64,000 nt of DNA from Octopus vulgaris. Its lineage: Eukaryota. A model generated the notes under the pieces. The model did not search any database. It worked only from the letters and a program-made list of their open reading frames with translations, and was not told the origin of the DNA. Position numbers and translations under genes: made by a program. The stretch is from assembly GCA_951406725.2 (NCBI GenBank), contig OX597826.1, positions 81,468,001-81,532,000 on the forward strand, in the 5' to 3' direction. Shown here in pieces: positions 1 to 64,000 of the stretch. How positions within the stretch are numbered: position 1 is the first letter of the stretch; the number at the start of each line of letters is the position of its first letter.

Positions 1-174
1 GCCAGTTTGCTTCGTTAATAGCAGCAATAATAACAGAGTAATAATGATAATACATAACCACAATGCAATGGAATTATAAGGGGTTTTGTATATGGAAACG
101 CAACGGGAGGGAGAACAAGTAATATGTATTTACTTTTTTTGATTACTTTTCAATTTTTTTTTTTTACTTTTCAG

Positions 175-268
175 AATTACTGCACTTTGTGGGAAATATG
201 ATGAAGGAGAATTCAATGTTGATTCCGCTTGGCCATATTTGGTTTTCATTAACAATGCTTCTCAAGTT
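175..268 (+). CDS. TMEM184C: TMEM184C-like, internal coding exon (ITALCGKYDEGEFNVDSAWPYLVFINNASQV)
   Basis: Polypyrimidine tract and AG at 173-174, GTAAGT donor at 269. The peptide resembles the TMEM184/OSTalpha-family YDEG.F....AW.YLV.INN.SQ segment. Upstream exons lie outside the window. Confidence 0.9.
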
Positions 269-371
269 GTAAGTACATCAATGGAGATTCAGAATATGTT
301 TTTAAATCTTCAATGGGGAGAACATATCACTGCCAAAGACTTCAGCTTTTTTTTTTATATATGATTTATGA

Positions 372-665
372 TTTCGTTTTTGGATTTGGTTTGCAAGATT
401 CTTTATATGAGTTCGTGTGTTGAAGCATATTCTGTTGTGTCTGGAGAGAGTCATTTTCTTTTTGTGCCTTATTATGTAACACACTCACCAGTAAAATTTC
501 CATTTATTTCTTATTTTCATTTTTCTAAAATTTTCGTTTTGTCTTGCAATCTTTTCAATAAGGACAATAAAAATAAGAAAAAAAAAAGTGGAAATTTTAC
601 AGGTGAGTCTTAAATAATAAGGCACAAAAAGAAAATGACTCTCCCCAGACACAACAGACTATGAT
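372..665. repeat. Inverted pair of a dispersed repeat (same family as 34984-35295) with a degenerate hammerhead-like motif at 525-561 (-)
   Basis: About 564-665 is the reverse complement of about 425-520. ORF 302..484 and ORF 35165..35437 share a nearly identical peptide. Confidence 0.8.
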
Positions 666-744
666 TTAGTTTACAGTAGATATTGAATTGGTTTCAATAA
701 TAAGTGCACCCATTGTTGATTGAACAGAACTCATTAATGTATAA

Positions 745-1700
745 ATGACCGAGTATTCCATTGACATATTTATGTTCGTTGAAGGTGTTTTTCACATTGT
801 CATTGGCATCAAGTGTAGGTGCGTAAGCAGAGATCAGTGTCATAAAGGTGGAAGCAGAGGTTGGTATTTGGAGAGTCACAAGCCATTCATTGATGGTAGA
901 AGGTTTCAGATGGTGTTCCTTCAAATGCTTGGATTTTACAGCAAAAGCAACTCCGTGAATTATGCTCTCTCCTTTTTTCCCTTTCCAGAACAAGATGTAA
1001 TCCAAACCTATCTCTTCAGTCTTTCTTTCCCCAGATGGCCGTCTTTCACTGAGGGCAGCAATGTTGATGTTAAATCTTGCCAGTTCTTTGCAGACAAGAG
1101 CTGTTCTACAGTCTGGTCCCTCTCTCTGTCTTGAGGATTGAGGAGCATGTTCCAACGGTTGATTTAATTTCTGTTGTTCAACTGCTTGAATGGGTGTCCT
1201 GCTGGATGTGGCTTACCATCCAGGATTCTGTGGTAACATCTGATGTTTAGACCACCTTTCTGGGCCCTTCCTCATTCAGGGTGCGCAACAGTGTTCCCAA
1301 ATAGGTCTGCCCAGTCGCAGATGTTGAACCGAGTCCCTGGGTTGTCACCAGGTCCCAGGAAGGTGACCATCTTGCATCTACCACCAACATGCGGGTTTGG
1401 ACCAAGGGCTCCCACCATCCTTACCCCATCGCTGTTGGGCTTTTGTAGAGAAAAAAAAAGAAGGAAGAGTTGGATCAAAAGGAAGCCAGCCAATAGCATG
1501 AGTTTGTTTTAGGCGGAGATCTCCTTGCCAAGGGCTCCCCATGCACCATGGCCCCAAAATTCTTCTGTTGTGGCACTACATAGAGTGACATGCAAGGTCC
1601 AGAAGATGGATTGCAACGGAATGCCGCTAGCTCCAATGTTATTAGAATCATGCCTTTCTCGCCAGTCCGTCTGGCATCACCCTCTTCCACTAGGATCAGT
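745..1700 (-). mobile_element. RTE-clade LINE 5' fragment (AP endonuclease plus probable 5' UTR), decayed
   Basis: ORF 694..1155 contains RTALVCKELARFNINIAALSE, GVAFAV and TLISAYAPTL, which form an RTE/BovB-type APE N-terminus. Confidence 0.85.
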
Positions 1701-2090
1701 CGTTGAGTTTGGAAACTCCAAACTCGACGATTAATTAGAAATAAGTTTATATTAAAACGTTAAATTTATTATCTCAAAAACAAACAACTAGTTAAATATT
1801 TTTATGGTCATATATTAAGATTTTTTTCTTTTGCTTACTTACCATAGAAATTTGGCAGTCATAGTCTCTTTTTAAATTTGTGTGTACAAATTGATACAAT
1901 AATAAACATTATTGTCTTGGAGGAATTGGATCTAAATTAACGTTTAAATTTTTAATTAATTCAAAACTGTGCTGTTCTTACTCTTTTTGAATCAGTGACT
2001 AACCTCAAAAATATTTTGAGTTATGTCCCTTAGAGTGCCAAATCAAATATATTTAAAAAAAAAATTTTTTATCTTCAGCGTTTGACTTTA

Positions 2091-2370
2091 TCTGTATATA
2101 TTCATATATATATATATATAAGGTAGGATGTGTGTGTGTGTGTACGTGAATTTAATATATGCACGTCCACAAATTATCTCGCATGTCACTCCAATTTTAG
2201 GAGGACATTCGTCACGACTCTAGCTATATTTTCGCCAAATTATTTTTTCCCAAGGCACCAGCAAATAGTGGTAAAAATAAATTTTCAACCTTAACTTAGC
2301 AATTTTCACGGTGGAGAAATCCACCATTGTTTGCAAACATGAGTTAAGTCCCCTTCTAGCGACGGGTAAG
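2091..2370 (+). mobile_element. Possible non-autonomous Helitron remnant
   Basis: TC start followed by (TA)n and (TG)n, and a cccc..gcgacgggt subterminal hairpin-like motif. No intact CTAG end. Confidence 0.35.
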
Positions 2371-2539
2371 TTTTTATGTCTTCTGTTTTGTTTTGTTTTG
2401 TTTTTTCCATCGAGGAAAAAAGTGTTTATCTCTTCTTGTGTACAACCGGTGTCAGTTTGTTTATATCCCTGTAGTTTAGCAGTGAAAAGAGATTGATAGA
2501 ATAAGTGTGAAACTTTAAAAAATAAGTTTTAGGATTGAT

Positions 2540-3262
<723 letters not shown>

Positions 3263-3484
3263 TAAGTTTTACATGTACACGCACACACGCACACACACAC
3301 ACACACGCACACACACACATGCAGAACTAATAAACAACAGAAAATGTGTCATTCCTTTCGTTTAGTTAATTACTTCTAAAGTACATTATTCAGAATACAA
3401 TTTACATTCAAAAACAGATTTTTACAATAAAATTATTTATATATTCCCAACTATTATTTCATATCCAAAATATATGATTATAAG

Positions 3485-3670
3485 AGATTCGCCAACACTA
3501 CACCTGATCTTCTCCTCCCCTCCACACACACGCAAGCATAGATCTGACTCATACACTGTTCGCTTCCCAGACATTTGTACATTACTGCATATACTCTATA
3601 CGCACTTTCTGACAAGTTGTGGTGCACCTGAGCACTGTATACAATAATTTCATTATTATTATTATTATTT
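3485..3670 (+). mobile_element. 3' end of the CR1-type LINE family seen at 23395-25075
   Basis: gagattcgccaacactacacctga matches the 3' end of that element and is followed by a (TTA)n tail. Confidence 0.8.
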
Positions 3671-5177
3671 ATTTTTAAACGACCATATAATTTAATTCTA
3701 ATAATGTACTTTGGAATCAATTAATGCAGTGTGAAAGGAGTTTTCTTATTATTTATCCATATCTCCCTCTCCCAAATATAAGATTATGCTTGTGTGTGTA
3801 CTTGTATGTGCATGCTTGCACACACACACACACAAATGCACACAAGCTTAGCTGTTTGGTTAAACATTTCCGTTCCTAACCATGTGGTCTTGGGTTCAAT
3901 CTGCCAGATGGTTGGTTGAGGTGAAGAGTTGATACGACTTGCTTTACTCAGTCACAGTTATATGCTCAGAGCATAAACCAGTTCAAAGATTGCCTTAGCC
4001 ACATCACACTAAAATGTTCTGTTGATAATGACCCTTTTCTCTGAACTCTGATTATTTTTTATCGTCTATTTGAAAAGGGGAATTATTTTAGAATCGTTAA
4101 ACAGCCTCTGTAAATTGATACAGTATCTTTTTTACTTGCTTTTATTCATTGACATCACCTTACTAATTTCAATTAACTACTTACCTGCATGACTCAAAAG
4201 TTTTTGCAAACATCTTATTTGTACATATTGCAATGATTTCACTAAATCTCCATTCTCTTTTATTCCTATGAATTGACCAGACTAAATTTGGGACTATATG
4301 AAAATAATTCAATCTTTAAAGAAACATGTCAAGCTTGGGTGCTGAATAAATTTCGGTAAACATTGTTTGGTACCTGAAGTCATCCATAACACTATCTGCA
4401 ACATTTATTTGACCACACCCTTTTAATCACCCTAATCCCAAAACCCTTAGAATTTCTTACACAAATTTTGTATTAAGAAAATTTCTACAACATGTACACT
4501 GTCAACTTCAGTTTCAAATCTTGTCAATAACATGCGAGTCTGACCCAACCACGGGGCGACATGATCTGGCCACTACTTTCGACCGACACTACTATGCTGA
4601 CTATGAAATTCAACCCCAGCAGAATTTGGACTCAGAAGACAGATGAGATGTCACTTAACATTTTGCACAGTGTTCTAATGGTTCTGCCTGTGCGCCACCA
4701 TAATAAGACTAAATATTATGAATAGTTTTCCCTCCCTGTGTTGATTCCAGTGGTGGCCACCCAGGATCCATTAGCTGTGGTGGTCTCCTGTGTTGATGGG
4801 GATGGCCACGACTCTGGAATTGATGGAGCCAGGTCAGCTGTCACACAATCTTTTTTCATACCATACATTAAAAAGATTATTGCTCAGCTGCAGCCCTTGT
4901 GATGGCTTCTAGATAGGGCAGGATAATAACACAACACACACATACAAAAAAAAAATAGAAACCTAAATAAAAGGATTTGAGCTTTCAGTCCCTCACATAT
5001 CTCAGAAAGCAGGAAAGGTTCTGCCTTAATAAAGGCTTCAGAGAGATAATTTTCAACCTAGACTGCAAACATGTTCATTGATTCTACTCTCTGCTTCTTT
5101 CATTGTTAATTTCTGAGCCTCAGTTGTGCAAATGCAGTAAAAAATCCTCAATTTTATTATTTTTCCTTTATTTCTAG

Positions 5178-5277
5178 GCAAGCTGTTCTTATTGCTGCCC
5201 TTGTGAAAACCGGGGTCATAACCGAGAAGACATCATGGGGATATTATTCTGTAAAAATGGTTGCTAGTGGTCTTCAG
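5178..5277 (+). CDS. TMEM184C: TMEM184C-like exon (QAVLIAALVKTGVITEKTSWGYYSVKMVASGLQ)
   Basis: tttctAG acceptor and GTA donor. Completes the split Trp codon from the previous exon and ends in ..GLQ. Confidence 0.92.
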
Positions 5278-5942
5278 GTACTGTACTTTAAATTGTGTTT
5301 TTTGTATACTCCTGTTCTTCTTTAGCTCCCAGGTTAGACATGGCTGATAGGCTGAGGATCCAAAATATTCCAAGAATATTCCCACACCTCTTTTCTTTTA
5401 GATGTGGTGTATTTGGGACCACTTTTTCCTTCCATTCATTTTAGAGACAACGGGATGTGATTTGGATAGCAATTTGGTATCAGTTGTTGATATTGGGGTT
5501 ACCTCAAGATACTGATCCTTACAGAGGGGATCACAAGGGACTGACAGGATTATTGATTCTCTGTGCTTGAGAAGACCCACCCAACAAAACTGATGTCCTA
5601 TGAGTATTCTGTCCCCTCCACCATTCCCCTAACTTCACATATTCCTCTTCTCTCTTTCTGTGTACCACGAATTTCCTCCTCCCTGTTATTCTCCCCCCCC
5701 CTACACTGTTTCACCAATCACCTTTGTACGCCTTCAGTTATCTCTTGTCCCTGCCACATTTCACTCTGTTCCCTTAAACATCTCATCTACTTTCTTCCTC
5801 CCATGTATGTCATCATGCCCCACCCACCATAGCCACCCTTATATACTCCTACATATCCCTCCTTCCCACTCCCACACCTTGCATGTCATCCCTGTCCCCT
5901 ACCTTCTGATCTATCCTTCCTCAGCCACTTCTATCTTTCACC

Positions 5943-6110
5943 TTACGTTCTGGGTTCAAATTCCGCCGAGGTCGACTTGGCCTTTCATCCTTTCGGGGTC
6001 TATAAATAAAGTACCAGTTTCGCACTGGGGTTGATGTAATTGACTTAATCCCTTTGTCTGTCCTTGTTTGTCCCCTCTATGTTTAGCCCCTTGTGGGCAG
6101 TAAAGAAATA
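5943..6110 (+). mobile_element. 5'-truncated tRNA-derived SINE (family A)
   Basis: B-box gttcaaatt, conserved body, tail ccccttgtgggcagtaaagaaata. TSD tatctttcacc at 5932-5942 and 6111-6121. Confidence 0.9.
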
Positions 6111-6448
6111 TATCTTTCACCATATACCCTCTCCATACAGATATTTCCCATCAACCTTACCTCATCTTTACCCTCATCTCTAACCATCTGTTAGTCTCCC
6201 CCCCATCACACACTGAAGAACACACTCTTTCCTTCCCTCTTCTACACTCACCTCCTCTCCACTGAGATTGACCCCCAAGCACTGCATCTCTGTCACCTTT
6301 GCCACTACTCCTCCTCCTCCCTACATAATGTGTGGTAGCCATGTCTCCTCTCTGTACCAAGACACCCTCTGTCTTACCGCTTTGGTATAAAGCCATCTTC
6401 CTGTCTCAAATACTTCACATTGTCTAGTAGTAGGAGCTTTTCCTTGTT

Positions 6449-6487
<39 letters not shown>

Positions 6488-7613
6488 GCAAGTCACATGG
6501 CAACCTCACTAATGCTGGTGGCCCCAAAATAGCATCCTGTACACACTGAAAAATAGTTGGCATTAGGAAGGGAACCCAGTCACAGAAACCTTGCCACTGC
6601 TGACACTGGAGCTTGGCATAGCCTTGTCATTTGTCACATCCTGTCAAAGCATCTAACCCATATATTAGCATAAAAACAGACATTAAATGATGATAATGAT
6701 GATGATGGTTGTTAATTTAATGATAATTATTGTTATAGTATTGTTTTTAATTGTTGTTTACCTAATGATCAAGCAATCTATGATCTAAAACTGTGATCAT
6801 CACGTTTATCCAATGTTTCATTTTTCTTTCAAGACAGCAGTTTGATTTCAGGGATATTTGGCAGCTATTTCTAGCAGGTCTAACAGCTATATAGAGGTTC
6901 TCTCATTAATCTATTCATATTAAACGAACAAAAATATCAAGCTGGACACGATCCCTGTCTAAAAACCAATAAAATCTTCAGAGACTCTTTGAATTGTCAC
7001 CAGACTATCTGTGCTGGAATTTTGCTGCAGTTAATTTGCAGTTAATAAGAATTAGATGGGAAAAAAAACTTTTCTTATGGACATCTTATCAATCTGTTGC
7101 AGGTAACATTCCTTGATCCTGCATATTCGGGGTACTGGACAGGTAACAATCAAATAAATAAAGGCTAATTATTGAAAGGTTACCCTACTTCATTGTTGAG
7201 TGATTAGTAATAAGTAGAGCATCGGGCATTATAGTTGAAGAAATGTCAAGTTAGTAAGTAGGAAGGGCCTGATATGGCTGGGTGTTTAGTGGTAAGAATA
7301 AAATCTTATTTTACAGGTGAGTTGGTTAATTGCTGGAAGATTATCAGCTTCACAGTTGGATAATTACTGGTATGAACAACATCCTGTTCATAGTTAAGTG
7401 GTTGGTCAGAGAAAAGACATTGGGCTGTGAAACCTACTGTTTTTATCAAATCTTCTTATGCAAGCATGGACAAATATATTTACGACAAAACAAGACACGT
7501 CACTGAATAGATCTAATAAACACCATATTGTTTTCCTTCCCCTCTTTCTTCTCTCTCTCTCGCTCTCTCTCTTTTGCATTTTCTTTTTCAATTTCCTTTT
7601 CTCTTTCTTTCAG

Positions 7614-7788
7614 GACTTCTGTATCTGCATTGAAATGTTTCTAGCAGCCGTAGCACATTATTTCTCTTTCTCACACAAACCATTTATCGACATGACTGTG
7701 GACCATGCCAACTGCTGTACATCATTCATGTCCATGTGGGATATTTCTGATGTCCGAGATGATATTATTGAGCATGTCAGAGTTGTAG
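7614..7788 (+). CDS. TMEM184C: TMEM184C-like exon (DFCICIEMFLAAVAHYFSFSHKPF...SFMSMWDISDVRDDIIEHVRVVG)
   Basis: Long pyrimidine tract with CAG acceptor, GT at 7789. The ICIEMFLAA.AH..SFS and MWD.SD.RDDI motifs are typical of TMEM184C. Confidence 0.93.
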
Positions 7789-8509
7789 GTTCGTAATTTT
7801 TCTTCCCTTTGCAGCCAGGATTTTCAATCAATTTCTTGCTTAGATTCAAAGTCAATTCTGGAAGTAGAGTTGTAATGATGTACCTTGCTTGTTGAATGCA
7901 AACCACAGGCTGTAATAGTAAGGTTTGAACTCATGACCATGTGACCAGCAGTAAGCCTCTTAATTCACAGACATGGTGCCTTAAATAACGACTTATAATA
8001 ATATAGAGATCAAGGTCACAAATGATAGAGAAAATGAACCGTAGTCTTTATTTCGTTGAACCCTGTAAAGAGAAAAAGATAATGTCAATTCCAGCCGAAT
8101 TTGATCCCAGATACAAAAGAACTAAATATTGTATGGCATTTATGATTCTCTGCTTCATCAAATCCATCGTCCACTGCTTCAAATACAAACTAGCATGGGG
8201 AACTCCATGTGATTACTCAGCCTTCTAGAAATAGCAGCAAAATCTTAATCCTTCTCACTCCTTACTTGTATTCCCTACATACAGTAAAATGACCGGATGG
8301 CCATGGTTGGAATACTTTGATCAAATATTGAAATAGCATTAAGCTAGAGCAAAAACTACAACAATTGGCTCAAATGAAAATAAAATGGTATTTGTAGAGG
8401 GTTTGAAATTAGGAGCAAAATATGGAATGAAATGAGTCACTTTTTGTTCATGAAATGAATGATGGGGTTCATTGGGGTCGGGACATACACAGGATGAGAT
8501 TAAATACAT

Positions 8510-8940
8510 TTTGCGTCGCCTTACTGGCACTCAAGCCCCGTGCTAGTTGGGTATTAAGAGCTAGTAGGGTATTAAGAGCCCCATCTGAGCGTGATCGTTG
8601 CTAGAGCGGCTATCTGGCCTCCGTGTTGGTGGCATGTAAAAGACACCATTCGAGTGTGATCATTACCAACGTCGCCTTACTGGCACCTGTGCCGGTGGCA
8701 TGTGTAAAAGATTTGAGCGAGGTCATTGCCAGAACCGCCTGACTGGCCCCCGTGCCAGTGGCATGTAAAAAGCACCCACTACACTCTTGGAGTGGTTGGA
8801 GTTAGGAAGGGCATCCAGCTGTAGAAACTGCCAAATCAAGATTGAAGCCTGGTGCAGCCATCTGGTTCACCAGCCCTCAGTCATTCGTCCAACCCATGCC
8901 AGCATGGAAAACGGATGTTAAACGATGATGATGATGATGA
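8510..8940 (+). mobile_element. RTE-tailed SINE or non-autonomous element (family B) with internal ~60-bp tandem units
   Basis: Repeated tggcacgtaaaaagcacc units and a tail ending ...ccatgccagcatggaaaacggatgttaaacgatgatgatg. Confidence 0.85.
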
Positions 8941-9856
8941 ATAATGATTGTGACTATAATAATGAGGTTGTTGTGTGGCTGCAACGTCGGTTGTGATTGA
9001 AGCAAAGCTGTTCTCAGTTACAGGATGTGGAAGACTACATTATCTAGTGCACCCTCTCATTGTTTCTTTGAGATGGTGGATGTGATTTGAGGGAGATTTG
9101 GCTACAATTTGTAACAGGTCAGGCAACCTTGTAACAGCTCCATTTTGGAAATTGTTGATAATGGTCATAAAAAAAAATCAATATAAATTGTTATAGTAAA
9201 GTACATAGATTATAAGTGGTTAAGCTACAAAAGTATTATTATTATAAAGATTATATAATATTAGTTGTAGTTGTCATAATAATGTTTATTATAAGGATTA
9301 GGATTCTAATTGATGGAAATCCTAATAAATTTTGCAGGTAGGAATTAGTTGATTAAATCACCTTCAGTATTTGAATGATTCTTCATTTAATTAACTCCAC
9401 AAAGATGAAAAGCTGGGATTTGAACTCACAGTATGAAGAGTCAAACCCTGTGGATGCAAAACAAAGTTCACCTTGGTCAGATTCGAAAGCCAAAGCTGTC
9501 AGGCATTTTGCTTTGATGATTCTGCCGTTCCATTAGCTTATCAATAATAATTCTTTCTCATTTTTGGCTCAAGGATGGCTCAAATCTGAACGGATGGGCA
9601 AAGATAATTACACCAACCCCACTACTTGACTGGTTCTTATTGTACCCCCCCCTCACTTTCCCCAAAGGATGAAAAGTAAATTCAGTCTTGGGAGAATTTT
9701 AATTCAGACTATAGAGCTGGAAGAAATGTTGCTAAGCATTTTGTCCTGTGTTCTAATTAAACTGCCCTCTCCTCATCACGTTCCTAATAAAAATAATAAT
9801 CAGAATAACATCTGTTGAATAACAGCAATAATAATTTTGGTACGTTTCTTCCGCAG

Positions 9857-10326
9857 GTGGTGGAGTTGGTCGCACTCTTCGTGGTTTTAGTTCAATCAGA
9901 AAGAGTGAACGCACACCTCTTCTGCAAGAAAAATCTCCGTCTTTGTCCGCTTCAAAAGACTCCAAACATACGGCAAGCGAATTCCAGTCGTCCTGTGAAC
10001 ATGGAGCATCTAACTATCAACAATCGGTGTGCAGTGACACTGGAGATGCCAACAGCATTGCAGATCTTGAATCGTCACAGTTCACTGGTTCGCAGCGGCA
10101 CCAGTCTTATGATTGGAGCATGAACAATTTCTATGAAGCCAGCATCGAGTCATCGGCAACGACGAATTTCGAAGGTTACGAGAGAACCGAAACTCTGGCA
10201 GTTGGCTCAACTGAAGGACTTGATACAGAACATTCCGATCCTATTGTGACAAACACTGAAGATTGTTCAGAGACAGAATATCAGAAAGAATATGATGTTC
10301 ACAAACAAAATAATGTAGACATTTAA
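9857..10326 (+). CDS. TMEM184C: TMEM184C-like terminal coding exon (Ser/Thr/acidic C-terminal tail) ending in TAA
   Basis: ccgcAG acceptor. Phase 1 puts it in frame with ORF 9943..10326. Contains ERTPLL. Confidence 0.85.
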
Positions 10327-10923
10327 CTGACATCTTTATTTTTATTATTATTTGAGAGAGAGAGTGAGAGAGTGAGAAAGAAAGATAGATAGAGGGAGTG
10401 TGTGTCTATAGACACACACACACTCCCTCTATGTGTGTGTGTGTGTGTCTATAGACACACACACACACATGTATATATGTGTATATAATGTGTATCAGAA
10501 TGTGTGTGTGTGTGTGTGTGATATATTTGCATGTTTTCTAATGATACATTATGAGATTGAGCTGAAGTATTGGAAACATTCTCCCTTCTAAATTTTGTTT
10601 GTTTGTGTTTGTGTGTGTGTGTGTGTGAGAGTGTTTTGGAGGTGTTCTTGATTGGCAGGTGATTTGATTAGAGACCGTGTGTTAAAAGGAAAGCAAATAC
10701 GCATATTAACCATTTAAAGGCACACAAACAGTGCTTATTTCACTTAAACATTTACTAACTTGTGTCAAAACTTTTGTTGTACTAACTGACCGGATTCTAT
10801 TGGGAAACTGTGACAATTACCAGGTTGTAGTAATTATGACGAAAATTTTGACAGCAATTAATAAATGTTTAAGTTAACGGGTTTTATGTGTTTTTGAATT
10901 GCTGATGTCTGTTTTCCATGCTG

Positions 10924-10958
<35 letters not shown>

Positions 10959-10963
<5 letters not shown>

Positions 10964-11163
10964 AGAAAAAAGAGGCAGTCAGAATTTTGGATAATCCTTT
11001 ATTAGTGCTTTCGTTTGTTTTTTGAATTCATCAAGACAGAATCAAAATGGTAACAGAACATTTCATTTTTACCATTTTGATTTTGTCTTGATCTGTTCAA
11101 AAAACAAATGAAAGCGCTAATAAAGGATTATCCAAAATTGTGACGGCCTCCTTTTTCTCAATA
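10959..11163. repeat. Head-to-head inverted repeat (~95-bp arms, 15-bp spacer); each arm has a hammerhead-like motif
   Basis: 10959-11053 is the reverse complement of 11069-11163. Left arm (-) reads TTGATGA...GAAA-GCAC-TA; right arm has GAAA-GCGC-TA. Confidence 0.8.
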
Positions 11164-11399
11164 TACAATATCTGTACACAAATTCAAACACACTCTCTCC
11201 CTCTCTCTCTCTCTATATATATGGTAAACAAATAAGAATGGATAGCTCAAAACATCAATGTATTTCAGTAGTGTGGTTCCTTTCTTAATAATGCATCATC
11301 ATCGTTTAACATCCGTTTTCCATGCTAGCATAAATACATGATATATTTTCTTGTTGCTGTATATATACATATATATTTATATTTGCCTTTATATATATA

Positions 11400-12005
11400 T
11401 ATATTAAAATTATAAATTAGAGTATTTATGAGATATCACCATGCTGAAAATAGCAGCCATGATCTGACTTTAAAACCACCTTAATTTTCCATATCTCAAA
11501 CACGGAGAGAAAACAAAGAGACAAGATGAAACTAGTAAAGAATTACTGGATAATTCTAGATCCTGGATTTCTGACTTTGCCTCGTCAGTAGAATACACAC
11601 AGAAGGGAAACATATATACATATATATAAATACACCATACAATTACTTACATATATGAATGTATACATACATACATATATATGCACGTATGCATCATGGC
11701 CAGTTCAAAATGCCTGCCATTTAATTCCATGTGAGATATGGTTCAAATATCACCGCAGTAAATACAGTGACAAAATAATTAAAATTTATATAAATAAGGA
11801 TAAGATCGTTAATTTAAAATAAAACAACGATTTTATCAAGGGGCCAGCATGGAAAAAAATAACCTTCAAAGGTAATAATCATTAAAATCATAAATTAGGG
11901 TATCTGACTCATGATCATGGCTGCTATTTTCAGCATGGTGGTATCTTGTAGACACCCTAATTTATAATTTTAATAATTATATATTTTAAAATTATAAATT
12001 AGGGT
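11400..12005. repeat. Inverted repeat arms 11402-11464 and about 11913-11975 enclosing a hammerhead-bearing segment
   Basis: caccatgctgaaaatagcagccatgatc pairs with gatcatggctgctattttcagcatggtg. Confidence 0.75.
11553..11594 (-). ncRNA. Type I hammerhead ribozyme candidate with canonical core
   Basis: Minus strand reads ATTCTA-CTGACGA-GGC-AAA-GTC-A-GAAA-TCC-A-GGA-TC-TAGAAT, giving a 6-bp helix I and an AUC cleavage triplet. Confidence 0.8.
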
Positions 12006-12007
12006 AT

Positions 12008-12320
12008 CTACGGGTGGCACGTAAAAAGCACCATCCGATTGTGGCCGTTGCCAGCCTGGCCTGGCCTCCGTGCTGGTGGCACGTAAAAAGCACCATCCGA
12101 TCGTGACCGTTTGGCAGCCTCGTCTGGCACCTGTGCCGGTGTCACGTAAAATGCACCCACTACACTCACGGAGTGGTTGGCGTTAGGAAGGGCATCCAGC
12201 CGTAGAAACATTGCCAGATCAAACTGGGCCTGGTGCAGCCTTCTGGCTTCCCAGATCCCAGTTGAACCGTCCAACCCATGCTATCATGGAAAGCAGATGC
12301 TAAACGATGATGATGATGAT
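12008..12320 (+). mobile_element. Family B RTE-tailed SINE
   Basis: Same tandem units and (GAT)n tail as 8510-8940. Confidence 0.85.
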
Positions 12321-12321
12321 A

Positions 12322-12404
<83 letters not shown>

Positions 12405-12949
12405 AGAGGATTTGAAAATGCAGAGGTCTTTTAAAGATGTTTATTGACTTGACCAGTTAAAAATGAGTTATCATTGATGTATTAAGATAGAGTGAGAGAG
12501 TGTTTGGCAATGATAAGAAAATGTCCAGAGAGGTTTTGTATTTAAACAGTTTACATAAAAGTGTTCAAAATATGCAAGAAAAATAAGTTCAGAATTGTTT
12601 GTAAGTTCATCAGAAATGATGATTGTTTTATAAGCGTGTGTACAGAAAGAGTTTGTAGACAGGATTTGATAGAAGAAAGTGTGTATTGCTTTGTCAAAAG
12701 TTCATTAAAAATTATAATTCTTTATAAGAATTTTAAGGGAATGCCCAACCTTTCCTCTTCATCCCCAGTCTTGTATGTGTGTTTTGCAAGGATGGTTGCT
12801 ATGTTTAGAAATAATGTGGAAGGTTGGTTGGGAAGGAGCAGTCACAAGATCTGATTTCCAATAGTTTGTGCAATCAAAAGGGTTTTTTGTTTCTGGACTA
12901 GTCTGTCTTGGTTCCTTGGTTTTTCGACTGGTCTTAGAGTTCAAAATGG

Positions 12950-13210
12950 TGTGAGTGGCTGTTCATACACATGCGTCGTACAATCTGCCTTTTACTCTGA
13001 GCAAGAGGCCCTTTGTCACTAGCAGGGGTAAGAGCTCTCTGAACTTTGCCCAGGCTATTCTTATTCTACCAGCTACACTTTCAGTGCACCCTCACCCTCC
13101 CCTGCTACTGACTTGGTCACCTAGGTAACAGAAGCTATCAACTACTTCTAGTTTTTCTCCCTGGAATGTGGTGGAAGTTGTTCTCTGCACTTTTTCAGTG
13201 TTTATTGCTC
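12950..13210 (-). mobile_element. RTE LINE fragment, a diverged inverted homologue of about 13928-14180
   Basis: The reverse complement aligns with the region encoding FQGEKLDVVDSFRYLGD..RIRIAWAKFRELLPLL. Confidence 0.85.
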
Positions 13211-13247
13211 ATATATATATGTATATATAAATGTCTTTATATATGTA

Positions 13248-13294
<47 letters not shown>

Positions 13295-13332
13295 ATGTAC
13301 GCACGCACGTATATATATATATATTTATATTT

Positions 13333-15195
13333 AAGCCCCTGTACTTGGCCTTCGTCGACATGGAGAAAGCCTTTGACAGGGTCCCCCGATCCCTTATCTG
13401 GTGGTCAATGAGGAAACTAGGGATAGAAGAATGGTTAGTGAGAGCTGTGAAAGCCATGTACAGGGACGCTATAAGTAAGGTGAGGGTTGGCAACGAGTAC
13501 AGTGAAGAATTCCGGGTAGAAGTAGGAGTCCACCTAGGTTCAGTCCTCAGCACCCTCCTATTTATCATAGTCCTCCAGGCAATAACAGAGGAATTCAAGA
13601 CAGGATGCCCCTGGGAGCTCCTCTATGCTGATGACCTTGCTCTAATTGCTGAGTCACTATTAGAACTAGAGGAGAAGTTTCAGACGTGGAAGCAAGGATT
13701 AGAATCGAAGGGCCTTAGAGTCAACCTAGCTAAAACCAAAGTCCTAATAAGTAGGAAGGCAGACAAACCACAAATCCCTTCAGGTAGATGGCCCTGCTCG
13801 ATCTGTAGAAAAGGCGTAGGTAGAAACTCTATAAGATGCACCAAGTGTAAGCTATGGACACATAAGAGGTGCAGCAACGTCAAAGGAAGGCTAACTGGGA
13901 AGATAGTTTTTGTATGTGGCAGATGCTCAGGAGCAATAAACACTGAAAATGCGCAGAGACCAACTTCCGCTACATTCCAGGGAGAAAAACTAGACGTAGT
14001 TGATAGCTTCCGTTATCTAGGTGACCAAATCAGTAGCGAAGGAGGTGCGCTGAAAGTGTAGCTGCTAGAATAAGAATAGCTTGGGCAAAGTTCAGAGAGC
14101 TCTTACCTCTGCTGGTGACAAAGGGCCTCTCGCTCAGAGTAAAAGGTAGACTGTATGATGCATGTGTACGAACAGCCATGCTACATGGCAGTGAAACATG
14201 GCCTGTGACTGCTGAGGACATGCGTAAGCTCGCAAGGAATGAAGCCAGTATGATCCGATGGATGTGTAATGTCAGTGTGCATATTCGAGTGTAAGTACCT
14301 TGAGAGAAAAGTTGGACCTAAGAAGAATCAGATGTAGTGTGCAAGAGAGACGACTGTGCTGGTATGGTCATGTGGCGAGAATGGATGAGGACAGCTGTGT
14401 GCAAAAGTGCCACACCCTAGCGGTTGAAGGAACCTGTGGAAGAGGTAGACCCAGGAAGACCTGGGATGAAGTGAAGCACGACCTTCGAACATTAGGCCTC
14501 ACCAAGGAAATGACTAGCGACCGAGACTTTTGGAAATATGCTGTGCTTGAGAAAACTCGGCAAGCCGAATGAGACCATAACCTGTGGCCTATGCCAGGAG
14601 CGTAACCAGCCCGCTTATGCGTACCTTTTCCTTCTTTGGTCACTAAAACTCTGCTTGCGAAGACCTGTTGAGGCAAGTGAAATCGAAATCAAAATCAATT
14701 CGATGACTGGCATCTGTGCTAGCGGGGTGCAAAGAGCACCATACGAGTGTGATCGTTGACAGAGCGGCTATTTGAGTATGATCGTTACCAGCGTTGCCTT
14801 ACTGGCACTCATGCCTGTGCTAGTAGGGTGCCAAGAGCACCATTCGAGCGTGATCGTTGCCAGAGCCGCCAACTGGCTTTCGTACCCATGGCACGTACAA
14901 GGGCACCATTCAAGCATGATCATTATCAATGTCGCTTCACTGACACCTATACCGGTGACACGTGTAAAAAGATTCGAGCGAGGTCATTGCCAGTACCGCC
15001 TGACTGGCCCCCGTGCCGGTGGCACGTAAAAAGCACCCGCTACACTCTCGGAGTGGTTGGCGTTAGGAAGGGCATCCAGCTGTAGAAACTCTGCCAGATC
15101 AAGATTGGAGCCTGGTGCACCCATCTGGCTCACCAGCCCTCAGTCAAAATCGTCCAACCCATGCTAGCAAGGAAAGCGGACGTTAAACGATGATG
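13333..15195 (+). mobile_element. 5'-truncated RTE-clade LINE (RT with an embedded Cys/His finger), frameshifted, with 3' tandem units and (GAT)n tail
   Basis: AFVDMEKAFDRV, GVHLGSVLS, LLYADDLAL, FRYLG, RRLCWYGHVARM and GRGRPRKTW. Confidence 0.92.
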
Positions 15196-15511
15196 ATATA
15201 TATGTATGCATGTATATATATATATATGTGTGTATATATATATATATATATTTGTTTGTATATATATATATATGTGTATATATATATGTATGTATATACA
15301 TATATGTATATATATGTTTTGTCAGTGAACAGGTCGCGGCCTCAAAGCGACGAAAATATTTTGGCAAATTAAATTTAAATGTTGAAGTGAATCTAACGGT
15401 TTTGTGTGTTGCTTAAATGGCTTATAAACAGGTTCTATGGTGAAATTGTTTTCGTTCCAGCACACGATCTCAGATCAAGTCACTCGCTCGCTATGCAAGT
15501 ACATCTCCGTA

Positions 15512-15575
<64 letters not shown>

Positions 15576-15649
15576 TTAGAATAACTTAGAAAGGTTTTGG
15601 CCAGTATTGGCCCAGGCCATGTCTAACTTAATAGCACCACCTGGCGAAG

Positions 15650-16638
15650 ACCATCAATTACATTGACATTACAGAAGAGAATGTGTTGTCGTCCATTGAC
15701 GAAATAAACCCAAACTCTGCAACAGGCCCAGATGAACTCCTAACAATTCTGTTAAAAACATGCAAGAAAGCTCTTCCAGAACCACTGCAAATGCTTTTCT
15801 AGAGTTCCCTTCAATGTGGTACATTTCCTCATGCTGAAAGAAGGAATAATCTGCCCCGTCCACAAACGAGGAAGTAGAGCAGATGCTATAAACTACAGGT
15901 CGATCTCTATGACCTCACATGTGAGCAAAATCATAGAACGCATGGACCATGTACCTGGAGGAAAATAACTTGCTTACAAATACACTTTCAGAACAAGAGA
16001 GGAGACACTGATGATCCTTTGGAAGACATTTGTCCTCAGCCACTTGGACTACTGCTCCCAACTACGGTCACCACACAATATAAAGTTAACAGCAGAACTC
16101 GAAGCAATTCAAAGAAGCTACACTAAGAAGATCGTCTCAATGCAACATATCAGCTACTGGGAAAGACTGAAAGAATTAAAGCTCTTCTCCCTGGAGCGAA
16201 GGCGGGAGAGATATGCAGTGATATACATCTGGAAAATCCTGGAGGATCTTGTCCCAAACTTTGGCATTCAAAGTTACCCCAACAGCAGAACGGGGCGCCA
16301 CTGCATGGTGCCAAGAATCCCAACAACACCATCAAAATACAGGACCAGATACTGCAACAGCTTGGGTTTCAGAGAACCACAGCTCTTCAGTATCCTTCCT
16401 AAATGCCTAAGAGACCTGCATGGTGTGGATGTGGTTTTTTTAAAAACTAAACTGGATCTCTTCTTGTCAGGGGTCCCAAATGAACCTACCTCTCGGCAGG
16501 AGACACAGATGCTGGCAGCCGCATCGACCTCCCTTGTTGATCAAGTGCCACGTATCAGAGGTGGTTTCCCATACTAGTGTAGCTCATTCAACCCAGCATG
16601 GCCGCAGCCTTCGGGCTGAAACATTTTTAAGGATTTAA

Positions 16639-16640
<2 letters not shown>
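15650..16640 (+). mobile_element. CR1-clade LINE fragments (internally deleted) with 3' tail
   Basis: NSATGPDE..; ORF 16011..16577 has SHLDYCSQL, LEAIQRSYTK and SLERRRERY. Tail ccagcatggccgcagcc..gctgaaac. Confidence 0.88.
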
Positions 16641-16683
<43 letters not shown>

Positions 16684-16684
<1 letters not shown>

Positions 16685-16822
16685 CTAAGTCTCTCTAAAG
16701 GAGACTACGGCAGCGGTACTGGATATTAATAGTTATCGCCAAGCTAATATGGCAGTCCATAAATATAGGACGAAAGCTGCCGCTGATTAACTCCAAGAGA
16801 CCATCGCCTTTAGCTAGCTATG
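16684..16822 (-). repeat. Truncated copy of dispersed family D (also 27130-27434 and 36525-36835)
   Basis: Shares aaggagactacggcagcggtactggatattaatagttatcgccaagct with those copies. Confidence 0.8.
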
Positions 16823-16992
16823 GCACGTGAACAAAACATTCGGGCGAGGTTGTTGCCAGTGCCGCTGGACTGACTCCTGTGCAGGTGGCACGTAAAAAAC
16901 ACCATTTCGAGTGTGGCCGTTGCCAGTACCGCCATACTGGACCTCGTGCCGGTGGCGCGTGAAAGCACCCACTACACTCTCGGTGTGGGTGC
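16820..16992 (+). mobile_element. Family B SINE fragment
   Basis: tggcacgtaaaaaacacc tandem units. Confidence 0.8.
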
Positions 16993-17475
16993 TCAAATAT
17001 AAATGAGACGAAGCACCGGGACCACTGTTCGCTAGTAGTACCAATACATATACATAAAATCACAGACGGTAAAAAAATATATATTCTAATAAAATACAAA
17101 TGGAACGGTTTATCAAAAGTTAAATATAACGACTAAAGATTCAAAACTATCAAAAAGCCAAATGGACAAATATAAAATAAAGATAAAAATAATAATAAAA
17201 TAAACGTTCACCGATTAAAAAGATTTTATCAGACAATTAAAATATTTCTAAAATTTATTAAATTTTTTTTTTTTTTTAATATTTGAAAAAGTCGTTTACT
17301 TACCTGACACAGGTACGTCCAAAGTCCACAGGTACGTCCAAAGTCCATAAGTAAGCAGTCTTCCACAGGTCAAATTCACATAGATCTTGATAAAAGCCTT
17401 TTACTCCCCTCACACATCTACGTCCGAAAGTTCACAATAAACAGATATCACCGGTCAAATTCAACATTCACATAG

Positions 17476-17559
17476 ATCTATGGCCATTTCGTCACCCCCG
17501 TAGTTTATTTACACCAAAGGGCATCACGGCGATGAGCCCCCTTCACCCCTCATCAGGAT
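17476..17559 (-). ncRNA. Type I hammerhead candidate in the left arm; the right-arm copy (19332-19406) has lost part of CTGATGA
   Basis: ATC-CTGATGA-G...TCATCGCCGT/ACGGGGGTGA-C-GAAA-TGGCCA-TA-GAT, with palindromic helix III. Confidence 0.7.
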
Positions 17560-17591
17560 AAACAAGAAACATGGACAGACGAAAACTTTTG

Positions 17592-19060
17592 TTATTTCTT
17601 TCTTACCCACAGCGGGCCAACACAGAAGGGACAATACAAAAACACGTGGGGACACATAACATGAAATAAATAAAACTGAAAATTAAAATAAAACGTGTGA
17701 TAATATGAATGGCAACATGAAAAGGATAAAGAAAGTGTGATGCTTGCCCCACGTGAAACAGCATCACTTCTTCCGTTTTATCTTTTAAATCTTGAGTCTC
17801 TCAGTCTAGCAATACTGTATTCCTTGTATGTCACATTTATCTGCTATTTTATTAATGTCCATGCTTATCCTCCGACAGTCCTCTGCTTTCTTGGATTTAG
17901 CCATTTCTTCCTTTTGTTTCTCTGACACCAGTAGACACCCGGTGCCATCCTACTGTTTGTGCAATCCTCTCATTCTACAAACTTTATATTCTCCCACGTT
18001 GTTATTTTGCCAAGGAGTTCCTCTTCTTTATCCTCTGCAATTATATAAGAATAAACTACATCACTGGGAGGCGACTGTTTTGTACATTCTGTTGAGACTG
18101 TTTTTCTTTTTCTCTGTGTAGGAGGGGAATGGGTGGGATTGGTGTCTGCGGGTGGGTGGGTGGGTGTGTATGGTCTGGGGTTCCGTTTCACCTTGTCCTT
18201 TCTTCCTTCTGCTATTGTCCACGGGTCTTCCTTTTCTTTTACTTCTTCTTCTACCTCCTCCTCTTTCTTCATCAGCTCCTCTTCACCCTTTTTCTTGGTT
18301 ATTTTCCTTTCGTAGAGGACAGTGTGCTCAAATGTGGTCTTTTTGGCCACATTTAAAACAAGGGATTCTGCCCTCGACCCATTCTCTCAGAATCAACTCA
18401 CCAACCGTTATTGTTTCTGCCAGACTTTCTAACGATTGGCCCCTCTTCTGTGGCCTGGAGGACAACTACATCCTCCCTCCTTCCGAGGAGGACAGCCGCC
18501 GCGACCTAAGCCACAGCTCTGTTCGGTGCGATTCCTTCTACCCTAATCTTGGAAGTTCTTCTTCCAAGATACGTGGCCAGAAGGACCACTTTATTCGTCT
18601 TCAGCGTGTTGGCCGCATCCCTCCTTGCCCCTTCTTCCGTCTTAAATTGGACGATCACTGTGCCATACTTAATGCCTCTTGCTAAAAATACAATGTCCCC
18701 TCTCAACTCGCCCAACGCCTTCTCAATCGTTTCGGCCTCTACGTGGCTAATCTTTCCCCCCTCTACTGAGTAAACCTTATAAACAATTGTTCTTTTAGCC
18801 ATATCTTCCATCACTTTCTGTGATGCTGACAACTTCATGCCACCACTCACCTTGCAAGCCATCTTTTGGTGTTTCTCCACGTTGGCCAAATTTCTCTCCT
18901 TTCTTCTCACCTCTGTTATTTCCACTTGGCTTCCCTTTTCCAGGCATTTGTCCATCCTGTTCACCGCGCTCAATAATTCCTCCTCCGAAGAGGATAATTC
19001 GAACCCACTCAGGTCCGAATAGAACATCTTACTTGCACGTATCACCATCTCTCAATAAAA
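17592..19060 (-). pseudogene. L1/Tx1-type ORF1 (gag-like, CCHC zinc knuckle) with no ORF2; HAL1-like non-autonomous retroelement
   Basis: ORF 18506..19048 continues past TAG and a frameshift into ..VEGRIP-CFKCGQKDHI*AHC (C-X2-C-X4-H-X4-C, 18319-18360). A Glu/Lys-rich region and a SINE-A-like tail (17592-17640) follow. Confidence 0.7.
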
Positions 19061-19990
19061 AGAGAGAAGGCATGGATGGTCAACCGCTGCAAAGCCCCCC
19101 CCCCCAAGCACAATAATACTTCAAAATAGATGTAATAAAATTGTTTGGTGTTACGGGGATTTGAAACCGGCGAGGCTAAACTACAGCCACCTGCGTGTTT
19201 AGCAATAACAATTTTTTTTTCTTTAGGAATTTTGGACTCGTCCATTGATGGGTTCGTCTTAAATTATATAAGCTTTTTATTAACAGTGTAAGCTTTTCAT
19301 AAAATTTTTGATCTGTGCGTGTTTTATGTTTATCCTGGGGTGGGGCTCATCCCTGTGATGCCCTTTGGTGTAAATAAACTACGGGGGTGACGAAATGGCC
19401 ATAGATCTATGTGAATGTTGAATTTGACCGGTGATATCTGTTTATTATGAACTTTCGGACGTAGATGTGTGAGGGGAGTAAAAGATTTTATCAAGATCTA
19501 TGTGAATTTGACCTGTGGAAGACTGCTTGCTTATGGACTTTGGACAGTACCTGTGTCAGGTAAGTAAAAGACTTTTTCAAATATTTAAAAAAAACATTTA
19601 AAAAAAAAAATTTTTAGAAATATTTTAATTGTCTGATAAAATCTTTTTAGTCGGTGGACGTTTATTTTATTATTATTTTTATCTTTATTTTATATTTGTC
19701 CATTAGGCTTTTTGATCGTTTTGAATCTGTAGTCGTTATATTTAACTTTTGATAAACCGTTCCATTTGTATTTTATTAGAATATATATATTTTTACCGTC
19801 TGTGATTTTATGTATAGGTATTATTTTCATGTGTTTGTGAACCATGGTGTTTTTTTAAATATATGATTAGATGTTTGAGGGGTGGTGCTGTATGTAAAGT
19901 CGTTGATCCAAATTCAATGTTTGTTCTATAACCAATACCTTATACGTGTATATTTTTTAAAGAGATGTAACATTACATATTTATTTTGAA

Positions 19991-20064
19991 AAAGAACCTG
20001 GAGATGTGATAATTGCAAATCGGATGACTGCATATATGTATTTATATATGTATATAATTGTGTG

Positions 20065-20125
<61 letters not shown>

Positions 20126-20158
20126 AATATTCCAATACTGAAACGCGTGTAGTTCTTT
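19991..20158 (+). ncRNA. Degenerate hammerhead with a (TA)n microsatellite inside helix II
   Basis: AAAGAAC-CTGGAGA-...-GAAA-CGCGTG-TA-GTTCTTT, giving a 7-bp helix I. Confidence 0.55.
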
Positions 20159-20183
20159 CATATTTAATTAATATCGTGTTAAA

Positions 20184-20587
20184 AGGTGGCGAGCTGGCAG
20201 AGTCGTTAGCACGTCGGGCGAAATGCTTAGCGGTATTTCGTCTGCGTTACGTTGTGAGTTCAAATTCCGCCGAGGTCGACTTTGCTTTCATCCTTTCGGG
20301 GTCGATTAAATAAGTACCAGTTACGCACTGGGGTCGATGTAATCGTCTTGATACCCTATGTCTGTCCTTGTTTGTCCCCTCTGTGTTTGGCCCTTGTGGG
20401 TAATAGGGAAATGGGTATTTCGTCTGCTGTTACGTTCTGAGTTCAAATTCCGCCGAGGTTGACTTTGCCGTTCATCCTTTCGGGGTCGATTAAATAAGTA
20501 CCAGTTACGCACTGGGGTCGATATAATTGACTTAATTCATTTGTCTGTCCTCTCTGTGTTTAGTCCCTTGTGGGTAGTAAAGGAATA
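20184..20587 (+). mobile_element. Family A tRNA-SINE, tandem dimer (full-length plus 5'-truncated unit)
   Basis: A-box-like ggcgagctggcaga and B-box gttcaaatt. One 19-bp TSD, taattaatatcgtgttaaa (20165-20183 and 20588-20606), flanks both units. Confidence 0.92.
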
Positions 20588-21489
20588 TAATTAATATCGT
20601 GTTAAATAAGTACGAGATAATTAAGGAAATATAGTATACACCCTGCTGGTATAATGGTTCTCTTTTTCCGAACCGCTAGAGTACGGGGACGTAAACACAC
20701 CACTATCGTCTGTCAAGCGATGTTGGGAGACAAAAACTGTTATTCAGAGTTTCACGGACGATTGTGATGAAAACACATTTTTCATCACAACTCTCCGACG
20801 AATGTGAAACTGAGTAACATTTCGTTTGATAATTTGCAGTGTTAATAAGTGTGTGTGTGTTCACGCGCCCGGTTGCATGGGATGAACAGAATTTATTGGG
20901 GCACATTTTGCATGGCCAGACGCCATTCCTGTTGCTATGCCACACCCGTTTCCAAGCTGGAAAATATCTCCCCATCACCAGACATACGTACAGTAGTGTT
21001 TCTATATATGAACATGATCCTTTTTCGGATCTCTTTTTGTTGACTCAATTGTTTGTTACGTGAATGTTTGAAATTTATATAAAATAAAGGGATAATCTGT
21101 TCCCACCAACGCTCAAACTCCATAGAAAAAGAATGAAAGGATGATGTCTTTATGGCCATCCATCACTAGCAAATACACAAACATCTATGAGTGTGTGTGT
21201 GTGTGTGTGTGCGTGCGTGCGTGCATTTTCTGTTTGTTTTAACATGTCGATGCTTATTGTAAATAAACTGCTTCTTAACATAAACAGCATAGTTTTGTCT
21301 CCATGAAAGAACATTTGGCTTGTTCGTGGTTTGAACAAGATGAGGAAAGACCTTGGCCTGTTAAATAAAATGGCATCTCTAATTTGAAAACTGCACAAAT
21401 GAAGATCATCTGGCTGTAAATTGCCTCTGCTAATGAAATATGTCCTGATCCATGCTAGCATTGAAAAACAGACGTTAAACGAATGAACG

Positions 21490-22130
21490 TATGCATAAAG
21501 AGCAAGTAAATATATACAGAAATAATGTAAAACTCCCTGTAAATAAATGTAGACTTGTCTCAGTGTCGAAGGCCGTTCAAGCCTGCAGGGAAGAGGCCGG
21601 GAAGGAGGCGGCTGTATTTTGTGCCATTTCTTCTTGGTTTTCTGTCGGCGATGAACAAGTTGAAGATGGCCTTTGTTAAAAAAATAGGCACTCAGGACCA
21701 ACTGCTTTATCCTGGTTTTCTGTACCTTTTAAAAGTAGAACATCGCTGTTATTAAGTGATTCAAGCTTAGCTCCTCTTCGGCTATGCCAGGGCAATATTC
21801 TTTGGCCAGTTTAGAGATTATATTCCAAGAAGTGAACAACTCTCTGAGTCGGTATCTTCTCCCTCCTTTCTTACTCTTCTTTATCAGGAAGTGTATTTTT
21901 TTCACTGCCTCTTCGTTGTGAAGCCTTAATACTCCTCTGTGTGTTGAGTTCATCCCTGTGATTCACCACCAACTCTTCAATAACCATTGCGTTCACCTCC
22001 CGACCCATGGAATTGCCCAGACAGACAATTTCTTGGACAGCAAGCTCTTCTTTCACTTCTTTAAAGCTTTGAAAGTCTCTTGGAGATGCACTTCAAGTCC
22101 ACAATGGCTTCAAAGCAGTACCGAAACAAC
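21490..22130 (-). mobile_element. pogo/Tigger-like transposase C-terminal remnant
   Basis: EIVCLGNSMGREVNAMVIEELVVNHRDELNT resembles the Tigger C-terminal I..L...G.E.V...DVEELL..H..ELT pattern. Multiple frameshifts. Confidence 0.6.
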
Positions 22131-22318
22131 GCACTAAAATAGTCCAAGCTGCTAAAGTCGTTAGCACTGCATCAGCAATATTAAACTGTGTGTGTGTTTG
22201 TGTGACACACACACACACACACAAATTTCAGTAAAATTTAGATTCAGATGGATATGGTACTTAGGTCAAATGCACCAGAATTTTGTATGGTATTATCCAT
22301 ATAAAGCCATGGGGTGAT

Positions 22319-22581
22319 TATAATCAAAATAAGCAACAAGTATATCTGAGGTAATGTGGTACGATCGTTTCATGCTACTTCATTTTATTAAACACTAAGT
22401 ATTACATCAGTTTTAAAAAGATAAGAATGTGCATTGTCCGTTTGATTGGAAAATTTCTATGAGTGGTTGAAGACTGCTCAACATTTTAAAACTGATGTAA
22501 TACTTACAGTGTTTAATAAAATGAAGTAGCATGAAACGATCGTACCACATTACCTCGGATATACTTGTTGCTTATTTTGAT

Positions 22582-22585
<4 letters not shown>
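22319..22585. repeat. Head-to-head inverted repeat (~100-bp arms) with a hammerhead at 22463-22548 (+)
   Basis: Arms 22319-22418 and 22484-22585. Motif reads GTGG-TTGAAGA-CTGCT..AGCAT-GAAA-CGATCG-TA-CCAC. Confidence 0.8.
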
Positions 22586-23135
<550 letters not shown>

Positions 23136-23394
23136 CTTTATTTAAAAGCAGCAGCAGAAATATAACAAGTGAGAATGGGATTTCAACACCGCATTGGTGT
23201 AAAAAATACTTATCTTTTATGCGTGGATTTTATTTATAAGGTAAGGGTTGATCCGTCGTGTATCGCAATTCCCTAATGCTCCACATGATGGTGAAACCAC
23301 TTTGGATTAGGTTCCGTTGGATTTTATGAGACTTCATGAAGTGGCATAAAATACGTAGTTTATAACTTTTTAAACTTTATCTCCACAGATTTTA

Positions 23395-25075
23395 AATAAT
23401 AATAATAATAATAAAATCATTATATATAGTGCTCAGGTGTCCCACAACTTCTGAAAAGTGCATATAAAGTATATGCAGTAATGTACAAATGTCTGGGAAG
23501 CGAACAGTGTATGAGTCAGATAGATGCTTGCGTGTGTACGGAGGGGGGAAAACCAGGTGTAGTGTTGGCGAATCTCAGGAAGCATGGAAGTTTTGAAGGA
23601 TGCAGTGCTCTGACAACTAACAACTGATGCCGGCAGTTTGTTCCATGCTTCAGCAACTCTTAATGTGAAAAAATGTTTCCGAAAGTCATGGGAGCTATGC
23701 TGTTTTCTGACTTTGTAAACATGTCCACGGGTGTTAGACGGGTGGAGTTTGAAAAGGTGCTCAGAGTTATTGTTTGTAAGATGGTTAATAATTTTATGGG
23801 TGTTTGCCAAGTCAGCTGCCAGACGCCGGAGTTTCAATGTGTCCATGCCCAGGGAAGTAAGGCGTTCAGAATATGGCAAATGCCTGATGGAGGGTATTCT
23901 CTTGGTTGCACGTCGCTGAACGGCTTCCAGACGATTGATATCCTGGGCAAGGTAGGGGTTCCAGACCGATGATGCAAATTCCAGGTGAGGTCGTACCATA
24001 GCTATATAAAGCCGCAGATAGATAGCCGGAGAGCGGCTCACAAAGGATTTGGTGAGTGATGCCAAAACATCCTCAGCCTTCTTGACAATTTTAGCGATGT
24101 GTTTTGTCCAACGCAAATCGCTGTCGACAATAACACCCAGGTCACGTTCACAAGAAGACTTTTTGAGAATAGTGTTGTGGAGGGAGTAAGTAGACGCTGG
24201 GTTTCTCCTCCCAAAATGCATGGTGGTACATTTGTCCACAGCCAGCTTGAGTTGCCAGTCCATGATCCACTGCTGCATTGTGTCCAGGTCTGCTTGCAAT
24301 CGAGATCTATAGTGTACAGGATCTGACCTCTTTATTTCGAGGTACAGCTTGATGTCATCTGCATATTTCAGCACAGAGGCATTCTTTAAGTTGGCATCTA
24401 TGTCATTAACATATGCAACAAATAAAAGGGGGCCAAGAACAGATCCCTGTGGTACACCAGACGTCATCTTATAGGGTGAAGAGTGCTGTCCTAGAACTGT
24501 GACAACCTCTTTTCGGCCGATAATAAAGGACTTCAACCAGTTATAAAGATCGTCTCTTACACCCATCACAGAGAGCTTCACCATAAGTCTTTTGTGTGGC
24601 ACAGAATTAAAAGCCTTAGCAAAGTCCAGGTAAACAACATCCACCCAGGATCTGCGGTCAGTGATTTGGGTAATGTCCTCAAGAAACACGATGAGTTGAT
24701 TACAGCAGCTGGAGTTAGGATTAAAACCAAGTTGTGACGGCTGGATGAGGCTGTGAGACTTCCAGAAGTTCCAGAGGGTTTCTCTGACACAGGATTCCAT
24801 CAGTTTGGCGATGCAGCTAGTAAGACTGACAGGGCGATAGTTGACAGGCGATGTGCGGTCACCTTTTTTGAACAGCGGGCTGACACTGGCAGTTTTCCAC
24901 TGCTCTGGAGTAACACCATTGTCAAGACAGAATTGGAAGAATAGTGAAAGTTGGTTTAGAAGAAAGTACCCACCGCGTTTGAGAAGTAGGTATGTAACAA
25001 CACCGAGACCAGGAGAGGCATAGCTGCGCTTATTCTTAAGGTGGCGTTGTAGCATTGCTGGTGTAAATTTCATTT
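23395..25075 (-). mobile_element. 5'-truncated CR1-clade LINE with an uninterrupted RT reading frame (546 aa)
   Basis: NYRPVSLTS, YLDFAKAFNSV, GVPQGSVLGP, KYADD, RDLGV, RPHLEFAS and a (TTA)n tail. Confidence 0.95.
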
Positions 25076-25666
25076 TCTACAGATTTAGAGCCGGCACTGA
25101 AAGTTATGATGTTTCATATACGAATATGTCTCTGAAAACAATGCGATCGAAGATAGAGAAATAATGAGTGTATTTTCATATTTCAGGAGTATTGTTCCAT
25201 CTTCAGAATCACATTCGAATCATTAATTATTAACATTACGTACATACCAACGATGTTTAGCAGCGTAATACTTTTGGATGGATCAACTTACATATTTTGA
25301 TATGACATTCTTAGGGACTTTTAATTACATAGGGCACAGTTTTCACTTAGGAACCTTTAGTTTATGGTAGTATATTTGCAAAACGAGTTGCAGTAATCTT
25401 ACAAGATTAGGAAAATAGAACGTTCAGGGGAGGTAATTACCCAGGGCTTTTGGCGTTGGTTGTTTCCCTTACATTGATATAGATTAATTGTGATTGATTG
25501 GTGCGTGTCTTTCAGTAGCAGTATTTCCGAATCGATGTGTGTGTGTGTATTAGACGTGTGCACCGTTTAAATTGAGGTATATGGAAAGATATGCATTAAA
25601 AAAATATTAATGATAACGGTGCTATCTACATGTATTATGCAGACCATGTGTTGGTGTGAGTATTTA

Positions 25667-25897
25667 GGGCGGCGAGCTGGCAGAATCGTTAGTACGCCGG
25701 GCGAAATGCTTAGCGGTATTTCGTCTGCTGTTATGTTCTGAGTTCAAATTCCACCGAGGTCGACTTTGCCTTCATCCTTTCGGGGTCGATTAAATAAGTA
25801 CCAGTTACGCACTGGGGTCAATGTAATTGATTTAATCCCTTTGTCTGTCCTTGTTTGTCCCCTCTGTGTTTAACCCCTTGTGGGTAGTAAAGAAATA
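25667..25897 (+). mobile_element. Full-length family A tRNA-SINE
   Basis: Same head, body and tail as the other family A copies. Confidence 0.92.
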
Positions 25898-27068
25898 TAT
25901 ATGAGAATACACATGCACATACACGCGCGTGCACACATCTTTGTATCTCTGTCCACATCTCCGTCTATGTGTATGAATGAGCAGGTGTAAGCCGAGAGAT
26001 TAAATGAATTGCCATTTATGAACTGAAGTCATCAAAGATTGAAACCATGCGCTATTCACACGACAACTGAATTTATAAGTTTCGCCAGAATGGTTAACCG
26101 CCATCACTGAGTTCTGATCAAGTGACTGAAGTCGTGGTTCGTCTTAGCAATGGAACGGAGATTCTTGTTGAAAGTTGAACAAGAAACAAATGGAACTGTA
26201 TTTCCATGAACCGGAAACGACTTACTGTCCCACAATGCATTACGTTGATTAAAATCTTCTGTCAATGGAATTAATTAAATCATTCAATGGATTAATTAAA
26301 TCAGTGAATTAATGTAATCAAGTTAATAATGGCACATTGTTGAAATAAAATTACCATATTAAAAGAATAGTTTAGACATCCGTTAACGGAACATTGAAGG
26401 TTGGGATAACAAGTTTAGAACTGTTTAATTTTGTTTGTTTTATTTGTTGACTACATCGTTATATGTGTTAAATAATTGTTTTTTAGTCCACAAAGAAGGA
26501 CGATATGCTTAGTTTTTTCTTTTCTTTTTCTAGGAACTCTGTGATAAAGTATTTACAACAGTGAAAATGTTATGAATACTTTACGCAAATATAAGTGCTC
26601 AGTTTGTTTTACTGGAGGACGTAATTTTCTTATGCCGAGTTTGAAGAAAATGAGTTGATACCGTAAAATTTGAAAGGTATTTTGGGATGGCGGATGAAAA
26701 TGGAAGATCAAACTGCAACACATCACATTCTTAAGATAAAGGCTTAGATAAAGAGTATGGCTCCTAAATACAAGAGACAAGAATGTCATGACTGCAACAC
26801 GATTCATCACAGTTTCTCAACTGCAACCGATTTGGGAAGGCATGAAAACATCAAGAACTTCGAAAGGATTTGGCCAGTGTTGGCCCAGGCCATGTCTAAC
26901 TTAATAGCACCACTTGACGAAGTCTTTCAATTCAGGATTTGGGCACCAAGGCCCATTCGAGAAGAGAGTTATTGTTTGCGAAGACATATCCGGGTGTGGG
27001 TGGTTTGTCAGGGACTGCTTGAAGGAATTTGTCCAAAGACTTCTTGAATTTTGTGTAGTCAGTTTCTG

Positions 27069-27120
<52 letters not shown>

Positions 27121-27129
27121 GAAATATTA

Positions 27130-27434
27130 AAATTACTAAGTCTCTATAAAAGAGATTACGGCAGCGTTTACTGGAAATTAATTGTTATCGCCATATTAAT
27201 ATGGCATTCTTATAGATATAAGAATAATCGCTGCCGCTGGTCAGCTCCATGAGGCCACCGCCTTAAGATAGCTATTGATACACGATCTGTATCCATTATA
27301 ACCTTCGAACAAGGGAGGTCAGCCGCTTCACACTGCCAGTCCGACAGCTACAGACGCGTTTCGGGGTATTGCCCCTTGTCAATGTAGCGCAGTCAGACCG
27401 CAGGTGTCGCCACTGACGTCTCTGTTCGAAGGTT
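27130..27434 (-). mobile_element. Family D element ending in a ~135-nt rod-like hairpin that contains a hammerhead (PLE-terminus or retrozyme-like)
   Basis: Homologous to 16684 and 36525. Hairpin arms aaccttcgaaca and tgttcgaaggtt. Confidence 0.75.
27347..27388 (-). ncRNA. Type I hammerhead ribozyme with U3-A8 compensatory core
   Basis: GCTACA-TTGACAA-GGGG-CAATA-CCCC-GAAA-CGCG-TC-TGTAGC; all three helices pair perfectly. Confidence 0.85.
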
Positions 27435-28199
27435 TATATTTACCTAGTTTCAGTTCATAAATGGCAATTCACTCCATCTCTCAGCTTACACGTTCACATT
27501 CATACACATACACATATATGTAGATGTGTACATAAATACAAACATGTGTGCACGCGCGCGTACGTGTGTGTTTGTATGCGCATGCATGCGTGCGTGAATT
27601 CTCATATATATGATTACTCTAAATACATAGGAATGGATTCGTTGGAAAATTTGGACCTATATATATATAACAAAGTGGAGTTGTAGGGTACCGCACGAGT
27701 GGAATTATATACGAAAGAAGGTTTGAAAATGCAATTTAAAAGATGTTTATTTACTTTACCGGTTTCACTCTTTGGAAAAAGATTGTCAAAAGTAACATGG
27801 AGAAGTTTGGTTGCGTTAATTATTGGTTGTTACAAATTGCTACATTACATATATACAGTCTTTGGTAACAGGGACATGTTAAGGACATAAAAAATTTCAA
27901 CAAGTTCCTTAAAATATTGGGCACAAAAGATTACTTCATAAATAATCATTCTCAAGGACATGCTTAAGATAGTTTCCAGAAGGAATTGATATTGGTATTG
28001 GTATTGTATCTGTATATTCAATCATGCACAGAATATTGGTTGACACAGAGTACTACAATCCATATAAATATACATTCTTTGGTGACAAGAGCATGTTGAG
28101 AATATAAAAGAGTTTAACAATATTCTGTGCATGTTTGAATATACAAAAACAATACCTCTTCAATGTGAATGTAGGTAATGGATGCAGTCTTTTTTCTGC

Positions 28200-28780
28200 T
28201 GAGTGATGTTGTCAAAGAAATCAGCTGGGGTCCTTTATCTGCAAGGGACTCAGAGGAGAAGTGAAAACACTCTTGAATTGCGCACTAAGCACTTCACTTA
28301 TCCATTTGGGGTCCACAGTCAGTGAGCCATTAGGCAGGAATAGGGGTCCTATTTTGTACTGTGCCGTGGCAGTCTCCTTTGCAAGTCTATAGAAAGCCTT
28401 GGGGTTTGTTTTTATGCATTCTATTGCTCTCTTCTCCTTCTCCGCTCTCTCCTTTTCATGGGAGAGTTTAATTTTGTTTTCTATTTCTAACAGTGTTAAT
28501 TCTAATTTAGCCCTTTTCCTATCCCCCAAGGTTTCTTATTCAACTGCTTTGAGTCCTTTGTTCTGTGTCTCATAAGGATTTTCCTGTCTCTGGGAATTCT
28601 ATTGGCATGTTTGCCGGCCTTTCCCTCTGGCACATATTTGGTGCATATGTCTTGTACAGAAAGGCTGTCACGCCGGTTTTGATTTCGAATCTCTTTGCCA
28701 ATTGACTTCCAGTCCGACCTGACGAAATTCAGGTTGGATATGGCTTGAGTCCTCCCGATGGTGGGGTGGGTGTCAGCGGG
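28200..28780 (-). mobile_element. CR1-type LINE inter-domain fragment
   Basis: IKTNPKAFYRLAK..IGPL..GSL..SEVLSAQFKSVFT and NFVRSDW. Confidence 0.75.
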
Positions 28781-28829
28781 TTGTCTAGGACCATACATGG
28801 TTCTGGGTTCAGTCCCACTGTGTGGTGAC

Positions 28830-30775
28830 TTGGAAGGACAGCATATGTTCAAAAAGATTTCCAAGGAGGTTCCTACAAGAAACTCAGACAGGTGCTGATG
28901 GGTATCCATCATACAGACGCAGAAAACCAGAAGGCGGAGGTTTCACAGCAACTATCGGACAGCACGATATTGATAATAGATGGATTGTTCCATACTGCCC
29001 ACTCCTGTCAAAGACTTTCAATGCCCACATCAACGTTGAGTTTTGCAACTCCGTTAAATCCATCAAGTACGTTTGCAAATATGTAAACAAGGGTTCTGAC
29101 GCTGCAATGTTTGGACTTCAACAACAATACTGCCATGATGTGGTGACGCTTTATCAGGTGGGACGGTACATAAGTAGCAACGAGGCTTTCTGGCGCATCT
29201 TTGGCTTTCCAATTCACCAACGACACCCCGCCATTCAACAGCTTGCAGTGCACCTGGAAAATGGTCAAAGAGTGTACTTCACCGATGATAATGCTTTTCT
29301 GTTGACAGATGAACCAAGGGATAGTACACTCACTGCATTCTTCAAGCTTTGTCAAGTGGATCCATTCGCTCAAACCTTGCTGCATCCACAGATTCCATCG
29401 TGCTACACTTGGAATGGAAAAAAATGGGCCCCACGGAAAGCAGGTCAAAATGTTCATGGGTACCCTAGCATTAAGTTTCACACTTGCCTTGGGCGAGTAT
29501 ACACAGTGCATCCCACTCAACAAGAGTGCTTCTACCTTCGTCTACTACTGCATGAGGTCAGAGGGCCAACGTATTTCCAGGCCCTAAAAACCGTTCATGG
29601 ACATGTCTGCACAACATACAGAGAAGCCTGCTATCGACAAGGTCTGTTAGAAGATGGTGCACAATGGGATGCAAGCTCAACTGCTCTATCCTGACATGGA
29701 GGGTATCAGCAATGAAATCTATAACAAAACACTCATTGACATTGAAGACAGAATTGCTAAACTGGGTGGAAATGAATTGTCCATATATGGCCTGCCACAA
29801 GCATTCAGGTCAGGGTCAAATAGCCTTCCCACTGCTGTCATTCGTGAAACAACCTACGACACTCAAGCGCTTTCAGAGTACATTGTTGAAAATGAGCCTA
29901 AATTACTTCCGGATCAGCTGCAGGCCTACAGAACTATTCTTAACAGTGTACGCCAACGCGAGGGACGAATTTTCTTCCTCGATGCTCCTGGAGGGACAGG
30001 AAAAACATTTATTACAAAGCTTCTCCTTGCAGAAGTTAGGTAGCATCAGGACATTGCAGTAGCTGTAGCCTCCTCTGGCATTGCAGCTACTTTGTTACCT
30101 GGTGGCAGGACAGCACACTCAACTTTTAAACTCCCTCTCAATTTAGCAGCATCCGAAATGCCTTCATGCAACATCAACAAAAGCTCAGATCAGGGACAAG
30201 TACTTAAAATGTGTCATCTAATTGTCTGGGATGAGTGCACTATGGCTTACAAGGGAGTTTTGGAAGCATTAGATAGAGCCCTGAAAGACACCCGAGACTG
30301 TCAGGCTGCAATGGGAGGTGTAACGCTTCTGTTGTCAGGTGATTTCAGGCAAACTTCCTGTCGTTCCGAAAGGCACTAGAGCTGATGAAGTTCAAGCATG
30401 CCTAAAGTCCTCTACCCTGTGGCATCATGTTACAATCTTTAGTCTCACCACTAACATGAGAGCTCAGCTACACGGCGACAAAATGTCCACAAAGTTTGCA
30501 CAGGACATTTTGACACTTGATGAAGGCAAGATGCCTCTCGATGCTGCAGGACAAATGGAAGTGTGGTCATTTCCCTCTGTTGTTAATTCTGTAGATGACC
30601 TCAAAAACAAAGTCTTTCCCAACTTCACACAAAACTACCAAAATTACAATTGGCTGTGTGAAAGAGCAATATTAGCTCCAAAAACGTCGCTGTTAACAAA
30701 ATTAATCAACAGCTAATGCATTCTCTTCCCAGCACTATACACACTTACAAGTCTGTTGATACAATTGCAAAGCGA
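28830..30775 (+). pseudogene. Helitron RepHel, first part (stops, frameshifts and a probable internal deletion near 29675)
   Basis: ORFs 28822, 29654, 30092, 30339 and the start of 30716 join into one colinear protein. Confidence 0.9.
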
Positions 30776-30779
30776 GACA

Positions 30780-31925
30780 CTGTGATTGTGACGGTGGTGG
30801 TGGTGGTGGTGGTGGTGGTGGTGGTCATGGTTGTGGTGGTTATGGTGGTAGTGGTGATGGTGGTGGTGGTGGTGGTGGTCATGGTGGGAGTGGTGGTGGT
30901 GGTGTTTGTGGCAGAGTTGTCCTTTGATTGTGAAGCTGTCGTCTGGGTTCTTCCAATTTTTCTTTGTGTCGGTGGCGGAGTTGGCCTCCATGCTCGCACC
31001 TGCACCTGTGTTCCTTCTCCCCTTCCTCCCTCCTTCGTGAAGCTGTGGGGAAGGCAGGGTAGGAAAATCAACGTCGTAAGCATTGTCAAGGAGACCAGTG
31101 ACCTTTTCCCCGACGACTTCATGGCTTTCAAGTCGCCAAAACAGAAATGGTTAAGAAAGCCCGAAAACAAATTTACAAAATGGGGGAAATACGCCACACA
31201 GGGAAGGTTTCCCGTGCAAAGAATTTGAAGAACCGAATGCTTTAGTTGTTGCACAACTTTTACATAAAAAATATTATCCAAACACAAACTTTTGAAGGCA
31301 ATATTGTATGGCGATGGTACTTGTGAAATATGGTAATAGATTTAGTAGCCAAAAGGAGAGAGCAGAGGTATAGTATGGTGGTGGTGGTGTTGGTAGCGGT
31401 GAAAATAGCAACGGCGGAGGTGGTAGTGGCGGTAGTGGTGGCGGTGGTGGTGGTGGTGGCGATGTTGGCGTCCATGCTCGCACCTGCACCTGCACCTGTT
31501 TTGCTCCTTCCCTCCTTCATGAAGCTGTGGGGAAGGCAGAGTAGGGAAATCAACGTCGTAAGCGTTGTCAAGGAGACCAGCCTTCTTTTAGAACAACGAC
31601 TTCATGGCTTTGAAGTCGCCAAAACAGAAATGGCTAAGAAAGCCGAAAGCAAATTCTAAAAAATCGAGAAATACGCCACACAGGGCAGGTTTCCCGTGCA
31701 AAGAATTTGAACAACCGAATGTTTTAGTTGTTGCACAACTTTTACATTAAAAATATTATCCGAACACAAACTTTTGAAGTTTAGTATTGTCTTTTTTAAT
31801 TTTTAACGCTTGTGCAAAATTGTATTTGTTTTTGGTGGTAGTGTTGGTGTCACTTGTAGTGGTTGAGGTTGTAGTGGTGTTGTTGTTGGCAGTTGGCAGA
31901 TGGCAAAACGACGATATCTTTGCTG

Positions 31926-31957
<32 letters not shown>

Positions 31958-31965
31958 GGTGGTGG
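30780..31965. repeat. ~1.2-kb insert in the helicase: (GGT)n tracts alternating with two direct copies of a ~310-bp unit (about 30987-31297 and 31471-31779)
   Basis: Direct repeat seen. The helicase stops at YKSVDTI and resumes at [13 protein letters not shown]. Confidence 0.85.
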
Positions 31966-32432
31966 TGGAATTTCTCAATTCACTGGAGCCTCCTGGACTA
32001 CCTCCATACATATTAGCACTTAAAGTTGGAACTCCTGTAATGCTACCCCGCAATCTGGAACCACCAAGACTTTGCAATGGAACACGACTGGTGATAAAGA
32101 AAATGATGTCACACGTTATCGAGGCGATCATTCTTTCTGGATGTGGAAAAGGTGATGACGTCTTTATTCCAAGAATTCCTCTTACTCCATCAGGAGCAGA
32201 AATTCCACTTACATTCAGAAGACTGCAATTCCCCCTTCGTGTCAGCTTTGCCATGTCCATTAACAAATCTCAGGGTCAAACCCTCTCTGTAGCTGGTCTT
32301 CTCTTGGAAGAGCCCTGCTTCTCGCATGAGCAACTGTATGTTGGCTGCTCAAGAGTAGGAACCAAAAGAAACCTTTTTGTATATGCTCCACAAGGAAAAT
32401 CAAGGAACATTGTTTACAACAAGGTGTTATAA
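31965..32432 (+). pseudogene. Helitron PIF1 helicase C-terminus
   Basis: ORF 31893..32432 carries the C-terminal helicase motifs. Confidence 0.92.
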
Positions 32433-32537
32433 TCTCAACAGCCAGGAGGTATATACACGATCCCCTCTTTTTTAACAAACTTCATGTACTTTCATGTATT
32501 TATATTAATATACATATGTGTGTGTGTGTGTGTGTAT

Positions 32538-32581
<44 letters not shown>

Positions 32582-32628
32582 CAGAAAAGTCTAATTCTTC
32601 AATTGAATGTAACCGGGTATCTCTGCTA

Positions 32629-32661
<33 letters not shown>

Positions 32662-32668
<7 letters not shown>

Positions 32669-33372
32669 ACAATAATCGTCAGCTGTAATTCATAGACATT
32701 TAAGGCATCACTACGCGCGTTTCCCCATTCACATGTCTCTTGAGATCACAGGCCGTATTCATGAGATGATTACATTGTAGACCGTAGTAATCGAAGGCAT
32801 CGGTAAGAGCATCCTCACGGGTTCATTTCTTCAGGCGATATAGCATTAATGGATGTTTACCAGACAATGAATTCCTAGTAAATTCGTACAGCTGACGGCT
32901 GTAGTGGCCGAACCGATTGACCTGTTTGCTTTGGGATTAATTGAAGAAAGTCAGGCTTTAAACGAGATCGAACAAAGGAATGTACGATCCATCATTGTCA
33001 TCTGCAGACTGAATAGCAAAATAATCATAAATCACCACAAATACCCCCTTCCCCATATAACTACCATTCCTTGCTCTCCTTGCATCGCTGCTCCTCCCCA
33101 CCAAATACTCATAGAAATACCCCCATAAGTCTTCCAACCTGGTCAAAAGGAATCAACATCCCTCTGGTAAACATCCTTTAATGTTATATCTCCTGAAGAA
33201 ATGAATTCATGAAGATGATCTCGCCAATGTCTTCGGATACTATGGAATACGCTGTAATCATCTCAGGAATACGGACTGTGATCTTAAGAGACATGTGATT
33301 TACGGAAACGCGCGTAGCGATGCATTAAATGTTTGTAAATTCCAGCCAAGGACTATTGTTATTGTTACTATA
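32662..33372. repeat. Head-to-head inverted repeat (~200-bp diverged arms, ~300-bp spacer); both arms carry split hammerhead cores
   Basis: Left arm (-, 32707-32839) reads ATCGC-CTGAAGA...GAAA-CGCGCG-TA-GTGAT. Right arm (+, 33188-33321) reads ATCTC-CTGAAGA...GAAA-CGCGCG-TA-GCGAT. Confidence 0.75.
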
Positions 33373-33547
33373 GTTATCTAACATTATATTGGTACAGCTC
33401 GATGCAACCCCAAAAAACTGGTTCATAAGTCAGTATCATCAGATTGTGGCCGGCATAATGGAATGGCAGCTTTATTGGCATATTCAAAACGTTTCCCGGA
33501 AACGAATTCTCCCTCTCTCTCCCTCTTCTTCTCCTCCCCCTCTCCTT

Positions 33548-33605
<58 letters not shown>

Positions 33606-33667
33606 CTTCAGGATTAATCCTGAAAGTATTTATGTAACGCACGAACTTATTAATTTTTGACCCATTT

Positions 33668-34080
33668 TACTCTTTTTACTCTTTTACTTGTTTCAGTCAT
33701 TTGACTGTGGCCATGCTGGAGCACCGCCTTTTAATCGACAAATCGACCCCGGGACTTATTCTTTTGTAAGCCCAGTACTTATTCTATCGGTCTCTTTTGC
33801 CGAACCGCTAAGTAACGGGGACATAAATACACCAGCATCGGTTGTCAAGCAATGCTAGGGGACATACACAGACACACAAACACACACACGCATATATATA
33901 TATATATACATATATACGACGGGCTTCTTTCAGTTTCCGTCTACCAAATCCACTCACAAGGCTTTGGTTGGCCCGAGGCTATAGTAGAAGACACTTGCCC
34001 AGGGTGCCACGCAGTGGGACTGAACCCGGAACCATGTGGTTGGTAGACAAGCTACTTACCACACAACCACTCCTGCGCCT
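33668..34080 (-). mobile_element. Full-length tRNA-derived SINE (family C) with a CR1-type tail
   Basis: Head ggcgcaggagtggttgtgtgg..gggttcagtcc and tail ggcggtgctccagcatggccacagtcaaatgactgaaac. TSD acccattt at 33660 and 34081. Confidence 0.9.
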
Positions 34081-34983
34081 ACCCATTTGTAGCAGAATGG
34101 TAACGAATTTAATGCCAAAATGAAGAGAATTACGGGAAGACTAATTCCTTGGAGAAATTCCTTTGAAATATTTTTAACATTGGAGACAATCCCTCAGTTA
34201 TGAGTGTGAGAATTGTTTCCCAGGTTAATGGCAGACACTAAAGTATTGGGTACTTTTACCAAATGTAGCCATAAGTAGGGGAACAGAGTGGAATGCTTTT
34301 CTGTAATCAAGCCTCCGAATGGTCCCTTAATATCGCTCGAGTAAAAAGAAAATGTATTTTGTGGGAGTCATTATTAAAAGATAATGCAGACACACATAAT
34401 ACACACAGACATATCGTATATGAATATTTCATAGAAAACTGCTACTGTCTTGTCAAACAGACGCTAGATTAGGGTAAGTTAAGATATATTCTTTATTCGT
34501 GGAAAAGTTTGTACATGGAAAAACTAAGGTAGAATAAAATGAGACAGGAGTAGAAGAGAAAAGAGAGAAAAAAATGGAAGGGATTAATTTGTAAAAAAGG
34601 TTGTCTTTTACGTCAATTAGATAAAAATTCAAACGTGTGAACATAACTGACGTAAGATTTCAGTTTTTAGTCTTTCGATAGGAATCTGCTTGAGCAGAGC
34701 TGACTCGCGATAAACACGAAACCTCTTAGAGAGTCAGTGTTGCTGCGTAATGGAGAGTCATTAGAATGTCCAGGAAAAATAATGCTTAGCAAAATTTGTT
34801 CCAGCACTCTACCCTCTGATTTCGAACAGAATTCTTTGTGACATGGCAATAGTGACAGGCTCACAAATATCACGTGGATCAATAATTTAATTAGAGCAAC
34901 AATACGTTAATGAGAGCAGCCTCACACTTGTATCGATAATGAAAACAAACGGACTTGGAATTGAAGCGGAATAAAATTAGAAC

Positions 34984-35295
34984 ATTCTGTTGTGTCTGGG
35001 GAGAGTCATTTTCTTTTTGTGCCTTATAATCTAACACACTCACCGGTAAAATTTCCACTTTTTAAAAAATTTTTATTGTCCTAAAATTTTCGTGGCGTCT
35101 TGCAACCTTTTCAATAGTTTTGCAAGACGCAACGAAAATTTTAGGAAAATAAAAGTAAAAAAAAATGGAAATTTTACCCGTGAGTGTGTTAAATTATAAA
35201 GCACAAAAGAAAATGACTCTCCCCAGACACAACAGAATATGCTTCAACACACGAACTCATATAAAGAATCTTGCAAACCAAATCCAAAAACGAAA
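34984..35295. repeat. Head-to-head inverted repeat with a U3-A8 hammerhead at 35081-35117 (-)
   Basis: CTA-TTGAAAA-G-GTTGC-AAGAC-GCCAC-GAAA-AT-TT-TAG. The right arm reads GCAAC, which restores helix II. Confidence 0.8.
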
Positions 35296-35872
35296 AATTA
35301 GAACAAAAAATACAAAAAACATTGTTTTGGCTGATAATTTGCCCCAAATGGGTACTACTCGGGGCAAACCTAAAACTAAATTCTTCATAGTCGTAACCTT
35401 TCCGTCGTTATTTCAGAATATATCTCTCGTACATTAGATAATGTCGAATTTCTTTTTAAGAGAGGTTTGATTTGGGGAAGATTTGGCAATTCAAGTAGAT
35501 TGGTTGAGCAGATGGAGATCGCCTCATTAGTTTTGCCTTCTGTTCAGATCCATTTAGTTTTCACCTGTTTCAGGGAGGTCGATAAAATAAGTTACCAGTT
35601 ATGTCGATTTAATGGACTAAACTCTCCACCAAAATCTTCGCCACACAAAGAAGCTAAAAGGCCAGAGCGAGATGGTTGCGACCTTCTAGAAACTGCTGCC
35701 AAATCTTCCATTATAACAGCCAACCATTTTCTTCTGAAACAAGGAATATCTTGAATAATGCAGTTCTTAATGTATAAAGCAACGCAAAGGTCATATTGTG
35801 TGTAACAACTTTGGTCCTCTCTCTGTTCTCACCTGGCCAGTTTTATGATAACATGATTGGAAGCAAAGTGAA

Positions 35873-36200
35873 GGTGTGTAGCTTAGGGGTTAGAGTAGTC
35901 AGCTCACGATCGTGAGGTCATGAGTTCGATTCCCGGGAGCACGTTTTATCCTTGAGCGAGACACTTCGTTTCACACTGCTCTCGTCCACTCAGATGGCAA
36001 AAATGAGTAGTACCTGTAATTCCAAAGGAGAGAAGCCTTGTCACAATCTGTGTCCCCTGCTGAACCTCACCAAGAACTATGTTAAGAGTGTGCGTGTGGA
36101 GCGGTCAGTCACTTGCATGTGGATTTTACGAGCGAGCTGTTCCGTTGATCGGATCAACTGGAACACTGGTCGTCGTCGTAACCGACGGAGAACCAGTTGG
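35873..36200 (+). mobile_element. Older tRNA-derived SINE
   Basis: A box tagcttaggggtt, B box gagttcgattccc, then a ccttgagcgagacactt core-like segment. Confidence 0.7.
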
Positions 36201-36524
36201 ACGCATGGTAAATAGGAGACCACAACTGAGAACAGACAATACAGTCATAAGTGCAATGCTTTCGATTCTGAGATTTATCGATCGTCACGACAACAACCAG
36301 AACAGCAAAAGGAAATTTGCTAGCAATGTATGTAGCACTATAAAAAACAAACAAGATTTCTACATCCGGTACAACTTTAATCGTAAGTCTGCTTAATCAG
36401 GATACTTGGAAACAAACAAGAGGTGGGCTTATGATCAAGAATATTCTAGGCGTTACATCACGTCATTTTTCTTCTTCAGTTTGTCATTTTTTTAAAAGAC
36501 GATATCAGTGTATAGAAATACTAA

Positions 36525-36835
36525 TATTTCTAAATTTTTCTAAAGGAGACCACGGCAGCGGTACTGGATATCAATAGTTATCGCCAAGCTAACATGGCAG
36601 TCCAGATAAATAGGACGGATGCTGTCGTTCATTAGCTCCAAGAGGCCATCGGCTCTAGATATCTATGTAACACACAAACCCTGACCTCCCCTGTTCGAAG
36701 GTTGTAATGGACACAGGTTTGTTTGTCACATAACTAACTAGAGGTGATGGCCTATTGGAGCTAATCAACGGCAGCATTCGTCCTATTTTTCTGGACTGCC
36801 GTGTTAGCTTGGCGATAACTATTAATATCAGTGTA
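36525..36835. repeat. Family D inverted pair with the hammerhead hairpin missing at the junction
   Basis: 36682-36712 is the reverse complement of about 27292-27322, and the two arms mirror each other. Confidence 0.8.
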
Positions 36836-37387
36836 ACTTGATGGAAATTTGGCTGCTACTTTTAAAAGATGGAAAAGATTGTCGAAGTTGAAATGACTGG
36901 AGAAACTAGAGAATCGGATGAGTTGTTGGAACGTCTTCGTTGTGGCTTTCGGTATTTTGAGTTCAAATCTCGCCGAAGTCATCTTTGTGCTTCATCCTTT
37001 CAGGATCGATAAATAATGCATCAATGCAGAAATAAAATAGTTTCTTTCTTTCTCTTACGAAGAAGAAGAAGAAGAAGAAGTAATCGGCTGTGGTTATTTC
37101 TTGAGAAGGATGAACTCCGCTACATCACGGCATGGCTTCTATGACTCTATCAAGTGTTGAGGCCTCAAGTCATGACCATGTTAGACACCCGTAATAGAGA
37201 GAGAGAGGTGGAAGATCGAAACCGGATCACATAATTTACAGTCTCATCACATTTAAATTCCTTAACAAAAGAAACCCTAATTTCTGTTGTCATTTCTCAT
37301 AAATCGTCAAAAGAAAATAACATTTTGATAACTTTCATCTTCCATATTTCTTTTGCTAGGATCGATTTGGATTCTACCCCAGTTACC

Positions 37388-37462
<75 letters not shown>

Positions 37463-37805
37463 GCCTTATTTCTTTCTCTCTTTCTTTCTTTCTTTCTTTC
37501 TTGCCTTCATTCTTTCTTTCTTGCCTTCTTTTCTTGCCTTTTCTTTCTTCTTGCCTTCTTTTCTTTCTTGCCTTCTTTTCTTTCTTTCTTTCTTGCCTTA
37601 TTTCTTTCTTTCTTTCTTGCCTTATTTCTTTCTTTCTTTCTTGCCTTATTTCTTTCCTTCTTTCTTTCTTGCTTTATTTCTTTCTTTCCTTCTTGCCTTC
37701 TTTCCTTCTTTCTTTCTTTCTTTCCTCTTTCTTTTCTTATTTCTTTCTTTCTTTGCTTATTTCTTTCTTTCTTTCTTGCATTCTTTCTTTCTTTCTTCCT
37801 TCCTT
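37388..37805. repeat. (TTTC)n-derived microsatellite
   Basis: Seen directly; it produces the spurious F/L/S-rich ORFs. Confidence 0.97.
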
Positions 37806-37944
37806 CGTCTTTGTGTCTCAATCGTTTTGCAGTTTGCTTTCATTCCTTTATTTTCTCCTCTTTCTTCTCCTTTTTCTCTCTTTCCTTCCATTCAGCTTCA
37901 ACCTCGGTTTTTATTTCTCCTTCTCTCTTTCCTCCCCTCCCTGT

Positions 37945-38001
<57 letters not shown>

Positions 38002-38199
38002 AATTAACTCTATCACAAGCTAATATAATTTCGGGTTTAAACTTATTTTGTTCAAAAGGACAACTTTTATTTTTTAATTAACGGTTTTAATTAAAATCAA
38101 GAAATAGTAATAACAACAACGTCAACAGCATTAGCTACTTTAACAAGAGAGCGAGAGAAAGAGAGGGAGAGAAGGAGAGGGGTGAGATAGATATATAGC

Positions 38200-38261
<62 letters not shown>

Positions 38262-39619
38262 ATAATTACATCTGACTAAAACAGGAAATTAAATATGAAA
38301 CATGTTTTGAAAAATTTCCAGTAACTTTATAGGAATATTTCACGAAATTTTGATTAAAATATAGCGTCGTCCTTTGTCAATTAGAAAATTGAGTGAAACA
38401 GTGTAATATACATATATGAATACAATAAAATCACACCTTAATGATATTGTAATATCTATATTAACTGAACTATTGTGGTGCCTCAGTTATTGAACCATTG
38501 GTCTTGTAAAGCACAACACACGAGATCGATTTTCACTGGAGGGAAGTATTGTTTGTTGTTGGTTTGAATGCTTAAGGCAAAGATAGCGATGGTTATCAGA
38601 AAGAAAGTAAAAAAACACTCATACACAAGAGACGAGTAAATTGAGTAGTAACAGAGTTGGACGGAATATTTTGTGGCATTTGTGGCGATTCTCCGGATTC
38701 TCTTTTAAAATTATCACATTTCTAATTTGTGTTTCGGTGTTACTTTCCTTTTCAGAGGTGAATAATAGCGTCAATGGAATAATATTAAAAACCTCCTCCT
38801 CCTCCTCATCATCATCATCTCCTCCTCCTATTTGAATAAAGTAACTTGGTAACTCGGATGGTAATTACAAAAAAAAAAAAATAATGGAAACTGTTTACTA
38901 AATTTTGGTAAAACAGTTTATATCGTAGAACAGAAGTAAAAAATGGTAAGCAAATCAATAATAACCATTTGTTTTAATGTCAGCTACTGAAGACCTAATA
39001 TACGGGAATGCATCCCAGTCCAGCGGGCCATTGGAATTGGTAGAAAAGATAATGGACCATACACGTAGGTTGAATAGACCTACTATTCTACTGCAATATA
39101 CTGGAATATACTGTCTCGGATTTAGTGGACCAATAATGTATATGGTTAGTGAATAGATCAGTGAACCATACACATTTGTAGAAAAGCCTCACTTCAACGG
39201 TTAATACTTATAGGTGGAATAAACATGAGTTCAGTGGAGTATAGTGGTTGTGAAAATGCGACTCCTTCAGGGCATTAAAGATCTTTGTGGAATAGTCATT
39301 CGTTCAATGGCATATACAGACAAGTGGAATAAGCACTGCTTCAGTAGACCATAGAAATAGGTGAACCGGACATGGGTTCTGAGGACTATGCTGATATATG
39401 GAATAAATACTGGTTTAATGGAATAGATAATGGTTTAGTCGAAAATACAAGAGGTTGGAAAAATCCTTACATCTCGGATCATATACAGGGTGCATCAAAT
39501 TTTTGCGGACCCCGCTTTCAAGATCACCAACTTTCTTCTACCATTTATTTTAATCTTACTTTTAAAATAATGTCAGACATCAGGTTGATCCAGCAAATAT
39601 GAAGAGACGCTGTAATCAT

Positions 39620-39870
39620 TGTTCTAAAAGCACAGAATACTGATACAGGGATGGCTCGGTTCTTGAAAGTTGGTCCCTGCTAAGCAAGTTAAAACACCAA
39701 GAGGCTGGAATCCTTTGGTTTTTCTCCGATGAGGAAATCTTTGATCCTGTCCTAAAGGTAAACCGAAGGAACAAAGACGATAATGAGGTTCCAACGGTTA
39801 TGAAGACTAAGTTCCCTGCAACTGTAATGGTTGCGTGAGTCGTTAGCAACAAGGGAGATGCCATGCGAAT
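39620..39870 (+). mobile_element. Tc1/mariner-superfamily transposase fragment
   Basis: LKHQEAGILWFFSDEEIF..NRRNKD..PTVMKTKFPATVMV..VVSNKG covers the first catalytic Asp region. Confidence 0.7.
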
Positions 39871-40826
39871 GTGCGTGATTATGTATGTCTGTTTCGCCCC
39901 CAAAGGCCCGGAAACCGTGCATCCTCAAGGAAAACGGATTTGATTTTCGAAATCTGTGTTCCAAAGAAAAGATCGTCCATAAATGACATTAAAAAAAACA
40001 ACTATAATCTTCCATGAACTCTCCCATTATCTATCGCCAGCCGTATATCTCTCTAGATACTGCGTTGGCCAAAAGTCACCCGACAGTAAATCAAAATTCC
40101 ATAAATACTGAATATTCAATTTTATTTATTCTTTCCAATTATGAATGTTTAATAATTGAGTTAAAATCACCGCTTTTTAAAAACATCTGTCTATATATTA
40201 ACGAAGTCTCATATAAAATAATTTTTTTGTTTTAATCTTGGAATTAAATGGGTTTGATTTACTGTCAGGTGACTTTTGGCCAATATCTGCCATACTCTTT
40301 GGCACTCACTCACTCTCTTTGTATATGTATCAGCTCTCAAGCATTGCTTTCATTTTGTTTAAAATCTCATCTTATATTCTTTACGTTCCTTATATGACAA
40401 CTATTACGCACAAATCCTGTTTTTTGACTGGATAAAAATAATCACACTTTAAACCTCTGTAACATTTTCCCAATTTTTTTTCCCTGGAACAAATGAATCA
40501 CAAACTCGGATTCAGCGTGAAAAAATACATCAAAATACACCAAATTTGAAAGTTTTCATTTAATTAAAAATTTTCAAAATCTGTGACAGCAACAGAAAAT
40601 CTCTCTCTCTCCCTCTTTCTCTTTCATTTTTCGCTTTTCTCTTGCTAAACTTTGCCCCTCTTTAAACATTTTTACCATACTCCCTTTCTCTCTGTGAAAG
40701 TATATTTCTCACGGTGTTTGTATGCGTGTAAGGAATTTCATTAGGGCGACTTAAATGTGATTTTAAAAAGTATGTAAATGATAGTTTATTTTAATAGCAA
40801 ACTTTTCTGTTAGTAAATGTTTTTTC

Positions 40827-40904
<78 letters not shown>

Positions 40905-41709
40905 TTGATGCGAGATGGTAGATTAAAAATTTAAATTACAATATTTTGTTGTTGTTGCTGACATACCAAGATTAGGCCACTGCTTCGTCATTCCAGAAAA
41001 TGGGGAGAAAAGATAGAGTGACAGAGAAACGAATAAGATAGCAGGTGGTCGTGGAGTGTGCAAGAAACAACAGCTAGATTTCTCTTAAATCTTTTCGCCT
41101 GAAAAGTATTTTGAAATTATAAACAGAAACAAATCGCAGACTCAGACTGTCTGTATTTTAAAACTATGATTTAAAATAAATGAGGAGAAAATCCGAAACT
41201 TTAGGATTTAAGGAGGGTCGAGATCAACGACAAAATAAAGAAAAGAAGGATTTCAGTGTTGTTTTTAAATTACGTTTCATTTTCTGTTTGAAACTAAAGG
41301 AAATGGCGATTGTGATGCTGATCGCCATTTCCCAAAATGTTTCTTTTAAAAAACCTTCAAGGCTTCTACCATCGTTTTTAAGTGCATAGCACAAAAAAAA
41401 AAAAAAAAAAGAAAAATTGCCAAAATCAGTATTGAGTTGGGGAGGGGGATCTGAAGAAATTCATAGTTTTTTCTTTTTTTTACCGAAAAGGCGCCTCCCA
41501 TTGTTTATAAGTGCGTAGCGCCAAAAAGAAAAAAGTCTGGAAGTGTGTAGGGGATTCATAAACTTTCAAAAACTTGTTTCATAAAAAGCTCCCCACCCAC
41601 AGATCATTTGTAAGGGTGTGTGGTGGGAAAACATTTACAAAATCCCCGTCAGCAGAAGATTCAGCTTATGCGGGTATCGGCAAAGACGGGATACTCATCT
41701 TTGTGTGTG

Positions 41710-42310
41710 TACGTGCGAGAAACACGGGGCCGACCTGCCCGAGATGCGCTCAGAGCGACGAAACCGTCCTGCACGCACTCGTACAGTGTCCAACCATTTC
41801 CGACCTGTGGGCCTATGTCGAACGACTGTTATCGCGTGTGGGACGAGTCAGTTTATCAACCGAGTCTATCGTGAATATTGTCGCGCCTCGTTTCTTGAAA
41901 CGAGAAGGAAGAGCCATTTTCATCGTACTTGTTGCTATGGCGAAAGAATGTGTATGGTGGACGCATCTGAAAGGTCTAGAGACAAACACTTTCCTCTCTG
42001 GTGAATCTCTCATCAGCTTCTTCAAGTATCACTTGAAGAGGAAGGTGAGAGTAGAGAGAGAAGTTTTGTCTAGCGAATGTTTCAAAAAAAGATGGGTGAA
42101 TGTAGCAAGGATGGTACGTGTGAATGACGGAGCCACCTTGAGCATGATTCTATGAACCAGAAAAAGGAAGGAAAAAGGAGAGTCTCTTATTGTAATATGT
42201 TTTTAGTATGACATTATTGCCCGAGGTTACCGTGGTCTTCTCCGTATTGACCCCTCGGAGCAGTTTCAAAGCTATTTGCATTTCTATTTTCTTCGATTTC
42301 CTTGCCATAT
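41710..42310 (+). mobile_element. Tx1/L1-clade LINE ORF2 C-terminal zinc finger and 3' UTR
   Basis: CPRCAQSDETVLHALVQCP..W (zf-RVT-like) and AKECVWW. Confidence 0.85.
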
Positions 42311-42319
42311 TTCTAAACA

Positions 42320-42800
42320 AATATGGCTAAGCGAAACCATGAGGCCGACTTCTCGTTTCTACCAATGTTAGAGGCGAAGGAAGCTGAAGGCAAAGCCGTT
42401 CCACGTGAACACACACGTGCCTTAGAAGGCATGAATGCTTCTGCTACTATAACCGCTGGCTCCACCTCTGTTACCACCACTACCGCTATTACCACCACAA
42501 CAAACACGAATACCGAAAATAAATCTTGCCGCAGCTTTAAAGTTAAAGAAAGCAGTCATGCGCTTTTCCAAAGAAGGACTGCTCGCCTGTAAAGCAATGT
42601 TAAAAAATGACGACCTCAGCATACAACTACAGACACCACAAAACATCATGGAAAAAATCGAAAAAAGAACAATTATTTACAGGACACTCAACCTATGTCA
42701 GTCGGTGCTGCCAAAGAAAATTATGAGAATAATATCCGTCATCTTTTACGGCACATCCGATCTGTTCTCTGGAGCTTCATCAGGGTCAATGCAAATACGT
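42320..42800 (+). pseudogene. Possible L1/Tx1 ORF1 N-terminal remnant
   Basis: MEKIEKRTIIYR resembles MEDMAKRTIVYK in ORF 18506..19048. Confidence 0.35.
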
Positions 42801-43379
42801 AAAATAAGAGGAAATAGCAGGGCCTCGGGATAAGGAAAGAAGGCTTAATAAATCAGAATCCTACCATTTTGTAGTGTAAAGCGTGAAGCCGATGGGCGAA
42901 TGAAAAAGAACTAGAAATTGGTGGGTTAATCTTTCTTTAGGGGTACCAGAGTGTATGAATAATAAGAAAATTGAACTAATACTCAAGTATAACTGGATTC
43001 GCCAATAAGTCTAGAAAAAGAATAGTTCTTATGATTTCGTAAATAATGCTAATTAATATTTATCCAAAAACATACCCCAAAAGTTGTTACAATATTTACT
43101 GATATATTCTAAAGACCGACCTGTTGTTGTCCGTAATGGAATTGAATAAAGTCCAGGCATCCCTATAATTGGTCAGCTGACTTTTAAACCAAAGGCAAGC
43201 TCAGGCCGTTATAGGGGTAGATGTAAATAAAGAAGTAAATAAAAAAGTAAAAGTGTTGGGGAGTAGCCTATGTTATAAGTGCCCAAGGCCGCTTGTGTCA
43301 TTATAAACCAATCCAACATGAAAACAACCCTAAACAACAAGCAGGTGTATTAGTTTGACGCTCGGGAAAGTGAGAAAGT

Positions 43380-43416
43380 CCTTTACGTTTCGAGCCTACG
43401 CTCTTCGACAGAAAGG
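43380..43416 (-). ncRNA. Minimal hammerhead with U6 core (CUGUCGA); same family as 50551 and 50775
   Basis: CCTTT-CTGTCGA-A-GAGC-GTAG-GCTC-GAAA-CG-TA-AAGG. Confidence 0.65.
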
Positions 43417-44346
43417 AACACGAGAAAATAAACAGAGAGAATAAAAAAAACTTGTGGATTCAGCGACCAATTTATAGCCACAGTTTTGCACCTAAGTTGC
43501 TTAAATTTTACTGCCTTATGTTTTTCAATTTAGAATGTAGTAATTTATAGGATTTTTAAAATTTTTTTTTCAAAATAATAAATTTGAGATGTCTAAGTTA
43601 TCAGACCTATCGCATTCTGTATTGATGTTCTCTAATCATTTGTGTTTTTGTATGAAAACTCTCTTTGTATGGAAACATACTTAACATTTTATCTCCATAT
43701 GATCAGTATATACTTATCTACTAGGATGACTGAACGCTACCATTTAATTTGAGTTACTTGCAACATTAATTTTTCCTGTTTTTAATTTTAAAAATAAGAA
43801 TCCTATTGAATTTTTTACTAAATTATCAGCTAAGTAAATTTCAACAGAACTTATAAATATTTGTGCGCGTGAACGCACTTGAATATAGATAATTGTATAT
43901 ACATACAGGAAATTGTTTTTCTAATATGTATTTTCTTTGAAACAGAATAGATTTTGTAAATTAAAATCTTCGTTGTGAATGTGTTTGAATATCAATTTTC
44001 TTATTTGTTTTTTTCATTTTTCCTGTTTCGTTTCATATTTTTGTTATTTTTCAACGAATTCATTAATTTGTTTTTATTCAAAAGAAAAGCTAACTATTGC
44101 AACGGTTTTTCTTAGACATACGACTTTACTAATTCTCTATCGGATTTTTTGTAAAACGGGGTTTTAAGTCCCTTTATTTATATTACAATTTCAAGAGCAT
44201 CAATGTTTTGGGGGAAAAAATACTATTCTCTTTGTATTTTTTAAAGTACATTCTTCCTTCTGTTTGTATCTTTCTCACTACATTTTTTGAATTATTGAGT
44301 TTCTTTTCATTTAGCAGCAAACCTGACCTTCACAATTATATTTCTC

Positions 44347-44395
<49 letters not shown>

Positions 44396-44742
44396 CATAC
44401 ATGCACACCTCCGCCTTAACTCTTCCCGATCGAATTTTTCGTGAAGCAGGATATTAAATTGCTGTGTTTATATTCCATTTTCAAGGGGAAACGTAAGGAG
44501 GGGAAAAAATCTAAGATTGTATTTTTTCCTTTTTTTTTTTTGCATTTTTCCTGCTCCTTTTTTCCTTTTCCTTATCTTTTTACGAACTAATTTTCTTTTT
44601 ATTTAACCGAAGAAATAACAATTACAACCATGTTTCTCTTCGACAAATAAGAACGTGCGATTTCCTCGCTGCTCACCCACAACACCATCCCTAACAATAA
44701 ACCTGCTCTGTGCACTCTGTTAACTTTTCTCTGTGTGTGTGC

Positions 44743-44790
<48 letters not shown>

Positions 44791-44889
44791 CAAATAAGAA
44801 AATGGAGAAACAAATTTAGTTTGTTCATCAACTTTCGGATATTAGAATGTTGGATTATTTCTTTCTTTTAATAAAATGAGAACCTCAAT

Positions 44890-44940
<51 letters not shown>

Positions 44941-45017
44941 TATAATTCTATACATATAAGATATAAGATAAGAATACAAATTATAAAAGTCATAATATAA
45001 ATTATTGAAATCCTTAA

Positions 45018-45160
45018 AATCACTTCTTACAGCTGTTTCAGCCTATGGCTAAAAGTAGATAATTTTATTTTCATTGTCTATAGGTGTCAACATACTGAGG
45101 TTGTAGGCATTTAAAAATAGGGTACTTATATATATAACCATAGGCCTCGTCAGAGGTAAT
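45018..45160 (-). ncRNA. Hammerhead with canonical core, 12-bp helix II and ~80-nt loop
   Basis: ATTACCT-CTGACGA-GGCCTATGGTTA...TAGCCATAGGCT-GAAA-CAGCTG-TA-AGAAGTGAT. Confidence 0.75.
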
Positions 45161-45879
45161 AAGGAACTTTAAAAATATCAATATTAATACATTAAACATG
45201 ATACACGTATTATTTAATATATATAAAAAAATAAAAAAATATCCATATAGCCATATACATATTGGATAAATGCTATCCCATAGTGGGTTACACCCATAAC
45301 CCCTATCTTAGTTTGTAGTATATATATATATATATATATTAATTCATGTTCGTGTATATATATGTCAGTTCAAAAATGAACAAACCGGTAACATATAATC
45401 CAGCGAAACCTTATCAGGTTCAAGTCACCGGCGACTGAACTAGCAATGTCCCCTGGGAAGAGTGCTGCTAGATCCAGTAGAAGACATCCAAGCCGTGTTA
45501 AAGACCGAAAGAACGCAGCATAGAGTCAACGACCATCTTGGCATCAACGCATGAGTATGTCACATTAACAGGCATCCATAGCAAAATACCTGGTAATATT
45601 AATGCCAAGGTTGGCTACAGTTGCAAAACGCGGCCTTGATAAAATGAATAGCAATGGTTCTTATGACATTCGTGATCTTTGCAGTTTTAAGTTTTAAGTT
45701 GGCCTACATATTAAACGGATGGCTACCTACTATGAGCAGTTTCTGCTTACTCGGAAAAAATTTACAACAATTAACGAGAAGATTCCGAATCGACTTACAA
45801 ATTCCGAAATCCAGAATATCTAGAACTTTCATGAAGATTTAGAAAATTCATGGAGTTGTGGCTGAATATAAAACTTACA

Positions 45880-46670
45880 GGGTACACTGGCCCACAGGGG
45901 ATTACAATCCCAAAACCTAAATCAGTAAAAGGGCCTGGGTATCGACATGAGTGATAATACCTCTTTCCAGGTGCACATTACCAAGATGGTGACAAAGTGC
46001 AGACGACTGACTGGATGGATCCTGAGAACGTTCAGAACCAGAAAGAAGGAAACCATGATGGTTCTCTGGAGAACATTCATTCTCAGCCGCCTCAATCATT
46101 CCCTCCACCTATGGTCATCTTACAGTGTAAAATTCACAGCGGAACTTGAAGCAATCCAGCGAAGCTTCACAAAGAAGATCGTCTCTTTGCAACAGCTCAG
46201 CTACTGGGAAAGGTTGAAACAACTAAGACTCTACTCCCTGGAGAGAAGACGAGAGAGAAATGTAGTAATATACATCTGGAAGATCCTGGAAGGGATTGTG
46301 CTAAATTTTGGCATTGAAAGCTACACAAATGCCAGAACAGGTCGACACTGCACAGTGCCAAAGATCCCAGTAACGCCCTCGCACTTCAGGACCAGTTACT
46401 ACAACAGTCTGGGTTTCAGGGGCCCACATCTTTTTAACATTCTCCCAAAGAGCCTGAGGCACCTACACAAAGTGGATGTAGGTGTTTTCAAGTGAAAACT
46501 GGATCGCTGCCTGTCGAGAGTCCGAGATGAACCTACCTCACAGCAGGAGGTGCAAATGAGGGTAACAACATCAAACTCCCTTATTCACCAAATGCCATAT
46601 ATTAGTGGTATTACAGTGTAGCAAAACGGCGGTGCCCTAGCATGGCCACAGCTTTGAGCTGAAACTAATA
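45880..46670 (+). mobile_element. CR1-clade LINE 3' fragment (same family as 16011)
   Basis: ORF 45947..46495. Tail ggcggtgccctagcatggccacagc..gctgaaac. Confidence 0.88.
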
Positions 46671-47057
46671 GAAAAATGTGTATACTATGTATGTATGTAC
46701 TGATGTATGTATGTGAATGTATGTGTGTGTACTTTTGAAAATATAAGTATGTATGAATTTATCTCTCTCTGTATATATATATATATACACACACATACAC
46801 ACACGTGTATGTGAGTATCTATATAGGCTGTGCTCTCCACTGCCAGTATATGGAGAATGAGTGTATCCATCTATATACACGCACATTTGAATATTTGGAC
46901 TTGTACTTATAAGAGTATGCCTGCGTACTTGTATGTATATGAATACCTATATTTTTATGAGTGTAGGTACCTTCTTTTAAATATACGTATGCAGGTTTGT
47001 GTATGGTTATATATGTGAGTGTATGTATATTTGTATGTATGTATGTATATATATATA

Positions 47058-47106
<49 letters not shown>

Positions 47107-47790
47107 GTGTGTGTATTTTTATATATATACTAGACTACCTGTAATCCGTTGGGTCATCATTTTTTCTTTTCCCTGTTATTTCGCATGCTTTCAACGAACG
47201 TGACATCGAAATCATGTATAAACGGCTCCATTCCCCGGAAAAGGAAAGATTTGGCTGCTATTTCTTGCATGCCCTGCTACTATGTAACAGGAATTTCGGG
47301 TCCTTTATTGCAAATAGCTGTTACGTGATAGCAGGGCGTGCTAGAAATAGCAGCCAAATCTTTGGAGTTGAGATACGTTGAATGCACTTGAAAAAGTTTT
47401 TGCACTGATATTCCCTTGGGACGATCTTTCGCTTTGACTCTCAGAACTGTCACTTTGACTCTTAGAACTGTCATCAGGATCAGCTGGTTTTGTTCGTTAA
47501 TTTCTGTAAAAAATTTCTATTTATTTACTTTCGTTTTAAAGTGACAGACAGGAGAAAGTGAAAGATGCGTGAACGAGTATATGAAATGGAAGTGTGTGTT
47601 TGTGTATGTGTGAGAGAGAAAGAGTGCCACTTACACATGCATGAGAACACACACCTTCACTCACTCTTTCTCTCTCTCTCTCTCTCTCTCACATGCACAC
47701 CCACATACAAAAAAGATGTACGTGTATGTATTGATGTATGTACGTATACATAATACATCCCTTCACGAACTCTTTCTTTCTCCCCCTCTC

Positions 47791-47886
<96 letters not shown>

Positions 47887-48489
47887 ACATACATCTTTCA
47901 CTTTCTCCTCTCTTTTACTTTAAAACAAAGTAAATAAAAATTTCTTACGGAAATTAACGACTTGAAAATAATTAAAAAAAACATTAGAATATTGTCTGCC
48001 TAAAGAAAGCTAAAATATAAATACTGTACAAACAACTTACATTTTTGAAGTCACATTCAGTTAAAAATATTTCTAAATGATTAAAATATTGTGTGCGACA
48101 AAAAGTCGACGGTTTTTTTCTTAGCGCGAAGACTGTGTGTGTGTGTGTGTATGTCACAGATAGTGGACGTATGTTTGTGTTGACATTCATTATATGTGTA
48201 TTCTGTATGGGTGTGTTGACGTCACGGAAGCGATGTTCTTTTTTTTTTCGTTAAGAAATAACAAACAAAAATTGTGTTTACTCGTTTTCATTAATATATG
48301 GAGGCCCAAATGTTACAAAAATTTATTCTGCACTGTCGAAGCTAAATGTGAAAATAAATATGCAAAAAAAAAAACAAACAAGATGGAATATGCTATTTCT
48401 GAAATATTTCGGGTACAGACAAACATCCCAAGAGTTTTAGTATTACCAACATGTGTGTGTGACTGTCCATGTATGTATGTATATATATA

Positions 48490-48503
48490 TATATAGGTTA
48501 GTG

Positions 48504-48554
<51 letters not shown>

Positions 48555-48684
48555 TTAGGGTTATCTTGTATATATACACTTTAAAAAATTTATAACTTGC
48601 ATAACTGGACACTCAGGTATAGATTATTTTATAATATATACATATACCCATATATATATATATATAAATACATATAACCCTAAC

Positions 48685-48719
<35 letters not shown>

Positions 48720-48795
48720 CATATATATATATATATATATATGTATACATACATATATCCCTAACCCATATATATACATGGGTTAGGGTTATATG

Positions 48796-48834
<39 letters not shown>

Positions 48835-48910
48835 GTATATGTATGTATTATAAAATAATCTATACCTGGGTGTTCAGTTATGCAAGTTATAAATTTTTTA
48901 AATGTATATA
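48490..48910. repeat. Inverted repeat (about 48570-48652 and 48830-48910) interleaved with short TTAGGG/CCCTAA units and (TA)n
   Basis: ggttagggtta near 48553 and 48782, taaccctaaccc at 48675. The arms are reverse complementary. Confidence 0.8.
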
Positions 48911-49540
48911 TGTATGTATATGTGCATACCTGCTCTTTTGTCTGTATATAAGTATCTAATGAGCGCATATACGTGTACATATGTGTGTGTGTACATGTAT
49001 ATAAGTATAGGTATATAAGAAAGTACACGTCTGTGTATGGGTATATTTATATATGCATGTATGTCTGCGTATTTATTTATATATATATATATATATGTAT
49101 TTGTATGTATATATGTGTGTATCTATGTATGTATAAACGTGTATGTATATGTGGCTGTATGGGTGTGTATGCGCACAAAGTATATGTATTGGTATGTAGA
49201 TTACAAAATAATTTGAGTACATATTTTTATATCTGTGTTGTTAGTCTATTTACGCCTGTTATTATCCATAAAATATCCAACTATATTAATTGTCTCCCCT
49301 ACATTACAACACATTTCTCCTGCTCCATTTTTTGGTTCGTTTTTCCTTTCCTTGAAAATCTACTCAATAATAATATAAACAATTATTTTGACAAACACAC
49401 GCACAAAAACCCCTTTTATACTAATCGCTCTAGATCGGATTATATAAGTTTATAACGTTAGTAATCCCCTTTAATTCGACCTTATTGCTTGTATAGTATT
49501 TATTTCCAAATTTTCTTATAAATATATTAATACTGTGAAA

Positions 49541-49773
49541 AGGCGGCGAGCTGGCAGAAACGTTAGCACGCGGGGCGAAATGCGTAACCGAAGTTCGTCT
49601 GCTGTTACGGTCTGAGTTCAAATTCCGCCGAGGTCGACTTTGCCTTTCATCCTTTCGAGGTCGATAAATTAAGTACCAGTTACGCACTGGGGTCGATGTA
49701 ATCGACTTAATCCGTTTGTCTGTCCTTGTTTGTCCCCTCTGTGTTTAGCCCCTTGTGGGTAGTAAAGAAATAG
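49541..49773 (+). mobile_element. Full-length family A tRNA-SINE
   Basis: 15-bp TSD atattaatactgtga at 49524-49538 and 49774-49788. Confidence 0.93.
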
Positions 49774-50382
49774 ATATTAATACTGTGACTAGATAATTAT
49801 TTATGACATATAACACTTATGTGTGTCTATGAATATTAGACCTGTTATTTACAATAAATACTTAAATTATACATTTCATAAACCTGAAATTATTCTTTAA
49901 TACTATAATTAACCTCTATTTTTTCTAAAAATATCTCAAGTCGAAAGGATACTTGACAGTGAATTAAAAACTAAATTTGTATTTGAAAATTCAGATACCT
50001 CCTTATTTGGTATTTCTCAACGTACATACAAATACAGCTTGACCAGTAATAAAATTCAGTTCAGGTGTTTTAAATCGACACACATATTGGATTACATAGA
50101 GAGAATGTCGGTTTTAAATATTACATATATTAGCACCCGCTTAATGTTTTTTCAGTCTTGGTTTAAATAGCTGTGGCTGCAAGAACGAATACAATAATCC
50201 TAAAATGATAGCTAAGAGAAAATATAGGTACTTCTAACGTCTTATTTTAGTTTTTATATCAGATAATCACGAGTACCAATATGACTATTAAGATTTTCTA
50301 TTTATGAATATCTGAGTCTTTTGTATGAAACAAATTGTATAGCAACATGAAAATAAGAATTATAATTCATTTTAACACCTAA

Positions 50383-50505
50383 TCTCCTCCATTACATAAA
50401 TATGAATGAATTTGTTGAACTGTTTAATAAGTTGAATAATATACTATATTATTCAACTTATTAAACAGTTCAACAAATTCATTCATATCTATGAAATGGA
50501 GGAGA
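50383..50505. repeat. Near-perfect ~55-bp-arm palindrome
   Basis: tatgaatgaatttgttgaactgtttaataagttgaata pairs with tattcaacttattaaacagttcaacaaattcattcata. Confidence 0.9.
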
Positions 50506-50519
50506 GCTACTAAATCTTT

Positions 50520-50840
50520 TTTTATTCTCTCTGTTTATTTTCTCGTGTTCCTTTGTGTTGAAGAGCGTAGGCTCGAAACGTAAAAGAGTTTCACCCCTTC
50601 CCGAGCATTAAATTAATACACGTGTTGTTTTCACACCCGTCTTCGTCTTTTGTTTTTTTTCTCGTAAATTCCAACTATATATATAGAGAGTTTACGAAGA
50701 AAACAAAAGACGAAGACAGGTGGTGTACAAAACAAACAGATGTATTAGTATAACGCTCAGGAATAGAAAAAAGTCTTTTACGTTTCGAACCTACGATCTT
50801 CTACAGAAAGGGACACAGAAGAATCAAGGAGAGAAAAAAA
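50520..50840. repeat. Convergent pair of the U6-hammerhead repeat family (motifs at 50551-50586 + and 50775-50810 -)
   Basis: CTTT-GTGTTGA-A-GAGCGTAGGCTC-GAAACGTA-AAAG and CTTT-CTGTAGA-A-GATCGTAGGTTC-GAAACGTA-AAAG. Confidence 0.75.
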
Positions 50841-52695
50841 ATGTGTGTGTGTATATAATCTGACACTGAAATTAGTTCAAAGGAGCATACAATTGTGCGT
50901 TGTGTGTCACTAGAGCAGCAGCCATAACAACATTTACAGTAGAATAAGGTTGACAAAAATTCTTGGTAATTATTTTTTCAAATCACACTTTACCATATTA
51001 AAAATAAAGATAACATCTTGGTTGGTGTAGTCGAACCAAAAAAGATGGTTGGAACATTCTTGCTCACGCTTGATTACGGCTGTTTTACGGTTATGCAACA
51101 ATAATTTGTGGTGGTAAGAAGCATCTTTTAACCAAATATGTTTCTGTTGTATTCAAAATACTAAGAATTCTCGTACATCGTATCTAAAACAAGGACATTA
51201 TGTCCCCTTGTTTTTACGTTTCTTTTTTTGCGAGATGGATGCGATCACTATCGATTTTACGATTCTTTTTGTTCCGTCTGTAGATTACCTGCAGAGATTT
51301 ACTTGCCATTAGTCTTTGTATCCTAACTGAGGAAACCCGGGTAAATACAGCTCATAGTAGGGTAGTTACATTCAGAAATATGCTAATCGTACTCACGAAG
51401 AAGAAAAAAGACAAACATCTAAAATTGTCTACAATAACAATGTCAGGTAACGTGGAACAACAGCATCTTACATAACAATAAAATACTGTTCCTCATTTGT
51501 ATTCGCCTGTGAACACTTTTGCTAATGTTCTAAATATTCTCCAGTCATACAAATCACAAAAGAGGGGCAACTATTTCGACACCATTTTGGAAATATCAAA
51601 TGGTTTATTTAAAAACATTCAATAACGAACCAAAATTAAAACACCATTTTACTTACAGTATTTTATTCTTTCCATATATAAATTTCTTTGTAGTGATAGT
51701 TACATTTTTTTTTTAATTGTTATTCCACGCCATTTAAATTTAATGCATGCAAATAGTTCCCGGCTAAATTTTTCCACTTGGGCGACTCTGGCATGCAAGT
51801 ACCAAAGCAGAAATCTCCATTGCTTTCCGATATCAACATCAATTGGTTCCTAATGTTCTAGAAATGCATGACTTCCATTTTGGTTTTTTGGAGGTAATAT
51901 TCTTCTTTTAATTTCAATTTGTAAAGATGTTTGTGCATAGATCAACATTTGTCACTGCTTTCAGCAATTTTCTCCCAATAATAGATCTATGTAAATGAAG
52001 GCGATGATTCTCAGTTGAGAATTTTCGAATTCTTTGATGCAGAAATTACCGAAATCCCGGAGAAGAAAAGAAAGGACAAAAGAAAGAAGAAAAAGACGAA
52101 GGAACCAATTCAAAAGTTACGGCCGAATAATTCCTATTCAAGCAGAAACATCATAGTTTTAAGTCAGTTTTTCTGGTTAGAATCTATAAATAAAATTACT
52201 GAAAAGTATTAGTCTGCTAAAAGAGGTTGTGCAAAGAAGGGGAGAATCTCAAAAAGCCAACATATTTTTTCAAAACATTAAATACAAATCAGAAAACACA
52301 AAACGAAGACAATATAAATGTCTAATTGTATTTTATTTTAATTTGTAATTTTATTTATTGATTTAATTATCACCAATCTCTGTTTTGTCTGCAACGGAAA
52401 TACCAATACAATTTTATGTTTAAAGACAAAACAAGCTTTTGTTTTATTCATTAACCGAGCAGATTCATTATTGTTTCGCCAACATTATGTTTCATTAACT
52501 AGTGGCGAGTGTTATTGTTCTTCTCACTGAAAATAAACTTTATAACATACAGCAAAGATGCGCTTTATGGTTGCTATAGTTGAGAGTTAATATGTAGCGT
52601 GATCTCAAGACTACACGACTCAGCCGAACACACAGTCTAATTAAATACTACTATCTCTACAAAGCTCTAGTACGATCCACAATGAAGTTAATACT

Positions 52696-52927
52696 TATTT
52701 CTTTACTACCCACAAGGGGCGAAACACAGGGGACAAACAAGGACAGACAAACGGATTAAGTCGATTATATCGACCCCAGTGCGTAACTGGTACTTATTTA
52801 ATCGACCCTGAAAGGATGAAAGGCAAAGTCGACCTTGGCGGAATTTGAACTCAGAACGTAGCGACAGACGAAATACTGCTAAGCATTTCGCCCGGCGTGC
52901 TAACGTTTCTGCCAGCTCGCCGCCTTG
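52696..52927 (-). mobile_element. Full-length family A tRNA-SINE
   Basis: 14-bp TSD atgaagttaatact at 52682-52695 and 52928-52941. Confidence 0.93.
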
Positions 52928-52959
52928 ATGAAGTTAATACTGCCCCAACAATTACCCAA

Positions 52960-53367
52960 GAGAGGCGGTACTACTGCTACACATAGAAATATCTTAGTCA
53001 GTACCCGGGAAACCTCAAAACTTCTCTCACTACTGAATGACATGAAATGCTTTCTCCAAAACATACCAACAGTTCATCCATAGTCATTACATCTCCCCAT
53101 TCTCCGCTACTAGGACAGTCTCTCTTTATACAGTCGGTTTGTCTCATATTCAGTTCACTTATTCCCTTCCATGCAATTCGTCTCTCCTCTTGTCCTTCAT
53201 TTTGTAACAACCCCCTGTCCACTCAGACTACTTTGCGCTTCTACCACAAAACATCACTTATTTGGAATTCCCTTACATTCCATGATTTTGCTGTAACTGC
53301 CGAATTGCGACAGTTTAAGACTGGTCCTCAGGGCGTCAAGGTCCTCCGTACATCCCCAAACTATTAA
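52960..53367 (+). mobile_element. Decayed L2/CR1-group LINE 3' end
   Basis: FYHKTSLIWNSL..LRQFK resembles the F..RT..LWN.LP....FK terminal motif. Confidence 0.5.
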
Positions 53368-53819
53368 AAAAGTTTCAAAATCAAACCTTAGTAATGTCAC
53401 AACTGTATTAAGCAAGGTGTATGCATAGATGTGTGGTTGAAGCATTCTTTTCACCTCCACCTAAATATGGGTTCAATCCCACTATTCGACACTCTGAATA
53501 AGCGATTTCTATAAAAACCTCAAGTTGCCCAGTAACTTATGGTGGGGAGGTTGATAAATGTAAACCATGCAGAAGGCCGTCGTATACTTACATACACCAC
53601 ACACACACACACACATACACACGCTTGAGCATAGCGATACTTACAACTTGGTATTAGAACTCGATATGCTTCAGAAAGAAGAGTTAATCGAGTACAGAGC
53701 GGAATAAGAGATTCTAGAAATGACAAAGAAACAAAAAAAAATCTAATTAAACTTCATTACGTATTTCATTACATGAAATGTCTTACATAATTTCTTGTTC
53801 CTTTGTCATTCATATATTC

Positions 53820-53882
<63 letters not shown>

Positions 53883-54249
53883 GGTGTGTGTACAAATGTA
53901 TATATCTTTCTGTCTATGTATCCATCTCTTTCTCTATCTGTGTGTGGAAGGGTTGGTGTATTTATGCATGTATCTTCAACCGATTTATATCAATGACAAA
54001 TGTAGGGAAACATCAACAGCAAAAAGTGCTTTAAGAATAAGTTACTCGTATCGGGTTAGGCACGCTCTTTCGATTCTGACCACCAGAAATGCTCTGTACC
54101 AAAAATTAGTCCATTGGTATATATAAAATATAATAGTTGAAACGAAACGGCTGATCACAATTTTTGGAACTTCATCCGAACTGATTTTACGAATTTTAGT
54201 AATTTATTTTGAAGATGCAAACCGTCACTATTTTTTAAGTCTGTAAAGC

Positions 54250-54860
54250 CAAGCTAATACTACGAATTTGATAATGACAAAGTTTGCTAAAACTTTGTTT
54301 GAGGGCAAATGCAGAAGGTGTGGAAAAGGAGATGAAAGTATTAACCATCACTTGAGTGAATGCAGTAAACTAACAGAAAAAGAGTATAAGCACAAGCACG
54401 ACTATGTCGGTAAAAGATTGCATTGGGATTTTAGCCTAGTGTATGGATTCAAAGTAACAGAGACTATGATGAAAAATAATTACAGGAATTTGTGGGATCT
54501 CCTCATAAAACTGACCATACAACTGGAACAAGACGACCAGATGCTTACATAAAACCCCCCCCCCAGAAAAATCTATGTAAGACTACAGACTTTGCAATAC
54601 CGTACAATAACAGGGTGGCTACCAAAGAAATAGAAGAAAATTGGAGAAATATCCAGGATTTAACCGGAGAGAAGAAGGGATTGTAGAAGACTAAGATGAC
54701 AATTATTGCTGTGATAACTGTGCCCTTGGTACAAAATCCAAAATGCTCTTAAAAGGGCCGGAGACTAATGGAATTGAGACATGCATAGCCAACCCGCAGG
54801 AAAGGGAAATCCTGTACCCTGCAAAGATTCTAAAAAAGATGCATGAGATTTGTTATCACA
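54250..54860 (+). mobile_element. R4/Dong-like LINE 3' fragment (CCHC plus restriction-like endonuclease)
   Basis: KCRRCGKGDESINHHLSECS..YKHKHDYV, then RRPD..DFAIP..KEIE. Confidence 0.8.
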
Positions 54861-55419
54861 AAACATTGAGACAACATCCATGCCGGCTAATGTAGCACGT
54901 AATCCTTTTACCAATAAAAATAAGAATAACAGTTAAACTAACAAAAAAAAATGATAACAGTAAAATAGCAAAAGAACCAGACACGCAAGAAGAAATGTCA
55001 GCGATCAGCATTACGAAGAGAAAGAAAGGCAAGAAGAAAGAAACAGAACAGACAGCTGAAGAAAGACACGGTTTGTGAGACGAAACCGTGGTCGTCCAGT
55101 TCCCCAAACTTTTAAAACATAGACGAATATAGAACAACTCTATGGCATTGGAACTCACGGACACGTACATAATTCCATATAGACGTGTACACTCATACAC
55201 GTTGGCTCAAATACAAACACATTCACACATGCAACATCCTCTTGAAACTCGGACATGCGCACACAGCCTAAAGCCTGTGACAAACCACGAATGTACGGTC
55301 TGTATTTCTAATACATAGATAACAACAATAATAAAAAAAAATAATACACATAAGCGAATCGATAAAAACAAGATAGACTTGTCATTATTGATCACAAAAG
55401 CATTAAGCAGATATATATA

Positions 55420-55873
55420 TGTCTGTCTGTCTGTCTGTCTATCTGTCTGTCTGTCTGTCTGTCTGTATGTATGTATGTATGCATGTATATATATATATGT
55501 ATGCATGTATATATATATATATATGTATGCATGTATATATATATATATGTATGTATGCATGTATATATATATATATGTATGCATGTATATATATATATAT
55601 ATGTATGCATGTATATATATATGTATGCATGTATATATATATATATATGTATGCATGTATATATATATATATATGTATGCATGTATATATATATATATAT
55701 GTATGCATGTATATATATATGTATGCATGTATATATATATATGTATGCATGTATATATATGTATGCATGTATACATATGTGTATATATATATATGTATGT
55801 ATATGTACGCATGTATATGTACGCATGTATATATATATGTGTATATATATATATATATGTATGTATATGTACG

Positions 55874-55909
<36 letters not shown>

Positions 55910-55910
55910 G
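55420..55910. repeat. Compound gtatgcat(gt)(at)n minisatellite
   Basis: Seen directly. Confidence 0.95.
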
Positions 55911-56259
55911 TACCCCACAGCATTAAACACGGAAAAGATAAGGGTGGATATTAGTTTCTTGTTTGTTTCTTTGTCTCATTCAACAACATTTAATTGCTTA
56001 CAATTATAGAAGCTGTGCTCTATCAAATTGTCTACGCTAACAGATAAGACTCGGAGCCTAGAACTAGCACGAAGGGGTTAATGACAATTAGCCAAAGCTC
56101 ATGTTGGATCAGAGGAAATATTAACAATAACAAATAGTAAAAAAAGGAAAATAATAATATCAGTGATGATAATAATAATGAAAGGAAGCGTTTGGAATGA
56201 TACATTTAGTGATGGTGTCACAATAAAAACCCTGGTAATTGCGCAACCTGATAATCGTT

Positions 56260-56960
56260 ACCTCATATGAATGACAAGGAAAAAACAAAACATTGTGAAT
56301 AACGGTGGTAATGAAACTGAAGCCCTTGATAGCGACAGTGTTACACCCGGCAGGCGCAGAGATACTGGTCCGACTCCAGCCTGTCGTTATCCAGTAAGGG
56401 ACCAGCACACACGGTGTAGATGGAACAAACAAATCAATGCTGTGGTCATGGAGTGTTACCACTTGAGTAACTCCGTAGACGAAAATGGTATTCATCTTAG
56501 GGGATACCAATGCATTTAGTAATGGTGTCACAATAAAAATACTGGTAATTGTATGACCAATGGAGAGAAAGAGGATTGTTTTAAATCACAGAACAGAGAT
56601 TATGTGATCAAGTTAGAGTAATAAGAAAAAATCATTGGTTCACAGAAGTAGAGCTCGAAGCTATTAAAAGACGGGTTTTGGAAAATAGCAGCAGAGGAAA
56701 CGATGAAAATACAGTTCCTACTGATAAAAGTAATCTCATAGCAGAAAACAGAGGTAAAATATCTAATAAATCACAGGAAAGGAACAGTGATAGTATGCTC
56801 GATGAGAGACATAGATGGTTTGGAAGAAGAGAACTATTGGTGACATGACAGACGGGCAAAAGGAAATCAACGACAGAATAAAGACAAGGCTGCAGGAGAA
56901 CGATAGCGTCATTATTTGCAACCTTAAAAAGGTTGATCGGTGGAAATTGAACCTAGAACC
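56260..56960 (+). mobile_element. R4/Dong-like LINE N-terminal fragment
   Basis: RWNKQINAVVMECYHLS..RGY and TEQRLCDQVRVIRKNHWFTEVELEAIKR. Confidence 0.7.
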
Positions 56961-57007
56961 GAAACAAATATCTTAGGAATGAGAACCCAGGTTCGAAATT
57001 TCCCCAA

Positions 57008-57053
57008 GACACCTGATGAAGGCTGGAGGGCATAGCAACCGAAACGTTGTGTT
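57008..57053 (+). ncRNA. Minimal type I hammerhead with canonical CUGAUGA core
   Basis: GACAC-CTGATGA-A-GGCTG..CAACC-GAAA-CG-TT-GTGTT, with one helix II mismatch. Confidence 0.75.
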
Positions 57054-57202
57054 AACAACAAACAAGATGAGGACAAATATCTGTCAAATGTAAATAATGT
57101 AAATAATGTTCAAGATTTCTTGCCAATAGAAAAAGAATCGGTTTCTAACCCAGATCCAAGGTTCCTTCATCGGAATTTCAACATCAACAACAGAGTTCTT
57201 TT

Positions 57203-57344
57203 GTATGTATGTATGTATGTATGTATGTATGTATGTATGTATGTATGTATGTATGTATGTATGTATGTATGTATGTATGTATGTATGTATGTATGTATGT
57301 ATGTATGTATGTATGTATGTATGTATGTATGTATGTATGTATGT
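57203..57344. repeat. (GTAT)n microsatellite
   Basis: Seen directly. Confidence 0.97.
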
Positions 57345-58304
57345 GCAGATTTGTATGTTTTATCTATGTATTCCCGTGCATATAGTTACATATCTAGACA
57401 TGCTCATATATATTTAAATATATTTAAAATTTCTGGAAAGTTTTACAGATTTTTACAGTTCCAGTGATGGATTGGATCTGTAGTCTTCGAATTAGCTTTC
57501 TTTTCTGGTTTGAGAAGCCTAATTTCTCAAGACTGGTATGTATGTATTAGAATACTGACATAAAATAAGTAATCTTAAGTTCGATATGGAAATTTTGGCA
57601 GGGGTACAAATATTTCTCTTGATTGATACGCTTCCAATCAATTTTCCTTCTTCTGCGATGCCAACACAGTCAATGCAGCCAATCGAAATCCAACTTAACT
57701 GCTCAGTTAGACGATATACATAATATCATAGTAATTTGTCGAAAATTATCATAGCTGCAGGCAAGTGAAATATTTTTTGTTGAATATCAAACTTTGCATT
57801 AACACCCCCCCACCACCAAAACAGTGATGTTCTTTAGAGGCGAAGAAATATTCATACATACATATAGATATTTATGTGTTTGTGTGTGTGTGTGTGTGTA
57901 TGCATGCACATACTCATACATACATGTATACATAGATTCAAAAAAGTGTAGGCTCTATGTCGTCGAAGGAGCAGACATCCTTGTTAGAACGAAGGGCTGC
58001 ACCGGCCATCATAACTTAAGACAGAAATTTTTGCAAGTTGAATGCATCTCGGCAAATCTGTTATCGAACTAGAAAAACCTCATTTTCTAACAACATTAGA
58101 CACAGCGTTTGATGCCTTTTTGCCCTTTCCCCATTTGACTATACTTACTAAGCATAATTATTTTAGATGTAAAAACCCAACATTAACAAAGTCTTCATCT
58201 AACGAATTGAAGAGCCATAACCTTTATTCGCCTTTTCAGTCAAAGTTTTCTTCCCGTAATTTTTCTCATTCTTTCGCATTTTCTCATAGAGTAGCTGTGT
58301 TATC

Positions 58305-58395
58305 TGAGCCTGAATTATTGCCAGATCGTGTGCGGTACACAATATAATTCCGTTCGACTACTGCACTATCTGAACATGAAACTTGAAGTAGCTCA
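58305..58395 (+). ncRNA. Decayed hammerhead with long helix II
   Basis: TGAGC-CTGAATT..CAGAT..TGCGGTA/TACTGCA..ATCTG..GAAA-CTT-G-AAG-TA-GCTCA. G8 and A9 are mutated. Confidence 0.5.
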
Positions 58396-59208
58396 AGTAT
58401 AAATCCTGTATTCATTAATTGAATACTTTTTCTGACCTTATACACAAAGATGCGCGCGCTCGTGTGGGTGTGTATACAATGATGACTTGCACATTTATAA
58501 TACGCCCGAGTAGATTCGAGCGTGAATATGCTAATCGCTGTCATATTTTGTTATTGGAGAACATATTGACAACTTCGAAGAAACTATGTCTGACCACCTA
58601 GAATAAAGAATTCTGAGAGTTAAGTCTGAGAGCGAATAAACATTTAATCCATAATCCTTAGTCCGACAATATGTATTTAGTTTCGTTTACGGAGCTTCGA
58701 GAAGGAAAGAACATAATTTAGAGGAGCTGATTTATAAATTACAGATGGGAAGAATGGAAAGTGTGTGTATGCATGTGTGTGTGTGTGTGCGTGCATGTGT
58801 GTGTGCGTGTGCGTATGTACGGACAGTTGGATGAATGGATATCAAAACAAGTCTGAAAAAACAATGTTGGTATTATTTATTCCCCGTTGCACGTGCTTCA
58901 GTTTTCGAATAGAAGTTAGAAAATTGTACATGTAGGAAAAAACATGTAAGATATCTACATACCATATAGATATAATAAACAATAACGATGACGATGAGGA
59001 AGTAATAAATGGCTGCAGTCAATTGATTCGCTACTCAAATGGAAATAATGAGTTGAACGTTCGATAGAATACTTTATTTCTTTTCCGTATTAAACTGCAT
59101 CATGCAGTTCAGACCGATTTTACAGGAGACAGGATGTCATAACCACTCACTCGTCGAGAGATTCTACGACTCGTCTTCAACATCCCTTCTTACAGTACAA
59201 CATAGTCC

Positions 59209-59274
<66 letters not shown>

Positions 59275-60483
59275 TCTTTGAGAAAAAGAGGGGACGATAC
59301 GAGGACAGAAAAAACAAACATTGGGGCCAGGGTATCGAATGAGACGAAACATATGAATAAACAAACAATTAAAATATATACAATTAAATGAGAATGCGTG
59401 ATTAACAAAAAATGAAGCGGAGGACGCGGTTGACCCCACAAACCACAGACTCACACTGAAGACTTTGCTTTCTCCTTTTTTACATTCTCGATTAAACAGG
59501 TTCTTTCACTCGCAACATACTTGCTGTAGACTTCCATCTTTTACGAAACACACTTTGCGACAGGCATTTCTTCTCCAGCCTTATTTTCCGTTTCATGTGG
59601 AAAACGAAAAAGTCGATTAGCTCGAGACTGGAGATAAACATGCCTGTTGCAATTCCTTTCACTCTCGAGAAAGTTTGGCCCCACTATGTCAATGGTACTT
59701 TAGCTATTATGGCAATATAAACAATAAATTTGTCCTTGGCAAGATTTGAACTCCCAAAGCATAGTCAGAACAAATACCACAAGGCATTTTGTATGACGCT
59801 TTACCAGTGATACTAATTCTTAGCCCCATGAATAAACATATCTGATCAGAACCCGACTTTCCCAAACTCAGAAGAACATACATCTTATTCACATAAAATT
59901 TCTGACAAGCTGGCTTACGCTAATTTTCTAAAATTATCAAAATTTTCTCAAGTGTCAATTTAATTTTCAAGTTCTTTATTCATGCTCCCGTTTTAAGAAC
60001 ACTTAATAATAAAAAATTGGATGGATTCATTAGAAATAGTGTCATATTTAGTTTAGTCAAACTTTTTCTTCCCAACAGAGAAATACACTATTTTGGCATA
60101 GTTTCAATTATTATTTGGTAATAAACCGAAAATTTTTTGAATAAAAGCTTTTTTTGTAACTAAATTACATTTTTTCCCTCTTCTGGTTTTGTTTCTTGTA
60201 ATGTTTTGCGCTGTCCATAAGACTTTCAAAAACTTCAGCCTACCATTATTACATTATAATTTTAATATCTTTACCACATTCTTTCTATTGTGTATTTCCT
60301 GTTCTTGGTTCTCTTTTCACTTTAATTGTAATATTTAATAAATATGTTTCTTTAAATAACGAAACAAAGACCCTTGAGGTGTTCTGAAATCGTTTCTTTT
60401 TTTCAAATTCAAATCAATATGATATATATATAATTGATTAAGTAAATTGCAAAATAATAATAAAAACGTATATATTCCTCAAA

Positions 60484-60537
<54 letters not shown>

Positions 60538-62608
60538 TATCTACCTACCACATATATACATATACACTCATACATATATATTTATGTATTTAAATATGTC
60601 GAGTAGGCATAGCGAGACCAATAACAATGTTAGACGAGTCAAGAATGGTAATAGAAAACAAGGAGCTGACACTAGAAAAACCAAACGCTATGGAATGAAC
60701 TTCATTCGCTCAAGGCTGTATGTGTGCGCGCGTGTATGTGTATACATGTGTATGTTCATATAGGTGTGTGTTTAAGCATATACTCATCTATGTATGCATA
60801 TATATATATATATATATGCACACATGCTTGAAAAGTATGTGTGTTTCTGCATATGTATGTATCTGCATATATAAAAGGCAGGGTGTGTGTGTACATGAAT
60901 GTAATTTATACACGTTCACAAATTAGGAGCGAAATTCTTCACTACTCAGCCTTGCTTGCAATTAACCGATGTTCTGAAAAACCAATTGAACATTAAGAGT
61001 TTGCAAGTTTTTATTCCCCCAAAATATCCCTGGATTAACATCAGCATAAAGCAATTTTTTACTTACATCCAGTTCTTACGTATAAAAAACAATTATTTTC
61101 ACCAGGATAAAAAAAAAATTATAAAACTACAACTAAAATTGTTTTGAGAATTGCTTATTTGTTAGATAAAACAGAAAACTCGTATATTGACCTAGAATTT
61201 AATAATTCGTGTATAATAGTGACAATTTAAGAAAATTTATTCAATAAGATTGGTATTTTTGAAAAATAAATGACCAGCAACAAGGAGAGCTGAAGACAAG
61301 CATCTCAGTACCCAATAAAGAAATGAAGAATTATTATTCCAGTAGTTTTCTCAGAATCTTGTTGAATTAAGAGTTGTGCCTGAGAGTTTGGTGGTGTTGT
61401 TCATTCGGGGGAGAAATGACGAAAGAATTAAACTTTATCGTGTGGCATAAATGGATCAATTCCTGGTGAAAATAATTAAAAAAAAAACGTGGAGAAAACA
61501 TTGATGAATTGTAATCTGATTTGGAAATGTCTGAGGCGCAAAACAACTGATGATGAGAAAAACAAATCTGACATCGAAGAAGGTTTTGATAGATAAGTCT
61601 ACACAACTTATGGCAGTATAGAATGCACAAAGCATGTAGATTCATTGCCTCGTTCATCAGCAGGCACATTCAAGGAATACAGGGATTTACTTCTATGAGA
61701 ACATGGGGCTTGGCCGTATCATGTCGCTGAAGATGTCCTTATAGCAATAAAGTAATCATATGCTGCTTGCAAATGAAGAATGTTTGTAGAAATTCGAACT
61801 TGCGACTGAGTCAATGCATTTTAAAGTGTTTAATCTTAGAATGTGAAGTTATATGCAACATATATTCCATAATACAAATCTTTCCGCCTAAACTAACGTC
61901 TTTTTTTCACTCTCAGATAAAGTTAGCCAACTTCAATTCCTTTCATTGCTGTAAAAGTACAACCAAGATGTATATAAACTCCATTTCCTTTCCACTCTCG
62001 ATCAAGACGTTCTCACCTGTCAGAAGTTTCGGCAGCGGTATTCAAATCACAGTGAGACTTACAGAAACATTGAAAATATTTAAAAAATTCATTTTTCTGA
62101 ATTATCGAAGAAATTGTGTCAGATCTTTTATTGAAATTATTGGCCTGCATTCAAAGGATTTTCAACAAGTCTTTTGACATGTTGGAAATATAAATTATAA
62201 AAGGAGTAACTTGATTCAATGTATAAATGCCTCCCAGGTGAAAGATATAATTCTTTAAAATCCTTTGCTTAGGGATACGGATCTGCATTTGGCATAATCG
62301 GCTTATGTAGAACCCCCCCCCCAACTTTCGTAAAGAGGAACTCTATTAAATCGATTAATAGGTTCGTATTAAGTGATAAAAACTTGCAGTTAGTTTTAAT
62401 AGTAGCTACCACAAAATTTGGACCATAATTTGGCTATATTTTGTTCAGGAATAAGTAATTTCATTATTCTTATTTATTGATACAATACAGAAGTTAATGT
62501 AGGTGTGTACTCCGATCATGAAAAACATCGAAGTAATCTTTTTTAAAGCAAAGGAACTGCTTGTCTTTACAGGCTTATGATGAACATGGTTTCATTGTTT
62601 CTTCGCCT

Positions 62609-62797
62609 TCATCATCATCATCGTTTAACGTCAGCTTTCCATGCTAGCATGGGTTGGACGGTTTTGTCTGAGGGCTGGCGAACCAGATGGCTGCACCAGG
62701 CCCCAATCTTGATCTGGCAGAGTTTCTACAGCTAGATGCCATTCCTAACGCCAACCACTCCGAGAGTGTAGTGGGTGCTTTTTACGCGCCACCGGCA
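62609..62797 (-). mobile_element. Family B SINE 3' part
   Basis: Reverse complement of the tail of 15040-15195. Confidence 0.88.
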
Positions 62798-64000
62798 AAA
62801 CTTAAAGATATTTCCAGACCAACCAAAAATATGTTTGCCATCAACCGATCTCGATTAGTGAATCTTTTTAGACAAAAGATATCCTGTAATGAGAGTCACT
62901 TACATGTATAAGTATAGGAAAATTCTTATAAGTTAGTTTATAACTTAATACTGCGGGCAAACATTTTTTCCTAAGTCTATCGTGTTTCAACTAAAAGCCT
63001 GCGGCTTGCTACTTTTCAAATAGGTTCCCTTCCTCGAGGTTATCCCATTTGCTCGAAACAATTTATACGTCATTAGTTACTCTTAACTTTTTCTTGTAGT
63101 ACCTAAGTTTAAATTCTTTTCATTCAGGGCGATGAAGATCGTTTCATTCAATGTAACAAATTTTATCACTATTACACTAAAAGTACATTCGATATAGTTG
63201 AGTAAATATCGATGATTTGAATGTAACCCCACCCAGCAAAAAATGTGAAAAGTGAGAGAAAAGTAACAATAATCAAAGAATAGATGCAGAATTTTATCAC
63301 TCAAAGCACTTAAAAGAAAAATCAATCAACTCTTAAAAAAACTTGTTAAGGCAAATATTTAGAGAGTGTTGGGGTTGGAGGAAGGGTCAAACACTGGAGA
63401 TCATAAGATTTTGGAATATACTATATTAATCTTGCTTCTCAGCTTCTAACCTTCTTCTTCTTCTTGATGTTGCTGCTGTTACCATTGATGTTGTATCTAT
63501 TGTTATTGATGTTGGTGTATGTCAGCTTCTGTCAAAAGATATTTGGACTATAAATTGGTTGTTATTACTCCAAATCAAACTTATGTCACGAAAATGTGTC
63601 ATAACAGAACGGAAAGATATAAAGTGCAAAACAGCTAAAATTAAAAAAACTAATAGTAGAATTTATTTTGAAGGAAAGGAAATGTGAAAAGGTACTCTCG
63701 TATGTTCAGGGTAACCTCTATCATATTGGATGTTAAGTATTTATAACAGAAACATATTGATTCGGGACTATCAGCTGATTAGACCATAGTTTTAGGGTTA
63801 GGGTTAGATTCAGCGGTATATGTATGCATTCATACTTCTATATATTCATATGATGCACCCGACAGTTTGAATAAGAATTGAAGCAAATTTAAATATGAAA
63901 TTTCATTGTGAAGGAATAACATTCCTTCTATGCTATTCATGTGCGGGGAAAAAGAGGAAGATAATCTTCTGATGAACCATTCCACAGTTTGTGAATCGCT

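Follow-up and report, generated by a model that had tools for sequence, protein, structure and literature searches.

For Penelope-like elements (PLEs), inverted pseudo-LTRs (pLTRs), tails and a start site inside the pLTR have been described, as has one PLE with a CCHC ORF upstream (PMC8557442). In vitro, a PLE reverse transcriptase (RT) was reported to use two internal start sites, with uncleaved RNA as the main substrate (PMC11167929), and transduction by PLEs has been reviewed (PMC6431247). Among non-LTR elements, Tx1 families are reported to target mariner, piggyBac, Harbinger and LTR elements (PMC4494074). L1-Tx1 and Penelope families are listed in the octopus repeat annotation, in the available part of which ORF1 and nesting are unmentioned (PMC13282606). 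Among the papers listed by literature searches outside Repbase and subscription journals, titles and the openings of abstracts described neither an ORF1-only family that seeks start sites nor a LINE borne by a PLE.

The locus described here lies in a window of 64,000 nucleotides of Octopus vulgaris DNA. An earlier note on this DNA had placed a composite element at 17043 to 19822, with two arms of more than 500 bp and high identity. The core of this structure stood, but the element proved to be larger, with the right arm running to ∼19955 and further PLE sequence at 16989 to 17013 (Table 1). Alignment of the inverted arms (17043 to 17590 and 19301 to 19822) confirmed their length and likeness: of 517 aligned bases, 494 matched and 23 did not (95.6% identity, ungapped), and the alignment had 36 gap columns. 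The ∼1.5-kb ORF1-like pseudogene with a zinc knuckle that had been noted between the arms was present on the minus strand, and RT, integrase and recombinase genes were indeed absent from this interval. The tail of the gag-like gene abuts the left-arm breakpoint at 17590/17591 with no target-site duplication (TSD), as had been claimed. The ∼200 bp taken for a possible PLE ORF end did belong to a PLE, but only 26 bp (19123 to 19148) encode the ORF end and the remainder is 3' UTR.

Table 1. Features of the composite locus, by position in the window
Feature	Position	Strand	Basis
Outer remnant of inverted arm: PLE sequence after the first tail site	16989..17013	-	25-mer match
Unrelated filler, 29 bp; ∼140 bp of arm absent there	17014..17042	.	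Comparison with L028/L030/L039
Left (inverted) arm: PLE pLTR from the presumed transcription start on	17043..17590	-	Identity to 19301-19822; genomic matches
Type I hammerhead lacking the base of stem II: CUGAUGA 17556-17550, GAAA 17490-17487; cut predicted after 17479	17467..17568	-	32-copy alignment, folds, pair counts, L239
3' UTR and tail of G (ORF1-only element); tail motif 17618-17591 common to autonomous LINE and a SINE	17591..17790	-	
Decayed ORF1 with a CCHC knuckle (18360-18319) and two RRM-like domains; 3' end approximate	17765..19048	-	Six-frame translation, tblastn against intact relatives, fold of intact relative
G 5' leader, joined head-to-head to PLE piece	19049..19122	-	Alignment to L041, L213
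PLE RT/GIY-YIG ORF, last codons; family stop codon position 19146-19148	19123..19148	+	Upstream ORF in L187-L211, 806-aa relative in L239
PLE 3' UTR; TATA-like TATATAAG at 19265-19272	19149..19293	+	Sequence, junction census
Right (direct) arm: PLE pLTR and tail; hammerhead 19324-19415, core lost at 19335-19341	19294..19955	+	

In four runs that were mapped, the inner junction was bridged by a contig of organism A (18965 to 19384) and by a contig of organism B, and the tail junction was bridged by an organism B contig (17498 to 18126). Organism C covered parts of the locus with no bridge listed, and no listed piece from any organism spanned the whole stretch. As each of the two junctions is bridged by contigs from a second species, misassembly was ruled out; the locus is real, and more than one species has it.

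By sequence comparison, the arms are the pLTRs of a GIY-YIG PLE with a type I hammerhead. A search of the 2.8-Gb genome with the arm gave at least 51 matches (40 of 204 candidates scored). The PLE family unit spans 19123 to ∼19955, ending at (TA)n, and longer copies (L187 to L211) run upstream into the end of a GIY-YIG-like ORF. In a relative at L239, RT motifs and a GIY-YIG-like C terminus were recognised by eye in an open frame of 806 aa. The PLE ORF had no match in Pfam, and against the PDB it gave only a weak match to an intron endonuclease (E = 0.58). The best named PLE relative was from Argonauta, and we take the element to be of the canonical EN+ type (C-terminal GIY-YIG) and, by its motifs, presumably Neptune-like. 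An inverted partner was detected in 4 of 18 arm loci (L028, L030, L039 and L040). In a young PLE subfamily the tails end at ∼+618 and ∼+750, and inverted pairs use both sites; the left arm in the window likewise extends 25 bp beyond the first tail site, and the same 25-mer lies directly 3' of the tail end in L028, L030, L037 and L039. This beyond-tail sequence is absent from the right arm, so the idea that the left arm is a mere copy of the right was rejected. Terminal repeats of a DNA transposon (TIRs) or of a DIRS element (ITRs) were rejected as identities for the arms, which occur singly and run into the PLE ORF.

In the arm tree, the two window arms were 94.5% identical to each other, with a shared stem of 0.067, while the other inverted pairs checked were ∼86 to 91% identical. 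Their root-to-tip length of ∼0.10 equals the age of the PLE family. As the arms are closer than other pairs and yet as old as the family, later gene conversion is the simplest account, and the arms were probably homogenised in this way. A splice-donor-like CAG/GTAAGT was observed within the pLTR at 19560 (plus strand) and a degenerate 90-bp tandem repeat just 3' of the hammerhead (19403 to 19580). Recent segmental duplicates of PLE inverted structures were seen at L314 to L317 (C28:9.3-11.1 Mb) and at L200/L201 (C20:16.42 Mb).

The hammerhead was established by alignment of copies rather than by Rfam, none of whose hammerhead families gave a match, whether a gathering or an E-value threshold was applied. 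Across the 32 copies in the alignment, the order was stem I, CUGAUGA, a long stem II, GAAA, a palindromic AUGGCCAU and a cut after AUA. Pairing was maintained in 89% of cells, compared to 28 to 55% for slid controls. Covariation within the family was not above shuffles, which is expected since the copies decay neutrally; in the related PLE at L239 the fold is kept, with changes in both stem I and stem II that compensate each other within the stem. The earlier note had described an intact left hammerhead and a right one with its core partly deleted. The right arm does lack the CUGAUGA core, but the left copy is not intact: it retains CUGAUGA, GAAA and AUA, and like the right copy it lacks the 5 nt on the 3' side of basal stem II. 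No hammerhead fold was obtained for the left window copy (z = −0.70). Judged from the alignment, neither window hammerhead is intact and both are defective.

The insert, referred to here as G, is identified by homology as a decayed ORF1-only copy, with two RRM-like domains and a CCHC knuckle, of an L1/Tx1-type LINE derivative. A search with the G protein detected at least 130 matches (127 of 13,773 candidates scored), many of which had open frames. Head-to-tail arrays of at least three ∼1.7-kb units, with no RT between them, were present in 19 of 20 stretches around open-frame matches. An intact ORF encodes 472 aa, and a structural model of an intact relative (mean pLDDT of 59.8, with a core of ∼75 to 89) matched tandem-RRM proteins. 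Phylogenetic analysis of 50 ORF1 pieces, reduced from 91 by removal of near-duplicates, grouped 35 G rows in one clade (99/97) that was separate from the ORF1 rows of LINEs. The ORF pieces of the window had no Pfam match, and a word-indexed protein search found no relative of protein P0001; a profile search with P0001 found 1348 proteins at E values of up to 0.001. The nearest G relatives of the window copy were ∼80% identical by BLAST (88.6% ungapped).

The window copy is now dead, with a stop at 18508 to 18506, a frameshift near 18448 and a further stop within the CCHC knuckle. Its leader is ∼50 nt shorter than those of full-length copies and the upstream duplication is absent; duplications of the type left by target-primed reverse transcription (TPRT) were detected at other G copies. 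Most of the G copies examined lie in mariner, piggyBac, SINEs or each other and have no hammerhead arm. G resembles HAL1 in having an ORF1 homologous to that of an autonomous LINE, no ORF2 and a common 3' tail. An LTR or DIRS gag element was rejected, as arms occur without G, G occurs without arms and the partner is an APE-RT LINE. Neither is the locus a non-LTR retrozyme, the arms being inverted, single and continuous with the PLE ORF, with no tandem hammerhead units. Young head-to-tail ORF1-only arrays with intact ORFs of up to ∼470 to 500 aa were observed at L121 to L140 (C8:32.266-32.281 Mb; C14:37.73-37.76 Mb); these mix subfamilies and sometimes full LINEs, with each unit at the 5' end of the next.

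The tail of G was found at the ends of 19 of 30 LINE loci detected by a zf-RVT search, in a tail listing of 20 rows of which one was a SINE tail. Full-length LINEs encode an ORF1 that is 30 to 39% identical to that of G (best E value of 2e-43) and an ORF2 of 1130 aa with an APE-RT-zf-RVT arrangement. Pfam matches were to Exo_endo_phos, RVT_1 and zf-RVT, and to zf-CCHC in ORF1, and a look-alike was of the ZCCHC3-type RNA-binding kind (0.90). Domain content (APE, RT and zf-RVT, with an RRM and CCHC ORF1) would place this partner LINE in the L1/Tx1 type. SINE copies that end in the G/LINE tail, partly in tandem, occur in the window at 20180 to 20600 and also at ∼25880, 49755 and 52713, and these SINEs were likely mobilised by the same ORF2. 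Other repeats in the window included remnants similar to the C terminus of the partner LINE ORF2 (41736 to 42122 and 59504 to 59668; 51% and 49%), fragments of another non-LTR RT at 15635 to 16580 (plus strand) with a 202-codon open stretch at 15969 to 16577, and a short repeat at 16700 to 16822 with direct and inverted copies 20 kb away (36545 to 36667 and 36729 to 36829). A tandem second LINE family, with a 5.4-kb spacing, a homologous ORF1 and a different tail, was observed at L174 to L176 (C2:73.04-73.07 Mb).

Composites of a PLE and a passenger were detected at other loci. The G tail was joined to a pLTR of the window subfamily at positions equivalent to 19294 to 19317 in eight loci (the window, L041, L042, L214, L215, L216, L212 and L235). 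Identical junctions were common to L214, L215 and L235 and, separately, to L216 and L212. Genome-wide pattern searches for the two commonest junction types gave only 3 and 2 matches (controls, 0 and 1), so that the composites are rare events. A recurring ribozyme-plus-gag element, one of the possibilities raised in the earlier note, was upheld insofar as the composite recurs, but there is no self-standing family, the ribozyme belongs to the PLE and G mostly occurs free of arms. L213, of which the 5' side only was available, consisted of the PLE ORF end, a TATA-like box, target bases and then G. The window layout is repeated at L212 (C10), with an inverted pLTR, tail and G placed head-to-head with the 3' part of a PLE. 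At L314 the same architecture was found in a third PLE subfamily, with the duplication visible on the direct arm, as also in L318; the four near-identical segmental copies of L314 on C28 were counted once. The inverted architecture was therefore present at two independent loci besides the window.

A full LINE was found in the pLTR of the young PLE at L263 (C25) and L269 (C11), with a duplication of 16 to 17 bp. These loci, on different chromosomes, were 98.3% identical over 7.6 kb, and their LINEs were mutually nearest among the loci compared (98.7% versus at most 97.2%). They differed in 5' truncation, inverted arm, tail site (+749 and +618) and 3' flank. On this comparison, the pair bears the mark of a single nested master that was copied twice by PLE action.

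The upstream promoter was kept in none of the eight loci with a junction of the G tail to an arm of the window PLE subfamily, compared to retention of the host flank in 6 of 7 mariner/piggyBac insertions for which the 5' side was read; as 5 of the 8 were found through the arm, PLE body or junction and not through full-length G, this contrast is partly due to ascertainment. For near-full-length G only, the promoter was kept in 0 of 3 junction loci. The G copies of the window, L041 and L042 grouped together (100/98) and that of L213 fell in another clade. Arms linked to G occur in both main PLE clades, which together with the differing G lineages indicated that the pLTR site was hit several times.

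We favour, with a probability of about 0.6, a nested composite in which G inserted at the PLE start site and the PLE RT copied the chimera. The LINE ORF2 would mobilise G in trans through the common tail, as the tail and targets suggest, and would insert it at the presumed PLE transcription start in the pLTR. The PLE promoter would then transcribe G, its tail, the pLTR and onward as a chimeric RNA. Priming at the first tail site would yield the direct arm (19955 back to 19123), and priming at the second, further site would yield the inverted arm with G, almost to the RNA 5' end. The promoter and upstream duplication would be missing because the inverted-arm copy stops near this 5' end. The PLE RT would place the chimeric copy at its site as an inverted pair. 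As a point against this scheme, its two priming steps are carried over from in vitro experiments with a lizard PLE, probably of another clade.

Evidence for a copied composite comes from the PLE and passenger composites with PLE-type ends at several loci and from the 12- to 22-bp duplications that related PLEs show at the corresponding point of the pLTR. Against it count the lack of a duplication at the window locus, a source copy that was not found (the nearest G being at ∼80% by BLAST) and the added gene-conversion step needed for the extra closeness of the window arms. An unlikely history is one in which G inserted in place, by TPRT into the left arm of an inverted PLE pair that had already formed, with later deletion of the duplication and of an upstream piece of the arm. 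Independent hits on the pLTR site by different G lineages (window/L041/L042 versus L213), on arms from both PLE clades, would suit such an insertion, as would the other deletion in the left arm (17014 to 17042). However, exactly the upstream duplication would have to be deleted, with the deletion ending within ∼50 nt of the G 5' end, L212 has the same lack, and G would find no attracting promoter in an inverted arm that begins only at the transcription start.

The earlier note had proposed that an ORF1-only RNA was captured by the PLE RT through template switching at the inversion junction; the PLE arms and the ORF1-only passenger were borne out, but a switch is not needed because G and its parent LINE are found inserted with TSDs at this pLTR position while the PLE upstream is intact (L263, L269, L314 and L318, and L213 for the 5' side only). 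In a form moved to the tail junction, with the RT reaching the 5' end of the pLTR RNA and jumping to the 3' end of a free G RNA, capture would yield exactly G-tail-pLTR from the start site, with neither duplication nor promoter, and solo pLTR 5' ends do cluster at the start site. The insertions with TSDs and the recurrence of identical junctions at 3 and 2 loci make this jump improbable. It is more improbable still that the locus represents a non-autonomous PLE family in its own right, with a gag-like ORF in place of the RT and a hammerhead of its own. Several G-pLTR units do have common junctions and end at PLE tails, and one described PLE combines a hammerhead with a CCHC ORF upstream (Chlamys-2_cBra; PMC8557442). 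Nevertheless, the two commonest junctions had only 3 and 2 matches genome-wide; junctions, G lineages and arm lineages vary between loci; most G copies examined have no pLTR; and the present sample points to the G-pLTR units as a handful of polyphyletic events.

The sequences that follow G/LINE tails were 5' leaders of mariner/piggyBac transposases (identified by Pfam), SINEs, G/LINE 5' ends, other repeats and PLE pLTRs, the latter from three subfamilies. Duplications of 12 to 22 bp flank many G/LINE copies. A further 40 LINE loci gave 37 rows, of which 14 had a clear duplication, some exact at 5'-truncated copies. Within the PLE of the window, TATATAAG lies 29 bp upstream of the commonest G junction position (19294). 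The frequency of such boxes was scored for 26 sites, representing 19 targets. Of these sites, 14 came from the duplication survey and 12 from the further LINE loci, from which one site in a microsatellite, one inside an array and one row that was not a LINE had been left out. TATAWAWR, with up to one mismatch at −35 to −25, was present in 7 of the 19 targets, compared to expectations of 2.5 by random windows (P = 0.007) and 2.4 by shuffles (P = 0.005), with the position window picked after the data were seen; two duplication starts were set by eye, which did not affect the count. A universal TATA rule was rejected, as the motif was absent from 12 of 19 targets at one mismatch. No common base at the nick was fixed across the 26 sites, and LINE/G subfamilies tended to repeat targets in the ORF1 tree. 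As evidence separate from the TATA scoring, 11 of 24 pLTR loci of the young PLE subfamily begin between −16 and +13 of the LINE insertion site, the others beginning far upstream or downstream, and the clustered 5' ends centre ∼30 bp after TTTAAAAG. This cluster is the natural mark of the presumed PLE RNA start.

We tentatively propose, at clearly less than even odds, that the LINE and its ORF1-only parasites choose sites by position and not by sequence. They would be steered to RNA polymerase II starts ∼30 bp after a TATA box, stealing the promoters of unrelated transposons, blocking the host transcript at its first bases, stacking arrays on their own 5' ends and riding PLEs. The result would be a parasite system of three layers, in which the ORF1 protein is the candidate targeting factor. 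Start-site targeting is the bold and unproven part of the account. Several arrays begin ∼28 bp after TATAAAG inside the ORF1-like coding sequence of an older relative (L121:4440-4500; L125:2185-2400), where a cryptic TATA may have attracted them. One G clade occupies a fixed internal position of a different SINE (L093, L095, L096, L098, L099, L108, L109, L113, L114, L118 and L120) and does not fit the TATA rule. At L052, L053 and L054, G lies at unrelated sites with mariner start-site bases at its own 5' end, as though a mariner promoter had driven its transcription before it moved.

The copied composites would provide genomic evidence that a PLE RT copies any sequence lying between its start site and its tail, even an entire LINE of 5 kb, and that both tail priming sites are used in PLE inverted pairs. 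The analysis also revealed an ORF1-only family that is abundant and young and that, with no enzyme of its own, keeps its ORFs intact. If landing is set by transcription starts, this would be an animal LINE that targets by position and serves as a natural brake on other transposons, and there would be a testable reason for ORF1-only elements to keep their ORF.

HeT-A of Drosophila is a gag-only non-LTR element that, like G, forms head-to-tail arrays, uses its neighbour's promoter and borrows an RT. G differs from it in being non-telomeric, in making target-site duplications and in being of the L1/Tx1 and not the jockey type. The Dictyostelium non-LTR element TRE5-A has an insertion position set relative to the transcription start and targets Pol III genes, whereas the G/LINE sites resemble TATA-type Pol II promoters that belong to transposons. 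With canonical EN+ PLEs, the PLE of the window shares a type I hammerhead pLTR, 5' truncation, an inverted 5' copy, a two-position tail and (TA)n neighbours (PMC8557442, PMC11167929), but it has a LINE-derived passenger at its start site and an unusually long stem II. With non-LTR retrozymes and Terminons, the points in common are a type I hammerhead of PLE origin and the movement of extra cargo by a PLE RT (10.64898/2026.07.22.740005, PMC6431247); the window composite differs in having no tandem ribozyme monomers, in not being telomeric and in carrying another retrotransposon as cargo. HAL1 (half-L1) is likewise non-autonomous and encodes ORF1p only (PMC5753468), whereas G is an invertebrate element with an RRM-RRM-CCHC ORF1, many intact young copies in head-to-tail arrays and recurrent targets. 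Tx1 elements (Tx1L in Tx1D; crocodilian Tx1-Mar and Tx1-9_AMi) are similar as APE-RT LINEs with non-autonomous partners at fixed positions in transposable elements, with one sequence target per family that is ascribed to the endonuclease (PMC4494074). In contrast, related G/LINE elements use many unrelated targets with no common nick sequence, often ∼30 bp after a TATA-like box.

What the first reader, a model, noticed from the sequence alone, without database searches (positions are those of the whole stretch)
27300..27434. Perfect hammerhead with U3-A8 compensatory core atop a viroid/retrozyme-like rod
Seen: core UUGACAA instead of CUGANGA, all helices perfect, GUC triplet. Helix I continues through four further paired segments (gtccgac/gtcagac, acactgc/gcaggtgt, aggtcag/ctgacgt, aaccttcgaaca/tgttcgaaggtt). 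Established: C3-G8 is a tertiary Watson-Crick pair, and swapping both bases can retain activity. Inference: the double change signals selection for catalysis. Caveat: C>T and G>A could also be decay.
Basis: partly seen in the sequence, partly recalled or inferred. Interest (0 to 1): 0.75.

Follow-up and report, generated by a model that had tools for sequence, protein, structure and literature searches.

The report
Variant-core hammerhead ribozyme repeat in octopus
This is one copy of an abundant octopus repeat that carries a hammerhead-ribozyme sequence in which the usual C–G core pair is replaced by U–A across most of the family, a swap already known in other organisms; it likely cuts itself as a dimer and likely spreads as a small protein-free retroelement, but neither was tested.

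Summary
The motif is real but lies on the minus strand (27347-27388). It is a type I hammerhead with core UUGACAA, 6-bp helix I, 4-bp helix II, GUC triplet and the Schistosoma-type loop-loop residues, atop a 135-nt rod (z -7.9). 'All helices perfect' is wrong: helix III is a palindromic hexamer with a 2-nt loop, and two copies are predicted to fold as a double hammerhead. The host is an Octopus. The rod belongs to a 340-nt non-coding dispersed repeat ending at (TA)n, with two truncated siblings in the window. In contigs from four public runs, position 7 varies (62-84% A in three runs). No variant is listed at U3 or A8. C3 is excluded above 3% in three runs; G8 is likely under about 9%. Two divergent contigs also keep U3 and A8. 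So U3-A8 is the family consensus, not decay. One low-depth contig suggests a ~360-nt head-to-tail unit. Best reading: a non-LTR retrozyme moved by a Penelope-like element, not a viroid. Natural U3-A8 cores are already published, including ~1,300 Schistosoma copies. Cleavage and circular RNA are untested.

The parts
27347..27388 (-). Type I hammerhead motif, helices I-III with core UUGACAA ... GAAA ... GUC
   Evidence: Descriptor scan, sole hit in the window; position map
27376..27382 (-). Core strand: U3 = 27382, N7 = 27378 (C here, A in most family depth), A8 = 27377, A9 = 27376
27363..27375 (-). Helix II (4 G-C pairs) with 5-nt loop 2 that begins with C and ends with A
   Evidence: loop motif compared with PMC2632901 passages
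27354..27359 (-). Helix III: palindromic hexamer, unstable as a monomer, predicted to pair between two copies
   Evidence: the two-copy minimum-energy fold is the double hammerhead, -52.7 vs 2 x -23.7 kcal/mol
27352..27353 (-). Predicted cleavage site, 3' of C17 (27353)
   Evidence: Hammerhead numbering; not tested
27339..27398 (-). Extended domain I: internal loop 1 (U at 27346; U-G-C at 27391-27389) and 7-bp distal helix
   Evidence: the residues match the U1 / extrahelical pyrimidine / loop-2 3'-A motif
27300..27434 (-). 135-nt imperfect rod with the ribozyme at its tip
   Evidence: z -7.9; both arms covered by family contigs
27115..27454 (-). Whole repeat copy, about 340 nt, non-coding, likely 5'-truncated from a unit of about 360 nt
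   Evidence: depth ends by 27460; one contig returns from 27454 to 27125; z -8.8; stops in all three minus frames
27070..27117 (.). (TA)n array at the element's fixed 3' end
16667..16821 (-). Sibling copy, 3' part only, next to (TA)n at 16642-16681; no ribozyme
   Evidence: 79% identity over 158 nt
36512..36829 (.). Sibling: 3' part plus an inverted copy that reaches the rod's 3' arm; no ribozyme
   Evidence: 74-75% identity; self-palindrome 36567-36829; alignment

Best explanation
This is a near-full, single copy of an abundant non-coding octopus repeat whose minus strand carries a type I hammerhead motif with a family-wide U3-A8 core; it is likely a non-LTR retrozyme that would self-cleave as a dimer and would be copied into (TA)n tracts by the enzyme of a Penelope-like element. 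Shown: the motif, the palindromic helix III, the rod, the fixed end at (TA)n, the truncated and inverted siblings, and the constancy of U3 and A8 beside a variable position 7. Inferred: tandem source arrays of a ~360-nt unit are transcribed. Two neighbouring ribozymes pair through their palindromes to build a stable helix III, with the loop 1-loop 2 contact supporting the weaker U-A core pair, and cut after GUC. The monomers are ligated to circles. A Penelope-like reverse transcriptase/endonuclease primes at a fixed internal site and copies uncut or circular template, giving 5'-truncated inserts that span the cleavage site. This solitary copy is predicted to cleave poorly by itself.
For: Canonical metazoan type I architecture as defined in PMC4209133: helix I 6 bp, helix II 4 bp, helix III 1-2 bp with a palindromic loop, all met. 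The three loop-loop residues of the Schistosoma motif are present. The two-copy minimum-energy fold equals the double hammerhead. Family variation: of 13 core positions only N7 has a listed variant (80, 62, 84, 0% in X1, X3, X9, X10). All A>G places are accounted for elsewhere in X1, X3 and X10, so C3 is under 3% there. Helix I changes keep pairing (A-U to G-U or G-C at 27385/27350; U-A to U-G at 27386/27349). Two divergent X10 contigs show core UUGAUAA. Helix III is again palindromic in one X10 contig (4-nt form) and in the X3 loose-end consensus (ACUAGU). Three insertions in 64 kb share one end, two of them directly at (TA)n, with variable other ends and one inversion; PMC8557442 describes these traits for Penelope-like insertions. 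One X10 contig returns from 27454 to 27125 through 32 letters, 10 of which match 27115-27124, implying a ~360-nt unit; mussel retrozymes are 350-390 bp. Summed depth does not fall on the 5' side of the cleavage site, as expected for uncut or religated templates.
Against: No cleavage, transcription or circle was shown. The head-to-tail joint rests on one contig of depth 2.2 with about 31 letters on its short side; no such joint was listed for X1, X3 or X9. No tandem array is in the window, so this locus fails the two-unit definition of an active retrozyme. One T>C place at >=3% in each of X1 and X3, and 7 T>C plus 2 A>G places in X9, are among 19 rows not shown, so a minority G8 (likely under 9%, inferred from the row ranking) is not excluded. 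Tallies are unlinked and limited to contigs >=80% alike, so a divergent C3-G8 sister family would be missed. The X1 consensus for the sister subfamily's helix III is not palindromic (agreement 0.8). Some distal-rod variants break pairs (27342 in 14-79%, 27340 in 0-49%). No Rfam hammerhead model matches, even at E<=10. The mobilising element was not found.
Confidence: 0.68

Rival explanations
1. It is the terminal (pseudo-LTR) fragment of an autonomous Penelope-like retrotransposon, 5'-truncated on insertion; the ribozyme belongs to the full element and no short RNA circle exists.
For: (TA)n target, fixed end, 5' truncation and inverted sibling are traits of such elements. U3-A8 was found in Schistosoma Cercyon elements. 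Summed depth 5' of helix I is about a tenth of that at the core, as truncation or divergent upstream sequences would give.
Against: Penelope-type ribozymes are usually minimal: extra base after A9, long helix II, short helix I, no tertiary contacts. This one is canonical. There is no ORF in the copy and no RT ORF of >=120 aa beside it. The X10 contig leads from the 5' side back to the element's own 3' end. An 11-nt rod motif does not occur in the Naiad/Chlamys supplement, which holds two Octopus Naiad consensuses (line breaks could hide a match).
Confidence: 0.2
2. The family descends from a founder whose ribozyme was already dead or weak; U3 and A8 are shared by descent and the repeat spreads like a SINE without cleavage.
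For: A burst from one master copy fixes any letters. In the lizard Penelope-like element PAc, ribozyme mutants did not affect insertion in vitro (PMC11167929). In this copy C7 allows an inactive pairing of G5-A6-C7 with the GUC triplet (P about 0.6).
Against: Variation is concentrated at the one free core position and at pair-preserving helix positions, and contigs too divergent to align through the core still keep U3, A8 and G5-A6. U3-A8 is reported as active in vitro.
Confidence: 0.08
3. It is an integrated copy of a viroid-like RNA that replicates RNA-to-RNA.
For: Rod-like fold on both strands; a unit of viroid size.
Against: A ribozyme is found in one polarity only. It is free at the rod tip, as in animal retrozymes, whereas viroid and plant retrozyme circles block it by pairing. 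The sequence is an abundant genomic repeat with retrotransposition marks. No exact pattern match in IMG/VR.
Confidence: 0.03
4. A chance match, or independent C>T and G>A decay of one canonical copy.
For: Both changes are transitions; a looser descriptor is met in 9 of 200 shuffles.
Against: 0 of 200 shuffles at the observed helix I length. U3 and A8 are the majority state in all four runs laid.
Confidence: 0.01

Closest known systems
Metazoan non-LTR retrozymes (coral, mussel, axolotl/newt satellite 2; PMC7229834; bioRxiv 10.64898/2026.07.22.740005)
   Same: Canonical type I hammerhead, non-coding, self-paired, unit of likely ~360 nt, solitary monomers dispersed in the genome. The weak palindromic helix III resembles axolotl HHR_Amex1, which cuts poorly as a monomer and well as a dimer.
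   Different: U3-A8 core, not mentioned for retrozymes in the parts read (the supplement of PMC7229834 could not be read). Octopus host. Tandem arrays and circular RNA are not shown here.
U3-A8 minimal hammerheads of Schistosoma mansoni Cercyon Penelope-like elements (PMC4209133)
   Same: Same core covariation, present family-wide (~1,300 hits), mostly single motifs, dimer-type.
   Different: Those are described with the minimal hammerheads of pseudo-LTRs (long helix II, short helix I, extra base after A9). This one has 6+4 bp helices, no extra base, and the loop-loop residues.
Natural U3-A8 hammerhead variants of Perreault et al. 2011 (PMC3088659)
   Same: Same compensatory core pair, stated to be active in vitro.
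   Different: Reported as rare examples; here it is the majority state of an abundant animal repeat.
Schistosoma Sm-alpha full-length hammerhead (via PMC2632901)
   Same: Internal loop 1 with a 5' U and a last-position pyrimidine; loop 2 starts with C and ends with A.
   Different: Loop 1 is 1x3 and loop 2 is 5 nt here, against 4x4 and 6 nt; core U3-A8 against C3-G8.

Membership tests
Canonical type I hammerhead ribozyme | Conserved core with a Watson-Crick pair between positions 3 and 8, G12-A13-A14, and a U-H site | tested here: met
   U3-A8 in place of C3-G8, all other core positions standard; the variant is accepted as natural
Canonical type I hammerhead ribozyme | Helix I 6 bp, helix II 4 bp, helix III 1-2 bp with a palindromic 2-4 nt loop | tested here: met
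   against the definition
Canonical type I hammerhead ribozyme | Loop 1-loop 2 contact residues (5' U and extrahelical pyrimidine of loop 1, 3' A of loop 2) | tested here: met
   U 27346, C 27389, A 27367; sequence level only
Canonical type I hammerhead ribozyme | Match to an Rfam hammerhead covariance model | tested here: not met
   0 matches at gathering score in the window and 0 at E<=10 in 27100-27500; a library test, not a defining biochemical trait
Canonical type I hammerhead ribozyme | Site-specific self-cleavage | not testable with these tools
   Needs an in vitro assay
Non-LTR retrozyme | Non-coding repeat of 150-450 bp with a canonical type I hammerhead | tested here: met
   340-nt copy with stops in all three minus-strand frames; repeated
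Non-LTR retrozyme | Head-to-tail tandem units somewhere in the genome | tested here: inconclusive
   None in the window; one low-depth contig with a head-to-tail joint; no genome held
Non-LTR retrozyme | Highly self-paired RNA with the ribozyme free to fold | tested here: met
   Element z -8.8 over 100 shuffles; ribozyme at the rod tip; prediction only
Non-LTR retrozyme | Expressed as linear and circular monomer RNA | not testable with these tools
   Only contigs were available; they cannot show strand, ends or circularity
Penelope-like element pseudo-LTR | Linked RT + GIY-YIG ORF | tested here: inconclusive
   None next to this copy; other copies could not be examined
Penelope-like element pseudo-LTR | Minimal hammerhead (extra base after A9, long helix II, short helix I) | tested here: not met
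Penelope-like element pseudo-LTR | Fixed 3' end, 5' truncation, inverted adjacent copy, (TA)n target | tested here: met
   3 of 3 window insertions share the end, 2 of 3 abut a (TA)n array, 1 of 3 is inverted (traits)
Hammerhead viroid / viroid-like replicon | Ribozymes in both polarities (recalled feature) | tested here: not met
   Only a minus-strand motif
Hammerhead viroid / viroid-like replicon | RNA-to-RNA replication without a genomic template | not testable with these tools
   The sequence is a genomic repeat

The most novel reading that the evidence does not exclude
Octopus genomes hold a very abundant, unannotated retrozyme family that has fixed a U3-A8 catalytic core inside a fully tertiary-stabilised hammerhead, is invisible to Rfam and to CUGANGA descriptors, and is expressed as a ~360-nt circular RNA. 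Together with a second repeat in this window that has U at core position 6, this means variant-core ribozyme repeats are systematically undercounted in animal genomes.
Probability: 0.35. Interest if true: 0.52.

Novelty: new member of a known kind. Interest (0 to 1): 0.34.

Why it matters
The core swap is known, so this is not a new ribozyme chemistry. It matters in three modest ways. First, it extends hammerhead-bearing retroelements to an octopus repeat that standard models miss (Rfam gave nothing). Second, thousands of diverged natural copies (a rough inference) would be a ready-made mutational scan of a U3-A8 hammerhead with tertiary contacts. Third, a canonical ribozyme inside an element with Penelope-type insertion marks supports the proposed link between animal retrozymes and Penelope-like elements.

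Tried and rejected
No whole genome is held, so copies could not be aligned directly. Rfam: 0 hits. Degenerate pattern in JGI metagenomes: 1 match, inside a bacterial protein-coding ORF, with no helix I and no GC in helix III; rejected as chance. IMG/VR: 0 matches. Expression: no RNA holder listed; X9 and X10 are only guessed to be RNA and are not used as evidence of transcription. One X3 'opposite strands' joint (27234/27373) and one 36-nt skip, each a single contig, were not interpreted. Summed contig depth is not used as a copy number. An ORF start downstream of the ribozyme, as in PAc, was looked for and not found. A link to published Octopus Naiad elements: the rod motif was absent from that supplement, and the two hits of a 9-nt helix III motif lie in other species' entries in unrelated context. 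Earlier scan findings: nothing in 3 look-ups. No paper on octopus hammerheads or retrozymes appeared in the searches (listings only). U3-A8 wording was searched; the A6U wording. The library lacks most subscription papers and Repbase/Dfam, so absence is weak. The supplement of PMC7229834 and file 1 of PMC4209133 could not be read and may list octopus or U3-A8 examples. Quantitative rates for U3-A8 mutants were not retrieved.

Full report
Observation. A descriptor scan finds one type I motif in the window, at 27347-27388: helix I 6 bp, core UUGACAA, helix II 4 G-C pairs with a 5-nt loop, GAAA, a CGCG stretch, UC. U3 is 27382, A8 27377, C17 27353. With the core limited to C3-G8 or U3-A8, 9 of 200 shuffled windows give a hit at helix I >=5 bp and 0 of 200 at >=6 bp. 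The 135-nt rod folds at -71.6 kcal/mol, z -7.9. The 43-61-nt ribozyme alone has only z -1.8 to -2.4, so the strong score comes from the rod. Three of the four outer segments are imperfect and the outermost 12 bp are perfect. Helix III is not perfect: it is a palindromic hexamer that cannot close in a monomer model (P < 1e-5). The monomer instead pairs G5-A6-C7 with the GUC triplet (P 0.6). Two copies fold best as a double hammerhead with an intermolecular helix III and an open core (-52.7 against 2 x -23.7 kcal/mol). I ran no control with a non-palindromic loop, so this shows feasibility, not specificity. Rfam finds nothing, even at E<=10.

Host and context. An ORF at 9835-10323 is 98% identical to an Octopus vulgaris protein, whose exons map to 176-10323; the element lies about 17 kb past the last coding exon. 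The rod is part of a longer repeat. 27118-27322 matches 16667-16821 (79%) and both arms of a palindrome at 36512-36829 (74-75%), the latter reaching the rod's 3' arm. All three insertions end at the same point, two directly at (TA)n arrays; the other ends vary and one copy is inverted. Neither sibling reaches the ribozyme (1 match). The 340-nt copy has stops in all three minus-strand frames and no long ORF beside it. It folds at z -8.8 over 100 shuffles.

Is U3-A8 fixed? No genome was held. I laid contigs of 4 of the 24 runs listed (four studies) on 27125-27470 at >=80% likeness, listing differences from 3%. 1718, 1264, 47 and 8 contigs were laid. Of 59 variant rows 40 were printed. Among 13 core positions only N7 appears: C>A in 80, 62, 84 and 0% of depth. 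It lies 1 nt from A8 and 4 nt from U3, which shows that variants here can be seen. The per-run tallies of change types let hidden rows be bounded. Every A>G place in X1, X3 and X10 is a printed row elsewhere, so C3 is below 3% in those runs; X9 has 2 unprinted A>G places. For G8, X10 has no T>C place at all (but depth there is only 2-4), X1 and X3 each have 1 unprinted T>C place and X9 has 7. The lowest best share among printed rows is 8.7%, so G8 is probably below about 9% (inferred from the ranking). Two divergent X10 contigs, read from their loose ends, carry UUGAUAA with a changed helix I pair and, in one, a shorter palindromic helix III. So position 7 is C, A or U while 3 and 8 stay U and A. 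Helix I variants keep pairing; some distal-rod variants (27340, 27342) do not, and tallies are unlinked. A sister subfamily seen in loose ends has a palindromic helix III in the X3 consensus but not in the X1 consensus (agreement 0.8 each). A C3-G8 relative under 80% alike would not have been laid. Within these limits the decay caveat is rejected.

Unit and mechanism. Depth ends by 27460. One X10 contig (depth 2.2; I take it to be record 13 from its depth and end) goes from 27454 back to 27125 through 32 letters, the last 10 of which equal 27115-27124. That implies a head-to-tail unit of about 360 nt, as a tandem array, a multimer or a circle; it is one contig at the limit of what counts as bridging, and the other three runs list no such joint. 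Summed depth is no lower 5' of the cleavage site than 3' of it, so most inserts span the site; their template would have been uncut, multimeric or religated (inference). Depth drops about tenfold 5' of helix I, from truncation or subfamily divergence. The most likely mechanism is that of animal retrozymes: tandem transcript, dimer-assisted cleavage, ligation to a circle, and copying by a Penelope-like enzyme at (TA)n. All of these steps are inferred from the literature and the anatomy.

Comparison with what is known. PMC4209133 (parts 1-2 of 4 read; 2 of 3 supplement files searched, no Octopus) defines the canonical metazoan type I motif met here and reports U3-A8 in ~1,300 Schistosoma Cercyon hammerheads. 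PMC3088659 (passages) reported natural U3-A8 covariation and notes it was already proven active in vitro. PMC2632901 (passages) gives the loop-loop motif; U 27346, C 27389 and the 3' A of loop 2 fit it, and 27390 is A in 23-84% of depth in three runs, as in the Schistosoma loop. PMC7229834 (parts 2-3 of 6, passages and discussion; supplement unreadable) places canonical type I motifs in 150-450-bp retrozymes (mussel 350-390 bp), shows that an axolotl motif with a palindromic helix III needs a dimer, and proposes Penelope-like elements as mobilisers. bioRxiv 10.64898/2026.07.22.740005 (parts 1-2 of 5) describes dispersed monomers and a Penelope-like origin. PMC8557442 (passages and supplement search) gives the (TA)n, truncation and inversion traits. 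PMC11167929 (passages) shows internal priming and that ribozyme mutants do not block insertion in vitro, which keeps the 'passenger ribozyme' rival alive. PMC6155905, PMC7151607 and PMC13282606 were seen as passages; the last, an O. vulgaris repeat annotation, does not use the word ribozyme in its main text.

Verdict. It works like a dimer-dependent type I hammerhead in a non-LTR retrozyme. Membership of the hammerhead class is met at sequence level; membership of the retrozymes is likely, but the tandem-array and circular-RNA criteria are inconclusive or untestable here. It is not a viroid by the features tested. The core swap is known; the octopus family with this core and full tertiary residues did not appear in my searches. 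New member of a known kind; interest 0.34.

Noticed in passing
window 43370-43430 (-), 50540-50600 (+), 50775-50835 (-): A second, unrelated repeat family with minimal-hammerhead architecture: extra A after position 9, 4-bp helix II, GAAA-CG-UA, 4-bp helix I. All 3 copies have U at core position 6 and differ at position 7; one also has G at 3 and one a disrupted helix II. Two lie in an inverted pair (50519-50841). Folding z only about -1. One search found no paper on such a core (listing only).
   Followed up: partly
window 32667-32864 and 33163-33361: Inverted pair (82% alike) beside a (TA)n array, each with GAAA followed by a CG palindrome and UA, like half a hammerhead core; no convincing helix I by eye.
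   Followed up: no
window 5943-6116, 20167-20596, 25668-25902, 36955-37016, 49526-49782, 52688-52926: Seven copies of a SINE-like repeat of up to ~240 bp, mostly 84-92% alike; the SINE label is recalled, not tested.
   Followed up: no
window 423-666, 10957-11165, 22319-22585, 34984-35238, 50383-50505: Several long imperfect palindromes, two of them abutting (TA)n arrays; likely inverted retroelement ends or MITEs.
   Followed up: no
window 28789-32432: Broken ORFs with motifs recalled as Helitron Rep/helicase, interrupted by GGT repeats; not scanned against a library.
   Followed up: no
window 176-10323 (+): Five coding exons of a TMEM184C-like host gene, 86-100% identical to an Octopus vulgaris protein.
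   Followed up: yes
window 48472-48832: TA-rich palindromic array with interspersed telomere-like TTAGGG/CCCTAA units.
   Followed up: no
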